The position numbers and the translations under genes were made by a program. Under the pieces are notes generated by a model, which worked only from the letters and a program-made list of their open reading frames with translations, had not been told where the DNA came from and searched no databases. Source: Acaryochloridaceae cyanobacterium OTE_25_metabat_464 (GTDB lineage Bacteria > Cyanobacteriota > Cyanobacteriia > Thermosynechococcales > Thermosynechococcaceae). From it: 64,000 nt of DNA. Location: positions 23,235 through 87,234 of the forward strand of contig JANLSD010000014.1 in the NCBI GenBank assembly GCA_031362245.1. Reading direction: 5' to 3'. Of this stretch, positions 1 through 64,000 are shown piece after piece (positions within the stretch are counted from its first letter, which is position 1; every line of letters begins with the position of its first letter).

Positions 1-1
1 C

Positions 2-223
2 GTTGCTGCAATCAGTTCTCAGTTTGACGAAACCCTATATCCAACAGAAGTATTGATAGAGCCTCCCGAAGGTGGCTTAACGGCAAACTCCATCGTGCTC
101 CTCAATCAAATCAGATCCATTGACAAACAACGACTCATCAAACGTCTAGGCACTGTGACCCCCGAAACCAGGCAGCACATTAACCAGGCACTTCAAGTAA
201 GCTTGGGTATGATAGATTTTTGA
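2..223 (+). CDS. MazF/PemK-family toxin, C-terminal part (5' end lies outside the window)
   Basis: The frame starting at nt 2 is open to the window edge and reads ...GGLTANSIVLLNQIRSIDKQRLIKRLGTVTPETRQHINQALQVSLGMIDF*, with TGA at 221-223. The NQIRxIDKxRL block is typical of the PemK/MazF C-terminus. Confidence 0.6.
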   Translation, partial: VAAISSQFDETLYPTEVLIEPPEGGLTANSIVLLNQIRSIDKQRLIKRLGTVTPETRQHINQALQVSLGMIDF

Positions 224-274
224 TACTATTCCTCATTCCCTTGATTGTTCTGCAAGGCTTGCTGAATAAAATAG

Positions 275-1825
275 ATGAAATTATGCCCTCGTTCTCGATT
301 TAAGTTCAAGACTGTGGCCTTAATAGGTATTCCCATAATTCTGGGACTTTGGGGGTGCCGCCCCCCCTCTCTCTCCACCACGGATGAACCGGCCCTAGCC
401 AAAGCACCCGAAAAAACGGGAGCAGGCATTACCATCTTCCCCGATCGCCCCCTGATAGCACTTTCCCCCCATCCCGTCGGCATGAACCTCCACGTCATCA
501 ACGACGCCCTGCGCCCCGGCATGATTGAGATGCTGAAGCAAACCAAAGCGCGGATTGTGCGATGGCCTGGAGGCTCACAATCCGATCAGTACCAATGGCG
601 CTCCAATCAACTCGCCCCACCTTGGTACGCCCATCCTAATTCCACCTTCGATCGCTTCATGCGGCGGTTAGCCCAACCCGCCCAAGTAGAAGTTGCTATT
701 ACTCTCAACTACGGCAGCAACGCCTCAGGCAAAGGCGGCGGCGACCCTAAAGAAGCCGCAGCTTGGGTGGCAGAGGCCAAGGCCAATGGCTACCGCGTAC
801 CCTATTGGACGGTAGGCAACGAAGTTTTTGGCTCCTGGTCAACGGATCGCAATGAAAAGCCCCACGATGCCAACACCTATGCCAATAAAGTGGCCAATGC
901 CTTCTATCCCAGAATTAAAGCGGTAAACCCCCAGGCCCAAGTGGGCGTTGTGGTGAACCAGTATGATTCGACCAACCCCAACGGCTGGACTCAAACAGTC
1001 CTCAAACATGCCCGTTATGACTTTGTGGAAGTTCACCACTATCCCCAACCGCCCAATGGTGCCAGTGACGAGTTTTTGCTCACCAAAGCCGTGCCACAGT
1101 TTCGGCAACAGATGGTGGAATTGAAAAAGGCAATGGGCGATCGCCCTGTTCCTATCATGCTGGGCGAGTTTAACAACGTTGCCAATACGCCCAATCGGCA
1201 AACCATTTCCATTACCAACGCGCTGTATCACGGCCTAATGTACGCCGAGGGGGCTGAATTGGGGCTGGCGGGGGTGTTTCCGTGGGAAGTGATTGAAGAG
1301 TACTGCACCCATCCTGCCCAAACGGGGCTTTCACCAGGGGACTTTAACCCGAAGCTCTACGGCTGGCAGAATTTTTCGACTTATTCTTTGTTTAGTATGG
1401 GGCTGCCCAACAGTCGGCCCACCTGTAGTCGTGGCGTGCCCGCCCTTCCCTTCGGGACGGCTTTTCCTACGGCCCATGCTGCCACTCTGTTTGGGGAGTT
1501 TGCTGCACCCCGTGAACGGCTATTGCAAACCAATATTACAGCGGCGTTCCCTAATCTACGTGCCTATACGGCCTCACGGGGGAAGGGCTATCGTGTGCTG
1601 CTGTTTAATTTGGATGCTAAAAATGCTGCAAAGTTTCCCCTTCAGGTCAAGGGTGCCGTTGGCCCTTGGACTGCGCAGCAATTGACCTACGGAAAGGCTG
1701 AGTATGACCAGTCTCAGTATGGGAACTGGATGGGTCCAACGCGTAAAAACCTAGGTCAGGTTAAGCCAGGGGTTCAAATCAATCTACCCCCTTGGAGTAT
1801 GAATGTTATTTCTCTAGGCCCGTGA
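275..1825 (+). CDS. Putative secreted/lipoprotein glycoside hydrolase (clan GH-A TIM-barrel-like)
   Basis: 516-aa ORF. The N-terminus has a hydrophobic segment ending LWGC (lipobox-like). Motifs RWPGGSQSDQYQW and WTVGNEVFGSW (GNE acid/base) resemble GH51/GH79/GH30-type hydrolases. Family not resolved. Confidence 0.5.
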   Translation: MKLCPRSRFKFKTVALIGIPIILGLWGCRPPSLSTTDEPALAKAPEKTGAGITIFPDRPLIALSPHPVGMNLHVINDALRPGMIEMLKQTKARIVRWPGGSQSDQYQWRSNQLAPPWYAHPNSTFDRFMRRLAQPAQVEVAITLNYGSNASGKGGGDPKEAAAWVAEAKANGYRVPYWTVGNEVFGSWSTDRNEKPHDANTYANKVANAFYPRIKAVNPQAQVGVVVNQYDSTNPNGWTQTVLKHARYDFVEVHHYPQPPNGASDEFLLTKAVPQFRQQMVELKKAMGDRPVPIMLGEFNNVANTPNRQTISITNALYHGLMYAEGAELGLAGVFPWEVIEEYCTHPAQTGLSPGDFNPKLYGWQNFSTYSLFSMGLPNSRPTCSRGVPALPFGTAFPTAHAATLFGEFAAPRERLLQTNITAAFPNLRAYTASRGKGYRVLLFNLDAKNAAKFPLQVKGAVGPWTAQQLTYGKAEYDQSQYGNWMGPTRKNLGQVKPGVQINLPPWSMNVISLGP

Positions 1826-1876
1826 GGTTTAATTTGGAATTGATGGGAGGGGCGATCGACTCAAAACTATAAGAAC

Positions 1877-2089
1877 TCAGTCGAATGTAGAGTAAATGAC
1901 GGTAATATCCTGGGTTTTTGAGCGCTCAAGAAAAACACGCGCTGCTTTATGGTGTGCAACGCTTAACACCTTGTCACTAATCCACTGAACTCTTACGGTG
2001 ACTTTTCCATCAGAAGGGTTCGCTCTGAGATCGGGGTAACTTGCTCTAGCTTCATGCCGATACGCTACTGATTTCACCTTCTTTGTCAA
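1877..2089 (-). CDS. Small hypothetical protein (70 aa, TTG start)
   Basis: ORF only; no recognisable motif and a non-ATG start. Confidence 0.2.
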   Translation of the reverse strand: MTKKVKSVAYRHEARASYPDLRANPSDGKVTVRVQWISDKVLSVAHHKAARVFLERSKTQDITVIYSTFD

Positions 2090-2365
2090 GCCCTCGACCT
2101 GAATCCTTACAAAAATCCTGAAAAACCAAAAATCGTCGCTATTCAGGGACTCAGTCCTTAAATACCCTTACTAATGCGTCTGGATACCGTGGGCCTCGCA
2201 AATTCATCAATCCAGATCAAAAATAAATTGATTTGATTAGAAATCAATTGCCAAGCTATCCCGATCGCGCCCAATTTGTTGCCTGCATTTGAACCAAGCC
2301 GAATCTAGACGTATTGGAAAGATTGTTGGGTGAGCGATAAGGTGATTTCCAGCAAAGATTGTATC

Positions 2366-2424
2366 CTTCGACTTCGCTCAGGGTACAGTCCCTCACGAGT
2401 TTAGCTGGCTGAGCGAAGCCGAAG
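2366..2424. repeat. 16-bp imperfect inverted repeat (hairpin) abutting the stop codon of the VWD/RTX gene
   Basis: CTTCGACTTCGCTCAG (2366-2381) pairs with CTGAGCGAAGCCGAAG (2409-2424), 15/16 complementary, 27-nt loop. It resembles small dispersed cyanobacterial repeats and may act as a terminator for the minus-strand gene ending at 2425. Confidence 0.4.
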
Positions 2425-3888
2425 TCAGCGGTATGTTGTTTCCCAGAAATCACCTAATTCTTCAGGTTTGATGTCTTTGATAATTCCGATTAGCTCGGTG
2501 GGATCGGATGACAGAAAGATTCCTGTCCCCGCTGCTTGGTCGGTTGTTGAGGAACCCAGAACATAATTGTTGGGGTTGCCCTGGAGTTGGATGATATCGC
2601 CGTCTTGAATGTTGAAGTCTTGAATAACGGCGGAATCGTTTACTCCAGCTACATTGTAGAAAGCGCTGTTTGTGTCCCCTAGGACAAATGTGTCTGCCCC
2701 TTGATACCCTGTCAATTGGTCTATTTCTCCTGAACCAGGGTTGGGTTGACTGATTAGGGTACCGACCAAGATATCGTTGCTCTCATTTCCGGCTAGTTGA
2801 TCGATATCAGCGGTGCCCGTTACTAATTTGCTATTGAGGGGAAGTGATTGATCTCTAAACAGTGAGTTTGCGGGTCTGACTTGCCAACCGGTGGCAAATT
2901 CTGAGAGGAGGTATTCTGGGGTTACGGCTTGGGGAGAGACGGTTCCGTCTTGTAAGGCTAGGTCGTCTTCGATTTGACCGTTGTTGTTGCCCAGTAAACC
3001 TGCAACAGTCTGACTGCCTTTGAGGTGGACGGTGGGGTCGATGAGGAAATTGGCATAAACTTTGGCGAAGAGTTGGTCGCCGTTGGGGTAGGTGATGGTG
3101 TAGAGGTCGCCAAGGGTGCCATAACCGTCTGTAAGGGTGCGGCTGATGCTACCGTTGCCGATGGCTCGGGTTTCGCCTGGTTCTATGGCGATGGGGATGC
3201 CGTTGAGGAGAAGGAAGGGTTGTTTGACGGAAAATTCTAGTTGTTGGCTGTCTACTGTGGTGGCTAAGCCGACGTTGAGGGTTGTAGCTGGGTTTTGATC
3301 CCAGGGGGCTTGACGGACTTGGATTTCTAGGTCACTGTCTTGGGCTTTGACTAGGATGAAGTCGCCTGTGGCTTGGAAGTCGTAATGGAGGTTGTCGAAG
3401 GTTAGGATGTGCGGGTCTCCGGTGGAGCCGCCTGAGGAGCTAACATCGATGGTGATGGTGTTGGGGGTTTGGTCTAGGTCGATGCCGCCGTTGGCGGTGC
3501 CGCCGTCGTCTTGGACTTGGAAGGTGAAGTTGGCGTAGTTAAGTCCTTTTGTGTCGGTTGCTGGGGTGAATTGTAGGTTGCCTGCTGTGATGTCTGTGGC
3601 TGATATAGAGTCGCCAGCGTTGACTGAGATGCCTTTGTTGGTGAGGCTTCCGTTGGTGGGAAGGGTGGTGATTTTGACGGCTAATAGGTTATTAGAGGGG
3701 ATGTCTTTGGGGTCGCTAAAGTTAAAGTCTTTGACGGTAAAGGTGTAGGTTGTGTTGGCGGCTGTGGTGACTGTGTTATCTGCGCCTGATGGTTCATCGT
3801 TGATGGAAACATTTATCGATCCGATAGTGCCAATCTGTACAGCACCTGAATTTGTTAACTGAAAGAGATTTAGCTGGTTGACTGACAA
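2425..3888 (-). pseudogene. 5'-truncated adhesin-like protein: cadherin/VCBS-like repeat, VWD domain (GDPH motif), RTX-like C-terminus
   Basis: 487-aa ORF with no ATG anywhere; the only start is TTG at the ORF edge and there is no internal Met. It has no signal peptide. Motifs: FTFQVQDDGGTANGGIDLD (cadherin-like), GDPHILTFDNLHYDFQATGDFILV (von Willebrand D), and a C-terminal GADTFVLGD...DSAVIQDF...DIIQLQG calcium-binding/T1SS-type module. Confidence 0.55.
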
Positions 3889-3917
3889 AACTTTTCGCTT
3901 GGCGGTTGAAACTGCAG

Positions 3918-4016
3918 CTACAAGAACGAAATCCGCCTGTGCGGATTGCTGGAACCCTTGATATATTTAGTCCGCGCAGGCAGACTTTGTTCTTGTAGGC
4001 GCGATTTCAATCGCTG
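3918..4016. repeat. MITE-like inverted-repeat element next to the truncated 5' end of the VWD gene
   Basis: CTACAAGAACGAAATCCGCCTGTGCGGAT (3918-3946) pairs with AGTCCGCGCAGGCAGACTTTGTTCTTGTAG (3969-3998) as an imperfect inverted pair. A small GCGATTTCAATCGC hairpin follows. It resembles a repeat family common in filamentous cyanobacteria. Confidence 0.5.
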
Positions 4017-4128
4017 GCTTTAAAGACGAAGGAATGGGTGTTTCAGGACTTTTGTCAGTCAGCCAGGGTCTAGTGTCAGTATCGCGACCAGAAGAATTTT
4101 TTGCCAAAGCTTCATAATCGAGCCGAAT

Positions 4129-4422
4129 TCAAAATATATTTCGGGCAGGATCTTGTTTACCACCAAGAACGCGCACAATTAAAATACCATCCTCTACTGG
4201 CTGATAATAAATGGAATGGGAGCGATATTCATAACGCAGCAACCCTGGTTTAATAAGGCCATAGTCGTTACCCCAGCTTTGATGGCCTGCCAATAATTCA
4301 AAGCAATCCTGCATACCAGAAATATACTTTCTCGCTACTTCTAATCCAAAATTTACAATTGAGTATTCGTAAATCTCCTCAATCTCATCTTCGGCTTTAT
4401 GGGTCAGCTCATAAACTGCCAT
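4129..4422 (-). CDS. parE: ParE-family toxin (type II TA)
   Basis: 97 aa, MAVYELTHKAEDEIEEIYEYS...ILIVRVLGGKQD, typical ParE/RelE fold signature. It overlaps the upstream antitoxin gene by 14 nt. Confidence 0.85.
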   Translation of the reverse strand: MAVYELTHKAEDEIEEIYEYSIVNFGLEVARKYISGMQDCFELLAGHQSWGNDYGLIKPGLLRYEYRSHSIYYQPVEDGILIVRVLGGKQDPARNIF

Positions 4423-4666
4423 TTTTTCTCAGCCTGTCTTCTACCCGCCTCATAATATCTGGGATAGTAGATGAACTTACACCACTATCCAACCCTTCCT
4501 GAATCAGAACACGCAAATCTTGCTCTGCCTGTCGCTTTTCTTGGTCGCGACGGATTAAATCACGAAAATATTCGCTATCGTTTCCATAGCGTCCACTTTC
4601 AATTTGAGCCTTAACCCATCCATCCATCGCATCAGGAATGGTAATGGTTTTACGCAGCATCACCAT
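4409..4666 (-). CDS. parD: ParD-family antitoxin (ribbon-helix-helix)
   Basis: 85 aa, LRKTITIPDAMDGWVKAQIESGRYGNDSEYFRDLIRRDQEK matches the ParD/COG3609 signature. It is paired with parE. Confidence 0.85.
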   Translation of the reverse strand: MVMLRKTITIPDAMDGWVKAQIESGRYGNDSEYFRDLIRRDQEKRQAEQDLRVLIQEGLDSGVSSSTIPDIMRRVEDRLRKNGSL

Positions 4667-4765
4667 TAGAAGTACTCCTATGACTTAATTCAAAGTATGC
4701 TTAAAGTATGATCATTATCATATCCTGCGATAGTGCAATTTGGCCTGCTCATGACCCCTAAAACA

Positions 4766-6106
4766 TTACTCGCCCGTCACCGAAAGCCCCTCAACCCAAA
4801 TATAGGGACAAACCCCCGAGGGCGTCAGATGCTCTTCTGGCTCCACAAACAAAATCGATTTCAGCACCTCACGGAAATCTCCCGCAACCGTCGCCGACTC
4901 TACACTAATGCGATCGCCCTTATTCACTACCCAGCCATCAAACGGCAGCGAGAACGAACCCTGCAAAGACTTCACCCCTGCATGAAGCGCCTGGAGATCG
5001 TCCACCAGCACCACATTATCGGCATCAGCGAGACTATAGGCTTGTGACCCCGCCTCCCCTTGAGAGACATGGTAAAAGTGAGGGCCAACCGTAATTTTTG
5101 AACCCATGTTGGCATGGCCTGTCGGCTGCGCGTTCATCCGCTTCGCCGTCCCTGCGCTGTGCAAGAAACTTTTGAGAATGCCATGCTCAATCAGAGACAC
5201 CCGACGCGTCGGCGTTCCTTCCCCATCAAACAAAGATTGACCAATATTGGCAGAATGTAGCATGTCATCCGCCACCGAAAGCAAGGAGGAGGCAAGCTGT
5301 GAACCCAAGGAATCTGGCGTGGAAAGGCTCTGCTTATCTAAAATACTTTGGGCATTAAAAAGGTTAGAAAACGCCCCCAGCAAACTCAAGAACGCCTCCG
5401 GCGAAAACACCACCGTATATTTGCCCGTGGGGATTTTTTTGTAGTTAAGGTGGCTGATGGTTTTATCAATGGTTTCCTTCAGGCATCCATCCACATCCAG
5501 GGTGTCTAGCTGACGGCTCAACCGAAACGCGCCCGCACTGCGCGGCTTCTTGCCTTCTTCTTCAGTTTTGCTATAGAGATAAATGCTGCTAATGGACTGC
5601 GTCTCGTGGCGCATTGCCCCTTCGCTATGGACGTAAAACCGCTCCACATCCCGCTGGGATAGTCCGTTATAGGGCACGCCCACAATCGCCGGATGGGCTT
5701 CTAGCAACCGATGCTCTGCCTTGCAAAGCCGCTCCAATAGGTCAGAAATTGGCGCTTGGGGAGAAAATTCTTTGGCGGTTTCCGGCAGCGTCACTTTGGC
5801 TTCGGGGCTAAAATCTGGGGCGTGCTCTGTAATACCAAACACGCTGGCTTCTTGGGCCGTCTTCAGCGCAACTTCTAAACCAAGGGCATCCACATCCGTG
5901 GTGCTGGCAATGCCCACTTGGTGCGCTTCATTCCAAACCCGAACCGTCACGCTGGATCGATTGGAGGCTTTGGCCTGCTTTTGGGCACCTTGATCCACCT
6001 GTACGCTGGAGTCTTCTACGGTGGAGCCGGAGAGGTCAAACTTATGGATACCGAGCTGCTGGGCCTTGTCTTGGGCGATCGCCGCTAGTTCGCTAATATT
6101 CAGCAC
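4766..6106 (-). CDS. pmbA: TldD/PmbA-family metalloprotease (PmbA/TldE-like)
   Basis: 446 aa. It shows the family-typical N-terminus (...VEDSSVQVDQG...SVTVRVW) and C-terminal GSFSLPFDGW...ATVAGDF blocks. Confidence 0.8.
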   Translation of the reverse strand: MLNISELAAIAQDKAQQLGIHKFDLSGSTVEDSSVQVDQGAQKQAKASNRSSVTVRVWNEAHQVGIASTTDVDALGLEVALKTAQEASVFGITEHAPDFSPEAKVTLPETAKEFSPQAPISDLLERLCKAEHRLLEAHPAIVGVPYNGLSQRDVERFYVHSEGAMRHETQSISSIYLYSKTEEEGKKPRSAGAFRLSRQLDTLDVDGCLKETIDKTISHLNYKKIPTGKYTVVFSPEAFLSLLGAFSNLFNAQSILDKQSLSTPDSLGSQLASSLLSVADDMLHSANIGQSLFDGEGTPTRRVSLIEHGILKSFLHSAGTAKRMNAQPTGHANMGSKITVGPHFYHVSQGEAGSQAYSLADADNVVLVDDLQALHAGVKSLQGSFSLPFDGWVVNKGDRISVESATVAGDFREVLKSILFVEPEEHLTPSGVCPYIWVEGLSVTGE

Positions 6107-6228
6107 GCGTAAAACTCCGTGAAGCTGGATGTGGTTTCTCTACTTTACTGATTCTGCTGGCAATGATGCACGTCTGAGCGGAAGGATAACGGTAAAATGC
6201 GAAGGTGACGTTTTCTGCGTGGTGATCA

Positions 6229-6675
6229 ATGAAACTCAAAGCAGCCTATTTGCGAACTCAATTGGTGGCTTTAGCCCTATGCTGCTTAACCCTGACCAGT
6301 TTTCTATTTAGCCCTTCAGCACTGGCGGCAGTTGACGTCCGTCTCTTTGACCTTTCCTATAAAGATTGCCCACCAGAATTGGCAGAGGGAGCCGTCACCA
6401 GCGGTGGCATTGCCGCAGCCGCAAACTGTTTTTTGATTACGGGTAAAGCAGAAAATAAATCGGGTAAAGCCTTACTGGATGCTGACGTATTTGGTCGCAT
6501 TTATGATGCCAACGGTAATTCTATTATGGAAAACAGAACGCGCCTTGGGGCTATTGAAACTATACCTGCTGGTATCAGTGAGTTTGAAATGCGGATGTCT
6601 ATTCCTAAAGAGCTGCCCCCGCCCCTGACGCTAGAACAATTTAAAGCGAGCGGGTTTAGTACCAAGGTGCGCTAA
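6229..6675 (+). CDS. Secreted hypothetical protein
   Basis: 148-aa ORF with a signal peptide (...LFSPSALAAV). No known domain recognised. Confidence 0.5.
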   Translation: MKLKAAYLRTQLVALALCCLTLTSFLFSPSALAAVDVRLFDLSYKDCPPELAEGAVTSGGIAAAANCFLITGKAENKSGKALLDADVFGRIYDANGNSIMENRTRLGAIETIPAGISEFEMRMSIPKELPPPLTLEQFKASGFSTKVR

Positions 6676-6688
6676 CTCACCCTATGCT

Positions 6689-7492
6689 CTACGGGACAGA
6701 CACCGCAGAAGCCGCGACATCTTGTAAAAAATACGCTTCGCTAGTGCTAAGTCCTGCTGTAAATGGGTTGTTCACTGGGCTTTTTTGATAAAAGAGCTTG
6801 TAAAAAACACAGGCGGATAAATAGGAGCCTTTGAGATTGGGGTGCCGACCATCTTCTCCCCAAAGTCTAAGTTGTGGATTGCGAGACAATGCCTGTCGCC
6901 ATGCAATGCCAACCGGTGCAACGGTTGCAGACAGGTCTTTTGCCAACTCCATATTGCCTTCCGTAAGACGGCTTTGCATATCCGAGAAGCTGTCACTGGT
7001 TCGATTTTCGAGGTCGCCTTTTTCATAGCCCCAAGTCATAAAAAGTACGAGCTTGGCCTTGTTTTGCCATGCCAAATTGTTTAACTGACGGGCATAGGGA
7101 TGAACCTCTTGAAAGCGTTGCCATTGGGCAAAAGAAAGGAATTGGCTTTGCTCTTGCAGAACAACATAATCCCAACGGCTGGACTGAAGCACTTGGGCAA
7201 CTTTGCCATCCTCCCAATGCCGTTTGAGTGTATATCCGCCTGGCGTTTCTTGTGCTGACACAAAGGGTTTTGCTTCATGGGCCGCTTCTGCCAACTGTTT
7301 CACTAACCCTGGCATATCGTTAAAGTAGGTAAAACTATTGCCTACAAATAAGACGTTTAAAGATGACTTCTCTGACAACCCCGATTGATGAATTTTGGAC
7401 TGCTGTTGTTGAACGCCTAAAATCACGATCAATGCGATCACCCCAACGCCCAAAAGGCCAACAAGACTTAATGGCAAATAAAATTTTCTCAA
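6689..7492 (-). CDS. SGNH/GDSL-like hydrolase-fold protein (DUF4886-like)
   Basis: 267 aa with an N-terminal TM/signal segment. The NVLFVGNSFTYFNDMP block is typical of SGNH-type folds. Confidence 0.5.
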   Translation of the reverse strand: MRKFYLPLSLVGLLGVGVIALIVILGVQQQQSKIHQSGLSEKSSLNVLFVGNSFTYFNDMPGLVKQLAEAAHEAKPFVSAQETPGGYTLKRHWEDGKVAQVLQSSRWDYVVLQEQSQFLSFAQWQRFQEVHPYARQLNNLAWQNKAKLVLFMTWGYEKGDLENRTSDSFSDMQSRLTEGNMELAKDLSATVAPVGIAWRQALSRNPQLRLWGEDGRHPNLKGSYLSACVFYKLFYQKSPVNNPFTAGLSTSEAYFLQDVAASAVSVP

Positions 7493-7757
7493 AATTCATT
7501 GTTCATTTAGCGTTGTTCAAAGACTATCATCAAATCCTTGACTTGCCTAACGTCTCACTTCAATGCTGTAGAGAATGTATAAAATCAAATCCGCATTTCA
7601 GTTTTTATAGCTGTATAAATCAGGCATCAATCCATCTCTAGAAATGAGCCGTTACCAAATCTGTAACCAAACAATGTCTCGGTTAAAAAGCGATTAATTT
7701 AAAGCAAGGGCCGAGGTTAACGGCCCTTAACCCTTAGTAATAATAGGAGATCCGTCG

Positions 7758-9239
7758 ATGCGCCGCCTGACTCAACTCATCAGTATCTTGCTACCGATCG
7801 CAGTGACTGCGTTATGGATCAGCCTGCGGCCCGCATCAAGTACTAGCAATGGCGATGTCTCACCATCCCCTCAACCCGTCGTCACCAAGAAATTACAACC
7901 CTCTCAAGCATCCAATCGTTTGGCGAAGCCTATGAACGACCCTAACTATGTCCACGTCATTCAAGAAACCAAGGCAATGGTCTCCAATGCCCAGGCCCAG
8001 AGACTTGCCAAACAATACGGACTAGATATCCTGAACATCTCTTGGGAAGATACCGGACGATTCAAAAATTCAGCCGTGGGACCCAACATCAGCGATATGA
8101 GCATTCAGGTGCAGGCGTTCCAGCCTAAAACCCAGGACTACTCGCTCCACCTCATGCCCGTCATCCGCTTCCCCAACTTTGCCGATAAATCCGCTGATGT
8201 CTCCCTCGACAACTTTTTCATCAAGGTTGGCAACCACAAGGGGGATGCTTTACAAAAAGTGGCCCTGCGAGAGGTCTTGCAAAATCTACGTGGCTACTTA
8301 ACCCAGTCCGAGTCTTGGAAAGGGAGTCAAACGTCTTTATTAGCCCCAAGAGACAGCCATGTTTTGGTGAGTGCTCAAGCCTGTTTTCTACCCATTCCGA
8401 AGGGAGGCACGGCTCAGTTTAACCCCGTATTGTTTAACTACCAGTCCTACGCAGAAAACCCGGCGGTGCTGACCATTATGGCCTCCCGTGAAGGCACCAG
8501 CGTCACGGTGATTGATAACCAACGGGATGGCTTTGAAGCAGGCCAAACTTGGGGCCAACGCCTTTTCTTTAACCAGAAGGGGGAACGCGCCAGCTTAACA
8601 GGCCAGCGCATCAGCGATTTCTTAACGCTAACTGGCGATCCACTCTCGTCATCCCCTCGCCCCTCCCCCGATGAACAAGAGGGGCTGAATATGGTTTTGC
8701 TGATTCAGGTGCCTCTTAAGCAAAAAGAAAGAACTCGCCCGTTTGGTATGTTGGGAGAAAACATGCCCATGATGAGTAGTGCTCCCGCTCCTTTGATGCA
8801 GAGAACCAGAAGCAACGTCGAAGCAGCGGTGATTGGACATGGGGAGGTTGAGGGTCCCTTTACCGAGGTAGATAATCTTGCCATTGAGCGCGACCCACGT
8901 TTCCCGATTCGGGTGACGGTTCAGTTTTACAAAGGTACAAGCAATGGGGTGGTGTCTGCGGCGGATATGAAAACCATCCACCAACAAATTGCGAAGGTTT
9001 ATGAGGATGCTGATTATGTCGGCAGTCTGGTGGTAGACGGTCAGACCGATCGCCCCACGGAACACGATGGCCCACAACAAGAACCGCCAGATTGGTGGGC
9101 GAAGTTTTGGCAACGCTATGAGCACAACACAGGGCAATCGCAAACAGAGGCGATGCAAATGCTGCGGAAGTTGCGCGGTCAAGGTTGGATGCCTCAGTCT
9201 GAGGAGGATTTACGGCGATCGCTTGATCAGATCAACTAA
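7758..9239 (+). CDS. Hypothetical protein with N-terminal signal/anchor
   Basis: 493-aa ORF with an AGGAG-like sequence upstream. No motif recognised. Confidence 0.5.
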   Translation: MRRLTQLISILLPIAVTALWISLRPASSTSNGDVSPSPQPVVTKKLQPSQASNRLAKPMNDPNYVHVIQETKAMVSNAQAQRLAKQYGLDILNISWEDTGRFKNSAVGPNISDMSIQVQAFQPKTQDYSLHLMPVIRFPNFADKSADVSLDNFFIKVGNHKGDALQKVALREVLQNLRGYLTQSESWKGSQTSLLAPRDSHVLVSAQACFLPIPKGGTAQFNPVLFNYQSYAENPAVLTIMASREGTSVTVIDNQRDGFEAGQTWGQRLFFNQKGERASLTGQRISDFLTLTGDPLSSSPRPSPDEQEGLNMVLLIQVPLKQKERTRPFGMLGENMPMMSSAPAPLMQRTRSNVEAAVIGHGEVEGPFTEVDNLAIERDPRFPIRVTVQFYKGTSNGVVSAADMKTIHQQIAKVYEDADYVGSLVVDGQTDRPTEHDGPQQEPPDWWAKFWQRYEHNTGQSQTEAMQMLRKLRGQGWMPQSEEDLRRSLDQIN

Positions 9240-9259
9240 TCAAAGAATGGAATTCCGCT

Positions 9260-10183
9260 TTAGAACGCGGCATCTAAAACAGCCGCTAACAGAGCCTTCT
9301 GACTATGCAATCTATTCTCAGCCTGATCCCAAATGCGAGAAGCAGCGCCTTCCATCACTTCATTGGTAATTTCTTTCTCACGATAGGCGGGCAAACAATG
9401 CAATACGATCGCCGCCGGATCTGCCAAACCTAGCAATGCCGAATTAATCTGATAGGGCAGAAAAATGGGTACCCGATCATCAGCGGAATCTTCTTGCCCC
9501 ATGCTCGCCCAAACATCGGTGTAGAGAATATGGGCATCTTTGGCAGCAGCTTCAGGATCCGTCGTGACGGTGATGGTGGCGCGATCTCCGGCGATCGCCT
9601 TTGCCTTTGCCACAATCTCCGGCAAAGGCTGGAATCCCTCAGGGGCAGCAATGCAGATATTGAGACCCACTAACGCACAGCCTAAAAGCAAAGAATGGGC
9701 AATATTATTGCCATCGCCTAGGTAGGTCATGGTGAGACCTTTAAACGTTCCAAATGCCTCAAATACCGTTTGTAAATCCGCCAAAATCTGGCAGGGATGC
9801 TCTAGATCTGTCAGGGCATTGATAACGGGCATTTTGGCGTAGTGAGCAAAAGTCTCCACCTCCGATTGCTCAAAGGTGCGAATGGCCACCACATCCAGGT
9901 AGCGATCCAAGACTCTCGCCGTATCCTCAATGGGTTCCCCGCGACCCACTTGGGTGAGGTTGGCGTTGAGGTCTAACACCTGTCCGCCCATTTGCCCCAT
10001 TGCTACGGTAAAGCTGACGCGGGTGCGGGTAGATGCCTTGGAAAATAGTAATCCCAATGCCTTCGGACAGTTTGGCTTAACCTTGCCAGCCTTAAGCTGC
10101 GCGGCGAAGTCAAGAAGAAAAAATGTTTCCTCAGTGGATAGGTCAGCAAGGCTGAGTAGATCGCGGCCTTTAAGTGCTCCCAT
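9260..10183 (-). CDS. argF: Ornithine carbamoyltransferase
   Basis: 307 aa with the STRTRVSF carbamoyl-phosphate motif, HPCQ, and HCLPA...E near the C-terminus. Confidence 0.9.
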   Translation of the reverse strand: MGALKGRDLLSLADLSTEETFFLLDFAAQLKAGKVKPNCPKALGLLFSKASTRTRVSFTVAMGQMGGQVLDLNANLTQVGRGEPIEDTARVLDRYLDVVAIRTFEQSEVETFAHYAKMPVINALTDLEHPCQILADLQTVFEAFGTFKGLTMTYLGDGNNIAHSLLLGCALVGLNICIAAPEGFQPLPEIVAKAKAIAGDRATITVTTDPEAAAKDAHILYTDVWASMGQEDSADDRVPIFLPYQINSALLGLADPAAIVLHCLPAYREKEITNEVMEGAASRIWDQAENRLHSQKALLAAVLDAAF

Positions 10184-10341
10184 ACCAATGTCCTGCGGCG
10201 ACGGTTAAGATGAGCAGTTTCGTATGCGGCGTTACCCGATGTCAAGGGGTTGAGACGCGTTATCGGCCCGATTTTTCTGAAATTGAGAACTTCGTCTTCC
10301 GTCGCAGTAAGCTAAAGAGTGCAGATATTTAAAGTTGACCC

Positions 10342-10677
10342 ATGAGTAATCAAGATGGCGATCGCTTTGCGGGAGGCTTTCTCGCCGGAACCATTTTTGG
10401 ATCGGTTGTGGGTGGCCTTGTGGGCACTTGGCTTGCCACGAAGCTGATTGAATCAGAGGATGATGCCGCATCGCTCTCAGAAAGTGGGCCAGCCAGTATT
10501 GCCAAAGAGCAGTTTAGGCGCATCAAACAGCGGGTTCTCAATGCCACCGAAGAACCGACCGTAGAGGAAGCCCGCCAAGGGTTAGAGGATAAAATTACTC
10601 AGCTTAATGATGCGATCGATTTAGCCCGTCAGCAGCTCAGTAAGGTCAACGGCAACGGCTCACCGGAAGATTTTTAG
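10342..10677 (+). CDS. YtxH-like small membrane-associated protein
   Basis: 111 aa. Gly-rich hydrophobic N-terminus (GGFLAGTIFGSVVGGLVGTWLA) followed by a charged helical tail. Confidence 0.5.
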   Translation: MSNQDGDRFAGGFLAGTIFGSVVGGLVGTWLATKLIESEDDAASLSESGPASIAKEQFRRIKQRVLNATEEPTVEEARQGLEDKITQLNDAIDLARQQLSKVNGNGSPEDF

Positions 10678-10747
10678 ACAATGGCGCTTAAACCAGCGCT
10701 TTTGAATCGATTAGACTAAAGACAGCGTTCGATCATGCAGGAACATC

Positions 10748-11014
10748 ATGCCCACTGAAGTTGCATCGGTTTTAGGCCCAATTACTGGTGGCCTCAGTTA
10801 TTTTATTGGCATTTATACCTTACTCGTCATTGTTAGATGTCTGTTGACGTGGTTTCCCTCCGTAAACTGGAGTAGCCCTCCTTTTTCGGTGCTCGGCCAA
10901 CTCACAGATCCTTACCTCAATCTCTTTCGGAATGTGATTCCCCCGCTGGGAGGGATGGATTTGTCTCCCATGCTGGCGATTTTTGTGCTTCAGATTTTAG
11001 GCTCGTTGCTGTAA
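10748..11014 (+). CDS. YggT/Ycf19-family membrane protein
   Basis: 88 aa; ...VRCLLTWFP...DPYLNLFRNVIPPLGGMDLSPMLAIFVLQ is the YggT signature. Confidence 0.75.
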   Translation: MPTEVASVLGPITGGLSYFIGIYTLLVIVRCLLTWFPSVNWSSPPFSVLGQLTDPYLNLFRNVIPPLGGMDLSPMLAIFVLQILGSLL

Positions 11015-11163
11015 AAGGTGAATCGGCCTTTGCACTGTGTTGGGCTTTGGCCGACATCCCCCACGGCTGCGTTGTGCTTACGCTTCGCAGAGATTCAAAG
11101 GCATAGATCTCAGAACGGATTCAGCTTGTACAATAGATGCCTGTGCTATTGGATAAGGCTTGC

Positions 11164-13509
11164 ATGTTGACCTCTGCCCCGTTTACACCTGAAGAGATTG
11201 CATCAGAAGGGCTTAAGCCCCAAGAGTACGAAGATATTGTCAAACGTCTGGGTCGTCACCCTAACCGAGCAGAACTCGGGATGTTTGGGGTGATGTGGTC
11301 AGAGCACTGCTGCTACAAAAACTCGCGTCCCTTGCTGAAGCAGTTTCCCACGACGGGAGATCGCGTCCTGGTTGGCCCTGGTGAAAATGCAGGGGTGGTG
11401 GACTTGGGCGATGGACTTCAGTTGGCCTTTAAGATTGAATCCCACAATCATCCTTCGGCAGTGGAGCCGTTTCAGGGCGCTGCCACAGGGGTTGGCGGCA
11501 TTCTGCGAGATATTTTTACGATGGGTGCAAGGCCGATCGCCCTGCTCAATTCCCTCCGCTTTGGCGACTTAGCCGATGCCCGTACCCGACGCTTATTTAC
11601 GGGAGTCGTCTCGGGTATTTCTCACTACGGCAACTGCGTGGGCGTACCGACCGTAGGTGGAGAAGTCTATTTTGACCCTGCTTACTCTGGCAATCCTTTG
11701 GTCAATGTGATGGCTTTGGGACTCATGGAAACCCCTGAGATTGTGAAATCTGGGGCGGCAGGCATTGGCAACCCTGTTCTTTATGTGGGTTCCACCACGG
11801 GGCGGGATGGCATGGGCGGAGCCAGCTTTGCCAGTGCAGAACTGAGTGACGCATCAGAAGCCGATCGCCCAGCAGTACAAGTCGGCGACCCGTTCTTAGA
11901 AAAATCTTTAATTGAGGCATGTTTAGAAGCCTTCAAAACAGGGGCAGTGGTTGCAGCTCAGGATATGGGCGCTGCGGGGATTACCTGTTCTACAGCGGAA
12001 ATGTCCGCCAAGGGTGGCGTTGGGGTTGACTTTGATCTCGACAAAATCCCCGTCCGTGAGTCTGGCATGGTGCCCTACGAGTACATGCTCTCCGAATCTC
12101 AGGAGCGGATGCTGTTTGTCGCCCACAAAGGCCGTGAGCAAGAGCTGATTGATATCTTCCATCGCTGGGGCCTTCAGGCAGTGGTGGCAGGCGAGGTGAT
12201 GGAAGACCCGATTGTGCGGATTCGGTTTAAGGGCGGGATTGCGGCGGAGATTTTAGCCACGGCCCTCTCCGACAACACACCCATCTACGAGCGTGAGGTA
12301 CTGGCGGAACCACCTGCCTATGCCCTAGAGGCTTGGGAGTGGAGCTGCGATCGCCTCCCCCCTGCGCTTCCCACAGGGCTAGGGCTCCTGGGTGCCCCTA
12401 AATCCTGGACTCAAGTTCTTAAAGAACTTCTGGCAACGCCAACGATCGCCTCAAAACGATGGGTCTATCGTCAGTATGACCAACAAGTCCAAAACAATAC
12501 GGTCATGCTCCCTGGCGGCGCAGATGCTGCTGTGGTGCGCTTGCGTCCTGTAGACCCACCCATGCCTGCCCACCAAGCCACAAAGGGCGTAGCTGCAACC
12601 GTAGACTGTAACTCCCGCTATGTGTACCTCGACCCCTATGAAGGGGCTAAGGCCACGGTTGCAGAAGCGGCGCGCAACCTAAGCTGCGTGGGTGCAGAAC
12701 CGATCGCCGTTACAGATAATCTCAACTTCGGCAGTCCTGAAAAGCCCATTGGCTACTGGCAGTTAGCAGAAGCTTGCCGAGGCTTGGCGGATGCCTGTCG
12801 CGCTATGAAAACCCCTGTGACAGGTGGCAATGTCTCGCTGTACAACGAAACCTTAGACAGTCGTGGAAAGCCTCAGCCCATCTATCCAACACCCGTGGTT
12901 GGGATGGTGGGGCTGATTCCTGACCTGAGCCAAGTTTGTGGGCAGGGCTGGAAAGTGGAGGGCGATCGCATTTATCTTCTCGGCAGTCCCTTGGGTGCCC
13001 CTACGCCTCTAGTCACCCTAGGCGCTTCAGAATATCTCACCGTCATTCACAACACCGTTGCAGGCCGTCCCCACCGTGTGGACTTTGACCTAGAAACTGC
13101 CGTACAAGCTGCTTGCCGTCACGGCATCCGGCAGGGATGGGTGCGTTCTGCCCATGACAGCGCAGAGGGGGGTGTGGCGATTGCCCTAGCAGAATCCTGC
13201 ATTTCGGGACAGCTTGGCGCACAGCTCACGGTGCCCCATCCTTCAGAGAGCCTACGCTGGGATGAAGTGCTCTTTGGAGAAGGGGGTGCCCGCATCTTGG
13301 TCTCCGTCAATCCAGCCCATCAGACTGATTGGGAAACGCACATAACGCAAGTTCTCGGCAGCTCATGGCAGCATTTGGGATTTGTAAGGGGTGCAGCCGA
13401 TCCCTTAGAACTCAAAACCGAGGATAACCTGACATTAATCTCGGCTAGTATGGAGGAGATCGCTACTCCTTGGCTTACGGCGATCGAGACGTATTTACAG
13501 GCTGACTAA
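11164..13509 (+). CDS. purL: Phosphoribosylformylglycinamidine synthase subunit PurL
   Basis: FGAM synthase II motifs: [39 protein letters not shown]. The ORF opens at 11137, but [12 protein letters not shown] at 11164 fits the family N-terminus. Confidence 0.92.
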
Positions 13510-13587
13510 ATAGCCTTGCCTGTGCTTCAATCGTAATCTCCCCCATTTTCTCCCCCCAAAATTTTCCGATCAGGAGTCATTCCCAGC

Positions 13588-15114
13588 ATGGCCGTTTTTT
13601 CCTCTGCGTCTTTTGACGGTTTGGAGTCTCTTGCGACCCTCAACGAAGGTGTCGATTTAGTCCCTGACCACTCTGACAAACCTGAGGAAGCCTGTGGTGT
13701 CTTTGGCATTTATGCCCCAGGCATAGAGGTTGCCAAATTGACTTACTTTGGTCTGTTTGCCCTTCAACATCGTGGTCAAGAATCGGCAGGGATTGCCACC
13801 TTTGTGGGGGATAAGGTCTCGCTCCATAAGGATATGGGACTTGTCACCCAGGTGTTTGATGAGGATATTCTCAACACGTTACCTGGCCCTATTTCCGTAG
13901 GACACACCCGCTACTCCACCACTGGTTCTAGCCGTGTGGTGAATGCCCAGCCTGTGTTAGTGCAAACGCGCTTAGGGCCGCTGGTTTTGGCCCATAACGG
14001 TAACTTGGTGAATACCGTTGCATTACGTGATCAGCTTATGGCTGATAATTGGGAGCTGGCAAGCACCACAGACTCTGAAGGCATTGCCTGTGCGATCGCC
14101 CATGAAGTACAGCTTGGCAAAGACTGGCTTGAAGGTGCAATTGCAGCCTGCCAGATCTGTGAAGGAGCCTTTAGTCTCGTCGTCGGCACCCCTGATGGCA
14201 TCATGGGCATCCGTGACCCCCACGGCATCCGGCCTTTGGTGATTGGGTTACTCCCCAAGGAAAATCCTGAAGATGATGGGCCGCTTCACTACGTTTTGGC
14301 GTCTGAAAGCTGTGCGTTAGACATTATTGGCGCTGAGTTTATCCGTGATGTAGATCCAGGGGAACTGGTCTGGATTACTGACAAAGGCATTGCGTCTTTT
14401 CACTGGTCAACTCAGCCAGAACGCAAGCTTTGCATTTTTGAGATGATTTATTTTGCACGGCCCGATAGCCAAATGCATGGCGAAAGCCTCTATAGCTATC
14501 GCACCCGTATTGGTCACTATTTGGCCCAAGAAGCGCCCATTGATGCAGATATTGTGATTGCGGTACCGGACTCTGGCATCCCTGCGGCGATTGGTTATTC
14601 CCAGAAATCGGGGATTCCCTATGTGGAAGGTTTGATTAAAAATCGCTATGTGGGCCGCACCTTTATTCAGCCTACGCAAAAAATGCGGGAAATGGGCATT
14701 CGCATGAAGCTGAACCCATTACGGGATGTTTTGGAAGGCAAGCGGGTGATTATTGTGGATGATTCCATTGTGCGGGGCACTACGAGTCGCAAAATTGTGA
14801 AGGCGCTGCGGGATGCTGGGGCAACGGAAGTTCACATGTGTATTTCTTCTCCCCCTGTGACGCATCCTTGCTTCTACGGCATTGATACCGACAGTCAAGA
14901 TCACCTGATTGCTGCAACCAAAACCGTGGCTGAAATTGCGGAACAGATTGGGGTCGATTCGCTGTATTACCTGAGTTGGGAGGGAATGCTGGAGGCAACT
15001 CGCGAAAGTACCACCAGTTTTTGCTCGGCTTGCTTTACGGGGAACTATCCCATCACGATTCCAGAACCATTGAAGCGATCAAAGCTGATGCTGGAAGAAA
15101 CGGCGATCGCCTAA
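13588..15114 (+). CDS. purF: Amidophosphoribosyltransferase
   Basis: Propeptide followed by the CGVFGI nucleophile, HTRYSTTG, the PRTase loop VIIVDDSIVRGTT, and C-terminal Cys residues. Confidence 0.92.
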   Translation: MAVFSSASFDGLESLATLNEGVDLVPDHSDKPEEACGVFGIYAPGIEVAKLTYFGLFALQHRGQESAGIATFVGDKVSLHKDMGLVTQVFDEDILNTLPGPISVGHTRYSTTGSSRVVNAQPVLVQTRLGPLVLAHNGNLVNTVALRDQLMADNWELASTTDSEGIACAIAHEVQLGKDWLEGAIAACQICEGAFSLVVGTPDGIMGIRDPHGIRPLVIGLLPKENPEDDGPLHYVLASESCALDIIGAEFIRDVDPGELVWITDKGIASFHWSTQPERKLCIFEMIYFARPDSQMHGESLYSYRTRIGHYLAQEAPIDADIVIAVPDSGIPAAIGYSQKSGIPYVEGLIKNRYVGRTFIQPTQKMREMGIRMKLNPLRDVLEGKRVIIVDDSIVRGTTSRKIVKALRDAGATEVHMCISSPPVTHPCFYGIDTDSQDHLIAATKTVAEIAEQIGVDSLYYLSWEGMLEATRESTTSFCSACFTGNYPITIPEPLKRSKLMLEETAIA

Positions 15115-15127
15115 TTCTATAAATAGC

Positions 15128-15784
15128 GTGACCCATGCAATCCTGTTTGACCTAGACGGAACATTAAGCGATCCAAAGGTTGGGATTACAGGCTCGATTC
15201 AGTCCGCCTTATCTGCGTTGGATTACCCAGTGCCAGAGCAGGATGATCTGCTGTGGTGCATTGGGCCACCTTTGCATCACAGTTTTGCCCAGTTGCTCCA
15301 GACTACGGATTCAGCTTTGGTGGATCGCGCCATTGGCTTGTATCGCGATCGCTTTTCTACGGTTGGGCTGTTTGAAAATACGCTCTATCCTGAGATTCCG
15401 AGGGTGCTTCAGGCTTTGCGCGGGTTAGGCTATTGCTGTTTTGTGGCAACTTCTAAGCCGCAAGTGTTTGCACGGCGCATTATTGAGCATTTTGAGTTAG
15501 CCCCTTTGCTAGAGGGCATTTACGGCAGCGAATTAAATGGCACCCGCAGCGATAAAGGTGAGTTGATTCAGTATGTTTTGGAGCGGGAGAAACTTGCATC
15601 TCAGGCGTGTGTGATGGTGGGCGATCGCTCCCACGATATGATCGGGGCAAAGCGTCATGGGCTGAAGACGATTGGCGTTACCTACGGCTATGGCACTATT
15701 CCCGAACTCATGGCCCACGGAGCAGATTACCTTGCCCATAAACCAGAAGAAATTATCCCTATGGTTGAAGCGATTGCGCTCTAA
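15128..15784 (+). CDS. HAD-superfamily hydrolase (phosphoglycolate phosphatase-like)
   Basis: 218 aa with motif I FDLDGTLSD, motif II ATSK, and motif III-IV GDRSHD. GTG start. Confidence 0.8.
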   Translation: MTHAILFDLDGTLSDPKVGITGSIQSALSALDYPVPEQDDLLWCIGPPLHHSFAQLLQTTDSALVDRAIGLYRDRFSTVGLFENTLYPEIPRVLQALRGLGYCCFVATSKPQVFARRIIEHFELAPLLEGIYGSELNGTRSDKGELIQYVLEREKLASQACVMVGDRSHDMIGAKRHGLKTIGVTYGYGTIPELMAHGADYLAHKPEEIIPMVEAIAL

Positions 15785-15844
15785 GTCCTCAAAAATGATG
15801 GAGTAATTTTTCTGTCCTGTTTCTGTCTATAGCTGGCACACTGC

Positions 15845-16336
15845 CTAAGCTGGGGCGATCGCCGTTACTGTCCCATTAGAACCTCTATACTTGAGTGCCC
15901 CATCCTGAACGTATAGAATTCCACCGCCTGCGGGGTTTACGGATGGCGCAACGGTAGCATTTGCGATCGCAATTACACCTTTTCCTTTACCAAACTGATC
16001 GCTGGTGCGGATGCCGATGTTGCCTCCTTCTGCTAACCGTTGGATCACGGCGATCGTCTCGAAGCCTTTATTGTCGGCCTTGCGACCATTGATCTGGAAC
16101 TTGTCGGACTGGACGGCGATCTCGTATTTTCCGGCTGGGGCGATTTGATCGGTTTCGACGAATTCGATGTCGGGATTGGGGTCGTCGATTCTGATTGAGG
16201 CTGCGCCGCCGCTGGTGCCTGATTGTTTGATGTGCAGGGCGGGTTGGTTATAGTCTGGGTTTGTGGCAGATATTTCTAGAACGGAGGATGCTGAGTTGAG
16301 GGTGCCTTCGTTGGATGTGATAGATTGAGTAGCCAT
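15845..16336 (-). CDS. Orphan-operon gene 6: small Gly/beta-rich protein (163 aa) with a tail-fibre-like C-terminus
   Basis: ATG at 16336 is preceded by CAGGAGAAAACA (SD). It has no TM segment or signal peptide. The C-terminus GGGILYVQDGALKYRGSNGTVTAIAPA resembles fibre/spike-tip modules. No firm family assignment. Confidence 0.6.
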   Translation of the reverse strand: MATQSITSNEGTLNSASSVLEISATNPDYNQPALHIKQSGTSGGAASIRIDDPNPDIEFVETDQIAPAGKYEIAVQSDKFQINGRKADNKGFETIAVIQRLAEGGNIGIRTSDQFGKGKGVIAIANATVAPSVNPAGGGILYVQDGALKYRGSNGTVTAIAPA

Positions 16337-16417
16337 TGTTTTCTCCTGTAAGTTAATTTTGATTTTGTTATTGAGAGTTTCCTCCAACCCGACCCCATTT
16401 TTATTTCGGCAGTAAAA

Positions 16418-19400
16418 TTAGATCACCTTAAGTGTTGGATCACCATTGATCATCTGAAATTTGTCGGTCGAACTTGCTTTTGAAAAGTTTTTGTTAGCGG
16501 CGGCGAGCGCATCACCCACCGTTCCACCCGCCAAAAATTCATCCAGCAATGCTTTTATGGCGGGTGCCCATTGAAGGGTATTGGTAAGCCGATCCTTCCC
16601 TGACTGGGTTACGATAACGACGGTATCGCCCCTAATCTTGGTGATACATTGACTCGTTGCACAGCCAGCCAGTACCACAATTTTTGCTTTGGCAGTATTG
16701 AGGAGGTTGGTCAGTTCCGGACATGTGATATCCGGTTTCTGTCTACCCGGATCATACGGTGTCAATCCCAATGTTCTGTTCGTCCCAAGCACCGTGTGTC
16801 CGAAATAGACAACGACCGAACCTGTCGATTGCAGTGAACTCTTAAAGTCAATAGCGGCAGTGCTTGGATTGCTGATAAGATTGATTGAAAGACCGGCCAG
16901 ATCGAATCGGTTTGCTCCCATATCACTGGGGCTTTGATCCACAATCCAATCAAAAAACTGCTGCCTTGTATAGCCGACATCTAGTTTCTTAAAATAGACG
17001 TGCATGAAAATGTCCGTGGTTGGTATATTATGCAGGCTCAATTTCTTGACACCTTGTTTCGGTGTTTGTAGCTCCACCTCGACTGATTCTGTGGCTCCTT
17101 CCGATTCTTCCTCATCTGAGTTCTCAGTCAGCCAGTCAAATTCTTCTCTATCTTCTTGAGCAAAGGCTTCTACAAATGCCTCTTCGGCTGAATCGTCTCG
17201 TGCGTTCAGAGAGGCTTCGTCCTCAGAAACTTCATCGTCCTCAGCAATTTCATGTTCTAGAGCCTCTAACGATTTAGAGGCACGCCTATGCCAGGGCGAG
17301 CCAGCATACTCGCCGTCCATGTATGCTGAACCCGAGGTGTATTTGTAAATATGTACCTCCTTGTCAGAGAGATAGTCGACTCGTACGTCGACCTCAACAC
17401 CCGCAGCCACTGTCACAATCGCGACGGCGTTTTGGAAAAGTGCCAGACTTGGAGCATCAGCACTATTCTTTGACATGAAGCCAGGTTCCAGCCGATAATT
17501 GCCGATCTTGAAATATAGTTCACTCAGTTTCGCGGCGAGCCATGCTTTGCCGGATGAGCGAATGGTTGTCTGTAAGCCTGAGCAGGTGATCTGTAATAGT
17601 TCGGGCTTTGGTCTGCCACTGCCAGGGAGATTGGCAGTCATGCAATAGTTGTGGTGTACGTCGCCCGAAACCAGCACCAGTGTTTTCACTTGGCTCCCCG
17701 TCTTGCGCATAGCGTCGACTAGTCCCCATAAATCGCGCCAGCTCTTATCCCGAATCATATGCTCCAAGTCCGTAGCTCTGCGAAAGACGCGGAGCAATGA
17801 GTCTGAAGCTATGCCCAGCATCGTAGAACTTGTTGCAGCAGCAACAAGGGACGGTAGATTAGCCTGATCCCAAGCCTCAGCAGTTGTTTCGGGCTTCATC
17901 ATGATATTCATCATCTGCTTCTGCAGAAGCAGCGGCGTAGACAGTGCGATGAAAGCTACTGGTCCGGCTGGCCCCTTCTCGACGAGGATTTGACGCATCC
18001 ACGCAAGTTGAGCGTCGTCGATAGTCTGCGACATAGGACGCTTTTTCGGATCGTCGTGGTCAATGATCCTTAACTTGTCGTCGGCTGGAATCATCAATTT
18101 GCGAGTCCGGCAGTCGGGAACCAAAAACGGTGGATCGAACGGGAGTTTATAGTGCCACTCCAGACTCATGCCCGACTGGTAGCTGGCTTTTGGATCCTTT
18201 GGTGGCAATGGAGTGAAGCAAGCACGATGGATACATCTGCGTAGCGCTGGTAGCGCATCAATGCCCTGCTGCTGCGCTGCTGCGAGAGCTTTGACCCGTG
18301 GGTCATCAATTTTCCACTGCGACGGAGCCTTATTGCACCAGCCTTGGTACATCCAGTAAGCGGCCAAGCTGTCAGTCAATGTCTTGGGCCACATTCGGTA
18401 AGCATCCTTTTCATTGTGAAGCATCCGCACCCATGACAGGTCAAAGTTCCAGTCGTCAGTCGCCTCATGGTCGTCGAGCATGAGGAACGTGGGAACCTGC
18501 GCAAGTAACACGCGCACGCTGCGTGAACTAGTCCAGGAGCGCTCGTAGAGATATGCGTACTCAGCAAAGTCAGCTGCGTGTCGTCCCCCTGCAGCCGCAA
18601 GATGCCCACGATGATTCGGCTGAACTATCGCTGAATTGGAGCCATCAACAACTGTAGGAAGCAAAGGTTCAAAATCCGGGATCTGCCATAGCAGGAAGTT
18701 GTGGGAGATGTAGCGGTTGGCCATCGGATTGCGCCGTACTATAGTACGGAAACCAACTGTCCAGTGGGGCAGAAATGCCCGATAAGATCCACTCTTGAGA
18801 TTCAATTTGTCGACGGACTTGAGAAGGGTAAGCGCTTTACTATAGGTTTCCTGGTCTGATACCTTGCCTCCCAGCCCCCACGTCAGCCCGGTCATAAGTT
18901 GATGGGCCAGAACCCGACTCTCCTTATCTGTAGTACCAGTCTTTGGATATCGGTGGTAGATGCTTTTGATCTCCGGATACTTCTCATATAATTCATCGAG
19001 TTTCTTGAGGTCGTCTCTGACATTTTCAACAAACTTTGTGTCAGGGTCTTTGTATGCCTTATATCGGTGCGCGAACCTGCCAGCCCACGCCCCATCGATG
19101 AGCTTATCGCGCACGGATGAGGCCGAATCCACAGGCCCTGGAATCCGTGCGGCGAAGCGTCCCCTAATCATCATTTCGCCATGATCATCACCAATCTGAT
19201 CGGAGTAAATCTGATCCCCGCCGAAAAACAGGAAGTGCGGCCACTTCTCCTTCGGCGCGGTGCGCAGCCAGTCACCAAGACCGTGGAGCATGTCTGGCCC
19301 CCAGTCTTTGCCATTTTCCTTGTCGCCGGGGTACCATCGGCACGAACCTGTCGCGAATTTTAACTGTTTGTCGTATTTTTGACGAAGCGTGCGAAAGGTG

Positions 19401-20662
19401 AGCCACTCGTTCTGACTGAGCGACGCACTCGCAAGCTGCTTTTTCATAGATGTGGCAGCCAACGTCGTCAACTTTGGAAAGACGCCCTCGAATTCCTTTT
19501 GTGCGATAGGAATCGCACCGGATGACGGCAGCGGTACTACTTCAACTGTGTAGTCATAGAACTTTTCCTCTTGCAGATCGTCAATTTCCACTGCTGCAAA
19601 ATGCCGACCACCAACACGCACCGTCGAAGCATAACGCGATGACTCTTTACTATCGCCCGTCTTCTTGTATCGCACTCGAATCATGCTGGGCGTTACCGTC
19701 TCCATCCAAATTACCGAGCGTGCGTAGTCGGTGTAGCGAACGAAGGGACCCACTCGAATGTGCGCAGGAGTTGCACGGATCTGCACCTTGCTAAGTTGCG
19801 AGAGGAATGGTTTAGCAACCCGGATGGGTCGGCGCGTAATGTGCTCATGTTGTAAAAATCTCTCAATGCGGCTGCCAAACGCGGTATCATCCTGCACGGC
19901 AAGATCCATCTCTTGCTGGTAGTGGGGCCAGAAGTTCTTATCTGCTTTCTTATCATCACGCACCAGTGTCCAGTCAAACCAAGTACCACCGTATTCGATC
20001 TTTGGGTCGTCTGGATTCAAGAATGCTCCCGATCGGATAGCGCACACCCGGTCACGCACCTCGAACATAAAAGGCTGGGTGAGGTCAATTTTACTGAAGT
20101 AAGCATGCCCTTTTCTTTTCTCACTGAACTCACCGTGCTCACTGAGGTTGCCCTGGTGGAAGGCATACTCGCCATTGGTGACTGGCATATCCTTATCATC
20201 GACAACAAGGATATGCGGCAGATCTCGAACTTCTTCCTGCTGAGTTTTTATCGGCTTAGGCATTAACTGCTCGAATCGATCCATTGTCTCAGTATGGGAG
20301 GGAGAATAGCTTTCTTCCCACAGTGCAGCCTCTGTCTCAAAATTGCTCTCTCGATATTCATTTTCCTCTGCTTCCATAGAGACTGCTTCATCTTCTCCGG
20401 AATAGACTGAGACTGGGATGGTTTCTTGTTCATCTAATTCACCGAAAAAATCCTCAAATTCTTCCACTCTACCAGTCGCCTCCTCTTCCTCAAAAGCCTC
20501 AAGAAAAGGACTTTCTGGCTGAAACCCAGGCGCAGGAACTCTCCACTGTGCGATTCTTGCCTCGTCAGCCAGAAACTCCTCATTAAGAAATGGCAACTCT
20601 AGTTCTTGTCTAGGTTCGTGGGAATCAAAAGAGTTCTGGAGTGGATCGGATGAGGAAGACAT
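16418..20662 (-). CDS. Orphan-operon gene 5: 1414-aa multidomain protein (acidic ESPF leader, PhoD-like metallophosphatase, acidic linker, C-terminal His/Cys clan-CD/CHAT-like domain)
   Basis: SD TTAGGAGATATCC precedes the ATG. PhoD_N-like sandwich at about aa 300-375. Metallophosphatase motifs: FATGSCRWY (436), FFGGDQIYSD (479), LMLDDHEATDDW (727), LVSGDVHHNY (997). Acidic linker at aa 1130-1200. C-terminal VVVYFGHT (1284) and IVVLAGCAT (1328). Confidence 0.8.
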   Translation of the reverse strand: MSSSSDPLQNSFDSHEPRQELELPFLNEEFLADEARIAQWRVPAPGFQPESPFLEAFEEEEATGRVEEFEDFFGELDEQETIPVSVYSGEDEAVSMEAEENEYRESNFETEAALWEESYSPSHTETMDRFEQLMPKPIKTQQEEVRDLPHILVVDDKDMPVTNGEYAFHQGNLSEHGEFSEKRKGHAYFSKIDLTQPFMFEVRDRVCAIRSGAFLNPDDPKIEYGGTWFDWTLVRDDKKADKNFWPHYQQEMDLAVQDDTAFGSRIERFLQHEHITRRPIRVAKPFLSQLSKVQIRATPAHIRVGPFVRYTDYARSVIWMETVTPSMIRVRYKKTGDSKESSRYASTVRVGGRHFAAVEIDDLQEEKFYDYTVEVVPLPSSGAIPIAQKEFEGVFPKLTTLAATSMKKQLASASLSQNEWLTFRTLRQKYDKQLKFATGSCRWYPGDKENGKDWGPDMLHGLGDWLRTAPKEKWPHFLFFGGDQIYSDQIGDDHGEMMIRGRFAARIPGPVDSASSVRDKLIDGAWAGRFAHRYKAYKDPDTKFVENVRDDLKKLDELYEKYPEIKSIYHRYPKTGTTDKESRVLAHQLMTGLTWGLGGKVSDQETYSKALTLLKSVDKLNLKSGSYRAFLPHWTVGFRTIVRRNPMANRYISHNFLLWQIPDFEPLLPTVVDGSNSAIVQPNHRGHLAAAGGRHAADFAEYAYLYERSWTSSRSVRVLLAQVPTFLMLDDHEATDDWNFDLSWVRMLHNEKDAYRMWPKTLTDSLAAYWMYQGWCNKAPSQWKIDDPRVKALAAAQQQGIDALPALRRCIHRACFTPLPPKDPKASYQSGMSLEWHYKLPFDPPFLVPDCRTRKLMIPADDKLRIIDHDDPKKRPMSQTIDDAQLAWMRQILVEKGPAGPVAFIALSTPLLLQKQMMNIMMKPETTAEAWDQANLPSLVAAATSSTMLGIASDSLLRVFRRATDLEHMIRDKSWRDLWGLVDAMRKTGSQVKTLVLVSGDVHHNYCMTANLPGSGRPKPELLQITCSGLQTTIRSSGKAWLAAKLSELYFKIGNYRLEPGFMSKNSADAPSLALFQNAVAIVTVAAGVEVDVRVDYLSDKEVHIYKYTSGSAYMDGEYAGSPWHRRASKSLEALEHEIAEDDEVSEDEASLNARDDSAEEAFVEAFAQEDREEFDWLTENSDEEESEGATESVEVELQTPKQGVKKLSLHNIPTTDIFMHVYFKKLDVGYTRQQFFDWIVDQSPSDMGANRFDLAGLSINLISNPSTAAIDFKSSLQSTGSVVVYFGHTVLGTNRTLGLTPYDPGRQKPDITCPELTNLLNTAKAKIVVLAGCATSQCITKIRGDTVVIVTQSGKDRLTNTLQWAPAIKALLDEFLAGGTVGDALAAANKNFSKASSTDKFQMINGDPTLKVI

Positions 20663-20746
20663 GGATATCTCCTAAATATATTGGGTTAATCAATGAAAAT
20701 AATCATGAAAAGCCTACGACTAAGTTTCTAAGCCTTGGCTTACGGA

Positions 20747-21892
20747 TTAGGAGCGGACTTTTTCTTTCATATTGCGATCGGTTGCCAACGACCAGTAGTT
20801 GATAATCAAATTCATATCTTGAGCAACTTCATTCGGCTTTTCAACAGGTGTCGTTCCAACAGGAATTGTAGCCATATATAGAGCTGGCACTGTCGGTACT
20901 TCGTTGTAAGTTCCGAGTTCAATTTGAGTTAATAGTCTAGATAGAGGGTCAGCAAGACGGAAGAAGTAGTAAGACTTAGCGTGAACAGGCAATTTAACTT
21001 GATTAGCAATCTTTTTCAACCGCTCCTCTTCATTGGAACCCTCCGCCCGCATAGAGACGACAATTGGGGAATCAAACTCCAGGCTCAAATGGAACCAAGA
21101 CATCATTGATACAAACCAGAACTCTTCTTGGGAGAGATTGCCGTTGATGCGGCGAGTTCTCAACATGTTATTGAGACGGCGGGCTAGAAGAGCGATTGTG
21201 GCATCATCTTTGGGATTCGAGCCACTGGTATTTTTTGCGTTAGCAATTGCAACCCAAACCTCTTTTAGAAATTCCTCAAATGTGCTGACAAATTCACGAT
21301 TAGCAACATCGGGTTTTTCATAAGGATATGGCTTGTTATCACTCGTCCCATGATTGAGATCCATTCCAAACATGCGATAGTAGGCATTCCGTCGAGAAGC
21401 TCCCTGGTCTGGGCGAATGTAGCTTGATACAGAGTAGATACTAAAGGGGGCTGGATCTCGAAAGAACAACTCTTCCGTATTCCGCAGCCAATGTTGAGTA
21501 CTGGCAAGGGGAACACCCAATCGTTCGCTGTGCCGATACTCATAGATTACCCGCCTGAAGATTTCGTAAATATTTGTGTTTTCGATCAGATATGCATAAA
21601 TAAGGTGATCCCAGCAAAAGAGTCCTTTATTTTTAGGGGAAAACTTATCCTTATTTGGAACGTAAAAATCATTTTCATCAGCACCGAGAATTTCAAGAAG
21701 ATAGTCAGGCAGTTGAGGAATATCACTCCGACGGTTAGGATGCCCAAGCGGATCATTATCCGACTTTCTGAACTCCCAGCCCATTTCTAACAAGGCAGCT
21801 AATTTTGACGGATGCAAACGGAAGAGTAGTTCTGCCTTTTGATAAGGTGTATCAAGTGGAAGTGGGGTTCGAGCAGCGATGCGTCTAAACAT
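20747..21892 (-). CDS. Orphan-operon gene 4: hypothetical soluble protein (381 aa)
   Basis: ATG is preceded by ATAGGAGAAACTAACTA. No TM segment and no recognisable motif. AT-richer than its surroundings. Confidence 0.7.
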   Translation of the reverse strand: MFRRIAARTPLPLDTPYQKAELLFRLHPSKLAALLEMGWEFRKSDNDPLGHPNRRSDIPQLPDYLLEILGADENDFYVPNKDKFSPKNKGLFCWDHLIYAYLIENTNIYEIFRRVIYEYRHSERLGVPLASTQHWLRNTEELFFRDPAPFSIYSVSSYIRPDQGASRRNAYYRMFGMDLNHGTSDNKPYPYEKPDVANREFVSTFEEFLKEVWVAIANAKNTSGSNPKDDATIALLARRLNNMLRTRRINGNLSQEEFWFVSMMSWFHLSLEFDSPIVVSMRAEGSNEEERLKKIANQVKLPVHAKSYYFFRLADPLSRLLTQIELGTYNEVPTVPALYMATIPVGTTPVEKPNEVAQDMNLIINYWSLATDRNMKEKVRS

Positions 21893-21960
21893 TAGTTAGT
21901 TTCTCCTATTTTTTATCCTTTAAACTGAAGCAAGCTTCTCTCAAAGTATGCTGAATCAGA

Positions 21961-22326
21961 TCATTTCAGAACCTGGTTTTTGGGTTTACAATCTTCACCG
22001 AGCGGAAGTTCGTCTAGCTGCGGCGAACTTGCCAACGCTTCTTTATCTACCTTCGGTAAACACCATTCCTTTTCAGGGCCAACTAGCGCTTTTTTGATTT
22101 TGAGGAATTCATCTCTGGCATATTCTGGAGTTCCCAGTATCGGGGAAGTTTTTTGGGTTTCTACTGGATTTTCCATGGTTTTCTGCTCTTTTGTTTGTTG
22201 AAATTTCAAAGTGCCTGCAATAAGGTCACTATTTTTGTCAGTTAAACTTTTTTGATCTTCTGTTTTTTTATCTGGCTGGGATGCTCCTGGCGGAGTATTT
22301 TCTGGTCTGCCTTTTTCCTCTGTCAT
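21961..22326 (-). CDS. Orphan-operon gene 3: small Lys/Glu/Pro-rich, probably disordered protein (121 aa)
   Basis: ATG is preceded by TTAGGAGAGGAAAACCC. Low-complexity charged sequence with no known domain. Confidence 0.5.
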   Translation of the reverse strand: MTEEKGRPENTPPGASQPDKKTEDQKSLTDKNSDLIAGTLKFQQTKEQKTMENPVETQKTSPILGTPEYARDEFLKIKKALVGPEKEWCLPKVDKEALASSPQLDELPLGEDCKPKNQVLK

Positions 22327-22356
22327 GGGTTTTCCTCTCCTAATGACGATCGATCC

Positions 22357-23652
22357 TCAAGCAACCTGCAAAGTCTCCCCCAGCCTCAGCATCCAGTCTT
22401 TTTGCTGTTGCAAAACCTCCAACGCCCGATCGGATCGAGTCGCCGCCAGATATCCCGTCAGAGCCAACAGCCGGAGCGGCTCCGTCCAGACCCAATGATG
22501 CGACGTATACAGCGCCGCGCCACCCTGTTGCTCCAGTTTTGCCAACGCTTCCGGGCTAACCCGTCTGGGGTCAATCAGCATCGCCAGGGAATCGCCTCGA
22601 AAGGCTCGCATCGGAGCCGCCAGCGTCAACTCAGCGATTCTCGGCAGCAATGGCAAAGATTGTTGCAACAACTCCCGCACCTCTGGTCTGGCCCGCGCCA
22701 AATCAAGTTCCTGCCGCCATGTCCGCTCCAATTCATCCCAAGGCCCCCTGCCAAAAAACAGACGACACATTTCGATTCCCAGCAACAGGCGGAGATAGCC
22801 GATCGGGTGAGGATCACCTGGAAGATAGCGGAAGGCGATCGCCTCACCACCAGCAATCACCGTATGCAGCCCCGAAACCGCCGCATAGCCCGTATGCGCA
22901 AACGCAAACGTATCAGCCGCAATTTCACTCGACCAGCTTGCCCACATTCCAGCCACCTCTGGCGACACCACCGATAGCTCCCTGTCCAGAAGCGCCGCCA
23001 GTTCGTCACTCCAACCAATAAACTGAGCAACCTGGTGCCCCGCTTCATGAATCAAAGCCGTCGGACGGTAGAGATTGTGTCGCGTAATCTTGATCGCCGC
23101 CGTCAGGCTTTCCGTTTTGCCATCCCACAACCGCAGTCCGGCTTTGAGAATGGAGGCTCCCAACCCCTTATCGATATAAGTCAACACGGGCGGCGTGGTT
23201 TTACCCAACTGATCTAGCAACTGCGACATACTGCGCCGTGCCAACACATCACAGGCACGCAAAAGTGCTGCAAGTCTTGGACTGGTTCGAGTATTGAGGG
23301 CATCAGCATAGAAATCTAGCAACGTTTCCGTCTGTAGATAATGCTGCCGAAATCCCAACAACTGGCGTTGAACCTGATTGATCTCGTCGCGCGTTCTCGC
23401 CACATTCAACTGACCTTGTAGCGTCGCCGCCTGTCGCTGGAGCCGCTCCACCGCCGCCGATAGGTTCTGGCGCAACACAATCCCCGTATACTTTTCCAGC
23501 CCCTCCCAAACACTCGCCGAAGCCAGATCTTCTAAATCCCCCAGCCTCGACGCGGCCATCGCCCAGTGCGACACCTGACGGGCAAGATGTAAACGCAGCG
23601 CATCGGTATCTTCAACCACGATTGAACCCTGGAACAACTTGGACGTTCGCAT
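22357..23652 (-). CDS. Orphan-operon gene 2: putative gluzincin-type zinc metalloprotease (HEAGH)
   Basis: Start MRTSKLF at 23652 is preceded by AAGGGAGG. HEAGH is encoded at 23035-23049 (aa 202-206), followed about 36 aa later by SSEIAADTFAF, a candidate third ligand Glu. The N-terminal half looks helical. Confidence 0.65.
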   Translation of the reverse strand: MRTSKLFQGSIVVEDTDALRLHLARQVSHWAMAASRLGDLEDLASASVWEGLEKYTGIVLRQNLSAAVERLQRQAATLQGQLNVARTRDEINQVQRQLLGFRQHYLQTETLLDFYADALNTRTSPRLAALLRACDVLARRSMSQLLDQLGKTTPPVLTYIDKGLGASILKAGLRLWDGKTESLTAAIKITRHNLYRPTALIHEAGHQVAQFIGWSDELAALLDRELSVVSPEVAGMWASWSSEIAADTFAFAHTGYAAVSGLHTVIAGGEAIAFRYLPGDPHPIGYLRLLLGIEMCRLFFGRGPWDELERTWRQELDLARARPEVRELLQQSLPLLPRIAELTLAAPMRAFRGDSLAMLIDPRRVSPEALAKLEQQGGAALYTSHHWVWTEPLRLLALTGYLAATRSDRALEVLQQQKDWMLRLGETLQVA

Positions 23653-26017
23653 CGGGCATACCTCCCTTAGCCTGCATCTCCTGAATATTGACCGACTCTC
23701 CGCGCAAGATTTTCCGCAGATGTGCAAATCCAGGTGGATTAGTAAAGACAATTTTCAACGTCACCCCATCGGCAGGGTTTTCTGTAGCAGTAATGAAATC
23801 TGGAGATTTCTGTTGTAAGTAAGTCGTCAGATTCTTGCCCAGCCATTCAATCAGATGTTTAATAAACCATTCCCGAACCGCCTGAGGCAGACGACTCAAA
23901 ATTCGTCCTCGCGATCCTTTCGGCGGCACTTTACCGTGGATCGTTTTCAGGTGGCTATGGTGCTTCCCAGTCATGATTTTTTTCAACCGTGGCTCATAGA
24001 CCGCACTTAAATGGGGCATAACCGTGCCGATCGATGCCTTTTGGCGAAGCTTCACAGCGATCGCCTGAGCCACAGCCTCACTAAGAAATAGGTGGATTTT
24101 AATTTGGTCGTGCGGGAAATCAAATCGGATATTGAGTTGTCGGATGCGTCTGGGCTTTGGCGCACCCCCAGCCACTGGCACTACCTGCGGACGCGCTTCG
24201 GGAATCTCCAAATAGTAGAGCCGTTGACCTACCGCAGTTGTAGGCTGATGGTCGAGGTATTTCTCTGGCACCTCCCGTCCCAATCCTGGCTGACCGAACA
24301 CCATTCCAGCCGCCTCTGGGGTGAGGGGATGCAGATGCGTCCAAGCAGTTATGCTACCCAGTCCAGGCACATGCCGCTCGGATTTGCAAATTTGACTCAG
24401 CAGCGTTCCAGGGATTGCTTCGTAAAGATGCACCCGTGCCTTGATCGCTCGACCTGGCGACAGCCCCAGTCGATCTTGCAGAAATTCCGCCAGCGGCACA
24501 TCACAGAACGTTTTCACCACCCGCGCCATGTGGGGAGTAATGATCGTTTCATAAACCCTAGTACATTTTTTGTAACGTTTATTACCCCGTAACGGCTGCA
24601 TCACCCAGGTGGACTTAATGCCAGTCGTCTCTCGTAGTTCAGGTCTGGCTTCATATATCCGTTCTGGCAGAACAGGTGGTAGATTGACAGAAGCAGACTG
24701 TTCAAAGGCTTCTAGGGCATATCCTTCCAACAGTTCTTGGTTATCTAGAATGTACTCTGGCAGTGCCGCAATCTGACGCACCGTATCTTCAAGCGTGGCG
24801 GCAACCGCTGAACGGGCAGCATGGACTTCATTCTCAGGTGTGGCTTCCAAATGAATTAAGCGCAAACCTACGTCCACCATTGCCTGAGATAGTGCTGGAG
24901 CATATTGAGGACCAATGAACTTTCGGATCAGTTTGGCTAAGAACTCGGCAAGCCAATTAACGATCTTGACTCGACCCACCATGCTTATTCCCAGCTTTAA
25001 AGCAGGCAGAATGGCAGGTATAAAGTTTTGCACTAGCGGGGTCGGATCTTCTCCTTCTCTCAATTCGCCAAGCTGCGTTACAAACTGGGCACGTGCTCTA
25101 TCTAACTCACTGAGTGGATCGTGGGTGATCGGCTGCTGCGATTCTTTAACATATTCGGCGATCGCCAATTCCTGTTCTACAGCCTCTTTGCTAAACAAAA
25201 GATTCGCAATTTGCCCATCAAACTCTCGTTGAATTCCAGAAACATCCGGCGTGGCATCTTCTTCGGTAGTGGCTTCTTCTTCAAATTCTTGATTCAGCAG
25301 CCGTTTAGCAAATTGATCGGCCACGGGGCGAAGTGCCGCAGGCAATTTGTTGATACCCTGTTTCACAACTCTCTGCACCAGTGGCATAATCAGTTGTTTG
25401 AGCTTTTGCAGAATGGGTTTGAGTGCAAAGTTGCCAGCTAGATTAATCCCCTGCTTCACTAAACCACCGGCTTTCTTGAGCAAACTACCAAAAAAGTTCT
25501 CAAAGCTGGGAGAGAGACTATTTTGAGGTTCATAGCGATCAATAAAGGATTCAATTTCTGCCTCATCGAGGCTACTTGGGCTACGTTGTCCAAATTCATT
25601 TGCCATCGTGTCCAGAAACATCTCGGCTTCTGTGACCAAAGGTGCAAAGTGCTGCTCTAGCATCCGTGTCGCCTGCATTTTCTGAGCAAGCGGATCTCCA
25701 TATTCACTCTCAAATCGATCTTGATAAAGTTCGTCGGCCTCACTGACCAACTCAAATACCGCCTCATCAAACTCCTCATCATAGAGTTCGCTGAGAAACT
25801 CCATCATCTCCTCAGCTTCTGGATCGATCGATCCCGCTTCGTTTTCCAATTCATAGACGGAACGGAACGGACTTTCGCGTTGAGCAAGATTTGAGTAGAA
25901 TGCCTGTCCTTCTGATGCTTCCGATGCCTCATCAAAAAACTTCATCGTTATATTAGGAAAGGGGGACTCAAAATCTTGGGATTGAGAGCCATAGTTCTCT
26001 TCTGTAAAAGATGACAT
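23612..26017 (-). CDS. Orphan-operon gene 1: 801-aa protein with acidic double-ESPF leader followed by a cationic amphipathic segment
   Basis: SD AAGAGGTAACA precedes the ATG. ESPF at aa 17-20 and 48-51. Glu/Asp-rich up to about aa 165, then FFGSLLKKAGGLVKQGIN...RVVKQGINKLP. The remainder shows no recognisable domain. Confidence 0.75.
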   Translation of the reverse strand: MSSFTEENYGSQSQDFESPFPNITMKFFDEASEASEGQAFYSNLAQRESPFRSVYELENEAGSIDPEAEEMMEFLSELYDEEFDEAVFELVSEADELYQDRFESEYGDPLAQKMQATRMLEQHFAPLVTEAEMFLDTMANEFGQRSPSSLDEAEIESFIDRYEPQNSLSPSFENFFGSLLKKAGGLVKQGINLAGNFALKPILQKLKQLIMPLVQRVVKQGINKLPAALRPVADQFAKRLLNQEFEEEATTEEDATPDVSGIQREFDGQIANLLFSKEAVEQELAIAEYVKESQQPITHDPLSELDRARAQFVTQLGELREGEDPTPLVQNFIPAILPALKLGISMVGRVKIVNWLAEFLAKLIRKFIGPQYAPALSQAMVDVGLRLIHLEATPENEVHAARSAVAATLEDTVRQIAALPEYILDNQELLEGYALEAFEQSASVNLPPVLPERIYEARPELRETTGIKSTWVMQPLRGNKRYKKCTRVYETIITPHMARVVKTFCDVPLAEFLQDRLGLSPGRAIKARVHLYEAIPGTLLSQICKSERHVPGLGSITAWTHLHPLTPEAAGMVFGQPGLGREVPEKYLDHQPTTAVGQRLYYLEIPEARPQVVPVAGGAPKPRRIRQLNIRFDFPHDQIKIHLFLSEAVAQAIAVKLRQKASIGTVMPHLSAVYEPRLKKIMTGKHHSHLKTIHGKVPPKGSRGRILSRLPQAVREWFIKHLIEWLGKNLTTYLQQKSPDFITATENPADGVTLKIVFTNPPGFAHLRKILRGESVNIQEMQAKGGMPDANVQVVPGFNRG

Positions 26018-26149
26018 TGTTACCTCTTAATCGATTGAAGAATATATGAATACAGAAATCAATCAAAATCTTGCTCTACAGACAATTTCAAAATCTCAAA
26101 TCAAAATCTTACAGATAATAACCTACGCTAGGATCTGGCGAACTAACTT

Positions 26150-26180
26150 AGGTTGAGACGACAAACTGTCGTCTCAACCT
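26150..26180. promoter_or_regulatory. Perfect 13-bp stem / 5-nt loop palindrome upstream of the orphan operon
   Basis: AGGTTGAGACGAC-AAACT-GTCGTCTCAACCT lies 133-163 nt upstream of the 26017 start codon, with no U-tract on either strand. It could be an operator, a 5'-UTR structure, or a terminator of the retropepsin pair. Confidence 0.4.
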
Positions 26181-26593
26181 TCCAGAGGATGTTTACATGA
26201 CACGATGTCGTCCAACATCCCAAAATAATGTGGTATTGCGTAAAATTATCGCATAAAACCCTACTTTCGAGAGTTTTTACGACAGTTTCATTAATTTTTC
26301 TTGATTTATGGATTTTATCGCTCTATCCCATTCACATCAAAGGACAGATGAAGCGCGTTAGGTCGTCCACTTTTAAGATTTTTACGTTAGATGGGGTTTT
26401 AGTCACGCAGTTGGTTTACAGCTAATTTAAGGAGCCTTAGCCGCATTCCCCCTCATTCACAAAAAGTAACTGTAGCGTGGGTTGACGCTAGGAAAACCAC
26501 TGACAAAGCAATAGTTGAAAGGCAGTGAATTGGATTAAGTCGATTGGGTTATGGGTTTGTTCCTTAACCCATCCTACAGTTCTTGGCATACAC

Positions 26594-26969
26594 TCATAGT
26601 GCTTCGATCTTAACGCTTCCACCCTCAATAGTATCAACTTGTAATCGATAACCGTAGAGTAACGACATCCCAAGCAGAGGCTCCGTTTCTGATTCTGCAA
26701 TGTAGATTTCGCGGTACTGCCCATCCCAAATCACGGTCGCAGTATATAAATCGAACAGGGTTTCACTGCCATCGCCTAATGTAACAATATCAGAGGCACT
26801 CCAGGGTAAATCAAGGGTAGTGATGATTGCAGACGGTAAAGATAAAAATCCACTGAACCCTGTATCAATTATCAATCACAGTATCAATCACTTGCCGTTG
26901 TCCATCCGAGTTACTGACAACAAGGGGAAGCGTTGCTTCACGACGTAAATTCACGACTCCGTAAATCAT
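26594..26969 (-). pseudogene. Retropepsin-like (clan AA) aspartic protease, frameshifted at the catalytic DTG codons
   Basis: ATG at 26969 gives MIYGVVNLRREATLPLVVSNSDGQRQVIDTVIDN* (stop at 26865-26867). The rest continues in another frame from 26875 as IIDTGFSGFLSLP...LLGMSLL. Three TATCAAT copies lie at 26863-26888. Confidence 0.65.
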
Positions 26970-27241
26970 GGATTCTGCTTCAGACTTCGTGCTCCAAAAT
27001 GATCAACGGCGCGATGCCCGATCCGAATTACCCAAGGCTGAGCGTCGGGGTATTGCTCAAACAGGCGATTGGTTGCGGGTACGATATTTTCATCGACCTC
27101 AAAGGCTCCAGTTTCAATGTCGATCGCCACAATTTTGCTTTCATTTCCCGCTTCGACTTGTTGCCGAATACTGGATTCATAGAGTGCTTGCCCACGTTGA
27201 GCCAATTCTTCTTTGCTATAACGTCGTTGGCGAACTGCCAT
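26966..27241 (-). CDS. Small partner protein of the retropepsin-like protease (91 aa)
   Basis: Its stop overlaps the protease ATG (ATGA at 26966-26969). This gene-pair architecture recurs in cyanobacteria. Function unknown. Confidence 0.55.
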   Translation of the reverse strand: MAVRQRRYSKEELAQRGQALYESSIRQQVEAGNESKIVAIDIETGAFEVDENIVPATNRLFEQYPDAQPWVIRIGHRAVDHFGARSLKQNP

Positions 27242-27641
27242 AGAGTTGACCTTGCTGCGACTTCCATACTCTATTTTCGCCTGGAGAGTCGATCATTGGC
27301 TTCGTAGTGTGCATGCAGTAACTGTGGTCGTCGTCCATTTAGCTTGACCTTTTACAGCAGCATCTATGTAGTACACTCTTGCCTCATTTACAAAATGTAT
27401 GCTTCCTTAACCCAAAGTTACCTCTGCATTAAGAGTCATCGCAAATTGGGTCAAGAAGGGTACAAACTACGCTACATCAAGATATAGAAGGCGCTGTCCC
27501 CTCAGCCCTACCGTCTGGATCGCAATCTAGCGCGACCTCCTTTGATGCAGGTGAGATCGCCCCACCACCAACCAACTTTTCCCGTTTTTTGATTCTGTTT
27601 GGCACGGCTCAGTCCACCCATTCATCTAAAGCGAGGTAAAC

Positions 27642-29654
27642 ATGAACAGTTCCCGCAATATTGCGATCGTAGGCCCTTACTCTAGCGGCAAAACCACACT
27701 CTTAGAAAATTTGCTTTATGTAACGGACAGTATCTCCCGTAGAGGTTCAGTGCGGACAGGAAACACCGTGGGGGACACCTCCGCAGAAGCCCGCGCCCAC
27801 CAAATGAGTACAGAAATCACGGCTGCCAGTCTTACCCACGGCAGCCGTGATTTTACATTTTTAGACTGCCCTGGCTCCATCGAACTCGCCCAGGAAACCT
27901 TCAATGCCCTGGTTGGCGTTGATGCGGCAGTGGTGGTGTGCGAGCCGGATCCGCAAAAAGTGCTGGGCCTTTCACTGCTGTTTCAGGTCTTGGACGATTG
28001 GCAAATCCCCCATCTGGTGTTCCTCAATAAAATGGATCGCGCCATTGCGCCATTTTCTGAGGTATTAGCAGCCCTCAAACAAGTCTCCAGCCGTCCGATG
28101 GTGCCGCAGCAGTACCCCATTGGCCAAAACGAGACCTTGCAAGGGTTTATTGATTTAATTACAGAACAAGCCTTCCAATACCACCCCGATGCCCCCGCAG
28201 ACCCCATTCCCCTACCGGAAGCGCTCAAGGAGCAAGAGCACGCCGCACGGGCAGAAATGCTGGAAACCTTAGCGGAGTTTGACGATCATCTGTTAGAAGA
28301 ACTGATTGAAGAAGTCGAACCACCCCAGACGGAAGTGCTCCAAGATCTCAAAGATGAACTGAGTGCAGACTTGATTGTCCCTGTCTTGTTTGGGGTTGCC
28401 GATCAAGGGTTTGGGATTCGTCCGTTACTGGAAATCTTGGCGAAAGAAGCGCCGGAAGCCCAAGAGACAGAGAAGCTGCGGGGGTTAGGGAAAGAGAATA
28501 ATGCGATCGCCCAAGTTCTCAAAACCTATATTTCGGCCCAAGGCGGTAAGCTTTCGCTGGTGCGGGTGTGGCAGGGGACGCTGTCCGATGGGATGTCGTT
28601 GAACAAGGTGCGGGTGAGTGGGATCTATCGTCTGATGGGGCAGCAGCAAACCAGTATTGCCCAAGCCAGTGCAGGTGAAATTGTGGCCTTGGGACGACTG
28701 GAAGGCATTCAAACAGGAGATACGCTCTCTACAAACGGTTTTGACACTGCTGAACTGCGGCGGGGAACGGCGTTAGAGCCTGTGTTTGCACAGGCGGTGC
28801 GGACTCAAAATCGTAAAGATGAGGTGAAGCTGACGACGGCCCTCCATAAGCTAAATGAAGAAGATCCATCTTTAATTTGGAAGCACCAGGAAGAAACCCA
28901 TGAGATTGTGCTGTGGGGTCAGGGTGAAATTCATTTGATGATTGGCAAAGAGCGGTTGGAGCGCAAGTATAACTTACCTGTGGAACTCACACCGCCTCAT
29001 ATTGCTTACTGTGAAACCATTCGCAAGACAACTTCTAGTCATGGTCGCTATAAACACCAAACGGGTGGGCATGGGCAGTTTGGAGATGTTTATTTAGACA
29101 TTGAGCCGCAGCCTCGCGGCGAAGGCTTTCAGTTCAAGGAAAAAATTGTGGGTGGCGCGGTGCCGAAGCAGTATATTCCTGGCGTTGAGATGGGGGTACG
29201 CGAATTTTTGGTGCAGGGGATGTATGGGTATCCAGTAGTGGATTTGTCAGTGACGCTGACGAATGGCTCCTACCACACGGTTGATAGTTCGGAGCAGGCG
29301 TTTAAGCAGGCGGCTCGGTTGGCGATGCAGTCTGGTTTACCCAATTGTGAGCCTGTTTTGCTAGAACCTATCGAACGCATTACTCTGGCAACGCCTGTAG
29401 AATTTACCGCTAATATCTTGCGGCTGGTGCGGAACCGTCGCGGTCAGGTATTAGGCTATGATGCAAAGCCTAATTGGACGGGATGGGATGAGGTGACGGC
29501 CTATTTACCGATGGCAGAAATGCAGAGTCTGATTACAGAACTGCGATCGCTGACCCAAGGCGTAGGTTTCTTCCACTGGGAGGACGATCATTTGCAGGAA
29601 GTACCAGACAAGATTGCAGAGCAGGTTTTGGCGATCGCAAAGTCGGCTGCATAA
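27642..29654 (+). CDS. Elongation factor G paralogue (EF-G-like GTPase)
   Basis: 670 aa. G1 is GPYSSGKTT, G3 is LDCPGS, G4 is NKMD. EF-G domains III-V are recognisable (HGRYKHQTGGHGQFGDV, GGAVPKQYIPGVE). Confidence 0.85.
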   Translation: MNSSRNIAIVGPYSSGKTTLLENLLYVTDSISRRGSVRTGNTVGDTSAEARAHQMSTEITAASLTHGSRDFTFLDCPGSIELAQETFNALVGVDAAVVVCEPDPQKVLGLSLLFQVLDDWQIPHLVFLNKMDRAIAPFSEVLAALKQVSSRPMVPQQYPIGQNETLQGFIDLITEQAFQYHPDAPADPIPLPEALKEQEHAARAEMLETLAEFDDHLLEELIEEVEPPQTEVLQDLKDELSADLIVPVLFGVADQGFGIRPLLEILAKEAPEAQETEKLRGLGKENNAIAQVLKTYISAQGGKLSLVRVWQGTLSDGMSLNKVRVSGIYRLMGQQQTSIAQASAGEIVALGRLEGIQTGDTLSTNGFDTAELRRGTALEPVFAQAVRTQNRKDEVKLTTALHKLNEEDPSLIWKHQEETHEIVLWGQGEIHLMIGKERLERKYNLPVELTPPHIAYCETIRKTTSSHGRYKHQTGGHGQFGDVYLDIEPQPRGEGFQFKEKIVGGAVPKQYIPGVEMGVREFLVQGMYGYPVVDLSVTLTNGSYHTVDSSEQAFKQAARLAMQSGLPNCEPVLLEPIERITLATPVEFTANILRLVRNRRGQVLGYDAKPNWTGWDEVTAYLPMAEMQSLITELRSLTQGVGFFHWEDDHLQEVPDKIAEQVLAIAKSAA

Positions 29655-29819
29655 GATGCCGAGAAGTTTCGTGGCAAAAAAGATGAGTAGAAAGAAACTC
29701 TCTGATGGTAAAAAATCCTATCCTTATGGCTAAAAACTTAAGTTTTTGAGGTTATTTCAACGCTATTCGATCTTTTTCTTCTATGATGTCCCCATTGTTA
29801 TGTAGATTCAGGTTTCTTT

Positions 29820-30302
29820 ATGACAGTCTCTTACACCCCCGATGAGTTATCTAAAGTGGCTGGAGCTGTAATGGTGAGCGGTATCGCTGTTGCAATGGTG
29901 GACGCGGGCATTGTATCTTCCGCGATCGAGGCTGTTGCTTTGGGCAAGGAGGTTGCGGGTGCGGCAACTAAGTACCCCAATAATGCTGTCATCCAGGCGC
30001 TGTTTTCTGAGGAGGCAGCTAAGGCACTTCAGGCTAATCCGGCTTCTCGGGTTGAAGTGAAGCCAGCGGAGATGATGTCCGATACTGCGGTAGATACGGC
30101 GATCTCCAAAATCGCCGAAGCGCTCACCCTGCTAAATGCCAAGGCAACGGCGGATGAGGTACGGGAATATAAGGAGTTTTTGTATGCCTGCTGCGATCGC
30201 GTGGCAAATGCGGCGGGGAGTGGCTTGTTTGGGTCGGGCAATCCAAAGGTGAGCGATACGGAAGCGGTTGCTCTAGCTAAAATCAAAGCTGCTTTAGCTT
30301 AG
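29820..30302 (+). CDS. Hypothetical protein (Ala-rich, helical)
   Basis: 160-aa ORF with no confident family. Confidence 0.45.
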   Translation: MTVSYTPDELSKVAGAVMVSGIAVAMVDAGIVSSAIEAVALGKEVAGAATKYPNNAVIQALFSEEAAKALQANPASRVEVKPAEMMSDTAVDTAISKIAEALTLLNAKATADEVREYKEFLYACCDRVANAAGSGLFGSGNPKVSDTEAVALAKIKAALA

Positions 30303-30333
30303 TTAGTTTTTAAAGGTCTCTAAAATAAATTGT

Positions 30334-30678
30334 ATGAATAAGATCAAATTCTTTCTAACCCTTGGTGTCGTTGGTTTCTTGGCTGTAGTTGTGGGTACTT
30401 TTCTGTTGACGGCAGGACGAACGGTAGGCCAGTCCTTGTTTGGTCGAGGGTTTGCTGAAGGTCAGTTGAAAGATTATGTAGCTGCTGTGCTGAAGCAGGA
30501 TATTAATGGGCTGAAGTGTCAGTCGGTTGATTCTGATAGCAATGGGTATGTCTCTTGTGATTACACTACTGTTAGCCAGCCTAATAACCCACGCTCTATT
30601 GAATGCGCGGCGTGGGGATTGGATGGTTTCTTGAATAAAGGCTGTAAAACGCGGTTGCCAAATTTTGGTAATCAGTAA
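30334..30678 (+). CDS. Hypothetical membrane-anchored small protein
   Basis: 114 aa with one N-terminal TM segment (FFLTLGVVGFLAVVVGTFLL) and 4 Cys in the soluble part. Confidence 0.45.
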   Translation: MNKIKFFLTLGVVGFLAVVVGTFLLTAGRTVGQSLFGRGFAEGQLKDYVAAVLKQDINGLKCQSVDSDSNGYVSCDYTTVSQPNNPRSIECAAWGLDGFLNKGCKTRLPNFGNQ

Positions 30679-30838
30679 GGGTTTCTATGGTGGATAGATC
30701 TCCGTCACCTTGTACTAGCGAGATCGCTTGAAGAATATTTTCAGAACTGAGCTTTGGGGAAGCCAAGCTCAATTCTTTGAGTCTCACAGTCATATGGTGT
30801 TGTCTGACAACTGCGAATTTACTCTGGCATGGATTTAA

Positions 30839-31127
30839 CCGAACAGTATTTCGAGTGGAGCAGTTGAAGGAATAAATAATCGATTAAAGCTAATTAAACG
30901 TTCAGGATATGGTTTTAGAAACCTTCCCATTTTTCGTTTGCGATGCTTGATATGCTGGCATCTTAGTATTAGCTAGGTATATTCTAGCCAGAAGAGCCGT
31001 AATTTTTGGCTCTTCTGGATTCTCTATGCTGGTTTTCTGGGCTTAAAGAGTTTTCAAGGCTTTCAGCCCTGGCACATAGTACCAAAATGTTTACTATGAA
31101 CATTTGCATACGGAATTCTATAGAGCC
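30839..31127 (+). mobile_element. ISL3-family insertion sequence remnant (transposase C-terminal 45 codons plus right terminal repeat)
   Basis: 30857-30976 translates to GAVEGINNRLKLIKRSGYGFRNLPIFRLRCLICWHLSIS*, the conserved ISL3 transposase C-terminus. A palindrome CCAGAAGAGCC/GGCTCTTCTGG lies at 30988-31018. The element end GGCTCTATAGAATTCCGTATGCA (reverse complement) finishes at 31127. No intact transposase is present. Confidence 0.65.
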
Positions 31128-31154
31128 AAAGCTCTCTGCACCATTAATCCATAA

Positions 31155-33497
31155 CTAACTCAGATTCGCATGGCGTAGTGTCAGAGCATTTGTGACCACG
31201 CTGACTGAGCTAAAGGCCATTAAGGCTGCTGCCATTGCAGGATTCAGCAAAATCCCAAAAGCAGGTAAAAAGAAACCTGCGGCAAGGGGAATACCTATCA
31301 CGTTATAGCCCAGCGCCCAAAATAAATTTTGTTGAATTGTCCGAAACGTTGCTTTGCTTAGTTTCAGCGCACGGCTTACATCTCCCAATCGCGGAGCCTC
31401 CTGCGTGAGCTGACTGTGCATCAAAACAATTTGCGCCGTCTCGATCGCCACATCCGTCCCAGAACTCAGCGCAATTCCCACATCTGCCTGAACTAACGCA
31501 GGGGCATCGTTAATACCATCTCCCACCATGCCTACTGTTCTGCCTTCTGCTTGCAACGCAGCAATCACCTTCGCCTTATCCGTGGGAGATACCGCAGCAT
31601 AAATTTCCTCAGAACTTAGCCCCAACGATCGCCCAATCGACTCCGCCGTTGTACGCCGATCGCCCGTCAACATCAGTACCTTTAGCTTTTGCTGCCGCAG
31701 AGAAGCGATCGCCCCCTTCGCATCCACCCGCACCGGATCCTGAAGCGCAATACCGCCCTCATATCGTCCGTTCACTGAGAGAAAAACAACGCTATTTCCT
31801 TGGGCAGCGAAGGTTTCAGATTGGTGGCGATCGCCCGCTTCCACCTCAACGCCCTGCCCTTCCAGCCAATCCAAACTTCCCAAACATAGGGTATTACCAT
31901 CCACCACTCCAGACAGGCCAGACCCAGGATAAGACATCCACTCGGTAACGCTGAGCCGCTCTAATTGCAATTCAGTTGCTTTGCCAATAATGGCCTCTGC
32001 AAAAGGATGCTGGGCATTGGTTTCTAAACTTGCGGCAAGCTGGATGAGTTGTTCCGGGGTTTCTAGTGCCTGTGCTATCGCGCTCAGCCAATAGGTCGCT
32101 ACGACCGGATTGCCCGTTGTCAGGGTTCCGGTTTTATCAAACACAATTGTATCGAGATGATGAACGGCCTCTAAAACATCACCGCCTCGAATCAGCAGCC
32201 CTTGTTCTGCACCCAAACTAGTCCCCACCACAATGGCAGTGGGCGTTGCCAACCCCAACGCACAGGGACAGGCCACCACTAAAACGGCGATCGCCAATTT
32301 CAAACTCAGCAATAGCCCCAAATAATCTGAGTTCAGGTTGGGATGCATAGCATGGGTTGCAACCGCAGCGTGCAATACCTCAGGCCAGAGGTGGGTTCCA
32401 ATCAAGGCCCAGAACAGGAAAGTTAGCGTGGCGATCGCCATTACGCCATAGACAAAATAGCCTGAAACCCTATCTGCCAGCCGTTGAATGGGTGCCTTGC
32501 GCGCTTGAGCGGTTTCCACACACTGAATAATTTGCGCCAGTGCCGTTTCAGAACCCGTGCGGGTTGCTTCTATCACCACCGCTGCCGACTGATTCAGGGT
32601 GCCTGCCATGACGCGATCGCCCACGCCTTTCTCCACGGGCAACGATTCCCCCGTCAGCATTGCTTCGTTCACCGAAGACTGTCCGGTAGTGATGACCCCA
32701 TCTACTGGAAATTTGTCCCCAGGCAACACCTGAAGGAATGTGCCCACTGCCACCTGTTCTACAGGAATTGCGTTGCTTTGGATGGGGTCTTGCAAGGGAT
32801 TGAGGACTTGACGGGCGATCGCAGGTTGTAAATTCAGCAGGGCTTTAAACGCCGAAGTCGCTCGTCCCCGCGCCTGTTCTTCTAAGGTGCGCCCCAGCAA
32901 GACTAGCCCCACAATCATCACCGGAGCATCAAAAAAACATTCCCATCCCGTTTGCGGAAAGACTAGCGCCACATCACTGGCAAGATAGGCCGTCCAAGCG
33001 CCTAGGCTCACCAACGTATTCATGTTGGGGATTCTGCGCCAGAGACTGAGTGCCCCATCGATCGCCATTGCACGCCCAGGCATCAGCACAGCGATGGTGG
33101 CTAGTCCCCAGTGAAACCACAGTTCACCCAGGATTGGGATATGCAGCCCTGTAAATTCGTGCAGATGCCCAATCAGAGACAGTGACACTAAAACAATGGC
33201 TAAGCCAATTTGCCACAGGCGCTGAACAATTGCGATTTGCGGGTCAGGATCCTGTGTTTTGGAAGGCTGTGGGGATTCAACTTGGGTGGGGAAGCCGAGG
33301 TTGGTTAGGGCGATCGCCAATCCGCTGGCAGAGATGGTTTCGGCTTGATAGGCGATCGTGGCTTTTTCTGTGACCAAGTTCACCGAAGCAGAGATTACAC
33401 CCTGCTTTTGGCCTAGTGCTTTTTCCACTGCCTGCACACAGCCCGCACACTTCATGCCCTGGACACGCAAGATCGCCTGATCGAGTTGAATCGCCAC
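31155..33497 (-). CDS. Copper-translocating P1B-type ATPase
   Basis: 780 aa with N-terminal HMA domain [13 protein letters not shown] motif ([11 protein letters not shown]), DKTGTLT phosphorylation site, and GDGINDAP hinge. Confidence 0.9.
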
Positions 33498-33817
33498 GTA
33501 AATGAGTCCTTGATATCAAGCCGTTCCTTCTCTGTTGTAGACCATAAACTCCAATCGCAGCCGTAGAACGGTATCGTTACCATCCGCTCCGAAATCAGTC
33601 TATCGGCAATAATGCTAAAAAATGGACTGAATCAGGCAATTAATAAATGAGAATAGTGTCATTAAGATGCTTTTTGGGCAGCTTGTCCCGCCTAAAATCG
33701 TTTGAAACCCTCATTTCTTCTAGGTTGAGCAATTACCTTTCCTGAAATTACGATCGACAAAGCGATCATTTTTACGTATCATAACTGGTGTATCTGTTCA
33801 GCAATAAGGTTCACTGC

Positions 33818-35083
33818 ATGGCAAGACCGATCGCAATCGATCTATTCGCAGGGGCTGGAGGACTTGGACTCGGGTTTGAACAGGCAGGCTTTGATATTGT
33901 CGCCGCAGTTGAAATTGACCCGATTCACTGCGCCACACACAAATTCAACTTCCCGAACTGCGTGACGATTTGTAAAAGCGTCATTGATGTAACGGGTGAT
34001 GAGTTGCGTCGCCGCGCGGGGATTGGTAGCCGCGACCTTGACGTTATAATCGGTGGCCCACCCTGTCAAGGGTTTTCCCTGATGGGGAAGCGAGCGCTTG
34101 ACGACACTCGAAACCAGCTTGTCTTTCACTATGTCCGTCTTGTAATGGAACTGAAGCCAAAATACTTCGTGTTTGAGAACGTGAAGGGTTTAACCATCGG
34201 AAAGCATCGTCGTTTCCTGCAAGAGATTATTGAGGCATTTGGTAAAGGTGGCTATGATGTTGTCGCTGACTACAGGGTTCTAAATGCTAAGGATTATTCT
34301 GTTCCGCAAGACCGCCGCCGCTTGTTTCTGCTAGGCACACGAGCTGGGTTGAAATTGCCGACATACCCCCAACCCACAGGGCAAACAACCGTTGGCGAAG
34401 CGATTGGGGATATTCCTGAGGCAGAATCCTTTCCAGACTTATGGGAACGCGACTGGACGGCAACAAAGTTAGGCAAACCATCTTCTTATGCCGCAATGCT
34501 GAGGGGTAAAACGGATGACCCACAAAACTTTGGCTATCGTCGGCGATATAACGCCAAATTGCTAACGTGTTCGCGTCTGACCAATCACTCATCACTATCA
34601 CGCCAACGCTTTGCTGATACTGCGCCCAATGATGTAGAACCTATCAGTCGTTTTAAGAAGCTTGCCCTAAACGGCATCTGCAATACGTTGCGGGCAGGCA
34701 CAGCAAGCGATCGCGGTGCATTCACTTCGCCACGCCCTATTCATCCCACGAGTGCAAGGGTTATAACGGTTCGTGAGGCGGCGCGACTACACTCTTACCC
34801 TGACTGGTTTCGATTTCATTCGACCAAGTGGCATGGATTTCGGCAAATTGGCAATAGTGTGCCACCATTGCTTGCTCGTGCTGTTGGTGGAGAGATTATG
34901 AAGGTCTTGCGGAAGAAGCCCCAGAAGCCCGATGAGTTAATAGACCTTACTGACGAGAGCCTGATTGGAATTTCGATGTCTGATGCTGCCGCCATGTTTG
35001 GTGTGTCTAATTCCGTGATAGCGCCTCGGACACGCGTACCACGACCACTGGAAGAACCTAAAGAAAGTGTGCTTCATCGCTGA
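33818..35083 (+). CDS. DNA (cytosine-5)-methyltransferase, apparently orphan
   Basis: Motif I DLFAGAGGLGLGF, motif IV GGPPCQGFS, motif VI ENVKGL, motif X QIGNSVPP. No adjacent nuclease-like ORF. Confidence 0.85.
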   Translation: MARPIAIDLFAGAGGLGLGFEQAGFDIVAAVEIDPIHCATHKFNFPNCVTICKSVIDVTGDELRRRAGIGSRDLDVIIGGPPCQGFSLMGKRALDDTRNQLVFHYVRLVMELKPKYFVFENVKGLTIGKHRRFLQEIIEAFGKGGYDVVADYRVLNAKDYSVPQDRRRLFLLGTRAGLKLPTYPQPTGQTTVGEAIGDIPEAESFPDLWERDWTATKLGKPSSYAAMLRGKTDDPQNFGYRRRYNAKLLTCSRLTNHSSLSRQRFADTAPNDVEPISRFKKLALNGICNTLRAGTASDRGAFTSPRPIHPTSARVITVREAARLHSYPDWFRFHSTKWHGFRQIGNSVPPLLARAVGGEIMKVLRKKPQKPDELIDLTDESLIGISMSDAAAMFGVSNSVIAPRTRVPRPLEEPKESVLHR

Positions 35084-35341
35084 TCAAGCAAAAGCTCAGA
35101 ACCGCTATGATCAGTTAATAGGTTCAAATCGAATGCTCCTGTGGATTCTAGTCACCGATCATCTTTCCTTTGCTACAAAGAGGGCACCCAGTTGTTGAGC
35201 AACGCATTCGCAACATCAGCGTTGACGATATCGCCATAACAATCATCTCTGCTGAAGAGTAACTTTACGGCAGACTCAACCTGATCGGACGCGCCAAAAG
35301 GCATGTGCCCCCCTACAACGCGGTAACAAATTCACCAAAAT

Positions 35342-36679
35342 CTAGGTGGTATATTCGGCGTTGATTTTGACGTAGTCGTAGCTTAGATCACAACCCCAAG
35401 CAGTACCCGTTCCTTTGCCATCTCCAATGGAAAGCGTTACTAAGATGGGCTGTTCTATATGTTGAACAACTCCTTCGCGGCTGAAAGGCAGATTTTTCCC
35501 TTCTGTAGAAATGGCTAAATCATTTCTGTTTGCCGTTGCTACAACATCTTTGGGCAGGCTACTTTGTTCAGCGGTTTGCTTGAGATAGGCGATCGCCGCC
35601 CCCCTATCAAATTCCTTTGGCGTGCCATTTTCCATTAACAAAAAGTCGCCCAGCCGAATCGTCAGCTTCTGTTCGCTAAAGGGCACTCCAGCCCGACCTG
35701 CTGCGGCTGCAATCCTTCCCCAGTTGGGGTCACGTCCAAACACGGCTGATTTGAACAGCATGGAACCTGCAATAGTGCGAGCGACCTGTCGGGCCGACTT
35801 ATCATCCGTTGCGCCACTCACCTGTACTTCAACCAAGCAGGTGGAGCCTTCTCCATCCCGCGCAATCCGTTTTGCTAGGTAGGCGCAAACTTCCGTAAGC
35901 ATGCCTTCTAATAGCTCAGCCTCGGGTCCCATCTCCGTAATGGCGGGGGTGCGAGATTGCCCGTTGGCAAGGGCCAAAACCATATCGTTGGTGCTGGTGT
36001 CACCATCCACCGTGATTTGGTTGAAGCTGCGGTCTACAGCACGGCTGAGCATTTGCTGCCATAGGTGAGGCGATACGCCAGCATCGCAGGTAATAAACCC
36101 TAGGAGCGTTGCCATGTTGGGGTGAATCATCCCAGACCCTTTGGCAATGCCGCCGATGCGAATGGGGCGATCGCCAATCATGGACTCTAGGGCAATACTT
36201 TTGGTCACCAAATCCGTCGTAATAATCGAACCCGCTGCGCGATCGCCACCGTCGGGGGAAAGGTCGCTAATGAGCGGGGCGATCGCCGTCCGTATTTTCT
36301 CCATTGGGATCTGTTTCCCAATCACACCCGTGGAGGCAATCAACACCTGCTCTGGCGCAATATCGAGGGCATTACCAATTAACTCCGCTTTTTCGCGTAC
36401 CGCAGCCCAGCCCTGTTCCCCTGTGCCTGCATTGGCCTGTCCTGCATTACAGAGCATGGCCTGAGCCGTGGGCTTGATTTGTAAACATTGACGGCAGTAG
36501 TCCACACAGGCTGCCCGCACTTGGTTGAGGGTGAAGACCCCAGCGGCGATCGCAGGGACATCGGAGACTATCAGCGCCAAATCTGGCAACCCCGAAGGTT
36601 TTAGCCCTGCGGCAATCCCCGCTGCTCGAAAGCCCTTTGGCGCGGTCACATTACCAGAAACAACCTGCCAGTCTGCCAT
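35342..36679 (-). CDS. argJ: Bifunctional glutamate N-acetyltransferase / amino-acid acetyltransferase ArgJ
   Basis: 445 aa with autoprocessing site MATLLGFITCDA and C-terminal AWGCDLSYDYVKINAEYTT. It carries an extra segment before the last beta strands (see findings). Confidence 0.9.
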   Translation of the reverse strand: MADWQVVSGNVTAPKGFRAAGIAAGLKPSGLPDLALIVSDVPAIAAGVFTLNQVRAACVDYCRQCLQIKPTAQAMLCNAGQANAGTGEQGWAAVREKAELIGNALDIAPEQVLIASTGVIGKQIPMEKIRTAIAPLISDLSPDGGDRAAGSIITTDLVTKSIALESMIGDRPIRIGGIAKGSGMIHPNMATLLGFITCDAGVSPHLWQQMLSRAVDRSFNQITVDGDTSTNDMVLALANGQSRTPAITEMGPEAELLEGMLTEVCAYLAKRIARDGEGSTCLVEVQVSGATDDKSARQVARTIAGSMLFKSAVFGRDPNWGRIAAAAGRAGVPFSEQKLTIRLGDFLLMENGTPKEFDRGAAIAYLKQTAEQSSLPKDVVATANRNDLAISTEGKNLPFSREGVVQHIEQPILVTLSIGDGKGTGTAWGCDLSYDYVKINAEYTT

Positions 36680-36838
36680 GAAAACTCCTCTCGGGGCACA
36701 ATTTGCATCAGACCCTCATCTTAATGCGCCACAGGAGTTGCTTCAAGGGGCTTTAGCCTTGATTTTATACCTCGAACCTGATCCCCTAGGTTCAACGCTT
36801 TGTACTATGGAAAGAGTGAATCAATGGTTTTTGTTCCC

Positions 36839-37771
36839 ATGACCTCTGCCACCCCTACATCTATTGGTTTAGCCTCTCGCTTGGTCAATGGCGTCTTGGC
36901 GATCGCCCCCATTGCCAATCTCCTCAAGCATCAGGCACGTTCCATGATGATCAAACGTGCTGAATCGATTGGCGTGCAGTGGACACAAGAAGCAGAAGCC
37001 CTGAGAGCACAGGGGGACGAAACCTGGAATATTGCACTGGCAAACATTAAAGATCCAGACTTGGTTTACCCCAACTATTATCTTCAGCCGTTCCACGCCT
37101 ACAAAACCGGAAACCTAAGCTGGCAAGCCGCCACTGAAGTCGAAGTCGCTGCCTACGCGGCCCATGCGCGAATCTGGTCAGATACAGGCTCCAAGGCAGG
37201 TGATGCCCGCCTGCGAGAAAGTTTCCACACGCAGCTTCAGGCGCAAATCCCCACTGCACCCGAAACCATTTTAGATTTGGGCTGTAGTGTAGGTATGAGT
37301 ACCTTTGCCCTGCAAGATACTTACCCAAATGCCGCTGTGACAGGGCTAGATTTGTCGCCTTACTTTTTGGCGATCGCCCAGTATCGTACCCAGCAAACCC
37401 AGCGATCAGTTGAGTGGGTGCATGCCGCAGCAGAGGCTACGCCCTTTCCAGACCAGAGCTTTGACCTGGTTTCCACTTGTTTGATGTGTCATGAACTGCC
37501 ACAAGAGGCTACGCAAGCAATTCTTAAAGAAGCACATCGCCTGCTGAAACCAGGTGGACACCTCGCCATTATGGATATGAATCCTCAGTCCGAGGTGTTT
37601 GCTAAACTGCCACCTTATGTTTTTACGCTCCTCAAAAGTACAGAACCATATTTGGATGAGTACTTCACCTTCAACATGGAACAATCAATGGTGGAGGCTG
37701 GATTCAATCAACCTTTTGTAACGCGTAACAGCCCACGCCATCGTACTTTTATTGCCGCGCCCCGTGTCTAA
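36839..37771 (+). CDS. Class I SAM-dependent methyltransferase
   Basis: Motif I ILDLGCSVGMST, plus PFPDQSFDLV and LKPGGHLAIMD. The ORF opens at 36800; ATG at 36839 is preferred. Confidence 0.75.
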   Translation: MTSATPTSIGLASRLVNGVLAIAPIANLLKHQARSMMIKRAESIGVQWTQEAEALRAQGDETWNIALANIKDPDLVYPNYYLQPFHAYKTGNLSWQAATEVEVAAYAAHARIWSDTGSKAGDARLRESFHTQLQAQIPTAPETILDLGCSVGMSTFALQDTYPNAAVTGLDLSPYFLAIAQYRTQQTQRSVEWVHAAAEATPFPDQSFDLVSTCLMCHELPQEATQAILKEAHRLLKPGGHLAIMDMNPQSEVFAKLPPYVFTLLKSTEPYLDEYFTFNMEQSMVEAGFNQPFVTRNSPRHRTFIAAPRV

Positions 37772-37778
37772 TGGATTG

Positions 37779-38375
37779 CTATTTCATATAGCGGAACTTA
37801 ATTTGAACGACAGAAGGTGTATTGGAAACCTTAAACTTCGTGTCATCAAAGCTAGGGGCACTAAAACCGATCTCAGGATTATTAGAAAATCCAAACCCTT
37901 CTTCTGGAATCCCAAATGCGCCCTTATTTAATTTTGAATCGCTATTGGCATCATGAAATGCCGTAATGGCGTAATTTCCGGGCTTGAGATTTAGATCTCC
38001 AAGCATGATGGACGTGCCTTTGGTAGAAGCAGGCGCACAGCGTTTGACCACAAAATCAGGACTCGTGGCCTTGGGGAAATCCGTAGGGCCAGAGAACAGA
38101 CTTAAGCAAACTTGTCCCTGAGCATCCCTCACGCCATCAAACTTGACTTCTAATCCAGGACTAGGGGCGGCTACTGTGGCAGCAGGTTGAGCGACCTTGT
38201 CAATAGGCTTAGAGACGAGAGGCTTAGCGACAAAAGGCTTAAGGGGTTTGATCGAACGAGTGGGCAAGGTGGGTTTACGGCTGGGTTCAGCATGAAGTGG
38301 CTGCAAAAGAAAAGAATTAGCGGCAATTGATGCGCCCAAAATTCCCGCAAAGCAACCCAGCAGTTTATAGTTCAT
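37779..38375 (-). CDS. DUF2141-family secreted protein
   Basis: 198 aa with a signal peptide. AFHDANSDSKLNKGAFGIPEEGFGFSNN is the DUF2141 hallmark. Confidence 0.7.
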   Translation of the reverse strand: MNYKLLGCFAGILGASIAANSFLLQPLHAEPSRKPTLPTRSIKPLKPFVAKPLVSKPIDKVAQPAATVAAPSPGLEVKFDGVRDAQGQVCLSLFSGPTDFPKATSPDFVVKRCAPASTKGTSIMLGDLNLKPGNYAITAFHDANSDSKLNKGAFGIPEEGFGFSNNPEIGFSAPSFDDTKFKVSNTPSVVQIKFRYMK

Positions 38376-38648
38376 AATTCCTCAAATAGCTTCATAGATA
38401 GAATTGACGCGATCGCCCCTAGATTGAGTTCCCCACCGCTTTCCAATACTGTGGATTGCCCTACCCAAGGCTGTATCGAGAATGTACCTGCACAGACTAT
38501 AACTCTTGCAGAATATATTGTGTAGGGGCTAGGAATATTCTTCATCCAAACGCATACTGAGAGCGCTTTAATTCGCATACTGTGGATTAAACTGAAACCA
38601 GATGGGACTTTTAGCGCGTCAATTGGGTCAAACTCTTAGCCATTTTTT

Positions 38649-40379
38649 ATGAGCTGCAAATTCTCTCAGCGCTTCTATACATTTACCGTTTCTTTAGGCT
38701 TTATCCTCCTCGGCACTGGCTGTGCCAATTCACCTGACCCCCCCAATTCACCCGAGCAACCTCAGCTTCCAGGGTTTGAAGTGAAGTTTTTAGTCGGTAG
38801 TGCCTTAGGTCAGTTTTGTCAGCAGGCTGCGGCGCAGTACAATGCACAGTCGCCTAAGCTCCCTGATGGCAAAGACTTTCATTTAACCTGCGTGGCCCAA
38901 GGCAGTGGGGATGTGGTAGCAGATCTGGTGAATCGATCGCAGCAGCTCAAAGCAGGCTCGGTGCAGGCCGATGCCCCTGAATGGCCCACGCTGATTTCAG
39001 TGGATGGCGATATTTACCTAAGTCAGTTGGTGTACCAGATCAACCAGATCTTTCCAGGGCAGAACTACATTCCTGACGTGGCAGATGCACCCCTGGTTGC
39101 CAATAGCCCAATGGTGTTTATGACCCAGGCCGACTTGGCTCCAGGGTTACAAAAAGCAGCGGAACCCTTTAAAGCACTGGCAAACGCTAAAAATCATAAA
39201 GCACTAGACCCTGCTGCCCAAGCGATTCCCATTCACTATGTCCATACAGCACCCACGCGCTCTAATTCTGGGCTACAAACCCTGATTGCCCAATTTGCAG
39301 CAGTCTCTGGCAAGCGTCCCGAACAGTTAACGCCCGCAGATGTGGGGCTTTACCAAGGCAAGGTGCAGCAAATTCAGAGCAAGATTACCCGCTATGGCAT
39401 CTCTACCGATTCCTTGGCCAAGGCGATGGTGCAAAATGGCGTGTTTTGGGCCTCGGTAGGTTCGGTGTATGAGTCTTCTGTGATTGTGGCCAATGATGGC
39501 ATCCCCGCTGGACAGCCTCGCTATGAGGCGGTGTATCCCAATGCCACCTTTACCTCAAATATGCGGGTTATTTTGCCCAAAGCCCCGTGGGTCAGTGCCG
39601 ATGAGAACGCCGCTGGGGAGAAGGTGGTGGAGTATCTGCGATCGCCCCAGGCCCAGCAAATTGCCACCAATTTGGGGTTAAGACCAGGGGTTCCAGGGGT
39701 TGCCCTAGGGCCAAAGTTCACCAAAGCCTTTGGGGTAGACCCTCAGGCCCATTATGATTCTTACCGCGCCCCCAAGCCGGAGGTGGTGGATGCCATGCTG
39801 AAATCCTGGCAGGATTTTGCCAAAAAGCCTTCTCGCATTGCGCTGGTGGTAGATTCTTCGGGTTCTATGGCAGGGCCAAAAATGGCGGCGGTGCAGTCTA
39901 CCTTGCAAGCCTATATCAATAGCCTAGGCCCCAAAGAAGAAGTGGCATTGTTTGACTTTGACAGCAAAGTAAGAACTCCAATTTTGGCAGATGGTACCGC
40001 CCCAGGCAAAGCCAGGGGGATCGAATTTATTGGTGGGTTAAGCGCAGAGGGTGGCACAAAGCTCTACGATGCAGCCAGTGCAGCCCGAGGCTGGTTATCA
40101 GAACATTTACGGGGGGACGGCATCAACGCGGTAGTCATTCTCACCGATGGGCAAGACACCGATTCTCGGCTCACCCTCGATCAACTGGGGACGGAGTTGA
40201 AAAAGAGCGGTTTTGCCAGCGACCAACGGATTGCAGTGTTTACGGTCGGCTATGGCAATGCAGGGGAGTTTAGCCCCGATGTACTGAAGCAAATTGCCAG
40301 CGCCAACGGCGGCTACTATTCTCAAGGCGATCCGGCAACCATTGCCAAGCTCATGGCAAATTTACAGGTGGAGTTTTAG
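38649..40379 (+). CDS. Lipoprotein with solute-binding-like N-domain and C-terminal von Willebrand A domain
   Basis: 576 aa with lipobox LGTGC and MIDAS motif VVDSSGSMAG...TDGQDT. Confidence 0.7.
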   Translation: MSCKFSQRFYTFTVSLGFILLGTGCANSPDPPNSPEQPQLPGFEVKFLVGSALGQFCQQAAAQYNAQSPKLPDGKDFHLTCVAQGSGDVVADLVNRSQQLKAGSVQADAPEWPTLISVDGDIYLSQLVYQINQIFPGQNYIPDVADAPLVANSPMVFMTQADLAPGLQKAAEPFKALANAKNHKALDPAAQAIPIHYVHTAPTRSNSGLQTLIAQFAAVSGKRPEQLTPADVGLYQGKVQQIQSKITRYGISTDSLAKAMVQNGVFWASVGSVYESSVIVANDGIPAGQPRYEAVYPNATFTSNMRVILPKAPWVSADENAAGEKVVEYLRSPQAQQIATNLGLRPGVPGVALGPKFTKAFGVDPQAHYDSYRAPKPEVVDAMLKSWQDFAKKPSRIALVVDSSGSMAGPKMAAVQSTLQAYINSLGPKEEVALFDFDSKVRTPILADGTAPGKARGIEFIGGLSAEGGTKLYDAASAARGWLSEHLRGDGINAVVILTDGQDTDSRLTLDQLGTELKKSGFASDQRIAVFTVGYGNAGEFSPDVLKQIASANGGYYSQGDPATIAKLMANLQVEF

Positions 40380-40402
40380 CCCTAAGGATTTTCTGCAACC
40401 TT

Positions 40403-41140
40403 ATGAAATGGATTAACCCGCTCTATAGCCCTGCTGCTGTACTTTTAGGCTGCATAACCCTAGTGCTTGGTGTGCGCTTGGCGAAGGTGTCGAGCGCGGT
40501 TGTGGTACCTGTGGCGATCGCCGTTTCCACCCTCAGCGCCAGTCTCCTAACGCCCGCCAGCAAGACCCAGTCTGACCGTCCAGTCCAAGTCCAAAATCCG
40601 GCCCTTGCAACTGAACTTGCCACGATGCGAGAACAGGCCCAAACCCTAGCGCAAAAAGCGCAGAAACTTAGCGCAGAAGCCCATCAAATTTTAAATTCAT
40701 CGCCCTATATGGAGCTATTGGGAACCGTCCAGTTCGCCTGTGAACGCACCAGCGAACTCCCCGCTAAAATTGATGAGATTGCCCTACGATTGCAAGGTGA
40801 AGACTCTATTCTTTCTGTTGGCGAACTCCAAAACCAGCTTCGAGATGTACAGGATAAGCTCCGCCAAAAACCAGGAGCAGCGGCCCAAGCCCAGCTCATG
40901 AAGCTCTCCGATAGTCTCAAGAATAATATTCAGCTTACCCAGCAAGGCCAGGATGCTCGGCAAGCCCAGGTACTAAGTTTGTCCACCCTCATTTCAGAAT
41001 CGGCTGGGGTGCTTCAGACGATGAAAAATCAACTGAGATCGTTGGATCTAGAAGATGTCACCCAAGCCGATCAGCTGCGATCGCTCAGCAACGAACTACG
41101 GGATTTCCAAGAAAATCTAGACCTATTGGTGGTGCATTAA
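40403..41140 (+). CDS. Membrane-anchored coiled-coil protein
   Basis: 245 aa with two N-terminal hydrophobic segments, then Gln/Leu-rich heptad-like sequence. Starts 23 nt after the VWA gene. Confidence 0.5.
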   Translation: MKWINPLYSPAAVLLGCITLVLGVRLAKVSSAVVVPVAIAVSTLSASLLTPASKTQSDRPVQVQNPALATELATMREQAQTLAQKAQKLSAEAHQILNSSPYMELLGTVQFACERTSELPAKIDEIALRLQGEDSILSVGELQNQLRDVQDKLRQKPGAAAQAQLMKLSDSLKNNIQLTQQGQDARQAQVLSLSTLISESAGVLQTMKNQLRSLDLEDVTQADQLRSLSNELRDFQENLDLLVVH

Positions 41141-41264
41141 AAGGAGCTTGAAACGTTTTTAGAGATGTTAAAATCAACACGGATTGGGATCTGCTTCTGC
41201 ATTTAACAGGATTTGAGTCGCCTCGACACGATTGAACGCTAATGCTTCCATCAACAATGTCATG

Positions 41265-43427
41265 TCACTTCTCGCAAGAAGTCCCCTTTAAATCACACTC
41301 TAATCCCTTAATAAATACCTCACATTGATGCACCTGTTCCATATTTCCCTTGAGACGAAATAGCTCCCTAGCTTTTTCAAAATCACCTTTTGTGTTTTTA
41401 GAATAGTGATCTGCCTGACCTCTCTCCCAATAGACCCAAGGGTTTTGAGGATCTGCCTTGATCCGTTGAGTGAGTTCTGCAACGTGCTCAATATGGCGCT
41501 TTAATGACTCGACTCTTTCCTCTAATGATCGCGCTTTATCATCATTTTTCTGAGTCCGATATAGTTTGGCGGCTGTTTGAAAATCTGAAATTTGTTTCCC
41601 TATTTCGCCCGTCATTTCATAAATCTGGGCGCGACTTTCGTAGTATTCAGGTGACTGAGAATTGAGCTGAATTAAAGTTGTGTAATCGCCAATCGCCTTG
41701 TTAAATTGTTTCGCCCAAACATAAACATTTGCTCGGTCTGAGAGCATACCTTTATTCTTCGGATTTATCCTAAGAATGGAAGAATAGTCTGAGATCGACT
41801 GAGTATAGTTATTGCTTGTAAATGCATCTCTCGCCCGTTTTTCAAGCGCTTCAATATCTTTAGGATTCGTTTTAATCCGATTATTATTGAAGGCAACAGG
41901 ATCTTTCTCTTTTTCCAGATAGGCTAATGCATCGGAAACCATCTTATTTTGCGGCTCAATCTTCTGGGCAGCTTTATAGTCTGCGATCGCACCTTCAATA
42001 TCTTTCATTGTTTGCCGAACTTTCCCTCTTTGCAGATAAGCATGAACATTTTTAGGATTGAGCGCAATGAGCTGAGAATAATCAGCCAATGCTCCTTTGT
42101 CGTCGCTTTGCACGGTTCGCCACATCGCTCGCATCTCATAGGCATTTTGATTTTTTGGATCCAGTTTGAGGATGGCAGTATAGTCTGCGATCGCCCCAAC
42201 TGGGTTCGGCTGAGTTGAATAGAAAAAAGCCCGTTTGGCATAGGCTTGGAGATGATTGGGATTGAGCCGAATCACCTGAGCCAAATCTGAGATCGCCCCA
42301 GCCTTATCATTGAGCGAAAACCGATAATTGCCTCGGATCCAGTACGCTGATTCCGATTGAGGATCGAGTTGAATCACCCGATCAAGATCTTTGAGGGCAT
42401 CTTCACTTCGGCCCATCGAAATTGCATAATTGGCCCGTGCAAAGTAGAGATTGGCCGCCTTAGGAGATTGCTCAATGGCTTTGCTTATATCGGCGATCGC
42501 CCCGTTATAATCTCCCTGCTGCGCCTTGCTAGTGGCTCCAATAATCAGATCATCTACAGGACTGGCAGCGGCAGGATTGTTGGCAGGCAAAATGGACAAC
42601 TTTAGCCCTAATTCCGCTCCTCGCGCTGCAAGCGTCTCTACTGGAATCCCCAGATTGAACCCAGTTTTAACCACAATCCTAGGATTGGTTTGCGAGACTT
42701 CCAGCTTGCTATCCACATCGCCCCGACCATGAATCCCCACCAATTGGCCAATCTGATTAAAAACACCACCCCCACTCATCCCCGGCAGGGTTAGGTTGGT
42801 ATACACCATCCCATAGCCATCGTTAAAGGGCTTGCTACTGCGAGCGGTCAGGGTTCCTTCCGTAAAGATGTAGACAGATCTCGTAATCACCGCAGTCCCC
42901 ACTGGAAACCCAGCCACGTAGACGGGACTCGCCTCTCCCAACCCTTGGGAACTCCCCAAGACTGCCACGGGGTAGGGGCGATCGCTCGTGAAGGTGATGA
43001 TCGCAAGATCCACACCCGACAACCGCTGAATATGAGTTGCGGTATAGGTGTGATCATCCGAAAGTGTCAATGTGTAGGGAATGCTGTTCGTCACCACATG
43101 GGCCGCTGTAACAACGGTATAGATTTGTCCTTGACGTTGAATGATGACTCCAGACCCAGAACCTGCCTGACTCTGAATCAGGACTGACAGGGTTTTAATC
43201 TCTTGAGCAATCTCGGTTTTGGATAGTGTTGTAGCGATTTGGGTTGGGCGCGATAGTTGGGCGATCGCGTGACCAGAAAAACTTTCCGCCCGAACCGCTA
43301 AACTACCTTGAAAAGATCCTGACAGAGCACTAAAACGTGCTTGCCCACGTCCCATCGTGAGGATTAAAAGTGCCCCATAAAGCAACACTGTATTGAGTCT
43401 TACGTCACCATAAGATTTTTTAAACAT
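41265..43427 (-). CDS. Trypsin-like (S1) serine protease fused to TPR repeats
   Basis: 720 aa with TAAHVV (His), LPGMSGGGVF (Ser), then about 10 TPR-like units (repeated AIADY...L.P.N..AY). Confidence 0.75.
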   Translation of the reverse strand: MFKKSYGDVRLNTVLLYGALLILTMGRGQARFSALSGSFQGSLAVRAESFSGHAIAQLSRPTQIATTLSKTEIAQEIKTLSVLIQSQAGSGSGVIIQRQGQIYTVVTAAHVVTNSIPYTLTLSDDHTYTATHIQRLSGVDLAIITFTSDRPYPVAVLGSSQGLGEASPVYVAGFPVGTAVITRSVYIFTEGTLTARSSKPFNDGYGMVYTNLTLPGMSGGGVFNQIGQLVGIHGRGDVDSKLEVSQTNPRIVVKTGFNLGIPVETLAARGAELGLKLSILPANNPAAASPVDDLIIGATSKAQQGDYNGAIADISKAIEQSPKAANLYFARANYAISMGRSEDALKDLDRVIQLDPQSESAYWIRGNYRFSLNDKAGAISDLAQVIRLNPNHLQAYAKRAFFYSTQPNPVGAIADYTAILKLDPKNQNAYEMRAMWRTVQSDDKGALADYSQLIALNPKNVHAYLQRGKVRQTMKDIEGAIADYKAAQKIEPQNKMVSDALAYLEKEKDPVAFNNNRIKTNPKDIEALEKRARDAFTSNNYTQSISDYSSILRINPKNKGMLSDRANVYVWAKQFNKAIGDYTTLIQLNSQSPEYYESRAQIYEMTGEIGKQISDFQTAAKLYRTQKNDDKARSLEERVESLKRHIEHVAELTQRIKADPQNPWVYWERGQADHYSKNTKGDFEKARELFRLKGNMEQVHQCEVFIKGLECDLKGTSCEK

Positions 43428-43429
43428 CT

Positions 43430-44254
43430 TTAAACTGAGATGCCTAACTCAGTACGCCATTGACTTAAGGGTTTTTCCCAGTGATGCTCCCATTTTTGCG
43501 CCAAAAAGGGTTGAGATTGAGAACCTAGACGATATCCAGTGGAGATGTTGTCTAGCAAAAGGTCAAGCTGCTCTGGTACTTTCAGTAACGTTTGGAGCAA
43601 TCCCCCAGCCAGCAAGATCGCTGACATTGTGCGATGGGTTTGGGCTAGCTCAAAGGCTTTGAGTCCCAATTCTCCAGGAACATCCGTCTGAAATCCAGCC
43701 ACAATATGCCAAATATCATGGGTTTGGCGTAAGCGCATAAAGACATAGCTCACATCGTCTTCGATGAGCAGTGTGCGATAAAAATTAGGATCAAAGCCAG
43801 ATTCTATAATGTACTTGGCGTAGACAAACCCCAAAGAATCTGGAGGACAACACTGAAGTTGTTCAAGATTAGGCGGTGGAGCCAGGTATCGCTCGTGAAT
43901 AAGCGCTGCTACATCAGGGTGACGCTTCACAAATTCAACGGACAGTTGTGAAGCCTTGGTATGCCGCAACCCATCCTCTACGTCGTAGACAGATTCCGTT
44001 GCAGAGGGGTCGCGCAGCAGTGAGACGGCTCCCTTGAGCGTACTTAGGAATTCTAAATTAAGACTGTGGAGATCTAGCCGCATCGACTCACCTTCCTCAA
44101 TAGAAGCTTTTTCCGATTCGTACCTCAATTGTATTGCATCAAAGTTGACCCAGTTGGTTCCCACAAATTCGCACAAAGCATTCAAATTGTGAATGCTAGT
44201 AGACAGAGCTACAGCATGCAGTAGAAGATTAAGACAATGCGTAAGGGTATGCAA
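43430..44254 (-). CDS. Coq4-family protein
   Basis: HDIWHIVAGFQTDVPGELGL matches the Coq4 HDxxH-x(11)-E zinc motif. The start is uncertain; an alternative ATG is at 44083. Confidence 0.6.
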   Translation of the reverse strand: MHTLTHCLNLLLHAVALSTSIHNLNALCEFVGTNWVNFDAIQLRYESEKASIEEGESMRLDLHSLNLEFLSTLKGAVSLLRDPSATESVYDVEDGLRHTKASQLSVEFVKRHPDVAALIHERYLAPPPNLEQLQCCPPDSLGFVYAKYIIESGFDPNFYRTLLIEDDVSYVFMRLRQTHDIWHIVAGFQTDVPGELGLKAFELAQTHRTMSAILLAGGLLQTLLKVPEQLDLLLDNISTGYRLGSQSQPFLAQKWEHHWEKPLSQWRTELGISV

Positions 44255-44279
44255 GGTTGTGCCAGATTCGGATGGGTTT

Positions 44280-45263
44280 ATGCTGAGTGCTGAAATCTTA
44301 GGGGTTCGCCATGCCTATGAATTGACGCCCTCGGTGGGATCAGGCCCTGTTTTAGTTTTTATTCATGGATGGTTACTCAGTCGTCGTTACTGGGAACCTT
44401 TGGTTCAAGCTCTTTCTCCATCCTTTCAATGCTTAACCTACGATCTGCGAGGGTTTGGTGAGTCTGGTATGGATGCTCAAGCAGCCTCCGATGCAATAGA
44501 TGTCAGAGCCGCGATCTCGACACACCCAGAGTCTGCCCTAGATCCACGACAATCTTCTATCCAGTCCTGCTTATCCAAAAGTATCCAAACGCCCTATACC
44601 CCCGCAGCCTACGCTCAAGATTTAGTGCTGTTGCTCAAGCAGCTTAACCTCTCACAGGTATGGCTGGTGGGACATTCCCTCGGTGGAAGCATCGGCCTAT
44701 GGGCGGCAGCATTGGCACCGCATCTCGTAGAGGGAACCATCTGTCTCAATTCTGGTGGTGGGATCTACCTCAAAGAAGCCTTTGACCGTTTCCGTAACGC
44801 AGGCCAGCAAATGTTAGGGTTCCGGCCTGCTTGGTTGCCCTATGTTCCCTGTCTAGACCGGATCTTTAGCCGCATCATGGTCTCTCAACCTTTAGCACAA
44901 CAGTGGGGAAAGCAGCGCCTGATTGACTTTGTGGCTGCAAACTATGATGCGGCCCTGCGATCGCTCCTCGACTCCACCGTGCCTGAAGAAGTGCATTTAC
45001 TGCCCCAAATTGTGGCGCAACTCCAACAGCCTGTTTACTTTTTGGCAGGCCAACAGGATCGGGTGATGGAACTCAAGTATGTCTATCATTTAGCGAGTTT
45101 TCACCATAGCTTTAAGGCGGGTGAGCAAAATGTAATCGAAATCCCGCAGTGTGGACACATGGGGATGCTAGAGCAAACCGAGGCGATCGCCACAGCCATT
45201 GATAAAATCATTTATCAGAAAACAGGCCAATTGCCCAGCCTTAAAACTCAGTCGGCAGCGTAG
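44280..45263 (+). CDS. Alpha/beta-fold hydrolase
   Basis: VFIHGW oxyanion region, GHSLGG nucleophile elbow, C-terminal GHMGMLE His. The ORF opens at 44193; ATG at 44280 is preferred. Confidence 0.75.
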   Translation: MLSAEILGVRHAYELTPSVGSGPVLVFIHGWLLSRRYWEPLVQALSPSFQCLTYDLRGFGESGMDAQAASDAIDVRAAISTHPESALDPRQSSIQSCLSKSIQTPYTPAAYAQDLVLLLKQLNLSQVWLVGHSLGGSIGLWAAALAPHLVEGTICLNSGGGIYLKEAFDRFRNAGQQMLGFRPAWLPYVPCLDRIFSRIMVSQPLAQQWGKQRLIDFVAANYDAALRSLLDSTVPEEVHLLPQIVAQLQQPVYFLAGQQDRVMELKYVYHLASFHHSFKAGEQNVIEIPQCGHMGMLEQTEAIATAIDKIIYQKTGQLPSLKTQSAA

Positions 45264-45978
45264 AGGATCTTTTGCTAAACCGAAACTGACGAACCCACCG
45301 CGTTAAAACCCAAATATAAATAAAGCAAGTGCCTGAAATAATGGCACCAAAGAACGCCTTAAAGCTGGTCTTAAAGAGCTTTAGTCGCCGATCTGCCCCA
45401 TCTGCTTCAGCCTGTTTCCGAATCGTGGGTTTTCCCTTTTCGACGGTGCCTAATAACTCTTGCCTGAGTTCAGGAAAGTCTTTGTCTGCAAGCGCTGGAG
45501 GGAGCGGCTGACCACTAAATCGACTAAATAAGCTACTCAATTCTGGTTTAGATTTTGCTTGCTTTAGCCTGAGTTGAATCTGCTCTACCTGCGTCATGCG
45601 CTGATCTGTAAAGGTATTGGTTTGCTCTGTCAACACACCGTCTAGACGGAAGCTATTCACCACCAGTAAAGGTGACAGGACAAGATACGCAATGCCCACA
45701 AAAAAGGCAGCCCACGAAATCCCCTTCAGCAAAACGAACTCCAGCTTAATCCGATGGCGAAGATCTTGATAAAACACAAAGGCTAGACCAATCAGGGGTA
45801 CTGCGACGCGCTCTACCAACTCTGTAATGGTCTGAAGTTCCCACTCAGGATTCATAAAACGGGCGGGAATAAAGATGCTGATAATGTCAGCGAAAGATAG
45901 CAACAGCAAAACATATCCAACTAGCCTCAGCGTTTTTATGGTTAAAATCTGAGGCTGGGAATCAGACGGGTCAGACAT
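45241..45978 (-). CDS. Multi-pass membrane protein (HpsJ-like)
   Basis: From MSDPSDSQ... there are 4 predicted TM segments. NPEWELQTITELVERVAVPLIGL resembles the HpsJ family. The assignment is from memory only. Confidence 0.45.
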   Translation of the reverse strand: MSDPSDSQPQILTIKTLRLVGYVLLLLSFADIISIFIPARFMNPEWELQTITELVERVAVPLIGLAFVFYQDLRHRIKLEFVLLKGISWAAFFVGIAYLVLSPLLVVNSFRLDGVLTEQTNTFTDQRMTQVEQIQLRLKQAKSKPELSSLFSRFSGQPLPPALADKDFPELRQELLGTVEKGKPTIRKQAEADGADRRLKLFKTSFKAFFGAIISGTCFIYIWVLTRWVRQFRFSKRSSTLPTEF

Positions 45979-46108
45979 GATGCAAAATCCTTCGGGAATC
46001 AATATCGAAAATAATATCTGGTTGTGATCTGTGTGGGCTGAAATCTCTAAAAGATTAACAGGCCGATTGCGGCCCTTGGGCAATGGTCGCCAAAAAATCT
46101 GCTTAATG

Positions 46109-47149
46109 TCATTGATAGAGAGACATCACATCGGCGATCGCCATTCTAGACTGCGCCCCTAACCCTAAGTTAGACCGATGCCCCAACCGCAAATGATCCG
46201 CAGCCGCACAGGCCACCATTGCAGCATTATCGGTACACAATGCCATTTTGGGAAAGATGACCGTGAGACCTTGGGCCTCGGCGGCAGTGCGAAGGTGCGA
46301 TCGCAGTCCACTATTGGCCGCTACCCCACCCCCAATCACAATGGTGCTGAGTCCATAGTTCAACGCACAATTCACCGTGCGACGGGCCAGAGACTTGGCG
46401 ATCGTGTACTGAAAACTAGCCGCCAAATCCTCAATCGGCAGTGGCCCAGAATCAGCCTTCAGTTTTTCCACCAGCCGCAGCATCGCCGTCTTGAGTCCAC
46501 TAAAGCTGGTGTCGTAGGGATGATATCCGCCCTGAGGCAAGGAAATATTACCCTCAGGCAACGGGAAGGCCCTAGGGTTGCCGAGCTGTGCCGCTTGATC
46601 CATCGCAGGGCCACCGGGATACCCTAACCCCATCAGCCGCGCCACTTTATCAAACGCCTCCCCCACTGCATCATCTCGGGTTTGGCCTACGGTTTCATAC
46701 ACCCCGCAGTCCTTTACCAAAATGAGGCTGGTATGGCCTCCTGACACTAAAAGACACAAAAATGGAGGCGCTAAGTCAGGCTGCTCTAGGTAAGATGCAT
46801 AAATATGGCCTTCAAGATGATGGATCCCTAAAAAAGGCTTGTCGTAGAGCATTGCCAAGGTCTTTGCCGCCGTCAGGCCCACCAGGAGCGATCCCATCAG
46901 GCCAGGGGCACAGGTTGAAGCCACCCCATCAATCTCAGCCCAACTGAGTCCTGACTGCGCCACAGCCGCCTCCACTGTCGCGTTAATGGTTGCCACATGC
47001 TGACGCGATGCCACCTCCGGCACAACGCCCCCGAAGGGTTGGTGGGTCAAAATCTGAGACGATACCACATCACTTAAAATGTGACGTTTGTTTACAACTG
47101 CGGCGGCAGTTTCGTCACAACTCGTTTCAATTGCTAAAACAGTGGCCAT
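46109..47149 (-). CDS. tsaD: tRNA N6-adenosine threonylcarbamoyltransferase TsaD
   Basis: 346 aa; [25 protein letters not shown] and GYPGGP are Kae1/TsaD signatures. Confidence 0.9.
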
Positions 47150-47317
47150 TAGCTGGTAGTTTTTTTGAATGAGTATGCCTATTCTCTCAAAACTTCAACC
47201 CTTTACGGATTGTTTTGTAAAGCGCTCCTAAGCTTACGAGTATTTAGGCGATTTATAGCGAAAAGTCTTTTTTGCTTTTATGACTGGCTTGTTGTGTAAA
47301 TAAAGGGAAACAACTCT

Positions 47318-47812
47318 ATGCGTCGTTTGTTTGCTCTCATCTTAGTTTTTACCCTGTGGTTTGGCTTTGCGCCATCAGCATCAGCAGATGTTGCAGGTCT
47401 CACCAAGTGCAGTGACACGCCTGCGTTTCAGCAACGGGCTAAAACAGCACGCCCAACCACCGACGATCCAGATTCTGGAGCCAAGCGGTTTGAGCGTTAT
47501 GGTCAAGCCCTTTGTGGTCCTGAAGGTCTACCTCACCTCATCGTAGATGGTCGTTTCAGCCATGCTGGTGACTTTCTATATCCGAGCATCATGTTTCTTT
47601 ACATCACGGGAACCATTGGCTGGGCCGGTCGCTCTTATTTGATTGCGATTCGCAAAGACAAGAATCCGGCAATGTCAGAAATTATTCTTAATCTTCCGCT
47701 AGCGCTCAAATGTACAGTAGGTGCTGCCCTATGGCCTCTATTGGCTTTCAAGGAACTGACATCGGGCGAACTGTTGGTCAATGAGAGCGAAATTACGGTT
47801 TCCCCTCGTTAA
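47318..47812 (+). CDS. psaF: Photosystem I subunit III (PsaF)
   Basis: Signal peptide, then [19 protein letters not shown]...[23 protein letters not shown]. Confidence 0.9.
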
Positions 47813-47868
47813 AACACATCCGTTCAGTCGTTAATTTCTGCATCTTAAACGTCCATTTGGAGAACACA

Positions 47869-47985
47869 ATGGCAAAATTTTTGGCCTCTGCCCCTGTTGT
47901 AGCCGCAGTCTGGTTTACCCTAACCGCTGGAATTATGATTGAATTTAATCGGTTTTTCCCCGATTTGCTCTTTCATCCCCTCTAA
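47869..47985 (+). CDS. psaJ: Photosystem I subunit IX (PsaJ)
   Basis: This 38-aa ORF is not in the supplied track (too short): [38 protein letters not shown]. The [15 protein letters not shown] tail is diagnostic. GGAGAA lies upstream. Confidence 0.85.
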
Positions 47986-48152
47986 ATCAGCCAAGTCTAA
48001 ACTTGTCTTAATTCTCGGATGGGAAATGAGGGTTTTTTATCGAAATCCTGATTTTCTCGCAAAGCCACCTTGTTTTCTCAACTGCTCCAGTTGTTAAAAT
48101 GAGGTGGCTTTGTTTTGCTATTGTTGTCACCTAACGTTAAAAAGAGAAAATC

Positions 48153-48614
48153 ATGGCAGTAGATGTAATTAAAGCTCCAGGCGATCCACAAATTGGGAAT
48201 TTAGCCACGCCTATCAACTCTTCTGCGTTGACCAAGGCATGGCTCCAAAACTTGCCTGCCTATCGTGTGGGTCTTAAGCCCTCACGACGTGCCCTTGAGA
48301 TTGGTATGGCCCACGGCTATTTGCTCTACGGCCCTTTTGCAAAGTTAGGGCCGCTCCGTAACTCGGAAAGCGCGAGCTTGGCAGGTGTTTTGGGTGCGGC
48401 TGGGCTAGTGATCATTTTGACACTTTGCCTATCGCTATATGCTGCCACTAAACCCGATGCGCCCCTGAGCAATTTAGCTGCTCCTGCCCCTAAAGATTTA
48501 GCTGGGGCTGAAGGCTGGAGCGAGTTTGCCCGCAGCTTTTTGATCGGTGGTTTGGGTGGTGTCGTAACGGCGGGTGCGTTTTCATTGCTGCTAGAAACCG
48601 TTGGGTTGATCTAG
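48153..48614 (+). CDS. psaL: Photosystem I subunit XI (PsaL)
   Basis: 153 aa; NLATPINSS...NLPAYRVGL.P..RALEIGMAHGY plus two C-terminal TM helices. Confidence 0.88.
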   Translation: MAVDVIKAPGDPQIGNLATPINSSALTKAWLQNLPAYRVGLKPSRRALEIGMAHGYLLYGPFAKLGPLRNSESASLAGVLGAAGLVIILTLCLSLYAATKPDAPLSNLAAPAPKDLAGAEGWSEFARSFLIGGLGGVVTAGAFSLLLETVGLI

Positions 48615-48630
48615 CGAAACGCTGTCGGAA

Positions 48631-48653
48631 AGGGCGCAATGCCTTGCGCCCCT
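48631..48653. repeat. Small GC-rich palindromic repeat (terminator-like hairpin after psaL)
   Basis: AGGGCGCAATGCCTTGCGCCCCT has an 8-bp stem GGGCGCAA/TTGCGCCC. A near-identical copy lies in opposite orientation at 56699-56722. Confidence 0.45.
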
Positions 48654-48721
48654 GCGATGTGGTCACTTTTGTAGGAATGACTTTAATGATGCCTGCGTTT
48701 GACGAGATGAATCCACGCCGG

Positions 48722-50320
48722 ATGAATCATCGATCGCAGTACTCGATCCAGCGTCAGATTCCGATTGTCTCGGTTCAGCAGATGCGGGACATTGAGTCTC
48801 GGCTGTTTAAAGCGGGTATGCCCATTGCTGCGCTGATGGAAAAAGTGGGGGGACTGATTGCAGATCGCATTCAGTCCCTTTTTCCGTTAGCGGCTTTCCC
48901 CTGTATCGGGTTTTTGGTAGGGCCAGGACATAATGGAGGCGATGCTCTGGTTGTCGCGAGAGAATTATATTTTCAGGGCTACCAGGTTCTGATCTATCAA
49001 CCCTTTGAGCGTTGTAAAGACCTGACGGCAGCGCATGCTCAGTTTGCAAAGTCACTTCTTTCGATTCCCTTTTGCGCTTCAGTAGAGGATCTGGCTTCCT
49101 GTGATGTTCTAGTCGATGGATTGTTTGGATTTGGGCTAGAGCGAGTGTTGGATGGAGATATCGCCACAACAATCCACACCACCAATCAATGGGCAAAACC
49201 TACCATCAGCATCGACCTACCTTCAGGCATTCATACAGACACGGGTGAAGTGTTGGGTGTGGCAGTCCGAGCCACCCATACGCTCTGCCTTGGACTTTGG
49301 AAGCTAGGATTAGTCCAAGATCCTGCTCTGGAATGGATAGGACAAGCTGAACTGATAGATTTTGATATTCCGTGGGCCTGTGTTGATGCGGTGTTGGGCG
49401 ATCCCATTCCCACCCAGCGACTGGTTGCTTCGCAGATGATGCAGCAGTTGAGTTTGGAGATCTCGCCCACTACCCACAAATACAAACAGGGTCATGTTCT
49501 GCTCGTCGGCGGTTCCCAGAAGTATCCCGGCAGTATCGTTTTAGCGGGGCTTGGCGCACGCGCTTCGGGGGTGGGAATGCTGACGATCGCAGTTCCCTCC
49601 AGTCTCAAGTCCTTGGTGGTAGCGCGGCTTCCTGATGCAGTGGTCATTGGCTGTGCTGAGACAAAACATGGGGCAATCGCTCACCTACCGGAAGATCGGG
49701 ATTTGGAACGGTTTGATGCGATCGCCTACGGCCCTGGCGTAACGACGGAATCTACGGCCGTTTTGGAGCAGATTTTAGGATCTGAGCATCCGTTGATTTT
49801 GGACGCAGATGGCCTGAATCTGTTGGCAACGCTAGGCGTAGCGCACCTGAAAGCCTGTAAATCCATGACCGTATTAACCCCCCATGCTGGTGAATTTCGG
49901 CGGTTGTTTCCATCACTAACGGAAGCTTCAGCACTGGCAGCCGCGCAGCAGGCCGCGCAACACTGTGGCGCGGTAATCGTGAGTAAGGGCGCTTGTACGG
50001 CGATCGCCTCCCCCACTGGACAACTCTGGATCAATACAGAAAGCACTCCTGCACTTGCACGGGGCGGCAGTGGAGATGTTTTGACCGGATTGATGGGCGG
50101 CTTAATGGCTCAAGCACAGCGGCAGGGGCGATCGCTGGAGGGTGCGGTTCAGGGTGCAGTTTGGTGGCATTCCCATGCTGGACGGTGGGCTGCACAGCGC
50201 TATACGGACAGGGGCGTGAATGCAGAGACCCTAGCAGAATCGCTGTTACCCTTTATGGCTGGAACACCCGATTTGCCCCTAGGCAGTGGCGACACTTTAC
50301 GGCATTCTTATAGACGATAG
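48722..50320 (+). CDS. nnr: Bifunctional NAD(P)H-hydrate repair enzyme Nnr (epimerase/dehydratase)
   Basis: YjeF_N ([11 protein letters not shown]) plus the C-terminal carbohydrate-kinase-like domain (GGSGDVLTG). The start is uncertain: the ORF opens at 48644 inside the psaL hairpin. Confidence 0.85.
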
Positions 50321-50342
50321 ACGAATAGGCATGAGGTTTGAC

Positions 50343-51053
50343 ATGAGTACAGGGGCAGACGCCGTTAAGGTAATGAAACAGCAGGTCGGCAAAGCAGCGG
50401 CTGACCGTGTGCAGTCCGGTTCCATTGTGGGCCTTGGGACTGGCTCCACCACTGCCTATGCCATTCAGTATTTGGGCGATCGCATTAAGTCCGGTGAACT
50501 CACCGATATCAAGGGCATTCCTACTTCGTTTCAGGCGTCTGTCCTCGCCAAGCAGTACGGCATTCCCCTGACCACTCTGGATGAAGTGGATCGGATACAC
50601 ATTGCGATCGATGGAGCCGATGAGGTCGATCCCCAGAAAAATCTAATCAAAGGCGGTGGCGCTGCCCACACCCGTGAGAAAGTGGTGGACTCCCTCGCTG
50701 AACTCTTTATTGTGGTGGTAGATCAGTCCAAAATAGTGACGGCGCTAGGGTCTACTTTCCCCGTGCCCGTTGAGGTGTTGCCCATGGCGATCGCCCCTGT
50801 TACCCGCGCATTAGAAAAGCTGGGCGGCAAGCCAGAACTCCGCATGGGCGTCAAAAAAGATGGCCCCGTCATTACCGACCAAGGCAACATGGTATTGGAT
50901 GTAACCTTTGCTTCCATCCCTAACCCTGCTGAACTGGAGAAAATCCTCAACAATATCCCAGGCGTTCTAGAAAACGGCATCTTTGTGGGCGTCACCGATA
51001 TTGTCTTGATTGGAGAAATCCAAAACGGACAGCCCATTGTGCGTGAAATGTAG
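50343..51053 (+). CDS. rpiA: Ribose-5-phosphate isomerase A
   Basis: [19 protein letters not shown] and [11 protein letters not shown] are RpiA motifs. Confidence 0.88.
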
Positions 51054-51077
51054 TCAATAGATTGATTGGGTATTGGA

Positions 51078-51359
51078 TTAATCTGCATGATCCTGTTCAT
51101 CTTCAGAGATAAGGATAGACTTACCAATACCCAATTGCTTTTTGCTCTGCTTAAGGCTTTTAAATAAATCTTTGATTTGCCGATAGGCTTCAGCACTGGT
51201 AATTTTGCCATTGGTTTCCAATGCACAGATAAACCCAACCTGTGCGGCAAACTCCTGAAGATTGGAGTTAAAGACCAAATTTGTTGGGGTAAACTCACCG
51301 TAATAGCGGCTGCGAGGCCGGAGAAATTCATCCTTACTGGGGGTTTGATCCTTAGACAT
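51078..51359 (-). CDS. Small conserved-looking hypothetical protein (93 aa)
   Basis: ORF with plausible coding character and no motif. Confidence 0.45.
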   Translation of the reverse strand: MSKDQTPSKDEFLRPRSRYYGEFTPTNLVFNSNLQEFAAQVGFICALETNGKITSAEAYRQIKDLFKSLKQSKKQLGIGKSILISEDEQDHAD

Positions 51360-51827
51360 GTCGTTGAGTTTTACTCCTAAAGTGAACTTTTGATGAATTC
51401 ACTACTTGTTTAACTTCACTATGACATTTTTAGAGTAGGCTGGCTTAGCCTAGATCAACGGAAAGTTATGCGCTGAAATTGGACACAACAATCCTTGATC
51501 TAGGTCAGTATGCATCATCATAGATCATCAGCCACTGGAGATTCATGGCTGATGAAACATCTTATTTAAAAAGCTCATCACTACTCCAGCAGCGTCTTAT
51601 GGGCACTGTTCTCTTAGACCGTGGAACCCGTTAAGCCTTGATATATGGGACGACTTTTAGGCCTTCTTACTTGAAATACTTAAAAGCCTCACTGCACAAG
51701 CTGTTTGGACTGCTTATCACGGATTAGTTAAGCAGTGTCAGTTAGCCAGAACTAATTGTCGCTCAAAGCTATAAGTTCCCCCTGAGTGGTTAGGTGCATT
51801 TCTTCCTAAGAATAAAGCGACTCTCAT

Positions 51828-52607
51828 CTAAGCCTTTGCTAAAAAATAAACTTCCCAAGAACTGAATCCAGGCATGGCATTTGTAATCCACTCATTGCAT
51901 TGAAGCAACTCAAAATTGTGTTTCTCTAAAAGCAGCTTTACTTCTGGTTGAAATAAATATCGCATTCGATGTAGTTCATGAAAATGATTAGATGTTAAAT
52001 CATTCTTATCAGTGATGATTATTTCATAGTTGACATCAACTAAGTTCTCATTAGGTAGCAGGACTGGCTCTGCGATGCGAAGCATACTGACTTGTTTGTT
52101 TTCTAATCGCTTAATTCTGGTGGTGGGGCGATCGCTCAAAACACCAGGCCCGTACCAACAATCAAACAGAAAAATGCCCCCAGGCTTCAAATGCGCTTTT
52201 GCAGTTGCAAATGCCGCACTGAGGTCTTCATTGGATGTTTGATAACTCATTACATGAAAAAGTGAAATTACAGTATCATATTTTTTCTCGATCTGAATTG
52301 TTCGCAAGTCACCTTGCTTAAATTTTATATTTGAATCAATATATTGAGAGTTTTTTCGAAGCTGTTCATTTGCTATTGCTATCATTTCAGGACTAAGATC
52401 TATTCCATTAACCTGATATCCTTTCTCTGACAAAATTATTGCATGCTTCCCTGTTCCACATCCCAATTCTAAAATTGACTCCAATTCAGGCTGAACCTGA
52501 CTTAAAAGTGAGAGGATATAGTTTACCTCGCCAACATAGTCTTTGTCTTGATAAATTAAGTCATAATATTGTGCATAATTCTCTCGAAAATTCATACAGC
52601 TTTGCAC
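51828..52607 (-). CDS. Class I SAM-dependent methyltransferase (AT-rich cassette)
   Basis: ILELGCGTGKH motif I and LKPGGIFLFD. Confidence 0.75.
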   Translation of the reverse strand: MQSCMNFRENYAQYYDLIYQDKDYVGEVNYILSLLSQVQPELESILELGCGTGKHAIILSEKGYQVNGIDLSPEMIAIANEQLRKNSQYIDSNIKFKQGDLRTIQIEKKYDTVISLFHVMSYQTSNEDLSAAFATAKAHLKPGGIFLFDCWYGPGVLSDRPTTRIKRLENKQVSMLRIAEPVLLPNENLVDVNYEIIITDKNDLTSNHFHELHRMRYLFQPEVKLLLEKHNFELLQCNEWITNAMPGFSSWEVYFLAKA

Positions 52608-52697
52608 CTTGAAACTAAACAGACTTATAGAGAGATATTCTTTTTAGATCTAGAGAGAATGGAAGCTTAATATCAACAAAATCTCTGTAGATTATTT

Positions 52698-53819
52698 TTA
52701 TAGATTTGAAAAAATTTTCTTAAGTGATTCGAAAACTTGATTGATTTGCTGCTCAGTCAGGGTTACTCCACTGGGTAAGTAAAGACCTCTTTGAGAAATT
52801 TGTTCAGCAATGGGACAAGTAACATTGTTAAAAAGACCCATATTTAAAAACACAGGCTGTAAATGAATAGGCCAGAAAAAAGGGCGTGACCCTATATTCT
52901 GTTCCCGCAAAAGATTCATTACCCCTTTTGCATCAATTAGAGTGTTTTCTTTTAGAACAATACTATAAACCCAGTATATATTTTGGGCATAAGAAGTTTC
53001 AGCAAGGGGAATCTGTAGGCAAGATAAATCCTTGAGTAAGGCCGTGTAGCACTGACCAATTTGTCTCTTTCTTGCGACAAATTCATCAATCCGTTCTAGT
53101 TGAGCAACACCCAATGCAGCTTGGAGATTGCTCATACGATAATTCCAGCCCAGTGCATGATGAATGAAGCGCCGTTCGTTTTGCATACAAAGGTTGCGGA
53201 GAGATCGACAGCGTTCTGCTAACACCTCGTCGTCAGTTAGAATCATTCCACCTTCGCCAGTTGTTATATTTTTATTTGCATAAAAACTAAACAGACTTAG
53301 TTCACCAAAGCTTCCGCAAGGACGATTCTTATAAGTTTGACCATGGACTTCAGCGGCATCCTCAATAATCATTAATCCATATTTACTTGCCAACGCCAAA
53401 ATTGGATCCATATCCACAGGCAAACCATAAATATGAACCACCATAATGGCCTTTGTTTGAGACGTGATTTTTGATTCTACCTGAGTGATATCCATATTCC
53501 ACGTATCAGGACAACAATCCACAACGACTGGTGTTGCACCACATCTGACAATTGCTGTTGCACAGGAAATAATGGTGAAGGTTGGCAAAATAACCTCGTC
53601 ACCAACACCCAAACCTAAGCAAGAAACTGCTATGTCTAATGCCGCAGTGCCACTGCTGACCGCAATGCCAAAACGTCTGCCAACATAGGCAGCAAACTGT
53701 TGTTCAAGGCGGTCTACAAACGGGCCTTCGGATGATATCCAGCCGCTATCGATACATTCATTTAAATACTTCTTTTCATTCCCATCGAGAAGGGGTTCGC
53801 TAACAAGAATTGGTTTCAT
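52698..53819 (-). CDS. DegT/DnrJ/EryC1/StrS-family sugar aminotransferase
   Basis: 373 aa with typical N-terminus (EKKYL.ECIDSGWISSEGPFV..LE..FA), PLP-Lys region FSFYANKNITTGEGG. Confidence 0.88.
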   Translation of the reverse strand: MKPILVSEPLLDGNEKKYLNECIDSGWISSEGPFVDRLEQQFAAYVGRRFGIAVSSGTAALDIAVSCLGLGVGDEVILPTFTIISCATAIVRCGATPVVVDCCPDTWNMDITQVESKITSQTKAIMVVHIYGLPVDMDPILALASKYGLMIIEDAAEVHGQTYKNRPCGSFGELSLFSFYANKNITTGEGGMILTDDEVLAERCRSLRNLCMQNERRFIHHALGWNYRMSNLQAALGVAQLERIDEFVARKRQIGQCYTALLKDLSCLQIPLAETSYAQNIYWVYSIVLKENTLIDAKGVMNLLREQNIGSRPFFWPIHLQPVFLNMGLFNNVTCPIAEQISQRGLYLPSGVTLTEQQINQVFESLKKIFSNL

Positions 53820-54259
53820 CGGTGTAACTGCTCAGTGCTTTCGGGGGGTAAACCTTCAAAACAAGTTTTGTCTTGTTCTCCTAGGTAAGGGCCTTGCTTT
53901 ACCTCGATCATCTCCACCTCTTCTAAGATTTCAAATCCATGTCCCCCCATGATGAGTATAATAACGTCTCCAGATTCTAAAATACGACTTTCTAAGTATT
54001 TTTGTTTTTCCGTATAAAAATCAACTCGTAATCGACCTTTTTTGATGATCAAGACTTCTTGAGTTAACTGCACCTCCCGAGAAATATGATTGTGGATGTG
54101 GGGTGGGATCATTTTTCCCGCCGAATAATGCATGTATGCAAGTTGTTGGCTGAGTTCGGAGGGAGTAAAGAAATGTATACCTTTCTCCTTAAACTTGTTA
54201 GAAATAATAATCGAAAATAGAGAGTTCTGGTACTTAATTTCTTCTATCATTGTAGACAT
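53816..54259 (-). CDS. Cupin-fold protein, possible sugar keto-isomerase (WxcM/FdtA-like)
   Basis: 147 aa with PPHIHNH...GHGFE cupin metal motifs. It overlaps the aminotransferase start by 4 nt. Confidence 0.5.
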   Translation of the reverse strand: MSTMIEEIKYQNSLFSIIISNKFKEKGIHFFTPSELSQQLAYMHYSAGKMIPPHIHNHISREVQLTQEVLIIKKGRLRVDFYTEKQKYLESRILESGDVIILIMGGHGFEILEEVEMIEVKQGPYLGEQDKTCFEGLPPESTEQLHR

Positions 54260-54463
54260 ATTCTAATATCTTTATAAATCAAACTGCTGTATCTTTACAA
54301 TGTCTGCATCTTTTGAGAGTAGTATTTTTTTGCAGATTATTAATGAGAAAATAACAACACAAATGCTTGTGGCTTAAGGAATATCAGATACTCCTATCAT
54401 ATGTATTAGGGTGAGAGAAATTGCCTAAATCTCCTGTCAAGCGAGGGCCAAAAAACGTGCCGA

Positions 54464-55036
54464 TTAAGAGGTTTGCATTCCATAATTGTTGACGGCTATC
54501 CAAAGACCAGAGATCCCTAAAATACTACCTAAAGTACTCCAGGCTTGATATGAATACCCTTCTTGATACGCCCCATAAATTTGTCTGGGGATAGATAGCA
54601 AAAAACATAGAATGATCAGTAGCATTGCAACAATGACGGCACTAGGTATATCCATTACGGCTGAGAAAGCTGTTACATTGACTACCCTTTGCCTTGAAAT
54701 AAGGGAAAAGGCGGCAAGGCAAACTCCACCTGTCGTAAAAGACAGAATAAGTAATGAGTAAAATGTATCTAATATCGCATATTGTGCAACTTTTTTGTCG
54801 TTCTTACTATCAACTGAGGCAAGAATATTAGTGAGACTGCTTGCTAATCCGAGGTCAGCAATACTAGCCCAGCTTAAAAAGCTACTGAGAATCAACCAGA
54901 TTGCAAAACGTTCGGTACCCAAATACTGAACAGTTAGTGGAATTGATATTAAGCCAGCACCTGAAGTAATGCCTCTAGAAACTAGAGTTGCACCTTCTGT
55001 AAGCATTGCTCGAAAAGTTCTATTTTTTGAGGACAT
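54464..55036 (-). pseudogene. Polysaccharide flippase (Wzx/MOP-type) N-terminal fragment, apparently truncated
   Basis: The 190 aa cover only about 5 TM helices (SGAGLISIPLTVQYLGTERFAIW...). Full-length family members are usually over 400 aa. A non-coding gap of about 200 nt follows. Confidence 0.45.
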
Positions 55037-55184
55037 CTAGGACATTGAGCGCAGGTATCGCCTTTCTGAGTCTTTTCTGATACAGCTTAGTCTTTTTTAC
55101 AACACATTTGCCAAATTTTAGCTATCAAAACTCAACTGCTCTAAAAATGATATTGAAGCGATCTATGTTTGTGAGGCTATTTTG

Positions 55185-55946
55185 TCAAAAAAGATCTAGG
55201 TGAGCTACTTGAGCAAAGTCAAAATTGCCCATCTCCCAATCCGCTGGGACAAGCTGCTCTATTTTTAAATTGCTGCGCGAAAGATCCGCGCCCAGAATGC
55301 GGGTGTGAAACAGTTTTGCGCCAGAGAAGTTGGTGCGGTGCAAATTGGCCCAGGAGCAATTGGCTGCGGACAAATCCGCCTCAATGAGGGTTGCACCCAG
55401 CAGATAGGCTCGGCATAAGTTTGCTTCTCGCAAGTTGGCATGGCTTAAATCGGCTCCATAAAGCTGAGCACTGATCAGAACTGCGCGGTGGAGACTGCTA
55501 TGGCGCAAGATGGCCTGACAGAGATTTGCCTCTGTTAAGTTGGCGTTGCTGAGGTTGCTACGGCTGATCTGTGCCCCATCTAAACTTGCTTGCTTAAGGT
55601 TTGCATTGCGTAAATTGGTGCCAATGAGATTGGCGCAATGTAAATCCGTTCGCAATAGATTAGTGTCTTGTAAATTAGCCCCAATGAAGTTGGTGTGGGA
55701 GCAGTCAGCCCTCTGGAGGAAACACTTGGAGAGATCGGCGAGGGCAAAATTTGCTCCTACACAATTCGATTTCTCCAGATTTGCGCCTACTAAATTTGCA
55801 TTGCTGAAGTTGGCTTCGCTTAGGTTTATCAGGCCAAGCTCCAGATAGCTAAGGTCTGGAATGATGTGGGGATGCTGCGATCGCCAATGATTCCAGCCTT
55901 CAACGCCGTCTGTTTTGAGTATTGCCAGATGGTCTAAATTCGCCAT
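55185..55946 (-). CDS. Pentapeptide-repeat protein
   Basis: 253 aa, almost entirely A(D/N)LxG/A(N)L pentads. Confidence 0.85.
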   Translation of the reverse strand: MANLDHLAILKTDGVEGWNHWRSQHPHIIPDLSYLELGLINLSEANFSNANLVGANLEKSNCVGANFALADLSKCFLQRADCSHTNFIGANLQDTNLLRTDLHCANLIGTNLRNANLKQASLDGAQISRSNLSNANLTEANLCQAILRHSSLHRAVLISAQLYGADLSHANLREANLCRAYLLGATLIEADLSAANCSWANLHRTNFSGAKLFHTRILGADLSRSNLKIEQLVPADWEMGNFDFAQVAHLDLF

Positions 55947-56602
55947 TATTCTTTTGCGGTTTGCCGTGATTGAGTCAGGTCAGGATGTGCCCGTCCTGGG
56001 GTATTTTCCATCGAACTAATGACGGCTCGCATGGCTGCCATAATGTCTTGTTCTTCGCCGCCTAAGTACAGCCGTCCAAAGGCTCCCACGGCCTGGACTT
56101 CTAGGATATTAATGAAGGCTGCTTTTTCGGCTTCATTGGCGGCTAGAGCTGCATAGGCCGCAGGCTGAACTTCCATCACGTAGAGGGCTTGGCCTGCCAT
56201 CAACATCTGGCCCCGTGCCATGCGGTTGATGAGCTGGGCTTGGTGGGCATCAATATTGCGAATCACCTGACTGGACACCACATTAGGTCTCAGGCAGTCT
56301 TCTCTTCGTACCCCTAGGGCATTGAGGATGGCGCGGGAGGCTGCTTGGACATCGGCTTGGCTGCTGGCATGGACTTCCATGAGGCCAAATAAGCGTTCTA
56401 CAAACTGAACGGCGGGTCGAACGACGGCAGACTTAAGGGCCACATCCATGATGCGGTTGATTTCAATACCAGGGGAAATTTCGATCCAAAGCGAGGTGTC
56501 TCCTGGCAGGGGTAAAAAGCCAGAGGCGATGGTTCCCATGTAGGCGGCGTGTTGTGATTGCAAGCTATCTATATAAACGTAGCTTCGTAATTCAATGCCC
56601 AA
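55946..56602 (-). CDS. ccmP: Tandem-BMC-domain carboxysome shell protein (CcmP-like)
   Basis: 218 aa; [24 protein letters not shown]...[26 protein letters not shown] closely matches my recollection of CcmP. Confidence 0.7.
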
Positions 56603-56769
56603 GTGTTATGTCTCCCTCGCGCCACACGTTATAGCCCGCAATCATTGAGTTTACCCCGTCACCGTCCCCGATGCGAGTGATTTTGCAGCCTGATGGGTAG
56701 GGGCGCACATGCATTGCGCCCTCACGGGGGTGACAGTCTCTTGTTGAAGAAAAATAAGGGGTTGTTATC

Positions 56770-56897
56770 GTAAGGGATGGGTCTCATGGTAAATTACTGA
56801 AGCTTAACGTCGGGAAAGTCCGGTGAAAGTCCGGCGCTGTGCCGCAACTGTAAGGGATCTGCCTCACTCAGATACCCAAGTCAGAATGCCGACGCGG
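56770..56897 (+). promoter_or_regulatory. Cobalamin (B12) riboswitch
   Basis: Core GGGAAAGTCCGGTGAAAGTCCGGCGCTGTGCCGCAACTGTAA plus B12-box-like AAGTCAGAATGCCGAC, directly 5' of the cobG start. Confidence 0.75.
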
Positions 56898-58436
56898 ATG
56901 GCCTTTGAGAGGTCATCATCCATTTTCTATTCTCTGCGCTGCACGGGGAAGGAGTCTCTATTGTTGTCTGAATTGATTGCCCCGACTGCTGTCACTTGTC
57001 CTGGCTTGTTTTCTCCTACCCTGGCCCAAGATGGGGTGTTGTCGCGGATTCGGATTCCTGGTGGGATCTTGAATGGGGAGCAGTGTGCGGCGATCGCCAC
57101 CCTATCCAACCAATACGGCAATAGCCTTGTCCAAGTCACCAATCGCGCCAACCTTCAACTGCGCGGGCTGAAAACAAAATTACCCAGTAATGCGCTTCAG
57201 CATCTGCAAGCTGTCGCCCTCGCTTCACCCATCCCAGAGCTGGATGGGATTCGTAATATCATGAGTAGCCCCACGGCGGGGATTGATCCGCAGGCGCTCG
57301 TGGATACGCGCCCTTTGGTGAGGGAATGGAATCGCACGCTCATGAGTCGGCCTGATTTTGCGGTGCTGTCGCAGAAGTTTAGCGTTTGTTTTGATGGGGG
57401 TGAGGCGGTTGGTGTTGGCGATCGCCCCAATGACGTCACCCTAGTGGCAACCAAGATTGAGGACAGTATCCAGTTCAGGCTGCACTTAAGTACAGGAGAA
57501 CGGGGTGAATCACCTCAGGATGTTGGGGTGAGTGTGAAGGAGGGGGAGGCGATCGCCCTGCTCACGGCTTTAACTGAAGTTTACCGAGACTATATATTGC
57601 AGCAGTCTAGCCAAAGGAAACCGCCACGACTCAGAACGTTGCTGAGGGACTGGGGTGTGGATCGCTATCTTAAAACCATCAGTCAGCAGATGAATTTTCC
57701 TTTGAAGACAGAAAACTGGCATAGACTCAATGCTATCCCCTATGCCCATTTGGGGATTCATCCGCAACGACAAGCGGGTTTCTCTTATGTTGGGGTGAGT
57801 TTACCCTTAGGCCAGCTTCAAACTCAGCAATTGCAAGCGTTAGCGCACCTTTCGGAGCAGTTTGGAGAGGGTAGTCTGCGTTTAACCCCTTGGCAGACGG
57901 TCATTGTCCCAAATGTTTTGACCTCACAAGTGGCTCAAGTTCAGCAACAGATTGAAGCCTGTGGACTCCAAACCTGTGCGACCCATCCCAGTAGTGCGAT
58001 GGTGGCCTGTTCTGGGGCTTCAGGTTGTAGTGCAGCGGTGGCGAATACGCAGCGTCATGCTCAAGTGTTGATGGCTTATCTAGGGCGATCGCTTGTACTG
58101 GATCGCCCCGTCAATATTTACTTCAGTGGCTGTGATAAGTCCTGTGCTCAGCATCAAGCGGGGGATATTACCTTGGTGGGGATTCCGGTTGAGGAAGGTG
58201 AGGCGTACCAACTCTATGTTGGATCTGAGGGTTCTAAGTTTGGTCGAAGGCTCGATGCGTTGATTCAGCCAGATGCGTTGCCCGAAAAAATTGAGGAGAT
58301 GATTCGGGTTTATCAAAGGCATCGGGTGGGGGTGCAGGAGTCCTTTGGGGCGTTTGTGGGGCGGTTTGCGATCGGCGAGCTGCAATTGTTGTTTGATTCG
58401 GTATTGATGGTGGATGTAGAAGTCTGGAATAATTGA
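56898..58436 (+). CDS. cobG: Precorrin-3B synthase (CobG, sulfite/nitrite-reductase-like)
   Basis: CPGLFSPTLAQDGVLSRIRIPGGIL N-terminus and Fe-S Cys cluster CSGASGCSAA...SGCDKSCAQH. The track ORF begins at 56823 inside the riboswitch, so ATG at 56898 (or 56886) is preferred. Confidence 0.75.
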   Translation: MAFERSSSIFYSLRCTGKESLLLSELIAPTAVTCPGLFSPTLAQDGVLSRIRIPGGILNGEQCAAIATLSNQYGNSLVQVTNRANLQLRGLKTKLPSNALQHLQAVALASPIPELDGIRNIMSSPTAGIDPQALVDTRPLVREWNRTLMSRPDFAVLSQKFSVCFDGGEAVGVGDRPNDVTLVATKIEDSIQFRLHLSTGERGESPQDVGVSVKEGEAIALLTALTEVYRDYILQQSSQRKPPRLRTLLRDWGVDRYLKTISQQMNFPLKTENWHRLNAIPYAHLGIHPQRQAGFSYVGVSLPLGQLQTQQLQALAHLSEQFGEGSLRLTPWQTVIVPNVLTSQVAQVQQQIEACGLQTCATHPSSAMVACSGASGCSAAVANTQRHAQVLMAYLGRSLVLDRPVNIYFSGCDKSCAQHQAGDITLVGIPVEEGEAYQLYVGSEGSKFGRRLDALIQPDALPEKIEEMIRVYQRHRVGVQESFGAFVGRFAIGELQLLFDSVLMVDVEVWNN

Positions 58437-58525
58437 TGAGTATAAGTTTTAGCACCTTGCAATACCCCACGCTTTTCCGATTGCGTAGCTGTCCAAAAAG
58501 CGTTGAGGCTACGGCGTACAATCCT

Positions 58526-58712
58526 GCATTAGCCCCCCCAGCCCCCCAATTCTGGGGGGAGATCGTCGAAGTGGACGGGATGCGTTTTGAATTTCAGAGA
58601 GAGTACTTCTTATGCAGTGAGGCTTATCCATATCTCGAATCATTGAATGACTCAATGACCAATGGATGTCATCCTTCTCCCCCCAGAATTGGGGGGTCGG
58701 GGGGGCTAATGC
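58526..58712. repeat. MITE-like palindromic element (35-bp terminal inverted repeats) in the cobG-cobH spacer
   Basis: GCATTAGCCCCCCCAGCCCCCCAATTCTGGGGGGA (58526-58560) pairs with TCCCCCCAGAATTGGGGGGTCGGGGGGGCTAATGC (58678-58712), 33/35 complementary. There is an inner palindrome TCATTGAATGACTCAATGA. Confidence 0.6.
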
Positions 58713-58767
58713 AGAGTCTTTCTAAGAAATCCTTTCTGTATTTAGACTCTGGGGCGCAAGGATAACC

Positions 58768-59397
58768 ATGATGGACTACATCCGCGATGGCAATGCCATT
58801 TATGAAAAATCCTTCGCTACCATTCGATCGGAAACCAATCTCGCGATTCTACCTACTGACTTAGAAACCGTTGCAGTACGCCTTATCCACGCCTGCGGCA
58901 TGACCGATATTGTGGATGACCTTGCCTACTCTGGGGGGGCAGCAGCAATCGGACGCAAAGCGCTTGCCCAAGGTGCCCCTATTTTATGTGATGCTCAGAT
59001 GGTCGCCAATGGTGTGACCCGTAAACGCTTGCCCGCTCAGAATGAAGTGATTTGTACCTTGAACGATCCTGAAGTAGCGACGATCGCCCAATCGCTCCAA
59101 AACACCCGCTCAGCCGCAGCCCTAGAACTCTGGCGAGGGCACATGGAAGGGGCCGTAGTGGCGATCGGCAATGCTCCAACTGCGTTATTCCGATTGCTGG
59201 AAATGCTAGAAGAGGGGGCACCGAAACCTGCGCTGATTTTGGGGTTTCCGGTAGGGTTTGTGGGGGCGATCGAATCTAAGGCGGCGTTGGCCCAGATCGA
59301 TCATGGCATCCCGTTTATTACCCTCCACGGACGAAGAGGGGGCAGTGCAATGGCAGCCGCAGCCGTGAATGCGATCGCTCAGGAGAAGGAAATATGA
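58768..59397 (+). CDS. cobH: Precorrin-8X methylmutase
   Basis: 209 aa with RLIHACGM and GNAPTALF motifs. Confidence 0.9.
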   Translation: MMDYIRDGNAIYEKSFATIRSETNLAILPTDLETVAVRLIHACGMTDIVDDLAYSGGAAAIGRKALAQGAPILCDAQMVANGVTRKRLPAQNEVICTLNDPEVATIAQSLQNTRSAAALELWRGHMEGAVVAIGNAPTALFRLLEMLEEGAPKPALILGFPVGFVGAIESKAALAQIDHGIPFITLHGRRGGSAMAAAAVNAIAQEKEI

Positions 59398-60104
59398 CTC
59401 AATCAGCACAAGGGCGACTTTATGGACTCGGCATTGGCCCTGGCGATCCTGAGCTATTGACCCTCAAGGCCCATCGCATTTTAACCTCAGTGCCTGTGAT
59501 TGCCTATCCCACTATGGAAAGTGGCAAGGTTTTGGCGCGGGCGATTGTAGCAAGTTTTATCCGGCCCGAGCAGATTGAGCTGCCGATGCCTTTGCCGTTT
59601 AGCGTGGAGCGATCGTCCCAGCCCGCTTACGACCTTGGGGCAGAGAAAATTGCCGAACATTTGCGCGAGGGCCGCGACGTAGCGGTATTGTGCGAAGGCG
59701 ATCCGATGCTCTACGGCTCGTTTATGTACATCTACAATCGTTTAGCCGATCGCTTTGATACTGAAGTGGTACCAGGGATTTCTTCGACCTTTGCCAGTGC
59801 GGCGATGTTGGGTGCGCCGCTGACCTATCGCAATGATGTGCTGAGCATTATGCCCGCGACGTTGGATGAAGGGACGTTGCGCGATCGCCTTGCGGTGGCG
59901 GATGCTGCCATCATCATTAAGTTGGGTCGCCATTTTGCCAAGGTAAAGGCAGTACTGGAGGAATTAGATTTGTTTTCCCGTGCGCTGTATATTGAGCGGG
60001 CGACGATGCCGAATCAGCTTATTCGTCCGATTGCGGAGGTGTTGCCAGAGGAGGTGCCTTATTGGGCGTTGATTTTGGTGCCAAGTTTGACGCGGCCTCA
60101 GTAG
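59394..60104 (+). CDS. cobI: Precorrin-2 C20-methyltransferase
   Basis: GRLYGLGIGPGDPELLTLKA N-terminus and VPGISS. Overlaps cobH by 4 nt. Confidence 0.88.
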   Translation: MTQSAQGRLYGLGIGPGDPELLTLKAHRILTSVPVIAYPTMESGKVLARAIVASFIRPEQIELPMPLPFSVERSSQPAYDLGAEKIAEHLREGRDVAVLCEGDPMLYGSFMYIYNRLADRFDTEVVPGISSTFASAAMLGAPLTYRNDVLSIMPATLDEGTLRDRLAVADAAIIIKLGRHFAKVKAVLEELDLFSRALYIERATMPNQLIRPIAEVLPEEVPYWALILVPSLTRPQ

Positions 60105-60167
60105 TGGGTTGGAGGCGATCGCACACCACAAAAAGAAAGCTTTGGGTTGAGCTAGGAATGGTTGCCG

Positions 60168-60968
60168 TCACTCAACTCGATCTTTCTCAAGAATCTGTTG
60201 ATTGCCTTCAACGTTTCCAGCCGCACCGTAGGACGGGCCATAGAAGTTCATCTCAGATCTAACCTGTGCAGTATTCAACCGTTCAAAAAGTGGCTCATCA
60301 TCAATCATGCGAATGCCTTTACTGCGAATCGTCACATAGCGGAAATGGATATCGTTAACGTAGCGTTTAGTTGTGACCTCTCCTTCTTCTTCCATTGGGG
60401 CTACGACCCGCACAACATCTTGAACCGTAATGCCTAAACATTTTCCAATAAACTCAGGGGTTACATCAAAACAGTCGAATCTTTCAGGGTGACGGGCATG
60501 GTACTGATACAAGATTGCCAGAACTGCTTGTCTTAAATCGCGATCAGTTGCGGCTAAAGCGTTAAAGCTATTTATTGAAATGTTATTTTCATCGGCAATA
60601 TCTTTATGAATTGCTCTAAATGACGGACAACTTACAGAACATTTTATTTCATAATCTTCTGGCTGGCTAAAACCAATTGCGCCGCAATCAATATTTATTC
60701 CTACTAATTGAAATTGATGGCTTGGGAGACTTCCTAAGGACTCTAGAGTAACCACCCTATGCTTTTTCCCTACATTAAGATTTGCACAATTAACTTGTAG
60801 GATTATTTCAGGAATTGGACATTTTCGACAAATTTCTTCCGTCGTCAAACTAGTTTCCACATACATTCCATTTTGTGAGGAAGGTATGCCGCCAGGTGAG
60901 ACTTTGCAAATTAAGTGACCTAGTCTTGAATCTCTATGAGGACATGGCTTAAGTGAGTGAATTTGCAT
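60168..60968 (-). CDS. Hypothetical Cys-rich protein with possible winged-helix segment and C-terminal YGAAGNVEGNQ motif
   Basis: 266 aa, AT-rich. The N-terminal half has about 10 Cys. ...IGKCLGITVQDVVRVVAPMEEEGEV is wHTH-like. Ends NFYGPSYGAAGNVEGNQQILEKDRVE. Confidence 0.5.
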   Translation of the reverse strand: MQIHSLKPCPHRDSRLGHLICKVSPGGIPSSQNGMYVETSLTTEEICRKCPIPEIILQVNCANLNVGKKHRVVTLESLGSLPSHQFQLVGINIDCGAIGFSQPEDYEIKCSVSCPSFRAIHKDIADENNISINSFNALAATDRDLRQAVLAILYQYHARHPERFDCFDVTPEFIGKCLGITVQDVVRVVAPMEEEGEVTTKRYVNDIHFRYVTIRSKGIRMIDDEPLFERLNTAQVRSEMNFYGPSYGAAGNVEGNQQILEKDRVE

Positions 60969-61186
60969 ATTTTTTTAGTATTTTTTGATTACCTTCGAAA
61001 AAATTAGATTTTAGTTCAGTATTGACTTGAAGATTTTATGTCAAGTAGTTGAACCATTCTATTTTTGCCATTATATTAGAGAATTATAGTCAACGTTTTG
61101 TGAGATAAAGTGTCCTAACTACGGCGTTGTCAAGTTCTTTAAGATGATTACCATATCTATCCCCACTTCATCAAACAATAATCCCC

Positions 61187-62291
61187 ATGACCACCACCAT
61201 CACACTCCAACTGCCAGACGATTTTGCTCAACAACTGCAAGCAGAAGCACAGCAGCAGAACACCACTTTAGAAAACTTTGCTGCTACGCGACTGATGCAA
61301 AGCAGCACAAACGCTCAATCCTCGGTTGAACGACCAAGCGAATACACTCCCGTCATCGAAATGTTCGATCAAATTCGTGCAGCTCATCAGACCGAATACG
61401 ATTGCATCAAGATTGCCACAACCACACCCTTAACCCGCCTGGTTGCCAGTTCAATGGTTCGTCGGCAACTGATTCAGAATATAGAAATTGATGAAACCCA
61501 ACCCAGTGTCCCCATGACTCTGTATTTGTCCAAACGCCCAATCCCCTATCCCCAATACGGAGAGGGTTATCTTGACGACTTTCAAACAGACAACCCTAGA
61601 TTAAAACCAATCCTAGAAAAGCTGCGAGACCCCGATCCTAATATTCGGATTCAAGGTGTCAATGCACTGGGAGATCTGGGTTGTGAAATGGCTTGAGGAA
61701 ACAATCACCCTTCTTGAAAGGCTCCTGCTAAAGGATCCCAGAGCGAGTGTAAGAATTGCTGCCATTCAGAATTTAGCCAGAATTGGTTGCTATCATCCCA
61801 TTGACTTGCAACCCCTTTACGATATTGCCAACCAAGACATAGATCCAGATGTATCCGTCGCAGCCATCGTTGCCATCACCGATCTCATTCTCCTTTCATT
61901 CCCTACTGCAACCATGTCTGATCAGCCCAAAGTGCAAATGACCTTCAACGCCCCTGTCTATGGTGCAGCAGGCAACATCGAAGGAAATCAAATTATCAAT
62001 GCCTCAGATCAAAGCTTTGATGCACTCCTGAACGATTACAAAACGTTCTTCAACGAGCTGCAACAAAAATATCCTCCCCAAATCCCTGAGCCTGCCCTCT
62101 TGCCCATCATTGATGCTGAGTTCCAAGAAATCCAAAAAACGCAGCCCCAACGCTGGCAAAACTTTCTGAACCTCAAACGTCTCTGGAACGGCGGCAAAAA
62201 AGCCACCTTCAAAATTGGCGAGCACTTTACTGAAGAGAACGTGTGGGGGAAAGCGGCGATCACATTCCTAGAAGGCATCATGGAAGAATAG
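61187..62291 (+). pseudogene. HEAT-repeat (PBS-lyase-like) protein split by a 1-nt frameshift near 61694
   Basis: ORF 61187-61696 ends ...DPDPNIRIQGVNALGDLGCEMA*. ORF 61656-62291 continues the HEAT periodicity (EETITLLERLLLKDPRASVRIAAIQNLARIG). Removing one T in GCTTGAGGAA would fuse them. Confidence 0.5.
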
Positions 62292-62316
62292 AATCGCCAG
62301 CCCTAGCGTTACCCCA

Positions 62317-63720
62317 ATGCCCAATTCCTCCACCTCATCTGTCATCATCATCCTTAGCGAAACCAGCACGATGATCGCCCGTCAAATCCAAACCACCCTC
62401 CCCAACGCCATCCTTTATGGTTTGGTTGACCGCACCCAAACCGCAGACATAACCTACAGCAACTTTGGCGACACCGTCAGAGAACACTTCACCCAAGGCA
62501 CCCCCATCATTGGCATCTGCGCCGCTGGCATCCTCATCCGTACCCTTGCGCCACTCCTCTCGGACAAACGCGCCGAACCCCCTGTGATTGCCGTCGCCGA
62601 AGACGGAAGTGCCGTTGTGCCATTGTTGGGCGGGTTGACGGGAGCGAATGAGTTGGCAAAGGCGATCGCCCAAGCCCTTCACACCCAAGCTGCCATCACC
62701 GCCACGGGGCAACTGCGGTTCAATATTGTGCTCGAAGCGCCACCCGAAAACTATCGCCTCGCCAACCCAGAACACGCTAAATCCTTTACCTCAGACCTCA
62801 TCGCAGGGGCAACGGTCAAACTCCTAGGGGAAGCCCCGTGGCTGAGCCAAAGCAATCTCCCCTTCAGCTCAGATGGAACTCATCGCATTGAAGTCACCGA
62901 ACGGGATGTTACAGGCAGCGCCACGCACTTGGTCTATCATCCAATCTCAACCCAGGGAAGGCTCTCTATCATTGGCACTGGCCCAGGTTCCGCCCAGTGG
63001 ATGTCCCCTGAAGTCAAAGGGATTCTCCAAGCCGCCACAGATTTAGTTGGTTACAAAACCTACTTAGATTTAGTTGGAGATCTGGCCCAAGGCAAAGAAC
63101 GCCACGAATCCGACAACCGCGTAGAACTCGATCGCGCCCGTCACGCGTTGGCCCTCGCCACTGAAGGAAAATCCGTCGTGGTGGTGTCCTCCGGCGACCC
63201 TGGCATTTTTGCAATGGCAGCGGCAGTGTTTGAGGTGATTGAGCACGATGCCAATCCAGCCTGGAATACGCTCGATATCCACGTCGCTCCTGGCATTTCA
63301 GCCATGCAGGCCGCCGCCGCTGCCGTAGGCGCACCTCTCGGTCATGACTTCTGCGCCATTTCCCTCTCCGATATCCTCAAACCTTGGGAGGTGATTGAAC
63401 AGCGCCTTGCCGCCGCCGCCGCCGCTGATTTTGCGATCGCCCTCTACAACCCCATCTCCACCCAACGCACTTGGCAATTGACGGCTGCCAAGGAGCTGCT
63501 GCTGCGGTGGCGATCGCCCACCACTCCCGTTGTTCTCGCCCGTAATTTGGGCCGACCTGGACAGACCACTCGGGTGATTACCCTAGCAGAACTCACCCCA
63601 GATCAAGCTGATATGCGTACGATCTTAATTGTCGGTTCGAGTCAAACCCGCACGATTCAACGCCCCAATGGAGCCACTTGGGTCTATACACCCCGCAAAT
63701 ATCAGGGCGAGCTGACTTAG
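62317..63720 (+). CDS. cobJ: CbiG/CobE-like domain fused to precorrin-3B C17-methyltransferase (CobJ)
   Basis: N-terminal half: GICAAGILIRTLAPLLSDKRAEPPVIAVAEDGSAVVPLLGGLTGANELA (CbiG-type). C-terminal half: LSIIGTGPGS...SSGDPGIFAMA...APGISA (class III SAM methylase). Confidence 0.85.
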   Translation: MPNSSTSSVIIILSETSTMIARQIQTTLPNAILYGLVDRTQTADITYSNFGDTVREHFTQGTPIIGICAAGILIRTLAPLLSDKRAEPPVIAVAEDGSAVVPLLGGLTGANELAKAIAQALHTQAAITATGQLRFNIVLEAPPENYRLANPEHAKSFTSDLIAGATVKLLGEAPWLSQSNLPFSSDGTHRIEVTERDVTGSATHLVYHPISTQGRLSIIGTGPGSAQWMSPEVKGILQAATDLVGYKTYLDLVGDLAQGKERHESDNRVELDRARHALALATEGKSVVVVSSGDPGIFAMAAAVFEVIEHDANPAWNTLDIHVAPGISAMQAAAAAVGAPLGHDFCAISLSDILKPWEVIEQRLAAAAAADFAIALYNPISTQRTWQLTAAKELLLRWRSPTTPVVLARNLGRPGQTTRVITLAELTPDQADMRTILIVGSSQTRTIQRPNGATWVYTPRKYQGELT

Positions 63721-63794
63721 CACGTTGCAACAAAAAATAAAGTTGTGTTAACTTTAGTTACAGAAGGTTGATGCTTAGCGGAGCTTGTAAGTCT

Positions 63795-63938
63795 ATGTCT
63801 AACCAAGAAGGAAAAGTCGGCTTTACTAAGTTTGCCGAAGATTGGAATGGTCGCCTAGCCATGTTGGGCTTTGTGATCGGTCTAGCGACTGAATTCATGA
63901 CCGGACAAGGTATTCTGACCCAAATTGGTCTTATGTAG
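63795..63938 (+). CDS. High-light-inducible protein (HLIP/Scp, one-helix CAB family)
   Basis: This 47-aa ORF is not in the track: MSNQEGKVGFTKFAEDWNGRLAMLGFVIGLATEFMTGQGILTQIGLM*. ExxNGRxAMxGF is the chlorophyll-binding motif. Confidence 0.85.
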   Translation: MSNQEGKVGFTKFAEDWNGRLAMLGFVIGLATEFMTGQGILTQIGLM

Positions 63939-63967
63939 TTCGTTAAGCCACTTTTGTAGACTGAACG

Positions 63968-64000
63968 AAGGTGGGTAGCAGTTGTACTGCTACCCACCTT
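63968..64000 (+). terminator. Stem-loop downstream of the HLIP gene (probable intrinsic terminator; any U-tract lies beyond the window)
   Basis: AAGGTGGGTAGCAG-TTGTA-CTGCTACCCACCTT, a perfect 14-bp stem. Confidence 0.55.

Follow-up and report, generated by a model that had tools for sequence, protein, structure and literature searches.

What do six tightly packed genes that fit no named system encode in a cyanobacterial genome? The genes, g1 to g6, lie on the minus strand of a 64,000-nt window (the whole stretch of Acaryochloridaceae cyanobacterium OTE_25_metabat_464 DNA that was analysed), and we recovered all six open reading frames (ORFs) with the coordinates, spacing and Shine-Dalgarno sites listed in an initial annotation: the start of g2 overlaps the end of g1 by 41 nt, later gaps measure 30, 68, 84 and 81 nt, and AAGAGG, AAGGGAGG, AGGAGAGGA and, three times, AGGAGA each stand 5-9 nt upstream of an ATG. 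An independent gene caller reports the same 121-, 381-, 1414- and 163-aa genes in other assemblies of this organism. The flanks are also as first described, the block being bordered by purL, purF and a HAD hydrolase at one end and by an EF-G paralogue at the other; the retropepsin pair placed at the upstream edge corresponds to an ORF of 93 aa (26594-26875), which contains an IDTG motif, and an adjoining one of 91 aa, but Pfam matches neither, leaving the assignment weakly supported. The proposal of an accessory island held up, with blastn similarity to related cyanobacterial loci (L075, L076, L001) running from 29 nt upstream of the g1 ATG to 58 nt past the g6 stop (15787..26046, minus strand), as did the absence of a named system: g1, g2 and g4 are blank in Pfam, NCBIfam, PADLOC, PHROGs and PDB sequences.

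Comparison across genomes reveals that the functional unit is not the fixed set of six genes originally envisaged but a four-gene core, g1-g2-g3-g4, followed by a swappable cargo slot. The genes g1, g2 and g4 keep this collinear order within 5.5 kb in 57 of 68 genome loci, which span about 20 phyla and include Methanosarcina and Methanothrix; such an arrangement is far beyond chance. Two other loci are rearranged, eight have a contig end too near g4 to judge and one is only a fragment. Homologues therefore adjoin in essentially every genome open to assessment, the neighbour co-occurrence that the initial annotation had suggested checking. The core is inherited as a unit, with pairwise-distance matrices of g1, g2 and g4 correlating at r = 0.71-0.91 and 0 of 999 permutations reaching the observed value. 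Hosts comprise Gram-negative bacteria, Gram-positive bacteria and archaea. The module stands alone among housekeeping genes, with dedicated regulators (sigma-54 activators, hybrid two-component regulators, an ECF sigma factor) adjoining it in other phyla; across the 10 kb flanks of the 68 loci, transcription regulators are the only neighbour family common to more than a handful, and the g4 family was found neither in IMG/VR viral contigs nor on plasmids. This module, widespread across many bacterial phyla and some archaea, is apparently undescribed, as we found no paper describing it.

The most conserved core protein is g4 (20747..21892, minus strand; 381 aa), whose more than 1548 homologues include none with a Pfam domain, and which retains about 50-55% identity across phyla with a nearly invariant N-terminal MFRR. 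Its AF2 model is all-alpha (pLDDT 82, pTM 0.83), with no Foldseek match at E<0.001 in PDB or BFVD and no PDB sequence match. The small, fast-evolving g3 (21961..22326, minus strand; 121 aa) occupies a slot of 200-620 nt between g2 and g4 that holds a small ORF in nearly every locus, with gene callers placing genes of 52-135 aa there; it is 47-62% identical to its cyanobacterial relatives and ends in a weak C-terminal motif, 'EF..IKKAL.GP...W.LP'. For g2 (22357..23652, minus strand; 431 aa from its ATG, with the ORF reaching further to a TTG at 23751), the HEAGH motif noticed at the outset is real: H202, E203 and H206 of HEAGHQ (HEAGH codons for aa 202-206 at 23035..23049, minus strand, all invariant alignment columns) and E243/D247 of a downstream SEIAAD are invariant in 31 orthologues. 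The earlier suggestion of a protease thus keeps its motif but gains no peptidase profile, with no orthologue matched by a Pfam peptidase family and no PDB relative; on the invariant motif we regard g2 as a putative gluzincin-type metalloprotease.

The largest core protein, g1 (23612..26017, minus strand; 801 aa), opens with an acidic, disordered stretch that contains two SPF motifs, continues through a long helical region, some of whose helices are cationic and amphipathic, and closes with an alpha/beta domain (aa 470-801). Its 460 homologues are all named 'hypothetical', none with a Pfam domain, and its AF2 model (pLDDT 68 overall, 80-90 in the C-terminal domain, below 50 in the N-terminal leader) has no Foldseek match, nor does its sequence match any in the PDB. 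Hydrophobic moments of the amphipathic helices reach 0.65-0.81, compared with 0.51-0.66 for magainin, melittin and cecropin. The leader (aa 1-65; 25823..26017, minus strand) contains motif A (ESPFPN) and motif B (ESPFRSVYELE) followed by an acidic helix, and is kept in 34 orthologues, whose hosts range from cyanobacteria to Methanosarcina and Hodarchaeota; one g1 orthologue is located on a 3.28-Mb Methanosarcina flavescens contig. We detected no TM-like segment in g1-g4 (top 19-residue hydropathy 1.49).

Behind the core come one to three cargo genes. At the N-terminus of their products stands a conserved, acidic leader, about 60 aa long, with two 'SPF(L)' motifs ("ESPFL"). In the window this cargo is g5 (16418..20662, minus strand; 1414 aa), with its leader at aa 1-65 (20468..20662, minus strand; ..LELPFLNEEFLADEARIAQWR...PESPFLEAFEEEE), and the g1 leader is a related sequence with the same two-part motif, so that the leader first reported as common to both large proteins is genuine. 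A leader HMM matches the gene after g4 in 30 loci, a regular expression reads a related N-terminal tag in 48 of the 57 genes after g4, and further leader-tagged genes lie downstream in L027, L032 and L052; two amine-oxidase genes after g4 carry no N-terminal leader. The window's own leader is present at residues 1-80 of 25 representative clusters. Among 50 cargoes, 49 are without a hydrophobic N-terminus, and the first 120 aa have a median net charge of -17.5.

Past the leader, cargoes diverge completely, ranging over murein peptidases, amidases, glycosylases, PG-binding/OmpA domains, trypsin-like and M35 proteases, phospholipase D (PLD), amine oxidase and PhoD-like phosphoesterase. Pfam assigns PG_binding_1 (11 times), Trypsin (10), DUF2272 (6) and VanY/M15 (6) to the 50 cargoes, with Amidase_2, SLT, M23, OmpA, amine oxidase, beta-lactamase fold and PhoD twice each, and finds nine families in 21 of the 25 clusters with the window's leader. 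For some cargoes (trypsin-like, M35, calpain-like, His/Cys domain), specificity for the cell envelope is not obvious. We found no conserved immunity gene downstream of the cargoes, an unusual absence compared with polymorphic toxin loci that target kin.

Within g5, the leader is followed by an acidic linker, an N-terminal domain, a DUF7800 plus PhoD-like metallophosphoesterase core (aa 301-1125; 17288..19762, minus strand), a second acidic linker and a C-terminal His/Cys domain. The weak DUF7800 (3e-12) and PhoD (2.8e-5, below the curated cutoff) matches are real, and the translation shows the motifs GDQIY, DDHE and GDVHH. This core is a swapped cassette: the same PhoD-like core serves as cargo in L018, L024, L038, L050 and L052, and the close relatives L075, L076, L077 and L001 have no similar DNA along this stretch. 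DNA synteny with four relatives breaks at 20430-20484 (g5 codon ~60-77), right past the leader, demonstrating cargo exchange by recombination exactly at the leader end, and in close relatives (g4 74-89% identical) a leader 61-86% identical precedes OmpA-like, M35-like or PLD cargo. The C-terminal 224-aa module (16421..17092, minus strand), with conserved 'YFGHT' and 'LAGCAT' that possibly form a clan-CD-like His/Cys pair, matches nothing in Pfam or the PDB and shares 65% identity with the C-terminus of the M35-like cargo in L076. The PhoD-like giant and its His/Cys domain, initially counted as a second candidate protease of a fixed operon, are thus merely this strain's cargo.

Nor is g6 (15845..16336, minus strand; 163 aa) a fixed member as first assumed, but rather an accessory protein in some lineages, following cargo in L066, L075, L076 and L078 and recurring in the unrelated gene clusters L079 and L080. 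Its aa 119-163 match the C-terminus of a Streptomyces koganeiensis hyaluronidase (PDB 4UFQ, E=2.7e-9), and its 1266 homologues are about 80% identical and mostly exactly 163 aa long.

The archaeal loci bear directly on what the cargo attacks. Methanosarcina carries a DUF2272 + PG_binding_1 + SLT cargo and Methanothrix a VanY + M15 + PG_binding cargo, while neither archaeon has murein; the targets of these murein hydrolases are therefore other cells, and the defence role considered in the initial annotation becomes unlikely. A conserved core beside swappable, same-tagged envelope-attacking enzymes is most likely a new antibacterial weapon. We thus favour, at a probability of roughly 55%, a new polymorphic antibacterial effector system whose maturation is directed by the leader and depends on the zincin, and whose release bypasses Sec, in line with the earlier idea of a toxin or secreted-effector maturation module, which remains the best-fitting reading. 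Effectors and g1 would be made in the cytoplasm as inactive pro-proteins, and the core would recognise the leader they share, g4 and/or g3 serving as receptor or chaperone; these two roles are guesses, and the high conservation would equally fit a structural (shell) or enzymatic role. The zincin g2 would then remove the leader and might also cut the leader-like acidic linkers between cargo domains. The cationic amphipathic helices of g1, presumably masked by its own acidic N-terminus, would after processing act as a membrane-active partner that lets the enzymes exit the producer without Sec or Tat, possibly because a fraction of the cells lyses, and/or lets them through the outer layers of the target. 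With no membrane protein, ATPase or channel encoded in the module, the export step is conjectural. The hyaluronidase-like g6 may be an optional helper that degrades or binds glycans.

Release could instead depend on a machine encoded elsewhere—an eCIS/cytoplasmic contractile injection system, T6SS or other secretion system—for which the module supplies cargo, with the leader as loading signal, g1 loaded alongside as a plug or tape-measure-like protein, g4 and g3 as loading chaperones and g2 as maturation protease. PVC cargo is known to carry disordered N-terminal loading signals, and the module's spread over Streptomyces, cyanobacteria, Bacteroidota, Myxococcota and Methanosarcina is similar to that of eCIS. 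The helical part of g1 has a weak PHROG match to a tape-measure protein (E=0.006). In addition, Strock et al. 2025 (PMC12352652) report that a signal peptide is missing from 68% of archaeal peptidoglycan hydrolases, and that these show a weak enrichment in genomes encoding a phage-sheath domain. We nevertheless consider this arrangement rather unlikely, as regulators are the only family shared by more than a handful of flanks, the g4 family is missing from the viral contigs and plasmids searched, the module always moves self-contained, and in Gram-positive, Gram-negative and archaeal hosts alike leader and core vary together as one unit. In the six neighbourhoods annotated with Pfam that have a full or near-full core, no sheath, tube, baseplate, ATPase or known secretion-system family lies beside the module; a TraG-like gene for a T4SS coupling protein, some 5 kb upstream in L077, is the sole such family anywhere in those flanks.

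It is unlikely, too, that the core builds a protein nanocompartment or particle, in which a shell built of g4, perhaps joined by g3 or g1, would take up cargo through the SPF leader as loading peptide, g2 would trim that leader after loading, and the particle, freed by lysis, would deliver the lytic enzymes. A phage prohead with its capsid-targeting sequences offers the parallel. It would account for an extremely conserved g4 without recognisable catalytic motif, one short tag on every cargo and g1, an always co-encoded putative protease, strongly acidic cargo N-termini and linkers against a very basic g1 region, and a module without membrane components. The monomeric all-alpha model of g4, however, is unlike HK97, BMC, ferritin, encapsulin and viral capsid proteins (PDB, BFVD), and the cargoes, which reach 1700 aa, are very large by the standard of known compartments.

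More improbable still is a self-directed system, whether abortive infection/anti-phage defence or programmed lysis, in which a trigger would activate g2 and the lytic enzymes would hit the producer. A protease beside latent lytic effectors does recall the bacterial gasdermins, which are protease-activated suicide modules, and an accessory island of sporadic distribution, adjoined by regulators in some phyla, would suit such a role. Yet PADLOC matches none of the six proteins, and Methanosarcina and Methanothrix, which carry murein hydrolases and PG-binding domains, offer these no murein to attack. PG hydrolases, PLD and OmpA/PG-binding cargo resemble an interbacterial rather than a defence effector repertoire, with nuclease, TIR and NADase not among the top Pfam cargo families, and the fast exchange of cargo among close relatives is what antagonism loci typically show. 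Finally, VanY, SLT, M23 and PhoD domains also occur in housekeeping enzymes, but the idea of ordinary wall-remodelling, nutrient-scavenging or autolysin genes beside unrelated hypotheticals is effectively refuted by the conserved order and co-evolution of the families, a shared leader in place of the usual signal peptide, the presence in archaea without murein and the cassette-wise cargo swap.

Collectively, these findings suggest, at somewhat better than even odds, that this locus exemplifies a widespread module which moves horizontally and makes polymorphic, envelope-degrading antibacterial effectors.

All six minus-strand open reading frames (ORFs) that the initial annotation had proposed as a single operon are present and correctly placed in the window: g1 (23612-26017, 801 aa), g2 (22357-23652, 431 aa counted from its ATG), g3 (21961-22326, 121 aa), g4 (20747-21892, 381 aa), g5 (16418-20662, 1414 aa) and g6 (15845-16336, 163 aa). 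The 121-, 381-, 1414- and 163-aa genes were also predicted by a gene caller in independent assemblies of the same organism. The ORF coordinates reproduce the reported 41-nt overlap and gaps of 30, 68, 84 and 81 nt, the GGAG-type site quoted for each gene is found ahead of every ATG, and the flanks are as described, the block being bordered by purL, purF and a HAD hydrolase at one end and by an EF-G paralogue at the opposite end. The retropepsin pair described at the upstream edge is real as ORFs, namely a 93-aa frame with an IDTG motif (26594-26875, minus strand, start MIIDTGFSGF, containing the retropepsin DTG) and a 91-aa neighbour (26966-27241, minus strand), but Pfam supports neither (no match at E≤0.01), and we rejected the pair as part of the system because it lies outside the block conserved with related loci. 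Separately, window positions 52001-56000 and 60001-62000 have a GC content of 0.39-0.43, compared with ~0.50 elsewhere in the window, and may be further islands.

As a unit of six genes, the proposed operon survives in part. In 68 genome loci from ~20 phyla, obtained by a scan using one genome per species, g1-g2-g3-g4 (hereafter the core) recur together, whereas full-length g5 is not conserved and g6 is present in one locus only (L066). The annotation had suggested gene-neighbourhood analysis as a check on co-occurrence, and its outcome was favorable: tblastn of the six window proteins against the 68 loci placed g1, g2 and g4 collinearly within 5.5 kb in 57, with 2 others rearranged, 8 having a contig end too near g4 to judge, and 1 being a fragment. 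In the rearranged loci (L038, 10001-19468, and L067, both Acidobacteriota), g4 comes first, followed by a partial g1, g2 and a split PhoD-like gene. Nearly all loci have a 200-620 nt slot between g2 and g4 containing a small, fast-evolving ORF equivalent to g3, and these ORFs retain the weak motif EF..IK.AL..P...W.LP.

Bacterial hosts include Alpha-, Beta-, Gamma- and Deltaproteobacteria, Cyanobacteria, Bacteroidota, Actinomycetota, Myxococcota, Acidobacteriota, Planctomycetota, Verrucomicrobiota, Nitrospinota, Dormibacterota, Calditrichota and Paenibacillus, and archaeal hosts among the 68 loci are Methanosarcina and Methanothrix; homologues of g1 were additionally found in a Hodarchaeota MAG and on a contig of 3.28 Mb from Methanosarcina flavescens. 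The g1, g2 and g4 families correlate strongly in their pairwise-distance matrices (r = 0.71-0.91; the observed value was reached in 0/999 permutations), so all three are passed on and transferred as one. We rejected a phage or plasmid origin of the module because the g4 family has no match among PLSDB plasmids or IMG/VR viral contigs.

The gene right after g4 is almost always large (200-1700 aa) and on the same strand, and we refer to it as the cargo (g5 in the window). Cargo products begin with a two-part tag of ~60 aa, the leader, which is approximately (L/D)ESPFL(D/N)EE(L)F and, after a further ~25 aa, (L)E(S)ESPFL.AFE; an acidic stretch rich in aromatic residues comes next. This motif is readable in 48/57 genes after g4, and a leader HMM matches the gene adjoining g4 in 30 loci, with second or third tagged genes further downstream in three (L027, L032 and L052). 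The leader itself has no Pfam match, and the regions behind it are mutually unrelated: Pfam searches of 50 cargoes returned PG_binding_1 (11), trypsin-like (10), DUF2272 (6; a papain-like family, PMC10318531) and VanY/M15 (6) domains, and two each of Amidase_2, SLT, M23, OmpA, amine oxidase, beta-lactamase fold and PhoD/DUF7800. When g5 residues 1-80 were searched exhaustively with phmmer, 25 representative clusters of 56-992 aa emerged, with the leader at residues 1-80 in nearly all of them and 9 Pfam families among 21 of the 25. Two loci depart from this layout: flavin amine-oxidase genes after g4 in L020 (11080-14484) and L022 (11108-14437) have no N-terminal leader, and the leader HMM matches them at internal residues (aa 595-634) or C-terminally (aa 1069-1106), which may reflect fused or mis-called ORFs or another cargo topology.

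Cargo replacement is visible among close relatives of the window. Relatives whose g4 is 89%, 85% and 74% identical to the window's carry, respectively, an OmpA-like cargo (902 aa), an M35-like cargo (828 aa) and a phospholipase-D (PLD) cargo (994 aa), and the leaders of these three cargoes are 61-86% identical to g5 residues 1-70. One N-terminal region is found on unrelated C-terminal domains (OmpA-like, M35-like, PLD, PhoD) in related strains, a pattern by which polymorphic toxins are recognized. DNA similarity to four relatives begins 29 nt upstream of the g1 ATG and ends abruptly at window 20430-20484, corresponding to g5 codon ~60-77; past this break, the only further similarity is in the C-terminal module of g5 (one relative) and in g6 (two relatives).

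The window's own cargo, g5, starts with the leader and an acidic linker; after these come a ~165-aa domain, DUF7800 plus a PhoD-like metallophosphoesterase, a second acidic linker and a 224-aa C-terminal module. Pfam recognizes DUF7800 (3e-12, 46.8 bits), with PhoD scoring 23.8 bits, below its curated cutoff of 27 bits, and the motifs GDQIY, DDHE and GDVHH readable in the translation; sequence and profile searches of the PDB with g5 gave nothing meaningful. PhoD-like cores also serve as cargo in five distant loci (L018, L024, L038, L050 and L052). The C-terminal module has conserved YFGHT and LAGCAT motifs and shares 65% identity with the C-terminal end of the M35-like cargo in L076. The second acidic linker of g5 resembles part of the leader: inter-domain linkers in several cargoes (g5 aa 1125-1200, and in L002, L072, L076 and L077) are D/E/F-rich like the leader's third, acidic part, and phmmer aligned g5 aa 42-80 to aa 1152-1186. 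Such linkers may be extra processing sites or mere low-complexity linkers.

Behind the cargo, g6 belongs to a family with 1266 matches that are ~80% identical and nearly all exactly 163 aa long. It matches phrog_4013 in PHROGs and PDB 4UFQ, a small Streptomyces koganeiensis hyaluronidase, over its C-terminal 45 residues (E = 2.7e-9), with a weak N-terminal stretch. The gene follows the cargo in L066, L075, L076 and L078, the last having a core 49-58% identical to the window's yet a g6 that is 82% identical, and it also occurs in two unrelated clusters of uncharacterized genes (L079 and L080). As it follows cargoes of differing type and occurs in unrelated clusters, we rejected g6 as a cognate immunity protein and class it, from its genomic distribution, as an optional accessory. 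The two unrelated clusters, in L079 (NCBI GCA_964441775.1, CAYTVL010000005.1:99491-119982, cluster 64-12622) and L080 (ENA ERZ25039555 contig_4547, cluster 126-13873), have g6 homologues 80-82% identical to the window's and ~88-89% identical to each other and to that of L078. They comprise at least 14 same-strand genes with a Pfam domain in almost none, including paralogue pairs of 295/431 aa and 456/446 aa, Cys-rich proteins of ~160-175 aa, and M35-like and M23 proteins. At least nine of the proteins start with MY[IVL].. (MYIQESE, MYVRLHE, MYIRTHE, MYLFETS and others), and a sigma-54 activator lies near the cluster in L079. These clusters may be a second uncharacterized effector system with its own leader type.

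Turning to the core, no match to g1-g4 or g6 was found in Pfam, NCBIfam or PADLOC, and Pfam, NCBIfam (June 2026), PADLOC, PHROGs and the PDB hold no sequence relatives of the g1, g2 and g4 families. The most conserved core protein is g4: it has >1548 homologues in the protein database, none with a Pfam domain and all named sources calling them hypothetical, and it is 50-55% identical between cyanobacteria and Bacteroidota. Its AlphaFold model (pLDDT 82, pTM 0.83) is entirely alpha-helical, and it retrieved nothing at E<0.001 from the PDB or BFVD by Foldseek and no relative by PDB sequence search. The g4 N-terminus MFRR (window 21881-21892, codons 1-4) hardly varies between cyanobacteria and archaea, an unusual degree of conservation for an N-terminus; we dropped a Tat-like role for it because no hydrophobic stretch follows. 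A single-linkage cluster uniting g4 with cargoes was set aside as a probable artefact, produced in GC-rich loci by ORF calls that run too long or overlap.

In the g1 model (pLDDT 68), the leader (aa 1-65) is disordered, long helices take up ~400 residues, and an alpha/beta domain at the C-terminus is well predicted; Foldseek against the PDB gave nothing at E<0.001, and PDB sequence or profile searches gave no relative. The best PADLOC match of g1 is Cmr5 (E=0.045), the other five window proteins having none, and PHROGs gives a weak tape-measure match (E=0.006). Within the helical part lie cationic amphipathic helices whose hydrophobic moments are 0.65-0.81 and whose net charges are +3 to +9 per 18 residues, while the same calculation gives moments of 0.51-0.66 for magainin, melittin and cecropin A. 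The first 110 residues carry a net charge of -19 to -27 and a two-part tag related to that of the cargoes, (Q/S)(S/A)PFL..SF then SPF(L/V)S.YE.E, kept in 34/34 aligned orthologues, so that the factor reading the leader would appear to have g1 as a conserved substrate.

For g2, a putative protease by its HEAGH motif, the residue pattern agrees with that assignment but family membership does not. H202, E203 and H206 (HEAGHQ) and the downstream E243 (SEIAAD) are invariant in 31 orthologues, giving a gluzincin pattern with the third zinc ligand included, but these orthologues match no Pfam peptidase family at E≤1, neither DUF4157 nor other Pfam zincins, and a PDB profile search found no relative of solved structure. 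An SRN2 coiled-coil match on g2 was dismissed as compositional. All four core proteins are free of TM-like segments, and in 49 of 50 cargoes the maximum 12-residue hydropathy stays below 1.4 within the first ~55 residues, the N-termini being strongly acidic; export of core or cargo through a TM segment or signal peptide was dropped on these grounds.

What the cargoes might do is suggested by their domains and hosts. In Methanosarcina, the cargo behind the leader combines DUF2272, PG_binding_1 and SLT, and in Methanothrix it combines VanY, M15 and PG_binding; neither archaeon has murein. An envelope-attacking repertoire, polymorphism among close relatives and murein enzymes in murein-less archaea point to cargoes that would be weapons aimed at other cells. 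Our main reading, to which we assign a probability of roughly 0.55, is that the module is a polymorphic system of antibacterial effectors whose maturation and release depend on the leader. According to this model, g1 and the cargo would be made as leader-tagged pro-proteins, the leader would be recognized by the core (g4 and/or g3) and removed by the zincin g2, and the unmasked g1 would act on membranes, with the enzymes leaving the producer without Sec or Tat, perhaps via lysis of a sub-population. Alternatively or additionally, unmasked g1 might let the enzymes pass the target's outer layers. The specific roles given here to g1-g4 are distinctly less likely than this overall reading, and doubtful. 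We further propose, tentatively and at somewhat short of even odds, an unrecognized release or delivery route consisting of soluble proteins only, without ATPase or membrane channel, in Gram-negative and Gram-positive bacteria and archaea, in which g1 would be a leader-tagged membrane-active carrier, g2 a zincin, g3 a small adaptor, g4 an all-alpha protein of new fold, and the ~60-aa SPF leader a portable export or loading tag.

The genomic neighborhood bears on whether the module might instead supply cargo to secretion machinery, contractile injection systems included, whose genes lie elsewhere. Such a role would fit the host range and the remark of Strock et al. 2025 (PMC12352652) on signal-less archaeal hydrolases. 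Among known systems, eCIS/PVC cargo and DUF4157 zincin-associated toxins similarly have a disordered N-terminal signal on varied toxins, an associated zincin and a range including archaea. However, the module encodes no membrane protein and no ATPase, and the annotation's statement that sheath, tube, baseplate and ATPase genes are missing is borne out by Pfam in the window operon and the annotated neighborhoods. Within 10 kb in the six annotated neighborhoods with a full or near-full core, we found no CIS/T6SS parts (sheath, tube, baseplate/spike, AAA+ ATPase), and the module stands alone among housekeeping or unrelated genes. No sheath, tube, baseplate or other secretion-gene family recurs in the flanks of the 68 loci. 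With such genes recurring in no flank and the module always traveling alone, we consider supply to another machine decidedly unlikely.

Across the 68 loci, regulators are the sole neighbor family to recur; they are located just upstream of g1 in other phyla and are missing from the cyanobacterial window. These comprise sigma-54 enhancer-binding proteins (L008 4102-5100, L015 4158-5177, L033 480-1790, L049 4319-5311 and L052 4196-5557), hybrid two-component sensors with AraC-type output in Bacteroidota (L007 1795-5907, L021 767-4783) and Zhuqueibacterota (L047 45-1457), and, in Aquimarina (L074 4642-5915), an ECF sigma factor accompanied by a putative anti-sigma gene. An adjoining sigma-54 activator, hybrid regulator or ECF factor in several phyla suggests that the module is tightly regulated.

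A second alternative is that the module makes a protein compartment, in which the leader would serve as the loading peptide and g2 would be the protease for maturation. Tag and protease would both suit it, as would the conservation of g4, and the T4 prohead (capsid-targeting sequence, gp21) and encapsulin cargo-loading peptides likewise pair a short common tag on unrelated cargo with a co-encoded protease. Unlike these, the module has no HK97-fold or other known shell protein (BMC, ferritin-like) and no phage genes, its family is missing from viral contigs, and the Foldseek results for g4 and g1 offer no shell relative, making this reading quite improbable. The range of cargoes, the murein hydrolases in archaea and the lack of PADLOC matches make self-directed defense or programmed lysis very improbable. 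That these are unrelated housekeeping genes is hardly credible and is refuted by the conservation data.

Returning to an antibacterial effector system, the closest analogy is with the polymorphic toxin systems of Zhang, de Souza, Anantharaman, Iyer and Aravind 2012 (PMC3482391). These share with the module an N-terminal trafficking region that is conserved while the toxin or enzyme domains fused to it vary greatly, cassette exchange by recombination at the domain boundary, effector arrays in some loci, horizontal spread and an often associated processing peptidase. The module follows a similar logic: its cargoes have a trafficking region in common at the N-terminus and enzymes that recombine at the C-terminus, and a peptidase goes with them. 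It differs in that its leader is a short acidic two-part SPF tag and belongs to none of the known trafficking types (among them RHS, LXG, PAAR, MAFB, TcdB/TcaC and the PVC-metallopeptidase), in that no known secretion route (T2, T5, T6, T7, PVC, PrsW etc.) is tied to the leader, and in that we found no conserved immunity gene and no detectable relatives of core g1, g2 and g4. All-against-all clustering of flanking ORFs recovered no conserved small family downstream of cargoes as an immunity candidate, but small ORFs unique to a locus do lie there.

Lysis-released bacteriocins (colicins, S-type pyocins, tailocins) offer another parallel, as cytoplasmic antibacterial proteins without signal peptide that are tightly regulated and need no dedicated secretion machine. 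Colicins also have a disordered N-terminal region with short linear motifs, and ColE9 has two separated OmpF-binding sites. Unlike bacteriocins, the module has no holin or lysis-protein homologue or immunity gene that we could find, its cargo is enzymatic and envelope-directed and not a nuclease or pore-former, and it has a conserved four-protein core that occurs in Gram-positive bacteria and archaea. The module has no place in any named family that could be tested, whether by trafficking domain or route, CIS/T6SS parts, defense model, shell fold or Sec/Tat signal.

In the literature searched, which lies outside subscription journals, we found no description of the module, with ESPFL appearing only in unrelated text, and DUF2272, among the commonest cargo domains, turning up in four papers, none of them on such a system. 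Targeted term searches of PMC3482391 and PMC12352652 returned no description and no mention of it, respectively. According to Strock et al. 2025 (PMC12352652), archaea encode murein hydrolases with PG-binding domains able to target bacteria only, most of these lack a recognized signal peptide, and those characterized differ from our module in being single, Tat- or Sec-secreted proteins. The module could explain part of this signal-less fraction.

If true, our reading would define a new and very widespread trafficking and maturation route among interbacterial weapons (>1500 g4 clusters, ~20 phyla), with a core of three families without known relatives and, for the modeled g1 and g4, no known fold either. 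It would provide a testable candidate answer to the question, raised in 2025, of how archaea and many bacteria release signal-less cell-wall hydrolases. Lytic enzymes bearing the leader would form a ready catalogue, and the tag itself, short and portable, might find use in loading or exporting proteins. Should release need another machine, the leader-plus-core rule would still be a new way to find antibacterial effectors in genomes.

What the first reader, a model, noticed from the sequence alone, without database searches (positions are those of the whole stretch)
16418..20662. 1414-aa giant: PhoD-like metallophosphatase with large insertions, bracketed by two acidic regions, ending in a His/Cys domain resembling clan-CD (caspase/CHAT) proteases
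PhoD hallmarks are directly readable: a PhoD_N-like beta-sandwich (IRVGPFVRYTDYARSVIWMETV...FYDYTVEV), then FATGSCRWY, GGDQIYSD, LDDHEATDDW and SGDVHHNY. The spacing between GDQIY (about aa 482) and DDHE (about aa 729) is roughly 250 residues, so the catalytic core seems to carry a large insert. After a second acidic stretch (aa about 1130-1200, EDDEVSEDEA...EEFDWLTENSDEEESE) comes a 210-aa domain. Its hydrophobic strand-Gly-His (VVVYFGHT) and hydrophobic strand-Gly-Cys (IVVLAGCAT) lie about 45 residues apart, which is the order and context of the caspase/CHAT catalytic dyad. I know of no described fusion of a phosphodiesterase-type enzyme to a caspase-like module.
Basis: partly seen in the sequence, partly recalled or inferred. 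Interest (0 to 1): 0.75.

Follow-up and report, generated by a model that had tools for sequence, protein, structure and literature searches.

The report
Swappable two-enzyme toxin in unknown cassette
The 1414-residue protein is a real, modular effector (a PhoD-type phosphodiesterase plus a caspase-like protease behind a conserved leader) that fills the variable slot of an unannotated gene cassette found across bacteria and archaea, which probably deploys cell-envelope-degrading enzymes against other microbes.

Summary
Window 16418-20662 (- strand) is an intact 1414-aa ORF, and every quoted motif is at the stated position.

- **Core (aa ~147-1125):** a conserved ~1000-aa branch of the DUF7800+PhoD phosphatases. 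All PhoD-type signature residues are invariant, and a family-wide ~180-aa insert is present.
- **C-terminal module (aa ~1206-1414):** it models confidently as a clan-CD (caspase/paracaspase/CHAT) fold. H1289 is invariant and C1334 is conserved in 45 of 46 diverse relatives, at the ends of strands 3 and 4.

The fusion is not a dedicated phosphodiesterase-caspase machine. The protein is a mosaic polymorphic effector. Its parts, in order, are:

1. a bipartite leader (LESPFL...W...ESPFLxAFE) shared at 75-88% identity with at least 18 unrelated enzymes;
2. an acidic linker;
3. a swappable payload;
4. a second acidic linker;
5. a toxin-type caspase-like module that also sits at Rhs tips.

The gene occupies the variable slot after four conserved, unannotated genes (A ~800 aa, B ~420 aa with HExxH, small C, D ~380 aa). 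That cassette occurs in at least 141 species, including Methanosarcina and Methanothrix. Elsewhere the slot mostly holds peptidoglycan hydrolases and proteases. The delivery route is unknown.

The parts
16418..20662 (-). Whole 1414-aa effector ORF (the 'E slot' gene of the cassette)
20444..20662 (-). aa 1-73: bipartite SPF leader (ELPFLNEEF ... W ... ESPFLEAFEEE)
   Evidence: It is 75-88% identical to the N-termini of at least 18 otherwise unrelated effector-like proteins. The leader HMM matches at aa 20-62 with E = 6e-9, and this is the only ORF in the window that matches. The DNA is 85% identical to L001 up to about codon 59.
20225..20443 (-). aa 74-146: first acidic linker
   Evidence: 29% D+E, net charge -16. 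It is not conserved in relatives.
19778..20224 (-). aa 147-295: family-specific N-terminal beta-sandwich plus helices of the core
   Evidence: Conserved in all core homologues. Model pLDDT is above 90 for the beta part.
19523..19777 (-). aa 296-380: DUF7800 (FN3/PhoD_N-like beta-sandwich)
   Evidence: Pfam PF25077, E = 3.3e-12, 46.8 bits against a cutoff of 27. It aligns to the Rubrobacter DUF7800 domain.
19151..19522 (-). aa 381-504: first part of the metallophosphoesterase domain, with GSC (C441) and GDQIY (D483, Y486)
   Evidence: These residues are invariant in 32 relatives. Each motif follows a predicted beta-strand. Collinear with the PhoD-family protein.
18593..19150 (-). aa 505-690: ~180-aa mostly helical insert in the catalytic domain
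   Evidence: GDQIY-to-DDHE spacing is 246-253 aa in close relatives, against 64 aa in the canonical DUF7800-PhoD protein. It contains the invariant GAWAGRFAHR and LLWxIP motifs. Model confidence is lower here.
17288..18592 (-). aa 691-1125: second part of the metallophosphoesterase domain, with DDHE (730-733), DLEH (965-968) and GDVHH (1000-1004)
   Evidence: tblastn and blastp match annotated alkaline phosphatase D family proteins, E = 4e-16 and 3e-23. Pfam PhoD stretch at aa 696-742. Purple acid phosphatase fold matches, probability 1.0.
17048..17287 (-). aa 1126-1205: second acidic linker
   Evidence: 36% D+E, net charge -23. A similar acidic linker precedes the module in P0075 and P0103.
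16421..17047 (-). aa 1206-1414: caspase-like (clan CD fold) module with H1289 and C1334
   Evidence: AF2 pLDDT 82, pTM 0.83. Foldseek top hits are MALT1, SAVED-CHAT, caspases and metacaspases, E down to 2e-5. His is conserved 46/46 and Cys 45/46. The family has only 82 representatives in 1.84 billion proteins. It also occurs at Rhs tips.
20747..21892 (-). Protein D (381 aa), the conserved signature gene immediately upstream of the effector slot
   Evidence: Relatives in at least 141 species genomes, 36-76% identical across bacteria and archaea. No Pfam, PHROG, PADLOC or PDB match. Absent from the phage and plasmid collections.
21961..22326 (-). Protein C (121 aa), a small and poorly conserved gene between B and D
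   Evidence: A small ORF of variable sequence and length sits at this position in most loci. It is 58% identical to its L001 counterpart.
22357..23751 (-). Protein B (about 420 aa; probable GTG start at 23619), a predicted zincin-type metallopeptidase
   Evidence: Invariant HExGHQ, SEIxxD and DPHP motifs across phyla. Present in 78 of 83 loci. Its start overlaps the stop of A by 8 nt.
23612..26017 (-). Protein A (801 aa), a universal orphan protein with N-terminal SPF motifs, an acidic region and a Lys-rich amphipathic segment
   Evidence: 460 relatives, all annotated 'hypothetical' with no Pfam domain, 45-50% identical to archaeal copies. Charge profile. No remote hits.
15845..16387 (-). w180 (about 163-180 aa), the downstream gene, co-conserved with the module in L001 only
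   Evidence: 84% identical to the gene following the M35+module effector in L001. Weak match to PHROG 4013. Absent next to the module in L004 and L088.

Best explanation
The 1414-aa protein is a mosaic, multi-enzyme polymorphic effector. It is encoded in the variable 'E slot' of a widespread, so far unannotated five-gene cassette, A-B-C-D-E.

**Shown here**
- An N-terminal bipartite leader (LESPFLxxELF - W - ESPFxxAFE) marks E-slot proteins from cyanobacteria to methanogens.
- Behind an acidic linker sits an exchangeable payload. In this protein it is a DUF7800+PhoD-type metallophosphoesterase with intact signature metal-ligand residues and a family-specific ~180-aa insert.
- Behind a second acidic linker sits a clan-CD-fold His/Cys module of a small family. 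That family also forms the C-terminal tip of Rhs toxins.

**Inferred**
- The leader is a recognition or pro-peptide for the conserved soluble partners A, B and D. B, a zincin-like HExxH protein, is the likely processing peptidase.
- The enzymes act outside the producer on the envelope of competing bacteria.
- The PhoD-type core hydrolyses phosphodiester-linked envelope polymers or lipids, by analogy with Bacillus subtilis PhoD acting on teichoic acid (recalled from the literature, not checked here).
- The caspase-like module acts as a second, proteolytic toxin or as a releasing peptidase.

How the effector leaves the cell is not known.
For: **Domain identities:**

**Modularity and recombination**
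- The leader is 75-88% identical on proteins carrying OmpA, SLT, VanY, M15, amidase, trypsin, beta-lactamase-like or M35 domains.
- DNA comparison with L001 shows conserved B-C-D plus the first 59 codons (85%). The payload is replaced, then the module (70%) and w180 (81%) are conserved.

**Cassette**
- The A-B-(C)-D order is conserved in about 80 loci from many bacterial phyla and in Methanosarcina and Methanothrix.
- The DUF7800/PhoD core fills the slot in only about 8 of 80 loci.

**E-slot repertoire:** Amidase_2, VanY, SLT, M23, M15, 3D, DUF2272, PG_binding_1, trypsin, Amidase_6, T6SS VgrG3-like C-terminal domain and PLDc_2.

**Leader specificity:** the leader HMM hits 37 of 9,261 ORFs. All but one (a protein A) are first-after-D genes or extra effector genes in the same loci.

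**Outward direction:** peptidoglycan hydrolases fill the slot in archaea that have no murein.

**Module as a toxin-type domain:** it lies after the Rhs DPxG motif or YD repeats. This matches the published 'Tox-Caspase' concept (PMC3482391).
Against: - No secretion signal, membrane component, contractile-injection gene or secretion ATPase is encoded in or next to the cassette. A, B and D are predicted soluble.
- No clear immunity gene exists. w180 does not accompany the module elsewhere.
- Pfam PhoD is below its gathering threshold for this protein, and Foldseek did not list B. subtilis PhoD itself.
- The clan-CD assignment rests on a predicted model built from 10 sequences. No clan-CD Pfam family reaches threshold.
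- Substrates are inferred only by analogy.
Confidence: 0.6

Rival explanations
1. The cassette is a self-directed autolysis, programmed-cell-death or abortive-infection module. The effectors are kept inactive in the cytoplasm by the acidic leader and linkers and by A-D. On phage attack or stress they are unleashed on the producer's own envelope and proteome.
For: There is no signal peptide, secretion gene or immunity gene. The accessory proteins are soluble. The cassette is common in filamentous or aggregating lineages such as cyanobacteria, actinomycetes, myxobacteria, Methanosarcina and Methanothrix. Caspase-like and trypsin-like effectors are typical of such conflict systems (PMC7159879, listed).
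Against: In Methanosarcina and Methanothrix the slot holds SLT, VanY, M15 and PG-binding domains, which have no substrate in the producer. None of the six proteins has a PADLOC match. No NTPase or sensor gene is conserved in the neighbourhood.
Confidence: 0.2
2. The leader-bearing proteins are cargo of a contractile injection system (eCIS/PVC-like or cytoplasmic CIS) encoded elsewhere in the genome, and A-D are loading or maturation factors.
For: CIS cargo typically has disordered N-terminal packaging signals (my own recollection, not checked here). The PVC-type pathway has a similar phyletic spread, including Euryarchaeota, cyanobacteria and actinobacteria (PMC3482391). Archaeal peptidoglycan hydrolases without signal peptides tend to occur in genomes that have a phage-sheath gene (PMC12352652).
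Against: No sheath, tube, baseplate or AAA+ gene cluster is conserved within 10 kb in about 80 loci. None lies next to the cassette in the window, where the flanking genes are purL-purF-HAD and an EF-G-like gene. The cassette also occurs in mycobacteria, where I am not aware of CIS.
Confidence: 0.15
3. This is the first reader's implicit model: an integrated signalling or defence enzyme in which the phosphodiesterase and the caspase-like protease work as one unit. For example, nucleotide second-messenger turnover could be coupled to a CHAT-type protease, with obligatory self-processing.
For: SAVED-CHAT is among the best structural matches. Acidic linkers could be cleavage sites.
Against: The two modules recombine independently. 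The core occurs alone or with S8, trypsin or VanY. The module occurs with M35, OmpA or Rhs, or alone. No sensor domain or PADLOC hit was found.
Confidence: 0.05
4. It is an ordinary phosphate-scavenging alkaline phosphatase D of the Pho regulon that happens to carry extra domains.
For: PhoD-type signature residues are present, and the protein resembles annotated alkaline phosphatase D family proteins.
Against: There is no Tat or Sec signal, and the N-terminus is acidic. The gene is embedded in a polymorphic effector slot and shares its leader with peptidoglycan hydrolases and proteases. It is fused to a toxin-type protease module.
Confidence: 0.03

Closest known systems
Polymorphic toxin systems (Zhang, de Souza, Anantharaman, Iyer, Aravind 2012, PMC3482391), including 'Tox-Caspase' domains
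   Same: A constant N-terminal region is combined by recombination with variable enzymatic toxin domains. Caspase-like domains act as C-terminal toxins or releasing peptidases. The same module is found at Rhs tips. The payloads are peptidoglycan hydrolases and peptidases.
   Different: The N-terminal leader is none of the listed trafficking domains (signal peptide, TPS, PAAR, WXG/LXG, PVC-metallopeptidase, PrsW, MuF, SpvB). The signature neighbours A-D are unannotated. No adjacent immunity gene is evident. Several enzymatic modules are strung together by acidic linkers.
PhoD / alkaline phosphatase D family (Pfam PF09423) with the DUF7800 N-terminal domain, e.g. Rubrobacter indicoceani WP_119071096
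   Same: The same two-domain plan (FN3-like domain plus metallophosphoesterase) and the same signature residues: GSC, GDQIY, DDHE, DLxH, SGDVHH. Pairwise E = 3e-23.
   Different: There is an extra N-terminal beta-sandwich domain and a ~180-aa helical insert between motifs II and III. No Tat signal is present. Pfam PhoD scores below its gathering threshold. The protein sits in an effector slot and is fused to other enzymes.
Clan CD peptidases: MALT1 paracaspase, CHAT domains (SAVED-CHAT, Csx29), caspases, metacaspases, gingipain C25
   Same: The predicted fold and strand order match. His lies at the end of strand 3, followed by a hairpin, and Cys lies right after strand 4, with a 45-residue spacing. 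There are weak sub-threshold matches to the CHAT and Peptidase_C25 profiles.
   Different: No clan-CD Pfam family reaches threshold. The domain is compact (~210 aa). Its own conserved motifs are YxGH[ST], LAGC[AS][ST] and SG[KR]D..T. The family is very small and has only toxin-like contexts.
T6SS / bacteriocin-type cell-wall effectors (e.g. the VgrG3 C-terminal muramidase)
   Same: E-slot proteins carry the same catalytic domains (VgrG3-like C-terminal domain, M23, VanY, SLT, amidase) and lack Sec signals.
   Different: No T6SS, T7SS or CIS genes are adjacent. The cassette occurs in Gram-positive bacteria, Gram-negative bacteria and archaea alike.

Membership tests
PhoD-like phosphatase (Pfam PF09423) / DUF7800-PhoD subfamily | Score above Pfam PhoD gathering threshold (27 bits) | tested here: not met
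   23.8 bits, E = 2.8e-5, and only aa 696-742 match. Most homologues carry a precomputed PF09423 hit, but those hits are labelled faint.
PhoD-like phosphatase (Pfam PF09423) / DUF7800-PhoD subfamily | DUF7800 N-terminal beta-sandwich domain above its gathering threshold | tested here: met
   46.8 bits against a cutoff of 27, aa 301-375.
PhoD-like phosphatase (Pfam PF09423) / DUF7800-PhoD subfamily | Signature metal-ligand motifs (GSC, GDxIY, DDHE, GDxH) present, in order, and conserved | tested here: met
   C441, D483/Y486, D730-H732 and D1001/H1003 are all invariant in 32 relatives. Each aligns to the same motif in a bona fide DUF7800-PhoD protein. Each follows a predicted beta-strand.
PhoD-like phosphatase (Pfam PF09423) / DUF7800-PhoD subfamily | Significant similarity to a protein that passes the family threshold | tested here: met
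   blastp E = 3e-23 to Rubrobacter WP_119071096, which scores 45.4 bits for PhoD and 110.9 bits for DUF7800.
PhoD-like phosphatase (Pfam PF09423) / DUF7800-PhoD subfamily | Metallophosphoesterase (calcineurin-like) fold | tested here: inconclusive
   Purple acid phytase and phosphatase hits have probability 0.97-1.0 and TM(target) 0.41-0.45, but E is about 3e-3 and no PhoD entry is listed. The profile-versus-PDB sequence search found nothing.
PhoD-like phosphatase (Pfam PF09423) / DUF7800-PhoD subfamily | Tat-dependent export, as in B. subtilis PhoD (a feature of the canonical enzyme, not of the whole family) | tested here: not met
   The N-terminus is acidic and has no twin-arginine or hydrophobic signal.
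PhoD-like phosphatase (Pfam PF09423) / DUF7800-PhoD subfamily | Phosphomono- or phosphodiesterase activity | not testable with these tools
   Needs a biochemical assay.
Clan CD cysteine peptidases (caspase/CHAT/gingipain) / 'Tox-Caspase' | Caspase-hemoglobinase fold | tested here: met
   AF2 pLDDT 82, pTM 0.83. The top 40 Foldseek PDB hits are all clan CD, with E from 2e-5 and TM(query) 0.46-0.56.
Clan CD cysteine peptidases (caspase/CHAT/gingipain) / 'Tox-Caspase' | His then Cys catalytic dyad at the C-terminal ends of consecutive central strands, and conserved | tested here: met
   In domain numbering, H96 lies in or at the end of strand E90-99 and C141 lies right after E135-140. His is conserved 46/46 and Cys 45/46 in relatives as low as 22% identical.
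Clan CD cysteine peptidases (caspase/CHAT/gingipain) / 'Tox-Caspase' | Catalytic geometry (His-Cys distance, oxyanion hole) and residue-level equivalence to caspase His/Cys | tested here: inconclusive
Clan CD cysteine peptidases (caspase/CHAT/gingipain) / 'Tox-Caspase' | Match to a curated clan-CD sequence family (C14, CHAT, C25, C11, C13, C80) | tested here: not met
   Only sub-threshold hits were found. CHAT matches 9 of 46 members (best E = 8e-4) and Peptidase_C25 matches 4 of 46 (E = 0.01). An equally weak isochorismatase hit also appears.
Clan CD cysteine peptidases (caspase/CHAT/gingipain) / 'Tox-Caspase' | Peptidase activity or self-cleavage | not testable with these tools
   Needs H1289A/C1334A mutants and cleavage assays.
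Polymorphic toxin systems | Constant N-terminal region recombined with variable toxin domains | tested here: met
   (leader on at least 18 architectures). (DNA mosaic). (variable slot after D).
Polymorphic toxin systems | Cognate immunity gene immediately downstream of the toxin | tested here: inconclusive
   w180 follows the module here and in L001 but not in L004 or L088. There is no known immunity family hit.
Polymorphic toxin systems | Recognisable trafficking domain or secretion-system neighbourhood (Sec/TPS/PAAR/WXG-LXG/PVC-metallopeptidase/PrsW/MuF) | tested here: not met
   No such Pfam domain is present. No conserved secretion genes lie near the cassette.
Known anti-phage defence systems (PADLOC-DB) | Any component matches a defence-system model | tested here: not met
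   There are no hits for E, B, C, D or w180. A gives only a chance-level Cmr5 hit, E = 0.045.

The most novel reading that the evidence does not exclude
A-B-C-D together with the bipartite SPF leader constitute a previously unrecognised, self-contained system for maturing and deploying polymorphic cell-envelope-degrading effectors. The system has been spread by horizontal transfer through most bacterial phyla and into archaea (Methanosarcina, Methanothrix and a Hodarchaeota MAG). That would make it a new class of inter-microbial weapon, including an archaeal anti-bacterial one. The 1414-aa protein would be one of its most elaborate payloads.
Probability: 0.4. Interest if true: 0.85.

Novelty: new variant of a known kind. 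Interest (0 to 1): 0.7.

Why it matters
- **The protein itself:** it adds a PhoD-type phosphodiesterase payload, and a new small family of caspase-fold domains, to the repertoire of polymorphic toxins.
- **The context:** four strongly conserved, completely unannotated proteins always precede a hypervariable gene. A is 45-50% identical between cyanobacteria and methanogens. The products of the variable gene share one short leader and are mostly peptidoglycan hydrolases, even in organisms that have no peptidoglycan.
- **What this points to:** an undescribed way of handling or delivering antibacterial enzymes. It is directly testable with leader-swap, B-protease and competition experiments.
- **Relevance to open questions:** it bears on how archaea fight bacteria, and on how signal-less lytic enzymes leave cells.
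- **Possible application:** the leader could be useful as a portable tag.

Tried and rejected
- **NCBIfam, PHROGs and PADLOC scans of the six cassette proteins:** nothing useful.
- **Sequence and profile searches of the PDB for the whole protein, the core, the module, and A, B and D:** only chance-level hits.
- **Isochorismatase reading of the module:** the weak motif match is centred on the second Cys, C1339. I rejected it because that Cys is conserved in only 27 of 46 relatives and the fold search gives only clan CD.
- **w180 as an immunity protein:** not supported outside L001.
- **'Stand-alone' 195-aa module in L004:** probably a fragment of a frameshifted DUF7800 gene.
- **Phage-lysis or plasmid origin:** D is absent from 50,697 phage and 72,556 plasmid records.
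- **Extra conserved neighbours:** the only other recurrent cluster is a generic hybrid two-component sensor.
- **Promoter and terminator scans:** not above shuffled background.
- **Metagenome scan for the module:** gave a single locus. The A3 alignment was too divergent to use for that scan.
- **HHalign to caspase-3:** not significant.
- **Literature:** no paper mentions DUF7800 or this cassette. Makarova et al. 2019 (PMC6509191) is not held and could not be checked.

Full report
**1. Observation**

Window 16418-20662 on the minus strand is an uninterrupted 1414-codon ORF with an ATG start.

- the PhoD_N-like segment at aa 302-375
- FATGSCRWY at 436
- GGDQIYSD at 481
- LDDHEATDDW at 729
- SGDVHHNY at 999
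- VVVYFGHT at 1283 (H1289)
- IVVLAGCAT at 1328 (C1334, 45 residues after the His)

The two acidic regions are quantitatively real. Residues 1-146 have net charge -31. Residues 1126-1205 are 36% D+E with net charge -23. The ORF has 93 detectable relatives, so it is a real gene.

**2. The core is a PhoD-type metallophosphoesterase with a family-wide insert**

Pfam finds DUF7800 above its cutoff (46.8 bits against 27). PhoD scores just below its cutoff (23.8 against 27), and NCBIfam finds nothing.

The homology search shows that aa ~147-1125 form a conserved unit of about 1000 aa. This unit occurs on its own in Nitrospira, Acidobacteria, Polyangiaceae and others, at 49-72% identity.

In an alignment of 32 members reaching down to 34% identity, the PhoD-type signature residues are invariant: GSC, GDQIY, DDHE, EH and GDxH.

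A tblastn against plasmids matched aa 698-1047 to genes annotated 'alkaline phosphatase D family protein'. The best of these is a 564-aa Rubrobacter protein. It passes Pfam's cutoffs for both DUF7800 (110.9 bits) and PhoD (45.4 bits). It aligns collinearly with the query (E = 3e-23), with these motif pairs:

| Rubrobacter protein | Window protein |
|---|---|
| GSCR | GSCR |
| GDQIY | GDQIY |
| DDHE | DDHE |
| DLDH | DLEH |
| SGDVHHGY | SGDVHHNY |

The GDQIY-to-DDHE spacing is 64 aa in that protein. It is 246-253 aa in the query and its close relatives. It is also an old, conserved trait of this branch, and it contains invariant motifs of its own (GAWAGRFAHR, LLWxIP).

The AF2 model of aa 147-1125 (pLDDT 79, pTM 0.86) places each signature motif directly after a beta-strand. 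Its only full-length structural matches are purple acid phytases and phosphatases (probability 0.97-1.0, TM(target) 0.41-0.45). B. subtilis PhoD itself was not listed, and a profile search of PDB sequences found nothing.

I therefore file the core as a divergent member of the DUF7800-PhoD group, not as a canonical PhoD.

**3. The C-terminal module has a caspase-like fold with a conserved His/Cys pair**

An AF2 model of aa 1194-1414 from a 10-sequence alignment is confident (pLDDT 82, pTM 0.83). The top 40 Foldseek matches in the PDB are all clan CD: MALT1 paracaspase (E = 2e-5), SAVED-CHAT (TM 0.56), caspases 3/4/6/7/9/11 and metacaspases. Further down the list come DdvA, Csx29 and legumain.

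The order of secondary-structure elements is the caspase one. His sits at the end of the third strand and is followed by a short hairpin and a helix. Cys sits immediately after the fourth strand.

An exhaustive HMMER search finds only 82 representatives among 1.84 billion proteins. Across 46 of them, down to 22% identity, H1289 is the only invariant residue and C1334 is present in 45 of 46. G1288, Y1286, S1354 and T1360 are nearly invariant. The second cysteine, C1339, is not conserved (27 of 46), which argues against the weak isochorismatase-motif match.

No clan-CD Pfam family reaches threshold. CHAT (9 of 46 members) and Peptidase_C25 (4 of 46) give only sub-threshold hits.

**4. The fusion is modular, not dedicated**

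The first 73 residues are 75-88% identical to the N-termini of at least 18 otherwise unrelated proteins. Those proteins carry OmpA, SLT, VanY, M15, amidase, 3D, trypsin-like, beta-lactamase-like or M35 domains.

The C-terminal module recurs, at 52-65% identity, on M35 proteins that bear the same leader. It also recurs on an OmpA-like protein, directly after the Rhs 'DPxG' motif or YD repeats, and on short basic proteins of about 280 aa.

The core family in turn occurs alone or fused to S8, trypsin-like or VanY domains.

A DNA comparison with locus L001 shows the mosaic directly:

| Window segment | Content | Identity to L001 |
|---|---|---|
| 23409-20484 | B, C, D and the first ~59 codons of the effector | 85% |
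| 20483-17090 | Payload: PhoD-like core here, M35 peptidase in L001 | no similarity |
| 17089-16428 | Caspase-like module | 70% |
| 16355-15787 | Downstream gene w180 | 81% |

Caspase-like domains acting as C-terminal toxins or as releasing peptidases of polymorphic toxins were described by Zhang et al. 2012 (PMC3482391).

**5. Genomic context: a conserved, unannotated cassette with a variable slot**

In the window the genes run co-directionally with short gaps: A (23612-26017), B (22357-23751), C (21961-22326), D (20747-21892), the 1414-aa gene, and w180 (15845-16387). The probable GTG start of B overlaps the stop of A by 8 nt. The block is flanked by purL-purF-HAD and an EF-G-like gene.

None of A-D has a Pfam, PHROG, PADLOC or PDB match. 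Even so, the same A-B-small-D order precedes core homologues in Lysobacter, a Polyangiaceae MAG and other contigs.

A scan of reference genomes with D found relatives in at least 141 species. They include Cyanobacteria, Bacteroidota, Actinomycetota (Streptomyces, Nocardia, Mycobacterium), Proteobacteria, Myxococcota, Acidobacteriota, Planctomycetota, Paenibacillus, Methanosarcina and Methanothrix.

HMM mapping of the 80 loci kept from that scan, together with the loci fetched earlier, shows A-B-D in the same order almost everywhere. The DUF7800/PhoD core follows D in only about 8 of them. Clustering finds no further conserved neighbour. A, B and D are mostly free of hydrophobic segments. D is absent from the phage and plasmid collections.

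A is 'hypothetical protein' in all 120 listed relatives. It has no fusions, yet it is 45-50% identical between cyanobacteria, Methanosarcina and a Hodarchaeota MAG. B has invariant HExGHQ, SEIxxD and DPHP motifs, which is a zincin-like signature.

**6. The slot and its leader**

The gene right after D is usually 500-1700 aa and begins with two SPF/SPY motifs about 27 residues apart. An HMM of this leader has the consensus SELESPFLDEELFADEAEQEWEARLSELELESPFLQAFEE. It hits 37 of 9,261 ORFs. All but one (a protein A) are first-after-D genes or additional effector genes in the same loci. In the window it hits only the 1414-aa ORF. A proteins start with related SPF motifs.

The Pfam content of 29 slot proteins from diverse phyla is dominated by cell-wall enzymes: Amidase_2, VanY, SLT, M23, M15, 3D, DUF2272, PG_binding_1, Amidase_6, trypsin-like, and in one case a T6SS VgrG3-like C-terminal domain. 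A PLDc_2 protein with the leader sits in L004.

The Methanosarcina and Methanothrix copies carry SLT, VanY, M15 and PG-binding domains. As far as I know these archaea have no murein, so these enzymes can hardly be for self-use.

**7. Most likely mechanism**

*Shown:* the domain identities, the modularity, the cassette and the leader.

*Inferred:*
- The leader is a recognition or pro-peptide for the conserved partners, and B is the likely processing peptidase.
- The acidic linkers separate independently acting enzymes.
- The enzymes act on the envelopes of other microbes.
- In that company the PhoD-type core most plausibly attacks phosphodiester-linked envelope polymers or lipids. The basis is established knowledge that B. 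subtilis PhoD hydrolyses teichoic acid and uses Fe/Ca; this is my recollection and was not checked here.
- The caspase-like module is either a proteolytic toxin (the C-terminal-most position, as at Rhs tips) or a releasing peptidase.

The export route is unknown. Lysis-dependent release, a contractile injection system encoded elsewhere, and a membrane-active role for A all remain open. A has an acidic N-terminus followed by a Lys-rich amphipathic segment.

**8. Rivals**

- **Self-directed autolysis or abortive infection.** This fits the lack of secretion and immunity genes, but it conflicts with peptidoglycan hydrolases in murein-less archaea and with the absence of defence-type partners.
- **A dedicated phosphodiesterase-protease signalling enzyme.** This is contradicted by the independent recombination of the two modules.
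- **A phosphate-scavenging PhoD.** This is contradicted by the missing export signal and by the context.

**9. Novelty**

The protein is a new variant within polymorphic toxins. I found no paper mentioning DUF7800, the leader or the cassette in the searchable library. Zhang et al. 2012 do not list such a trafficking module. Makarova et al. 2019 could not be consulted. The cassette is therefore the more interesting lead, and it is experimentally approachable.

Noticed in passing
window 20747-26017 (- strand): Four co-directional genes lie upstream of the finding: A (801 aa), B (~420 aa, HExGHQ), C (121 aa) and D (381 aa). They form a cassette conserved in order in about 80 loci from many bacterial phyla and from methanogenic archaea. 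All four are unannotated, with no Pfam, PHROG, PADLOC or PDB match.
   Followed up: yes
window 23612-23619 (- strand): The listed TTG start of B (23751) is probably wrong. A GTG at 23619 overlaps the TGA stop of A by 8 nt (GTGGTTGA). The same 8-nt A/B overlap is seen in L005, which suggests translational coupling. An ATG at 23652 is an alternative start.
   Followed up: partly
window 15845-16387 (- strand): This 180-aa ORF (likely start at M18) ends in ...GGILYVQDGALKYRGSNGTVTAIAPA and gives a weak match to PHROG 4013 (E = 4e-7). It is 84% identical to the gene following the M35+module effector in L001, where a pectate-lyase-fold protein comes next. Its role (immunity, receptor binding or unrelated) is unresolved.
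   Followed up: partly
window 23612-26017, protein A aa 1-330: Protein A has a strongly acidic N-terminus (aa 1-110, net charge -27) with two SPF motifs. A lysine-rich amphipathic stretch follows (aa 175-245, net +10; ...LLKKAGGLVKQGINLAG...LQKLKQLIMPLVQRVVKQGINKL...). This layout recalls an anionic pro-piece masking a cationic membrane-active segment.
   Followed up: no
L004 3908-11887: One metagenomic locus strings several elements behind a D homologue: a leader-bearing PLDc_2 protein, a fragmented DUF7800 gene, a separate 195-aa caspase-like module ORF and an M23 peptidase. The fragmentation looks like frameshifts or assembly errors. It explains at least that 195-aa 'stand-alone' module hit.
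   Followed up: partly
L089 657-2601: A YD/Rhs-type protein ending in the caspase-like module is followed by a convergent, truncated gene with a bona fide Pfam CHAT domain.
   Followed up: no
P0282, P0247, P0300 (relatives of protein A): Protein A has full-length homologues, 45-48% identical, in a 'Candidatus Hodarchaeota' (Asgard) MAG and in Methanosarcina. This implies inter-domain horizontal transfer of the cassette.
   Followed up: partly
L036 11228-18746; L061; L032: Some loci carry two or three leader-bearing genes in tandem behind D, for example Methanothrix with 1166-aa and 812-aa proteins that both have SPF motifs at residues 21 and 48.
   Followed up: partly
window 19522-20266, 22252-23021, 24092-25441 (+ strand): Several ORFs of 90-240 aa lie antisense to the cassette genes. 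They have low-complexity, Arg/Pro/Ser-rich translations and look like shadow ORFs, not genes. Equivalent antisense 'families' appeared as artefacts in the locus clustering.
   Followed up: partly
window 52001-56000: G+C drops to 0.39-0.42 here, against about 0.50 elsewhere in the window. This could be a horizontally acquired stretch.
   Followed up: no
window 27642-29654 (+ strand): A 670-aa EF-G-like GTPase (all five EF-G domains) sits just beyond the cassette, separated from A by a 1.6-kb gap that has only short ORFs.
   Followed up: no

Follow-up and report, generated by a model that had tools for sequence, protein, structure and literature searches.

The two large proteins encoded by a minus-strand operon (26017-16418) of the window, the whole 64,000-nucleotide stretch of DNA that was analysed, share a real and conserved N-terminal tag, as sequence comparison confirmed, and the operon is one copy of a widespread and unannotated gene cassette. 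We propose that the tag serves c2, the zincin-like protein of the cassette, as a signal for docking and cleavage, and that c2 would mature the conserved protein c1 and the variable cargo proteins together. We give this reading a probability of about one half.

The leader of two large proteins

The open reading frames and sequences agreed with the preliminary description, in which an 801-aa protein (c1) and a 1414-aa protein had been said to share a two-part acidic leader on otherwise different chains. The features of the two proteins are as follows.

23612..26017, minus strand: c1, an 801-aa conserved core protein, from its open reading frame and translation
25829..26017, minus strand: c1 leader, residues 1-63, predicted to be disordered (pLDDT <50), net charge -9
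25958..25969, minus strand: c1 motif 1 core, E17-S-P-F20; P19 and F20 at least 90% conserved in 91 homologues
25850..25876, minus strand: c1 motif 2, E48-S-P-F-R-S-V-Y-E56; P50 and F51 invariant, S53, Y55 and E56 at least 90% conserved
25760..25798, minus strand: c1 acidic helix motif FLSELYDEEFDEA, residues 74-86, helical in the model (pLDDT ~80-85)
25292..25507, minus strand: c1 Lys-rich segment, residues 171-242, net charge +10
16418..20662, minus strand: variable cargo protein, 1414 aa
20453..20662, minus strand: cargo leader, residues 1-70, matched by a profile of cargo leaders from other loci
20573..20599, minus strand: cargo motif 1, E22-L-P-F-L-N-E-E-F30, from sequence and logo
20489..20515, minus strand: cargo motif 2, E50-S-P-F-L-E-A-F-E58, from sequence and logo
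20258..20488, minus strand: cargo acidic tract, net charge -18 over residues 71-135
16421..17077, minus strand: cargo C-terminal domain, with a weak Peptidase_C25 match (E=0.016) and a GH...GC pattern

Both translations start with MSS and carry a first E(S/L)PF motif (E17-S-P-F20 in c1, E22-L-P-F25 in the 1414-aa protein) and a second ESPF motif (E48-S-P-F51 and E50-S-P-F53), while beyond the leader the two proteins are unrelated in pairwise BLASTP. The spacing of the two SPF motifs is about 28-31 residues, and the N-terminal stretch that holds them is acidic, the net charge being -34 over residues 1-170 of c1 and -32 over residues 1-135 of the 1414-aa protein. The best pairwise BLASTP alignment of the two window proteins had an E value of 0.004 and was out of register, and the register described earlier is unsupported by pairwise comparison alone. 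Pairwise BLASTP is uninformative by itself in this case, and the leader similarity became significant only with homologues. A cargo-leader profile was built from 16 cargo leaders of other loci, with neither a window sequence nor any c1 in it. In a set of 5343 open reading frames this profile matched residues 18-70 of the 1414-aa protein (E=1.5e-7), residues 13-74 of the window c1 (E=3e-3) and the N-termini of about 40 further c1 proteins. When each N-terminus was shuffled 5000 times with its composition preserved, no shuffle reached the score of the cargo profile against c1 (19.7 bits) or against the 1414-aa protein (35.7 bits), and one of 5000 reached that of the c1 profile against the 1414-aa protein (10.1 bits). 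Once homologues were included, profile scores and shuffle controls thus placed the leader similarity beyond chance.

Motif 1, with the logo (E/Q)-S-P-F-L-(D/N)-x-x-x-F, and motif 2, with the logo S-P-F-(L/R)-x-hydrophobic-(Y/F)-E, agree between c1 and cargo, the distance between them having a median of 28 residues in c1 and 27 in cargo. Over residues 1-150, net charge has a median of -28 in c1 and -25 in 105 cargo clusters. Conservation of the c1 motifs was counted in 91-114 homologues from bacteria and archaea. The Glu/Asp/Phe-rich continuation that had been ascribed to both leaders is indeed acidic in both proteins, but its sequence is only partly shared, as the acidic helix motif (FLxELxDEEF) was present in 103 of 114 c1 homologues versus 10 of 105 cargo clusters. 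Sec or Tat signal peptide features are absent from the leaders: these are strongly acidic, and no stretch of them is hydrophobic. Pfam and NCBIfam gave no match on them, so that no known trafficking domain (T2/T5/T6/T7SS, PVC, MuF, TcdB/TcaC) was found there.

A cassette with interchangeable cargo

The genes of the cassette stand in the order c1 (about 800 aa, tagged), c2 (about 420 aa), a small protein, c4 (about 385 aa) and, last, large variable proteins, of which there are one to three. Across about 15 phyla, 74 genome loci show this architecture with hardly any variation, and the cassette is also present in Methanosarcina and in a Hodarchaeota MAG. The first large open reading frame after c4 is tagged in most loci, and second cargo genes are tagged too, so that the tag is found on nearly every variable protein. 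The sharing of one tag by different proteins, which had been described for a single operon, therefore stood and widened: in the 74 loci, the same tag is carried by c1 and by cargo of dozens of unrelated architectures.

A first search with a leader alignment gave four short fragments, all true leaders, which were reused as the seed of an exhaustive leader-profile search of 1.84 billion proteins. The profile scan that the preliminary description had proposed returned 147 tagged clusters at E<=1e-3, none of them c1; tagged cargo, clustered at 50% identity, thus amounts to at least 147 clusters. Nearly all matches in these proteins of 53-1563 aa lie at or near the N-terminus, one of them starting at residue 69. 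Among the genome loci, two have a tag that is internal or C-terminal. In locus L017, a single open reading frame encodes an amine oxidase and a second cargo with the tag between them, which is how a cleavage or docking site in a polyprotein would be expected to lie. A 'leader-only' open reading frame in locus L075 was rejected as a new architecture, being a truncated c1 remnant.

Cargo proteins contain the Pfam domains PG_binding_1, Amidase_2, VanY/M15, SLT, muramidase, M23, PLD, trypsin-like peptidases, S8 and amine oxidase. The variable proteins are thus enzymes of several domains, directed at the cell envelope or at proteins, and include peptidoglycan hydrolases, PLD phospholipases, trypsin-like proteases and amine oxidases. 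A cyanobacterial subgroup has a near-identical leader on cargo of 247 to 1414 aa. In the window cargo protein, the tag and the acidic tract are followed by a region with DUF7800 (3e-12) and a PhoD-like phosphatase (PhoD at 3e-5, under the Pfam cut-off), a second acidic linker and a C-terminal domain with a His/Cys pattern, tentatively assigned to the clan-CD (caspase/gingipain-like) peptidase fold. Among 78 sources (77 loci and the window), five open reading frames elsewhere resemble this protein, two of them in the leader only.

The cassette is flanked by housekeeping genes, and a LuxR-type regulator upstream is its only other conserved neighbour. Within 10 kb on either side in the 74 loci there were no transporter, ATPase or injection-system genes, nor genes of the trafficking modes named above. 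Downstream of the cargo there is no small gene that is conserved between loci, no gene for immunity could be recognised, and the anti-phage defence models of PADLOC gave no match for the cassette. RepA_C genes border one metagenomic locus. As c1 is absent from the plasmid collection, the INPHARED phages and IMG/VR, neither a phage lysis cassette nor a plasmid-borne bacteriocin was accepted as the general context. A holin-endolysin cassette was also rejected, there being no phage or prophage context and no core protein with a clear transmembrane helix. No description of the cassette was found in the literature searched; it comprises five genes, extends from cyanobacteria to methanogenic archaea and carries interchangeable cell-wall-, lipid- and protein-degrading enzymes.

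The conserved proteins

The remaining genes of the window operon and the key motifs of c2 are given below. Residue numbers of c2 are those of a 464-aa open reading frame, and invariance was judged in 56 sequences.

22357..23619, minus strand: c2, a 420-aa protein with a zincin-like signature and a GTG start
23032..23049, minus strand: c2 HEAGHQ, an HExxH motif; H235, E236, G238, H239 and Q240 invariant
22912..22926, minus strand: c2 E-I-A-A-D, an ExxxD motif; E276 and D280 invariant
21961..22326, minus strand: c3, 121 aa, hydrophilic and fast-evolving, between c2 and c4
20747..21892, minus strand: c4, a 381-aa all-alpha conserved core protein
15845..16387, minus strand: last open reading frame on the strand, 180 aa (163 aa from the likely ATG), matching phrog_4013 (function not known) at 4e-7

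The GTG start of c2 overlaps the stop codon of c1 by 8 nt in the window, and an overlap of 8 or 4 nt is present in 37 of 71 loci; judged from the genes, c2 is translationally coupled to c1. The mean column identity of c2 is 57% across 56 homologues. It had no Pfam, NCBIfam, PADLOC or PHROGs family and no PDB sequence match, and a permissive Pfam scan of the 56 homologues returned scattered coiled-coil noise only. Its likeness to the thermolysin-type gluzincins consists of an HExxH motif and then an ExxxD motif, the latter being the motif in which the third ligand of a gluzincin is expected, as known from the thermolysin-type enzymes, and all five key residues are invariant. On the other hand, c2 differs from these enzymes in its 36-residue spacing and its helical N-terminal half of about 190 residues, and it has no sequence match to any peptidase family, so that the likeness is one of motifs. 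By its motifs alone, c2 is a candidate dedicated peptidase.

In c1, the tagged acidic N-terminus precedes the amphipathic, Lys-rich segment, after which come a helical domain and, at the C-terminus, an alpha/beta domain. More than 460 homologues (clusters at 90% identity) with 45-100% identity were found in bacteria and archaea, all of them unnamed and without a Pfam match. The AF2 model of c1 had a pLDDT of 77.5 and a pTM of 0.80, with residues 1-63 below 50. Of the two stretches of c1 that are most strongly amphipathic, one (residues ~202-233, with a hydrophobic moment of ~0.6-0.66 versus a protein mean of 0.26) lies in the Lys-rich segment and the other (residues 350-368) outside it; residues 326-367 may form a borderline hydrophobic hairpin. 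No Pfam, NCBIfam, PADLOC or PHROGs family was found for c1, its model matched no PDB or BFVD fold above noise in Foldseek, and its sequence profile had no match in the PDB.

The c4 protein has more than 1548 homologues (clusters at 90% identity), none of them named. Its AF2 model (pLDDT 88.4, pTM 0.89) matched no PDB fold in Foldseek (TM <0.2), and its sequence profile against the PDB was also empty. At the position of c3, an open reading frame of 64-226 aa is present in 45 of 58 loci having both c2 and c4. The c3 sequences are hydrophilic and coiled-coil-like and share short motifs only, some having an FN3- or CARDB-like domain. We did not adopt c3 as an immunity protein or a cargo-specific adaptor, as its motifs are common to loci with different cargo. 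The window copies of c3 and c4 had no Pfam, NCBIfam, PADLOC or PHROGs family, and none of the core proteins has a clear transmembrane helix. The 180-aa last open reading frame has no counterpart in the other loci and may lie outside the cassette.

Function of the tag

We propose that the tag is an address label which would be read by the conserved proteins of the cassette itself. The most likely reader is c2, favoured because of its five invariant thermolysin-type residues and its translational coupling to c1; it would dock at the two motifs and cut away the acidic pro-region, while c4 and the small protein may be cofactors or chaperones. The product of any downstream enzyme gene could then undergo maturation by this machinery, which would also combine it with c1, and mature c1, with its cationic amphipathic helices, would act jointly with the enzymes on the envelopes of other cells. 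As one tag is found on cargo with unrelated active sites, recognition is a more fitting role for it than cargo-specific inhibition. Since there is no clear membrane protein or ATPase among the components, release probably does not proceed via a classical secretion machine. No conserved cleavage site could be named in the leaders. The lack of a recognised immunity gene is unusual for peptidoglycan-directed weapons and counts against the proposed mechanism. Methanosarcina has no murein, and two Methanosarcina species keep different peptidoglycan-directed cargo, which points to action on other organisms.

Several known systems are similar in part. Bacteriocins with double-glycine leaders carry one type of leader on many cargoes, which is removed by C39-peptidase ABC exporters encoded alongside. 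The cassette differs in that its cargo consists of 250-2000-aa enzymes instead of peptides and that it has no ABC transporter, Gly-Gly site or C39 domain. Like the cassette, polymorphic toxins join a conserved N-terminal region to variable C-terminal enzymes, which are swapped among close relatives, and some include a releasing metallopeptidase (Zhang, Aravind et al. 2012, PMC3482391). Unlike these toxins, the cassette has no known trafficking domain or secretion system, and no immunity gene was recognised after its cargo; its metallopeptidase-like c2 is a separate conserved gene unmatched by Pfam models, and its cargo proteins are mostly envelope-degrading enzymes, not nucleases or deaminases.

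It is rather unlikely that the tag is a packaging signal which, after the model of phage proheads or of payload loading in injection systems, would load c1 and cargo onto or into a proteinaceous carrier of c1, c4 or c3, with c2 as the maturation protease. The very high conservation of c1 and c4, as is usual for structural proteins, and the protease-like gene within the operon would fit such a role. So would the parallel with the PVC packaging domain, which is necessary and sufficient for payload loading (PMC10097599) and is also treated in PMC11495950 as an N-terminal domain of PVC/eCIS payloads: in both cases a disordered N-terminal stretch is found on unrelated payloads whose genes stand last (3') in a conserved operon, the disorder here being predicted for the c1 leader model only and the position of the cargo genes being taken from the loci. 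However, loading in the PVC system depends on the AAA+ ATPase Pvc15 and on a phage-tail-like particle, both of which the cassette lacks, and no sheath, tube or baseplate genes of eCIS/PVC and no AAA+ loading ATPase were found at the cassette loci. Comparison of the c1 and c4 models with the PDB, and of c1 with BFVD, gave no capsid-, sheath-, tube- or encapsulin-like fold. Moreover, PVC domains diverge between payloads, whereas the tag of the cassette has two sharply conserved motifs and is also present on a core protein, c1, which thereby resembles cargo and not a shell. In phage T4, a short N-terminal capsid-targeting sequence is common to unrelated internal proteins, and the prohead protease removes it and also processes structural proteins. 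The cassette, in contrast, has no capsid-like protein or phage context, and its tag is longer, bipartite and acidic.

An export signal is improbable. The acidic, aromatic-rich and unstructured N-terminus would start translocation via a host channel or a pore made by c1, driven by the membrane potential instead of ATP. This would be consistent with cargo that acts outside the cytoplasm without a Sec or Tat signal, with a net charge of about -25 in the first 150 residues, with the lack of an ATPase in the cassette, and with the cationic amphipathic helices and borderline hairpin of c1. Yet no core protein has a clear transmembrane helix, one translocon could hardly serve the diderm, monoderm and archaeal envelopes in which the cassette occurs, and internal or C-terminal tags argue against N-terminus-first threading.

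We consider it quite unlikely, too, that the cassette brings about suicide or abortive-infection lysis, in which c2, once triggered, would remove inhibitory leaders, c1 would permeabilise the membrane of its own cell and the cargo would destroy the wall of that cell. The cargo domains do overlap the repertoire of phage endolysins, which likewise lack signal peptides, and the dedicated regulator upstream, the lack of visible immunity genes and the occurrence of protease-like c2 with protease or caspase-like cargo would fit. Against it are the different peptidoglycan-directed cargoes of two murein-less Methanosarcina species, the lack of a PADLOC match and of c1 in phage, IMG/VR and plasmid collections, and the amine-oxidase cargo, which is typical of secreted antimicrobials and not of self-lysis.

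A DNA homology patch for cargo recombination, with no role of the peptide, is very improbable, although a near-identical cyanobacterial leader before many different cargoes is typical of cassette swapping. No DNA-level similarity was found between the stretches encoding the leaders of c1 and cargo in the window, and the motif codons differ, so that conservation acts on the peptide and does not reflect a recent duplication; the motifs are kept as amino acids across phyla in leaders that are otherwise highly diverged. Chance resemblance of two acidic low-complexity N-termini, to which the non-significant BLASTP of the window pair in the register first described would lend itself, is scarcely credible, being refuted by reciprocal profile matches and shuffle controls, by P-F positions invariant across domains of life and by 147 significant, nearly always N-terminal clusters among 1.84 billion proteins.

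In a wider and more doubtful reading, the cassette could be a new bacterial-archaeal protein weapon and delivery system without an ATPase or an integral membrane component. Its portable bipartite SPF tag would recruit any downstream enzyme, along with the conserved and membrane-active 800-aa partner (c1) of novel fold, to be matured and released, and the Methanosarcina copy would be an archaeal weapon against bacterial cell walls. If the role proposed above for the tag is right, thousands of genomes, from cyanobacteria, Bacteroidota, Acidobacteriota, Actinomycetota and Nitrospirota to Methanosarcina, carry an unrecognised route to arm and deploy large lytic enzymes, with core proteins that have no known relatives (and no known fold in the two that were modelled, c1 and c4) and with cargo addressed by a tag of about 45 residues that two short motifs define. 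Several extensive families of 'hypothetical proteins' would then gain an annotation (more than 460 for c1, more than 1500 for c4 and at least 147 clusters for tagged cargo). The maturation and release of signal-less peptidoglycan hydrolases in archaea and bacteria, the archaeal use of such enzymes against bacteria, and the loading of arbitrary foreign proteins by transplanting the tag would all become testable.

The cassette loci (74) have no Hcp/VgrG/PAAR or type VI core genes as neighbours, and the cassette is present also in Actinomycetota and archaea. A C-terminal Hcp domain is fused to two of 41 cargo proteins, both in Bacteroidota, and these fusions, which count against the proposed mechanism, could represent a hand-over to the type VI system in those hosts.

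The cassette operon

The minus strand of the window carries a head-to-tail run of six ORFs, from 26017 down to 15845:

23612-26017, minus strand: c1, the tagged core protein, 801 aa
start likely at 23619, minus strand: c2, a zincin-like candidate, 420 aa from a GTG (in the ORF listing, a 464-aa ORF from a TTG)
21961-22326, minus strand: c3, a small protein, 121 aa
20747-21892, minus strand: c4, a core protein, 381 aa
16418-20662, minus strand: the cargo protein, 1414 aa
15845-16387, minus strand: the last ORF, 180 aa

The GTG is most likely the true start of c2, and it overlaps the c1 stop codon by 8 nt; the other intergenic gaps of the operon are 30-84 nt. Housekeeping genes of the opposite strand border the operon: purL, purF and a HAD hydrolase gene at one end, and a gene for an EF-G-like GTPase at the other. 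At 26151-26179 (minus strand), about 135 nt upstream of the c1 start, lies a perfect inverted repeat of 13 bp around a 3-nt loop (GGTTGAGACGACA gtt TGTCGTCTCAACC); as the repeat lacks a T-run, it may serve as an operator or form a 5'-UTR structure instead of acting as a terminator. The 180-aa ORF 3' of the cargo gene matched only phrog_4013, of unknown function (4e-7), and no counterpart was found after the cargo genes of the other loci; it may lie outside the cassette.

The leader shared by c1 and the cargo

The preliminary description held that c1 and the 1414-aa protein share a bipartite acidic leader, and its sequences, residue numbers and coordinates for both proteins were correct. Because the proposed register was not significant when the two window proteins alone were aligned, the claim was tested through their relatives. 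In alignments of 20 and 91 c1 homologues, Pro-50 and Phe-51 were invariant and Pro-19 and Phe-20 were at least 90% conserved, embedded in an otherwise variable N-terminus. A profile of the c1 N-terminus alone matched the N-termini of large downstream proteins at other loci. Reciprocally, a profile of 16 downstream leaders, built without the window sequences and without c1, found in a set of 5343 ORFs the window 1414-aa protein (residues 18-70, E=1.5e-7), the window c1 (residues 13-74, E=3e-3) and about 40 further c1 N-termini. Composition-preserving shuffles reached the real score in 0 of 5000 trials for the cargo profile against c1, 1 of 5000 for the c1 profile against the 1414-aa protein, and 0 of 5000 for the cargo profile against the 1414-aa protein, so that chance similarity is effectively excluded. 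The c1 and cargo logos agree at each position, with motif 1 being (E/Q)SPFL(D/N)xxxF and motif 2 being SPF(L/R)x-hydrophobic-(Y/F)E; the median distance between them is 28 residues for c1 and 27 for cargo. The reciprocal profiles, the shuffles and the matching logos thus confirm that the bipartite leader is common to both proteins. No nucleotide similarity was found between the two leader coding regions of the window, which effectively excludes a purely DNA-level recombination patch.

The Glu/Asp/Phe-rich continuation of the leader is shared only in part. The first ~150 residues are strongly acidic in both window proteins, but the helix motif FLxELxDEEF belongs mostly to c1 (103 of 114 c1 homologues versus 10 of 105 cargo clusters, the latter mainly cyanobacterial). 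In the AF2 model of c1 (pLDDT 77.5, pTM 0.80), residues 1-63 fall below pLDDT 50; the acidic stretch that bears the tag is therefore predicted to be disordered, and the motifs would form conserved islands within it.

At most loci, the bipartite motif opens the first large ORF 3' of c4. The cargo leader in most phyla reads LESPFL(D/N)EELF, about 20 residues, then ESPFLxAFE; in the Bacteroidota cargo leader, M(N/E/Q)SPF(T/I/V)DF is followed further on by an SPF, and the c1 leader there reads ETPFAD and later ESPFSRTYE. When 41 otherwise unrelated cargo proteins were aligned with MAFFT, SPF-type motifs were the sole recurrent consensus features. A five-sequence leader profile, run exhaustively with HMMER against 1.84 billion representative proteins, returned 147 clusters at E<=1e-3, 28 of them at E<=1e-10 and none of the 147 being c1; nearly all matches lay at or near the N-terminus (one from residue 69) of proteins of 53-1563 aa. 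In cyanobacteria, an almost identical leader heads cargo proteins ranging from 247 to 1414 aa, as would be expected if cassettes are swapped. Two amine-oxidase cargo proteins are exceptions to the N-terminal position: the tag of L017 (15086-18490) is internal (residues ~598-640) and separates the oxidase from a second cargo within a single ORF, and that of L019 (15079-18408) is at residues 1067-1100, just ahead of the stop and 9 residues from the C-terminus.

Cargo enzymes and distribution of the cassette

Pfam scans of two sets of tagged proteins (n=41 and n=59) found PG_binding_1 in 13 and 14 proteins and trypsin-like peptidases in 4 and 16, respectively, and PLD phospholipase in 6. Further domains were VanY or M15 peptidases, Amidase_2, SLT, muramidase, phage-tail lysozyme, M23, GH46, DUF2272, S8 subtilase and FAD amine oxidase. 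Several domains are often joined in one cargo protein, such as PLD, PG-binding and amidase, or DUF2272, PG-binding and SLT in Methanosarcina; the cargo of a Hodarchaeota MAG is a Peptidase_M74 murein endopeptidase. The window cargo contains a DUF7800/PhoD-like phosphatase, followed by a second acidic linker (residues 1121-1195, net charge -23) and a C-terminal region of ~220 residues (16421-17077, minus strand) in which a GH...GC pattern and a weak Peptidase_C25 match (E=0.016) point to a possible clan-CD peptidase domain. The cargo proteins are enzymes acting on cell envelopes or extracellular targets, and no Sec or Tat signal was found in them. Two Bacteroidota cargo proteins carry a T6SS_HCP domain near the C-terminus (L053 15632-20581, 1e-29; L049 13380-18401, 6e-28), which may indicate a connection with a type VI system or a tube-like fold.

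Hundreds of c1 homologues at 45-50% identity, all unnamed and none with a Pfam domain, occur in cyanobacteria, Nitrosococcus, Nitrospira, Geobacter, Verrucomicrobia, Methanosarcina and a Hodarchaeota MAG. The cassette layout is found again in Methanosarcina flavescens and Nitrosococcus wardiae, in three further contigs including that of the Hodarchaeota MAG, and at 74 loci of a species-level genome collection; these 74 loci span Cyanobacteria, Nitrospirota, Acidobacteriota, Desulfobacterota, Myxococcota, Dormibacterota, Proteobacteria, Ignavibacteriota, Bacteroidota, Actinomycetota, Calditrichota, Verrucomicrobiota and Methanosarcina. In this layout c1 is followed by c2, a small ORF, c4 and one to three large variable ORFs, and the c1 stop overlaps the c2 start in 37 of 71 loci. 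When all flanking ORFs were clustered, the conserved ones were c1, c2, c4, the variable proteins and, upstream, a LuxR-type regulator; no linked transporter, ATPase or injection-system genes were found. The LuxR/GerE-type HTH regulator (148-150 aa) lies 30-140 nt upstream of c1 in 32 loci, as in Bacteroidota L048 (9433-9882) and L053 (9425-9871); NtrC-like or response-regulator genes take this position in some loci of other phyla. Taken together, the cassette is self-contained and regulated, and both its c1 and its interchangeable cargo of lytic enzymes are marked by a conserved bipartite tag.

Searches of the PLSDB plasmids, the INPHARED phages and the IMG/VR contigs found no c1. Although c1 had no PLSDB match, RepA_C replication-protein genes on both sides of a metagenomic copy (L078; 369-908 and 19872-20201) suggest a plasmid or mobile element. 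A 159-aa ORF in a deltaproteobacterial MAG (L075, 9992-10471) covers only c1 residues 1-~120 with no c2 or c4 nearby, and is a decayed cassette remnant.

Candidate reader of the tag and related systems

None of c1-c4 matched Pfam, NCBIfam, PADLOC or PHROGs, and c1, c2 and c4 matched no PDB sequence profile. Foldseek found no significant match in PDB for the confident AF2 models of c1 and c4 (c4 all-alpha, pLDDT 88.4, pTM 0.89), or in BFVD for that of c1. The core proteins have no clear transmembrane helix. c1 has a Lys-rich segment (residues 171-242), and its two strongest amphipathic helices are at about 202-233 and 350-368. c3 is hydrophilic and fast-evolving, with only short motifs common between loci (F..I(K/R).aL.vP in most phyla, ISTSSVRRKD or GVVNIRP in Bacteroidota) and an added FN3- or CARDB-like domain in some copies. 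In c2 (numbered on the 464-aa ORF), His-235, Glu-236, Gly-238, His-239 and Gln-240 are invariant, as are Glu-276 and Asp-280 36 residues on, the HExxH...ExxxD arrangement known from thermolysin-type zinc peptidases.

The leader had been proposed as a recognition tag for a dedicated protease, chaperone, packaging or export step; the tag is real, and we can only infer which of these steps reads it. The cassette's own proteins would read the tag. We favor c2, a putative docking and processing peptidase, because no other core protein has a catalytic signature, because c2 is translationally coupled to the tagged c1, and because a single tag serves cargo whose active sites are unrelated, which speaks for recognition and against specific inhibition. 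c2 would strip the acidic pro-region off c1 and the cargo, with c4 and c3 serving as cofactors.

Two other roles of the tag are viable, as a signal for packaging into a putative assembly or for membrane-potential-driven export. The tag of L017 resembles a polyprotein junction and that of L019 is near the C-terminus; both positions suit a docking or cleavage motif, as proposed for c2, better than a signal threaded N-terminus first. As for the targets, a suicide-lysis module is also viable, but action on other organisms is favored because a diverse set of peptidoglycan-directed cargo is kept in Methanosarcina, which has no murein.

The tag can be likened to T4 capsid-targeting sequences and bacteriocin double-glycine leaders. 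Its nearest functional parallel is the packaging domain, disordered and N-terminal, found on PVC/eCIS payloads (PMC10097599, PMC11495950), although the defining particle genes and ATPase of those systems are absent from this cassette. The cassette shares its overall logic with polymorphic toxin systems (PMC3482391); unlike them, it has no known trafficking domain and no recognizable immunity gene. Many archaeal peptidoglycan hydrolases have no signal peptides, and contractile injection systems have been proposed as one route for them (PMC12352652); that work does not describe the cassette, and our literature searches found no description of it. We classify the cassette as tag-addressed polymorphic effectors with machinery unrelated to anything described, and there is a substantial chance that this machinery is a new kind of system.

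Elsewhere in the window, an AdoCbl-II (cobalamin) riboswitch aptamer, unrelated to the cassette, lies at 56795-56899 (plus strand; 38 bits against a gathering score of 36.5). The stretch 52001-56000 has a GC content of 0.39-0.42 versus about 0.50 in the rest of the window, and may be foreign DNA.
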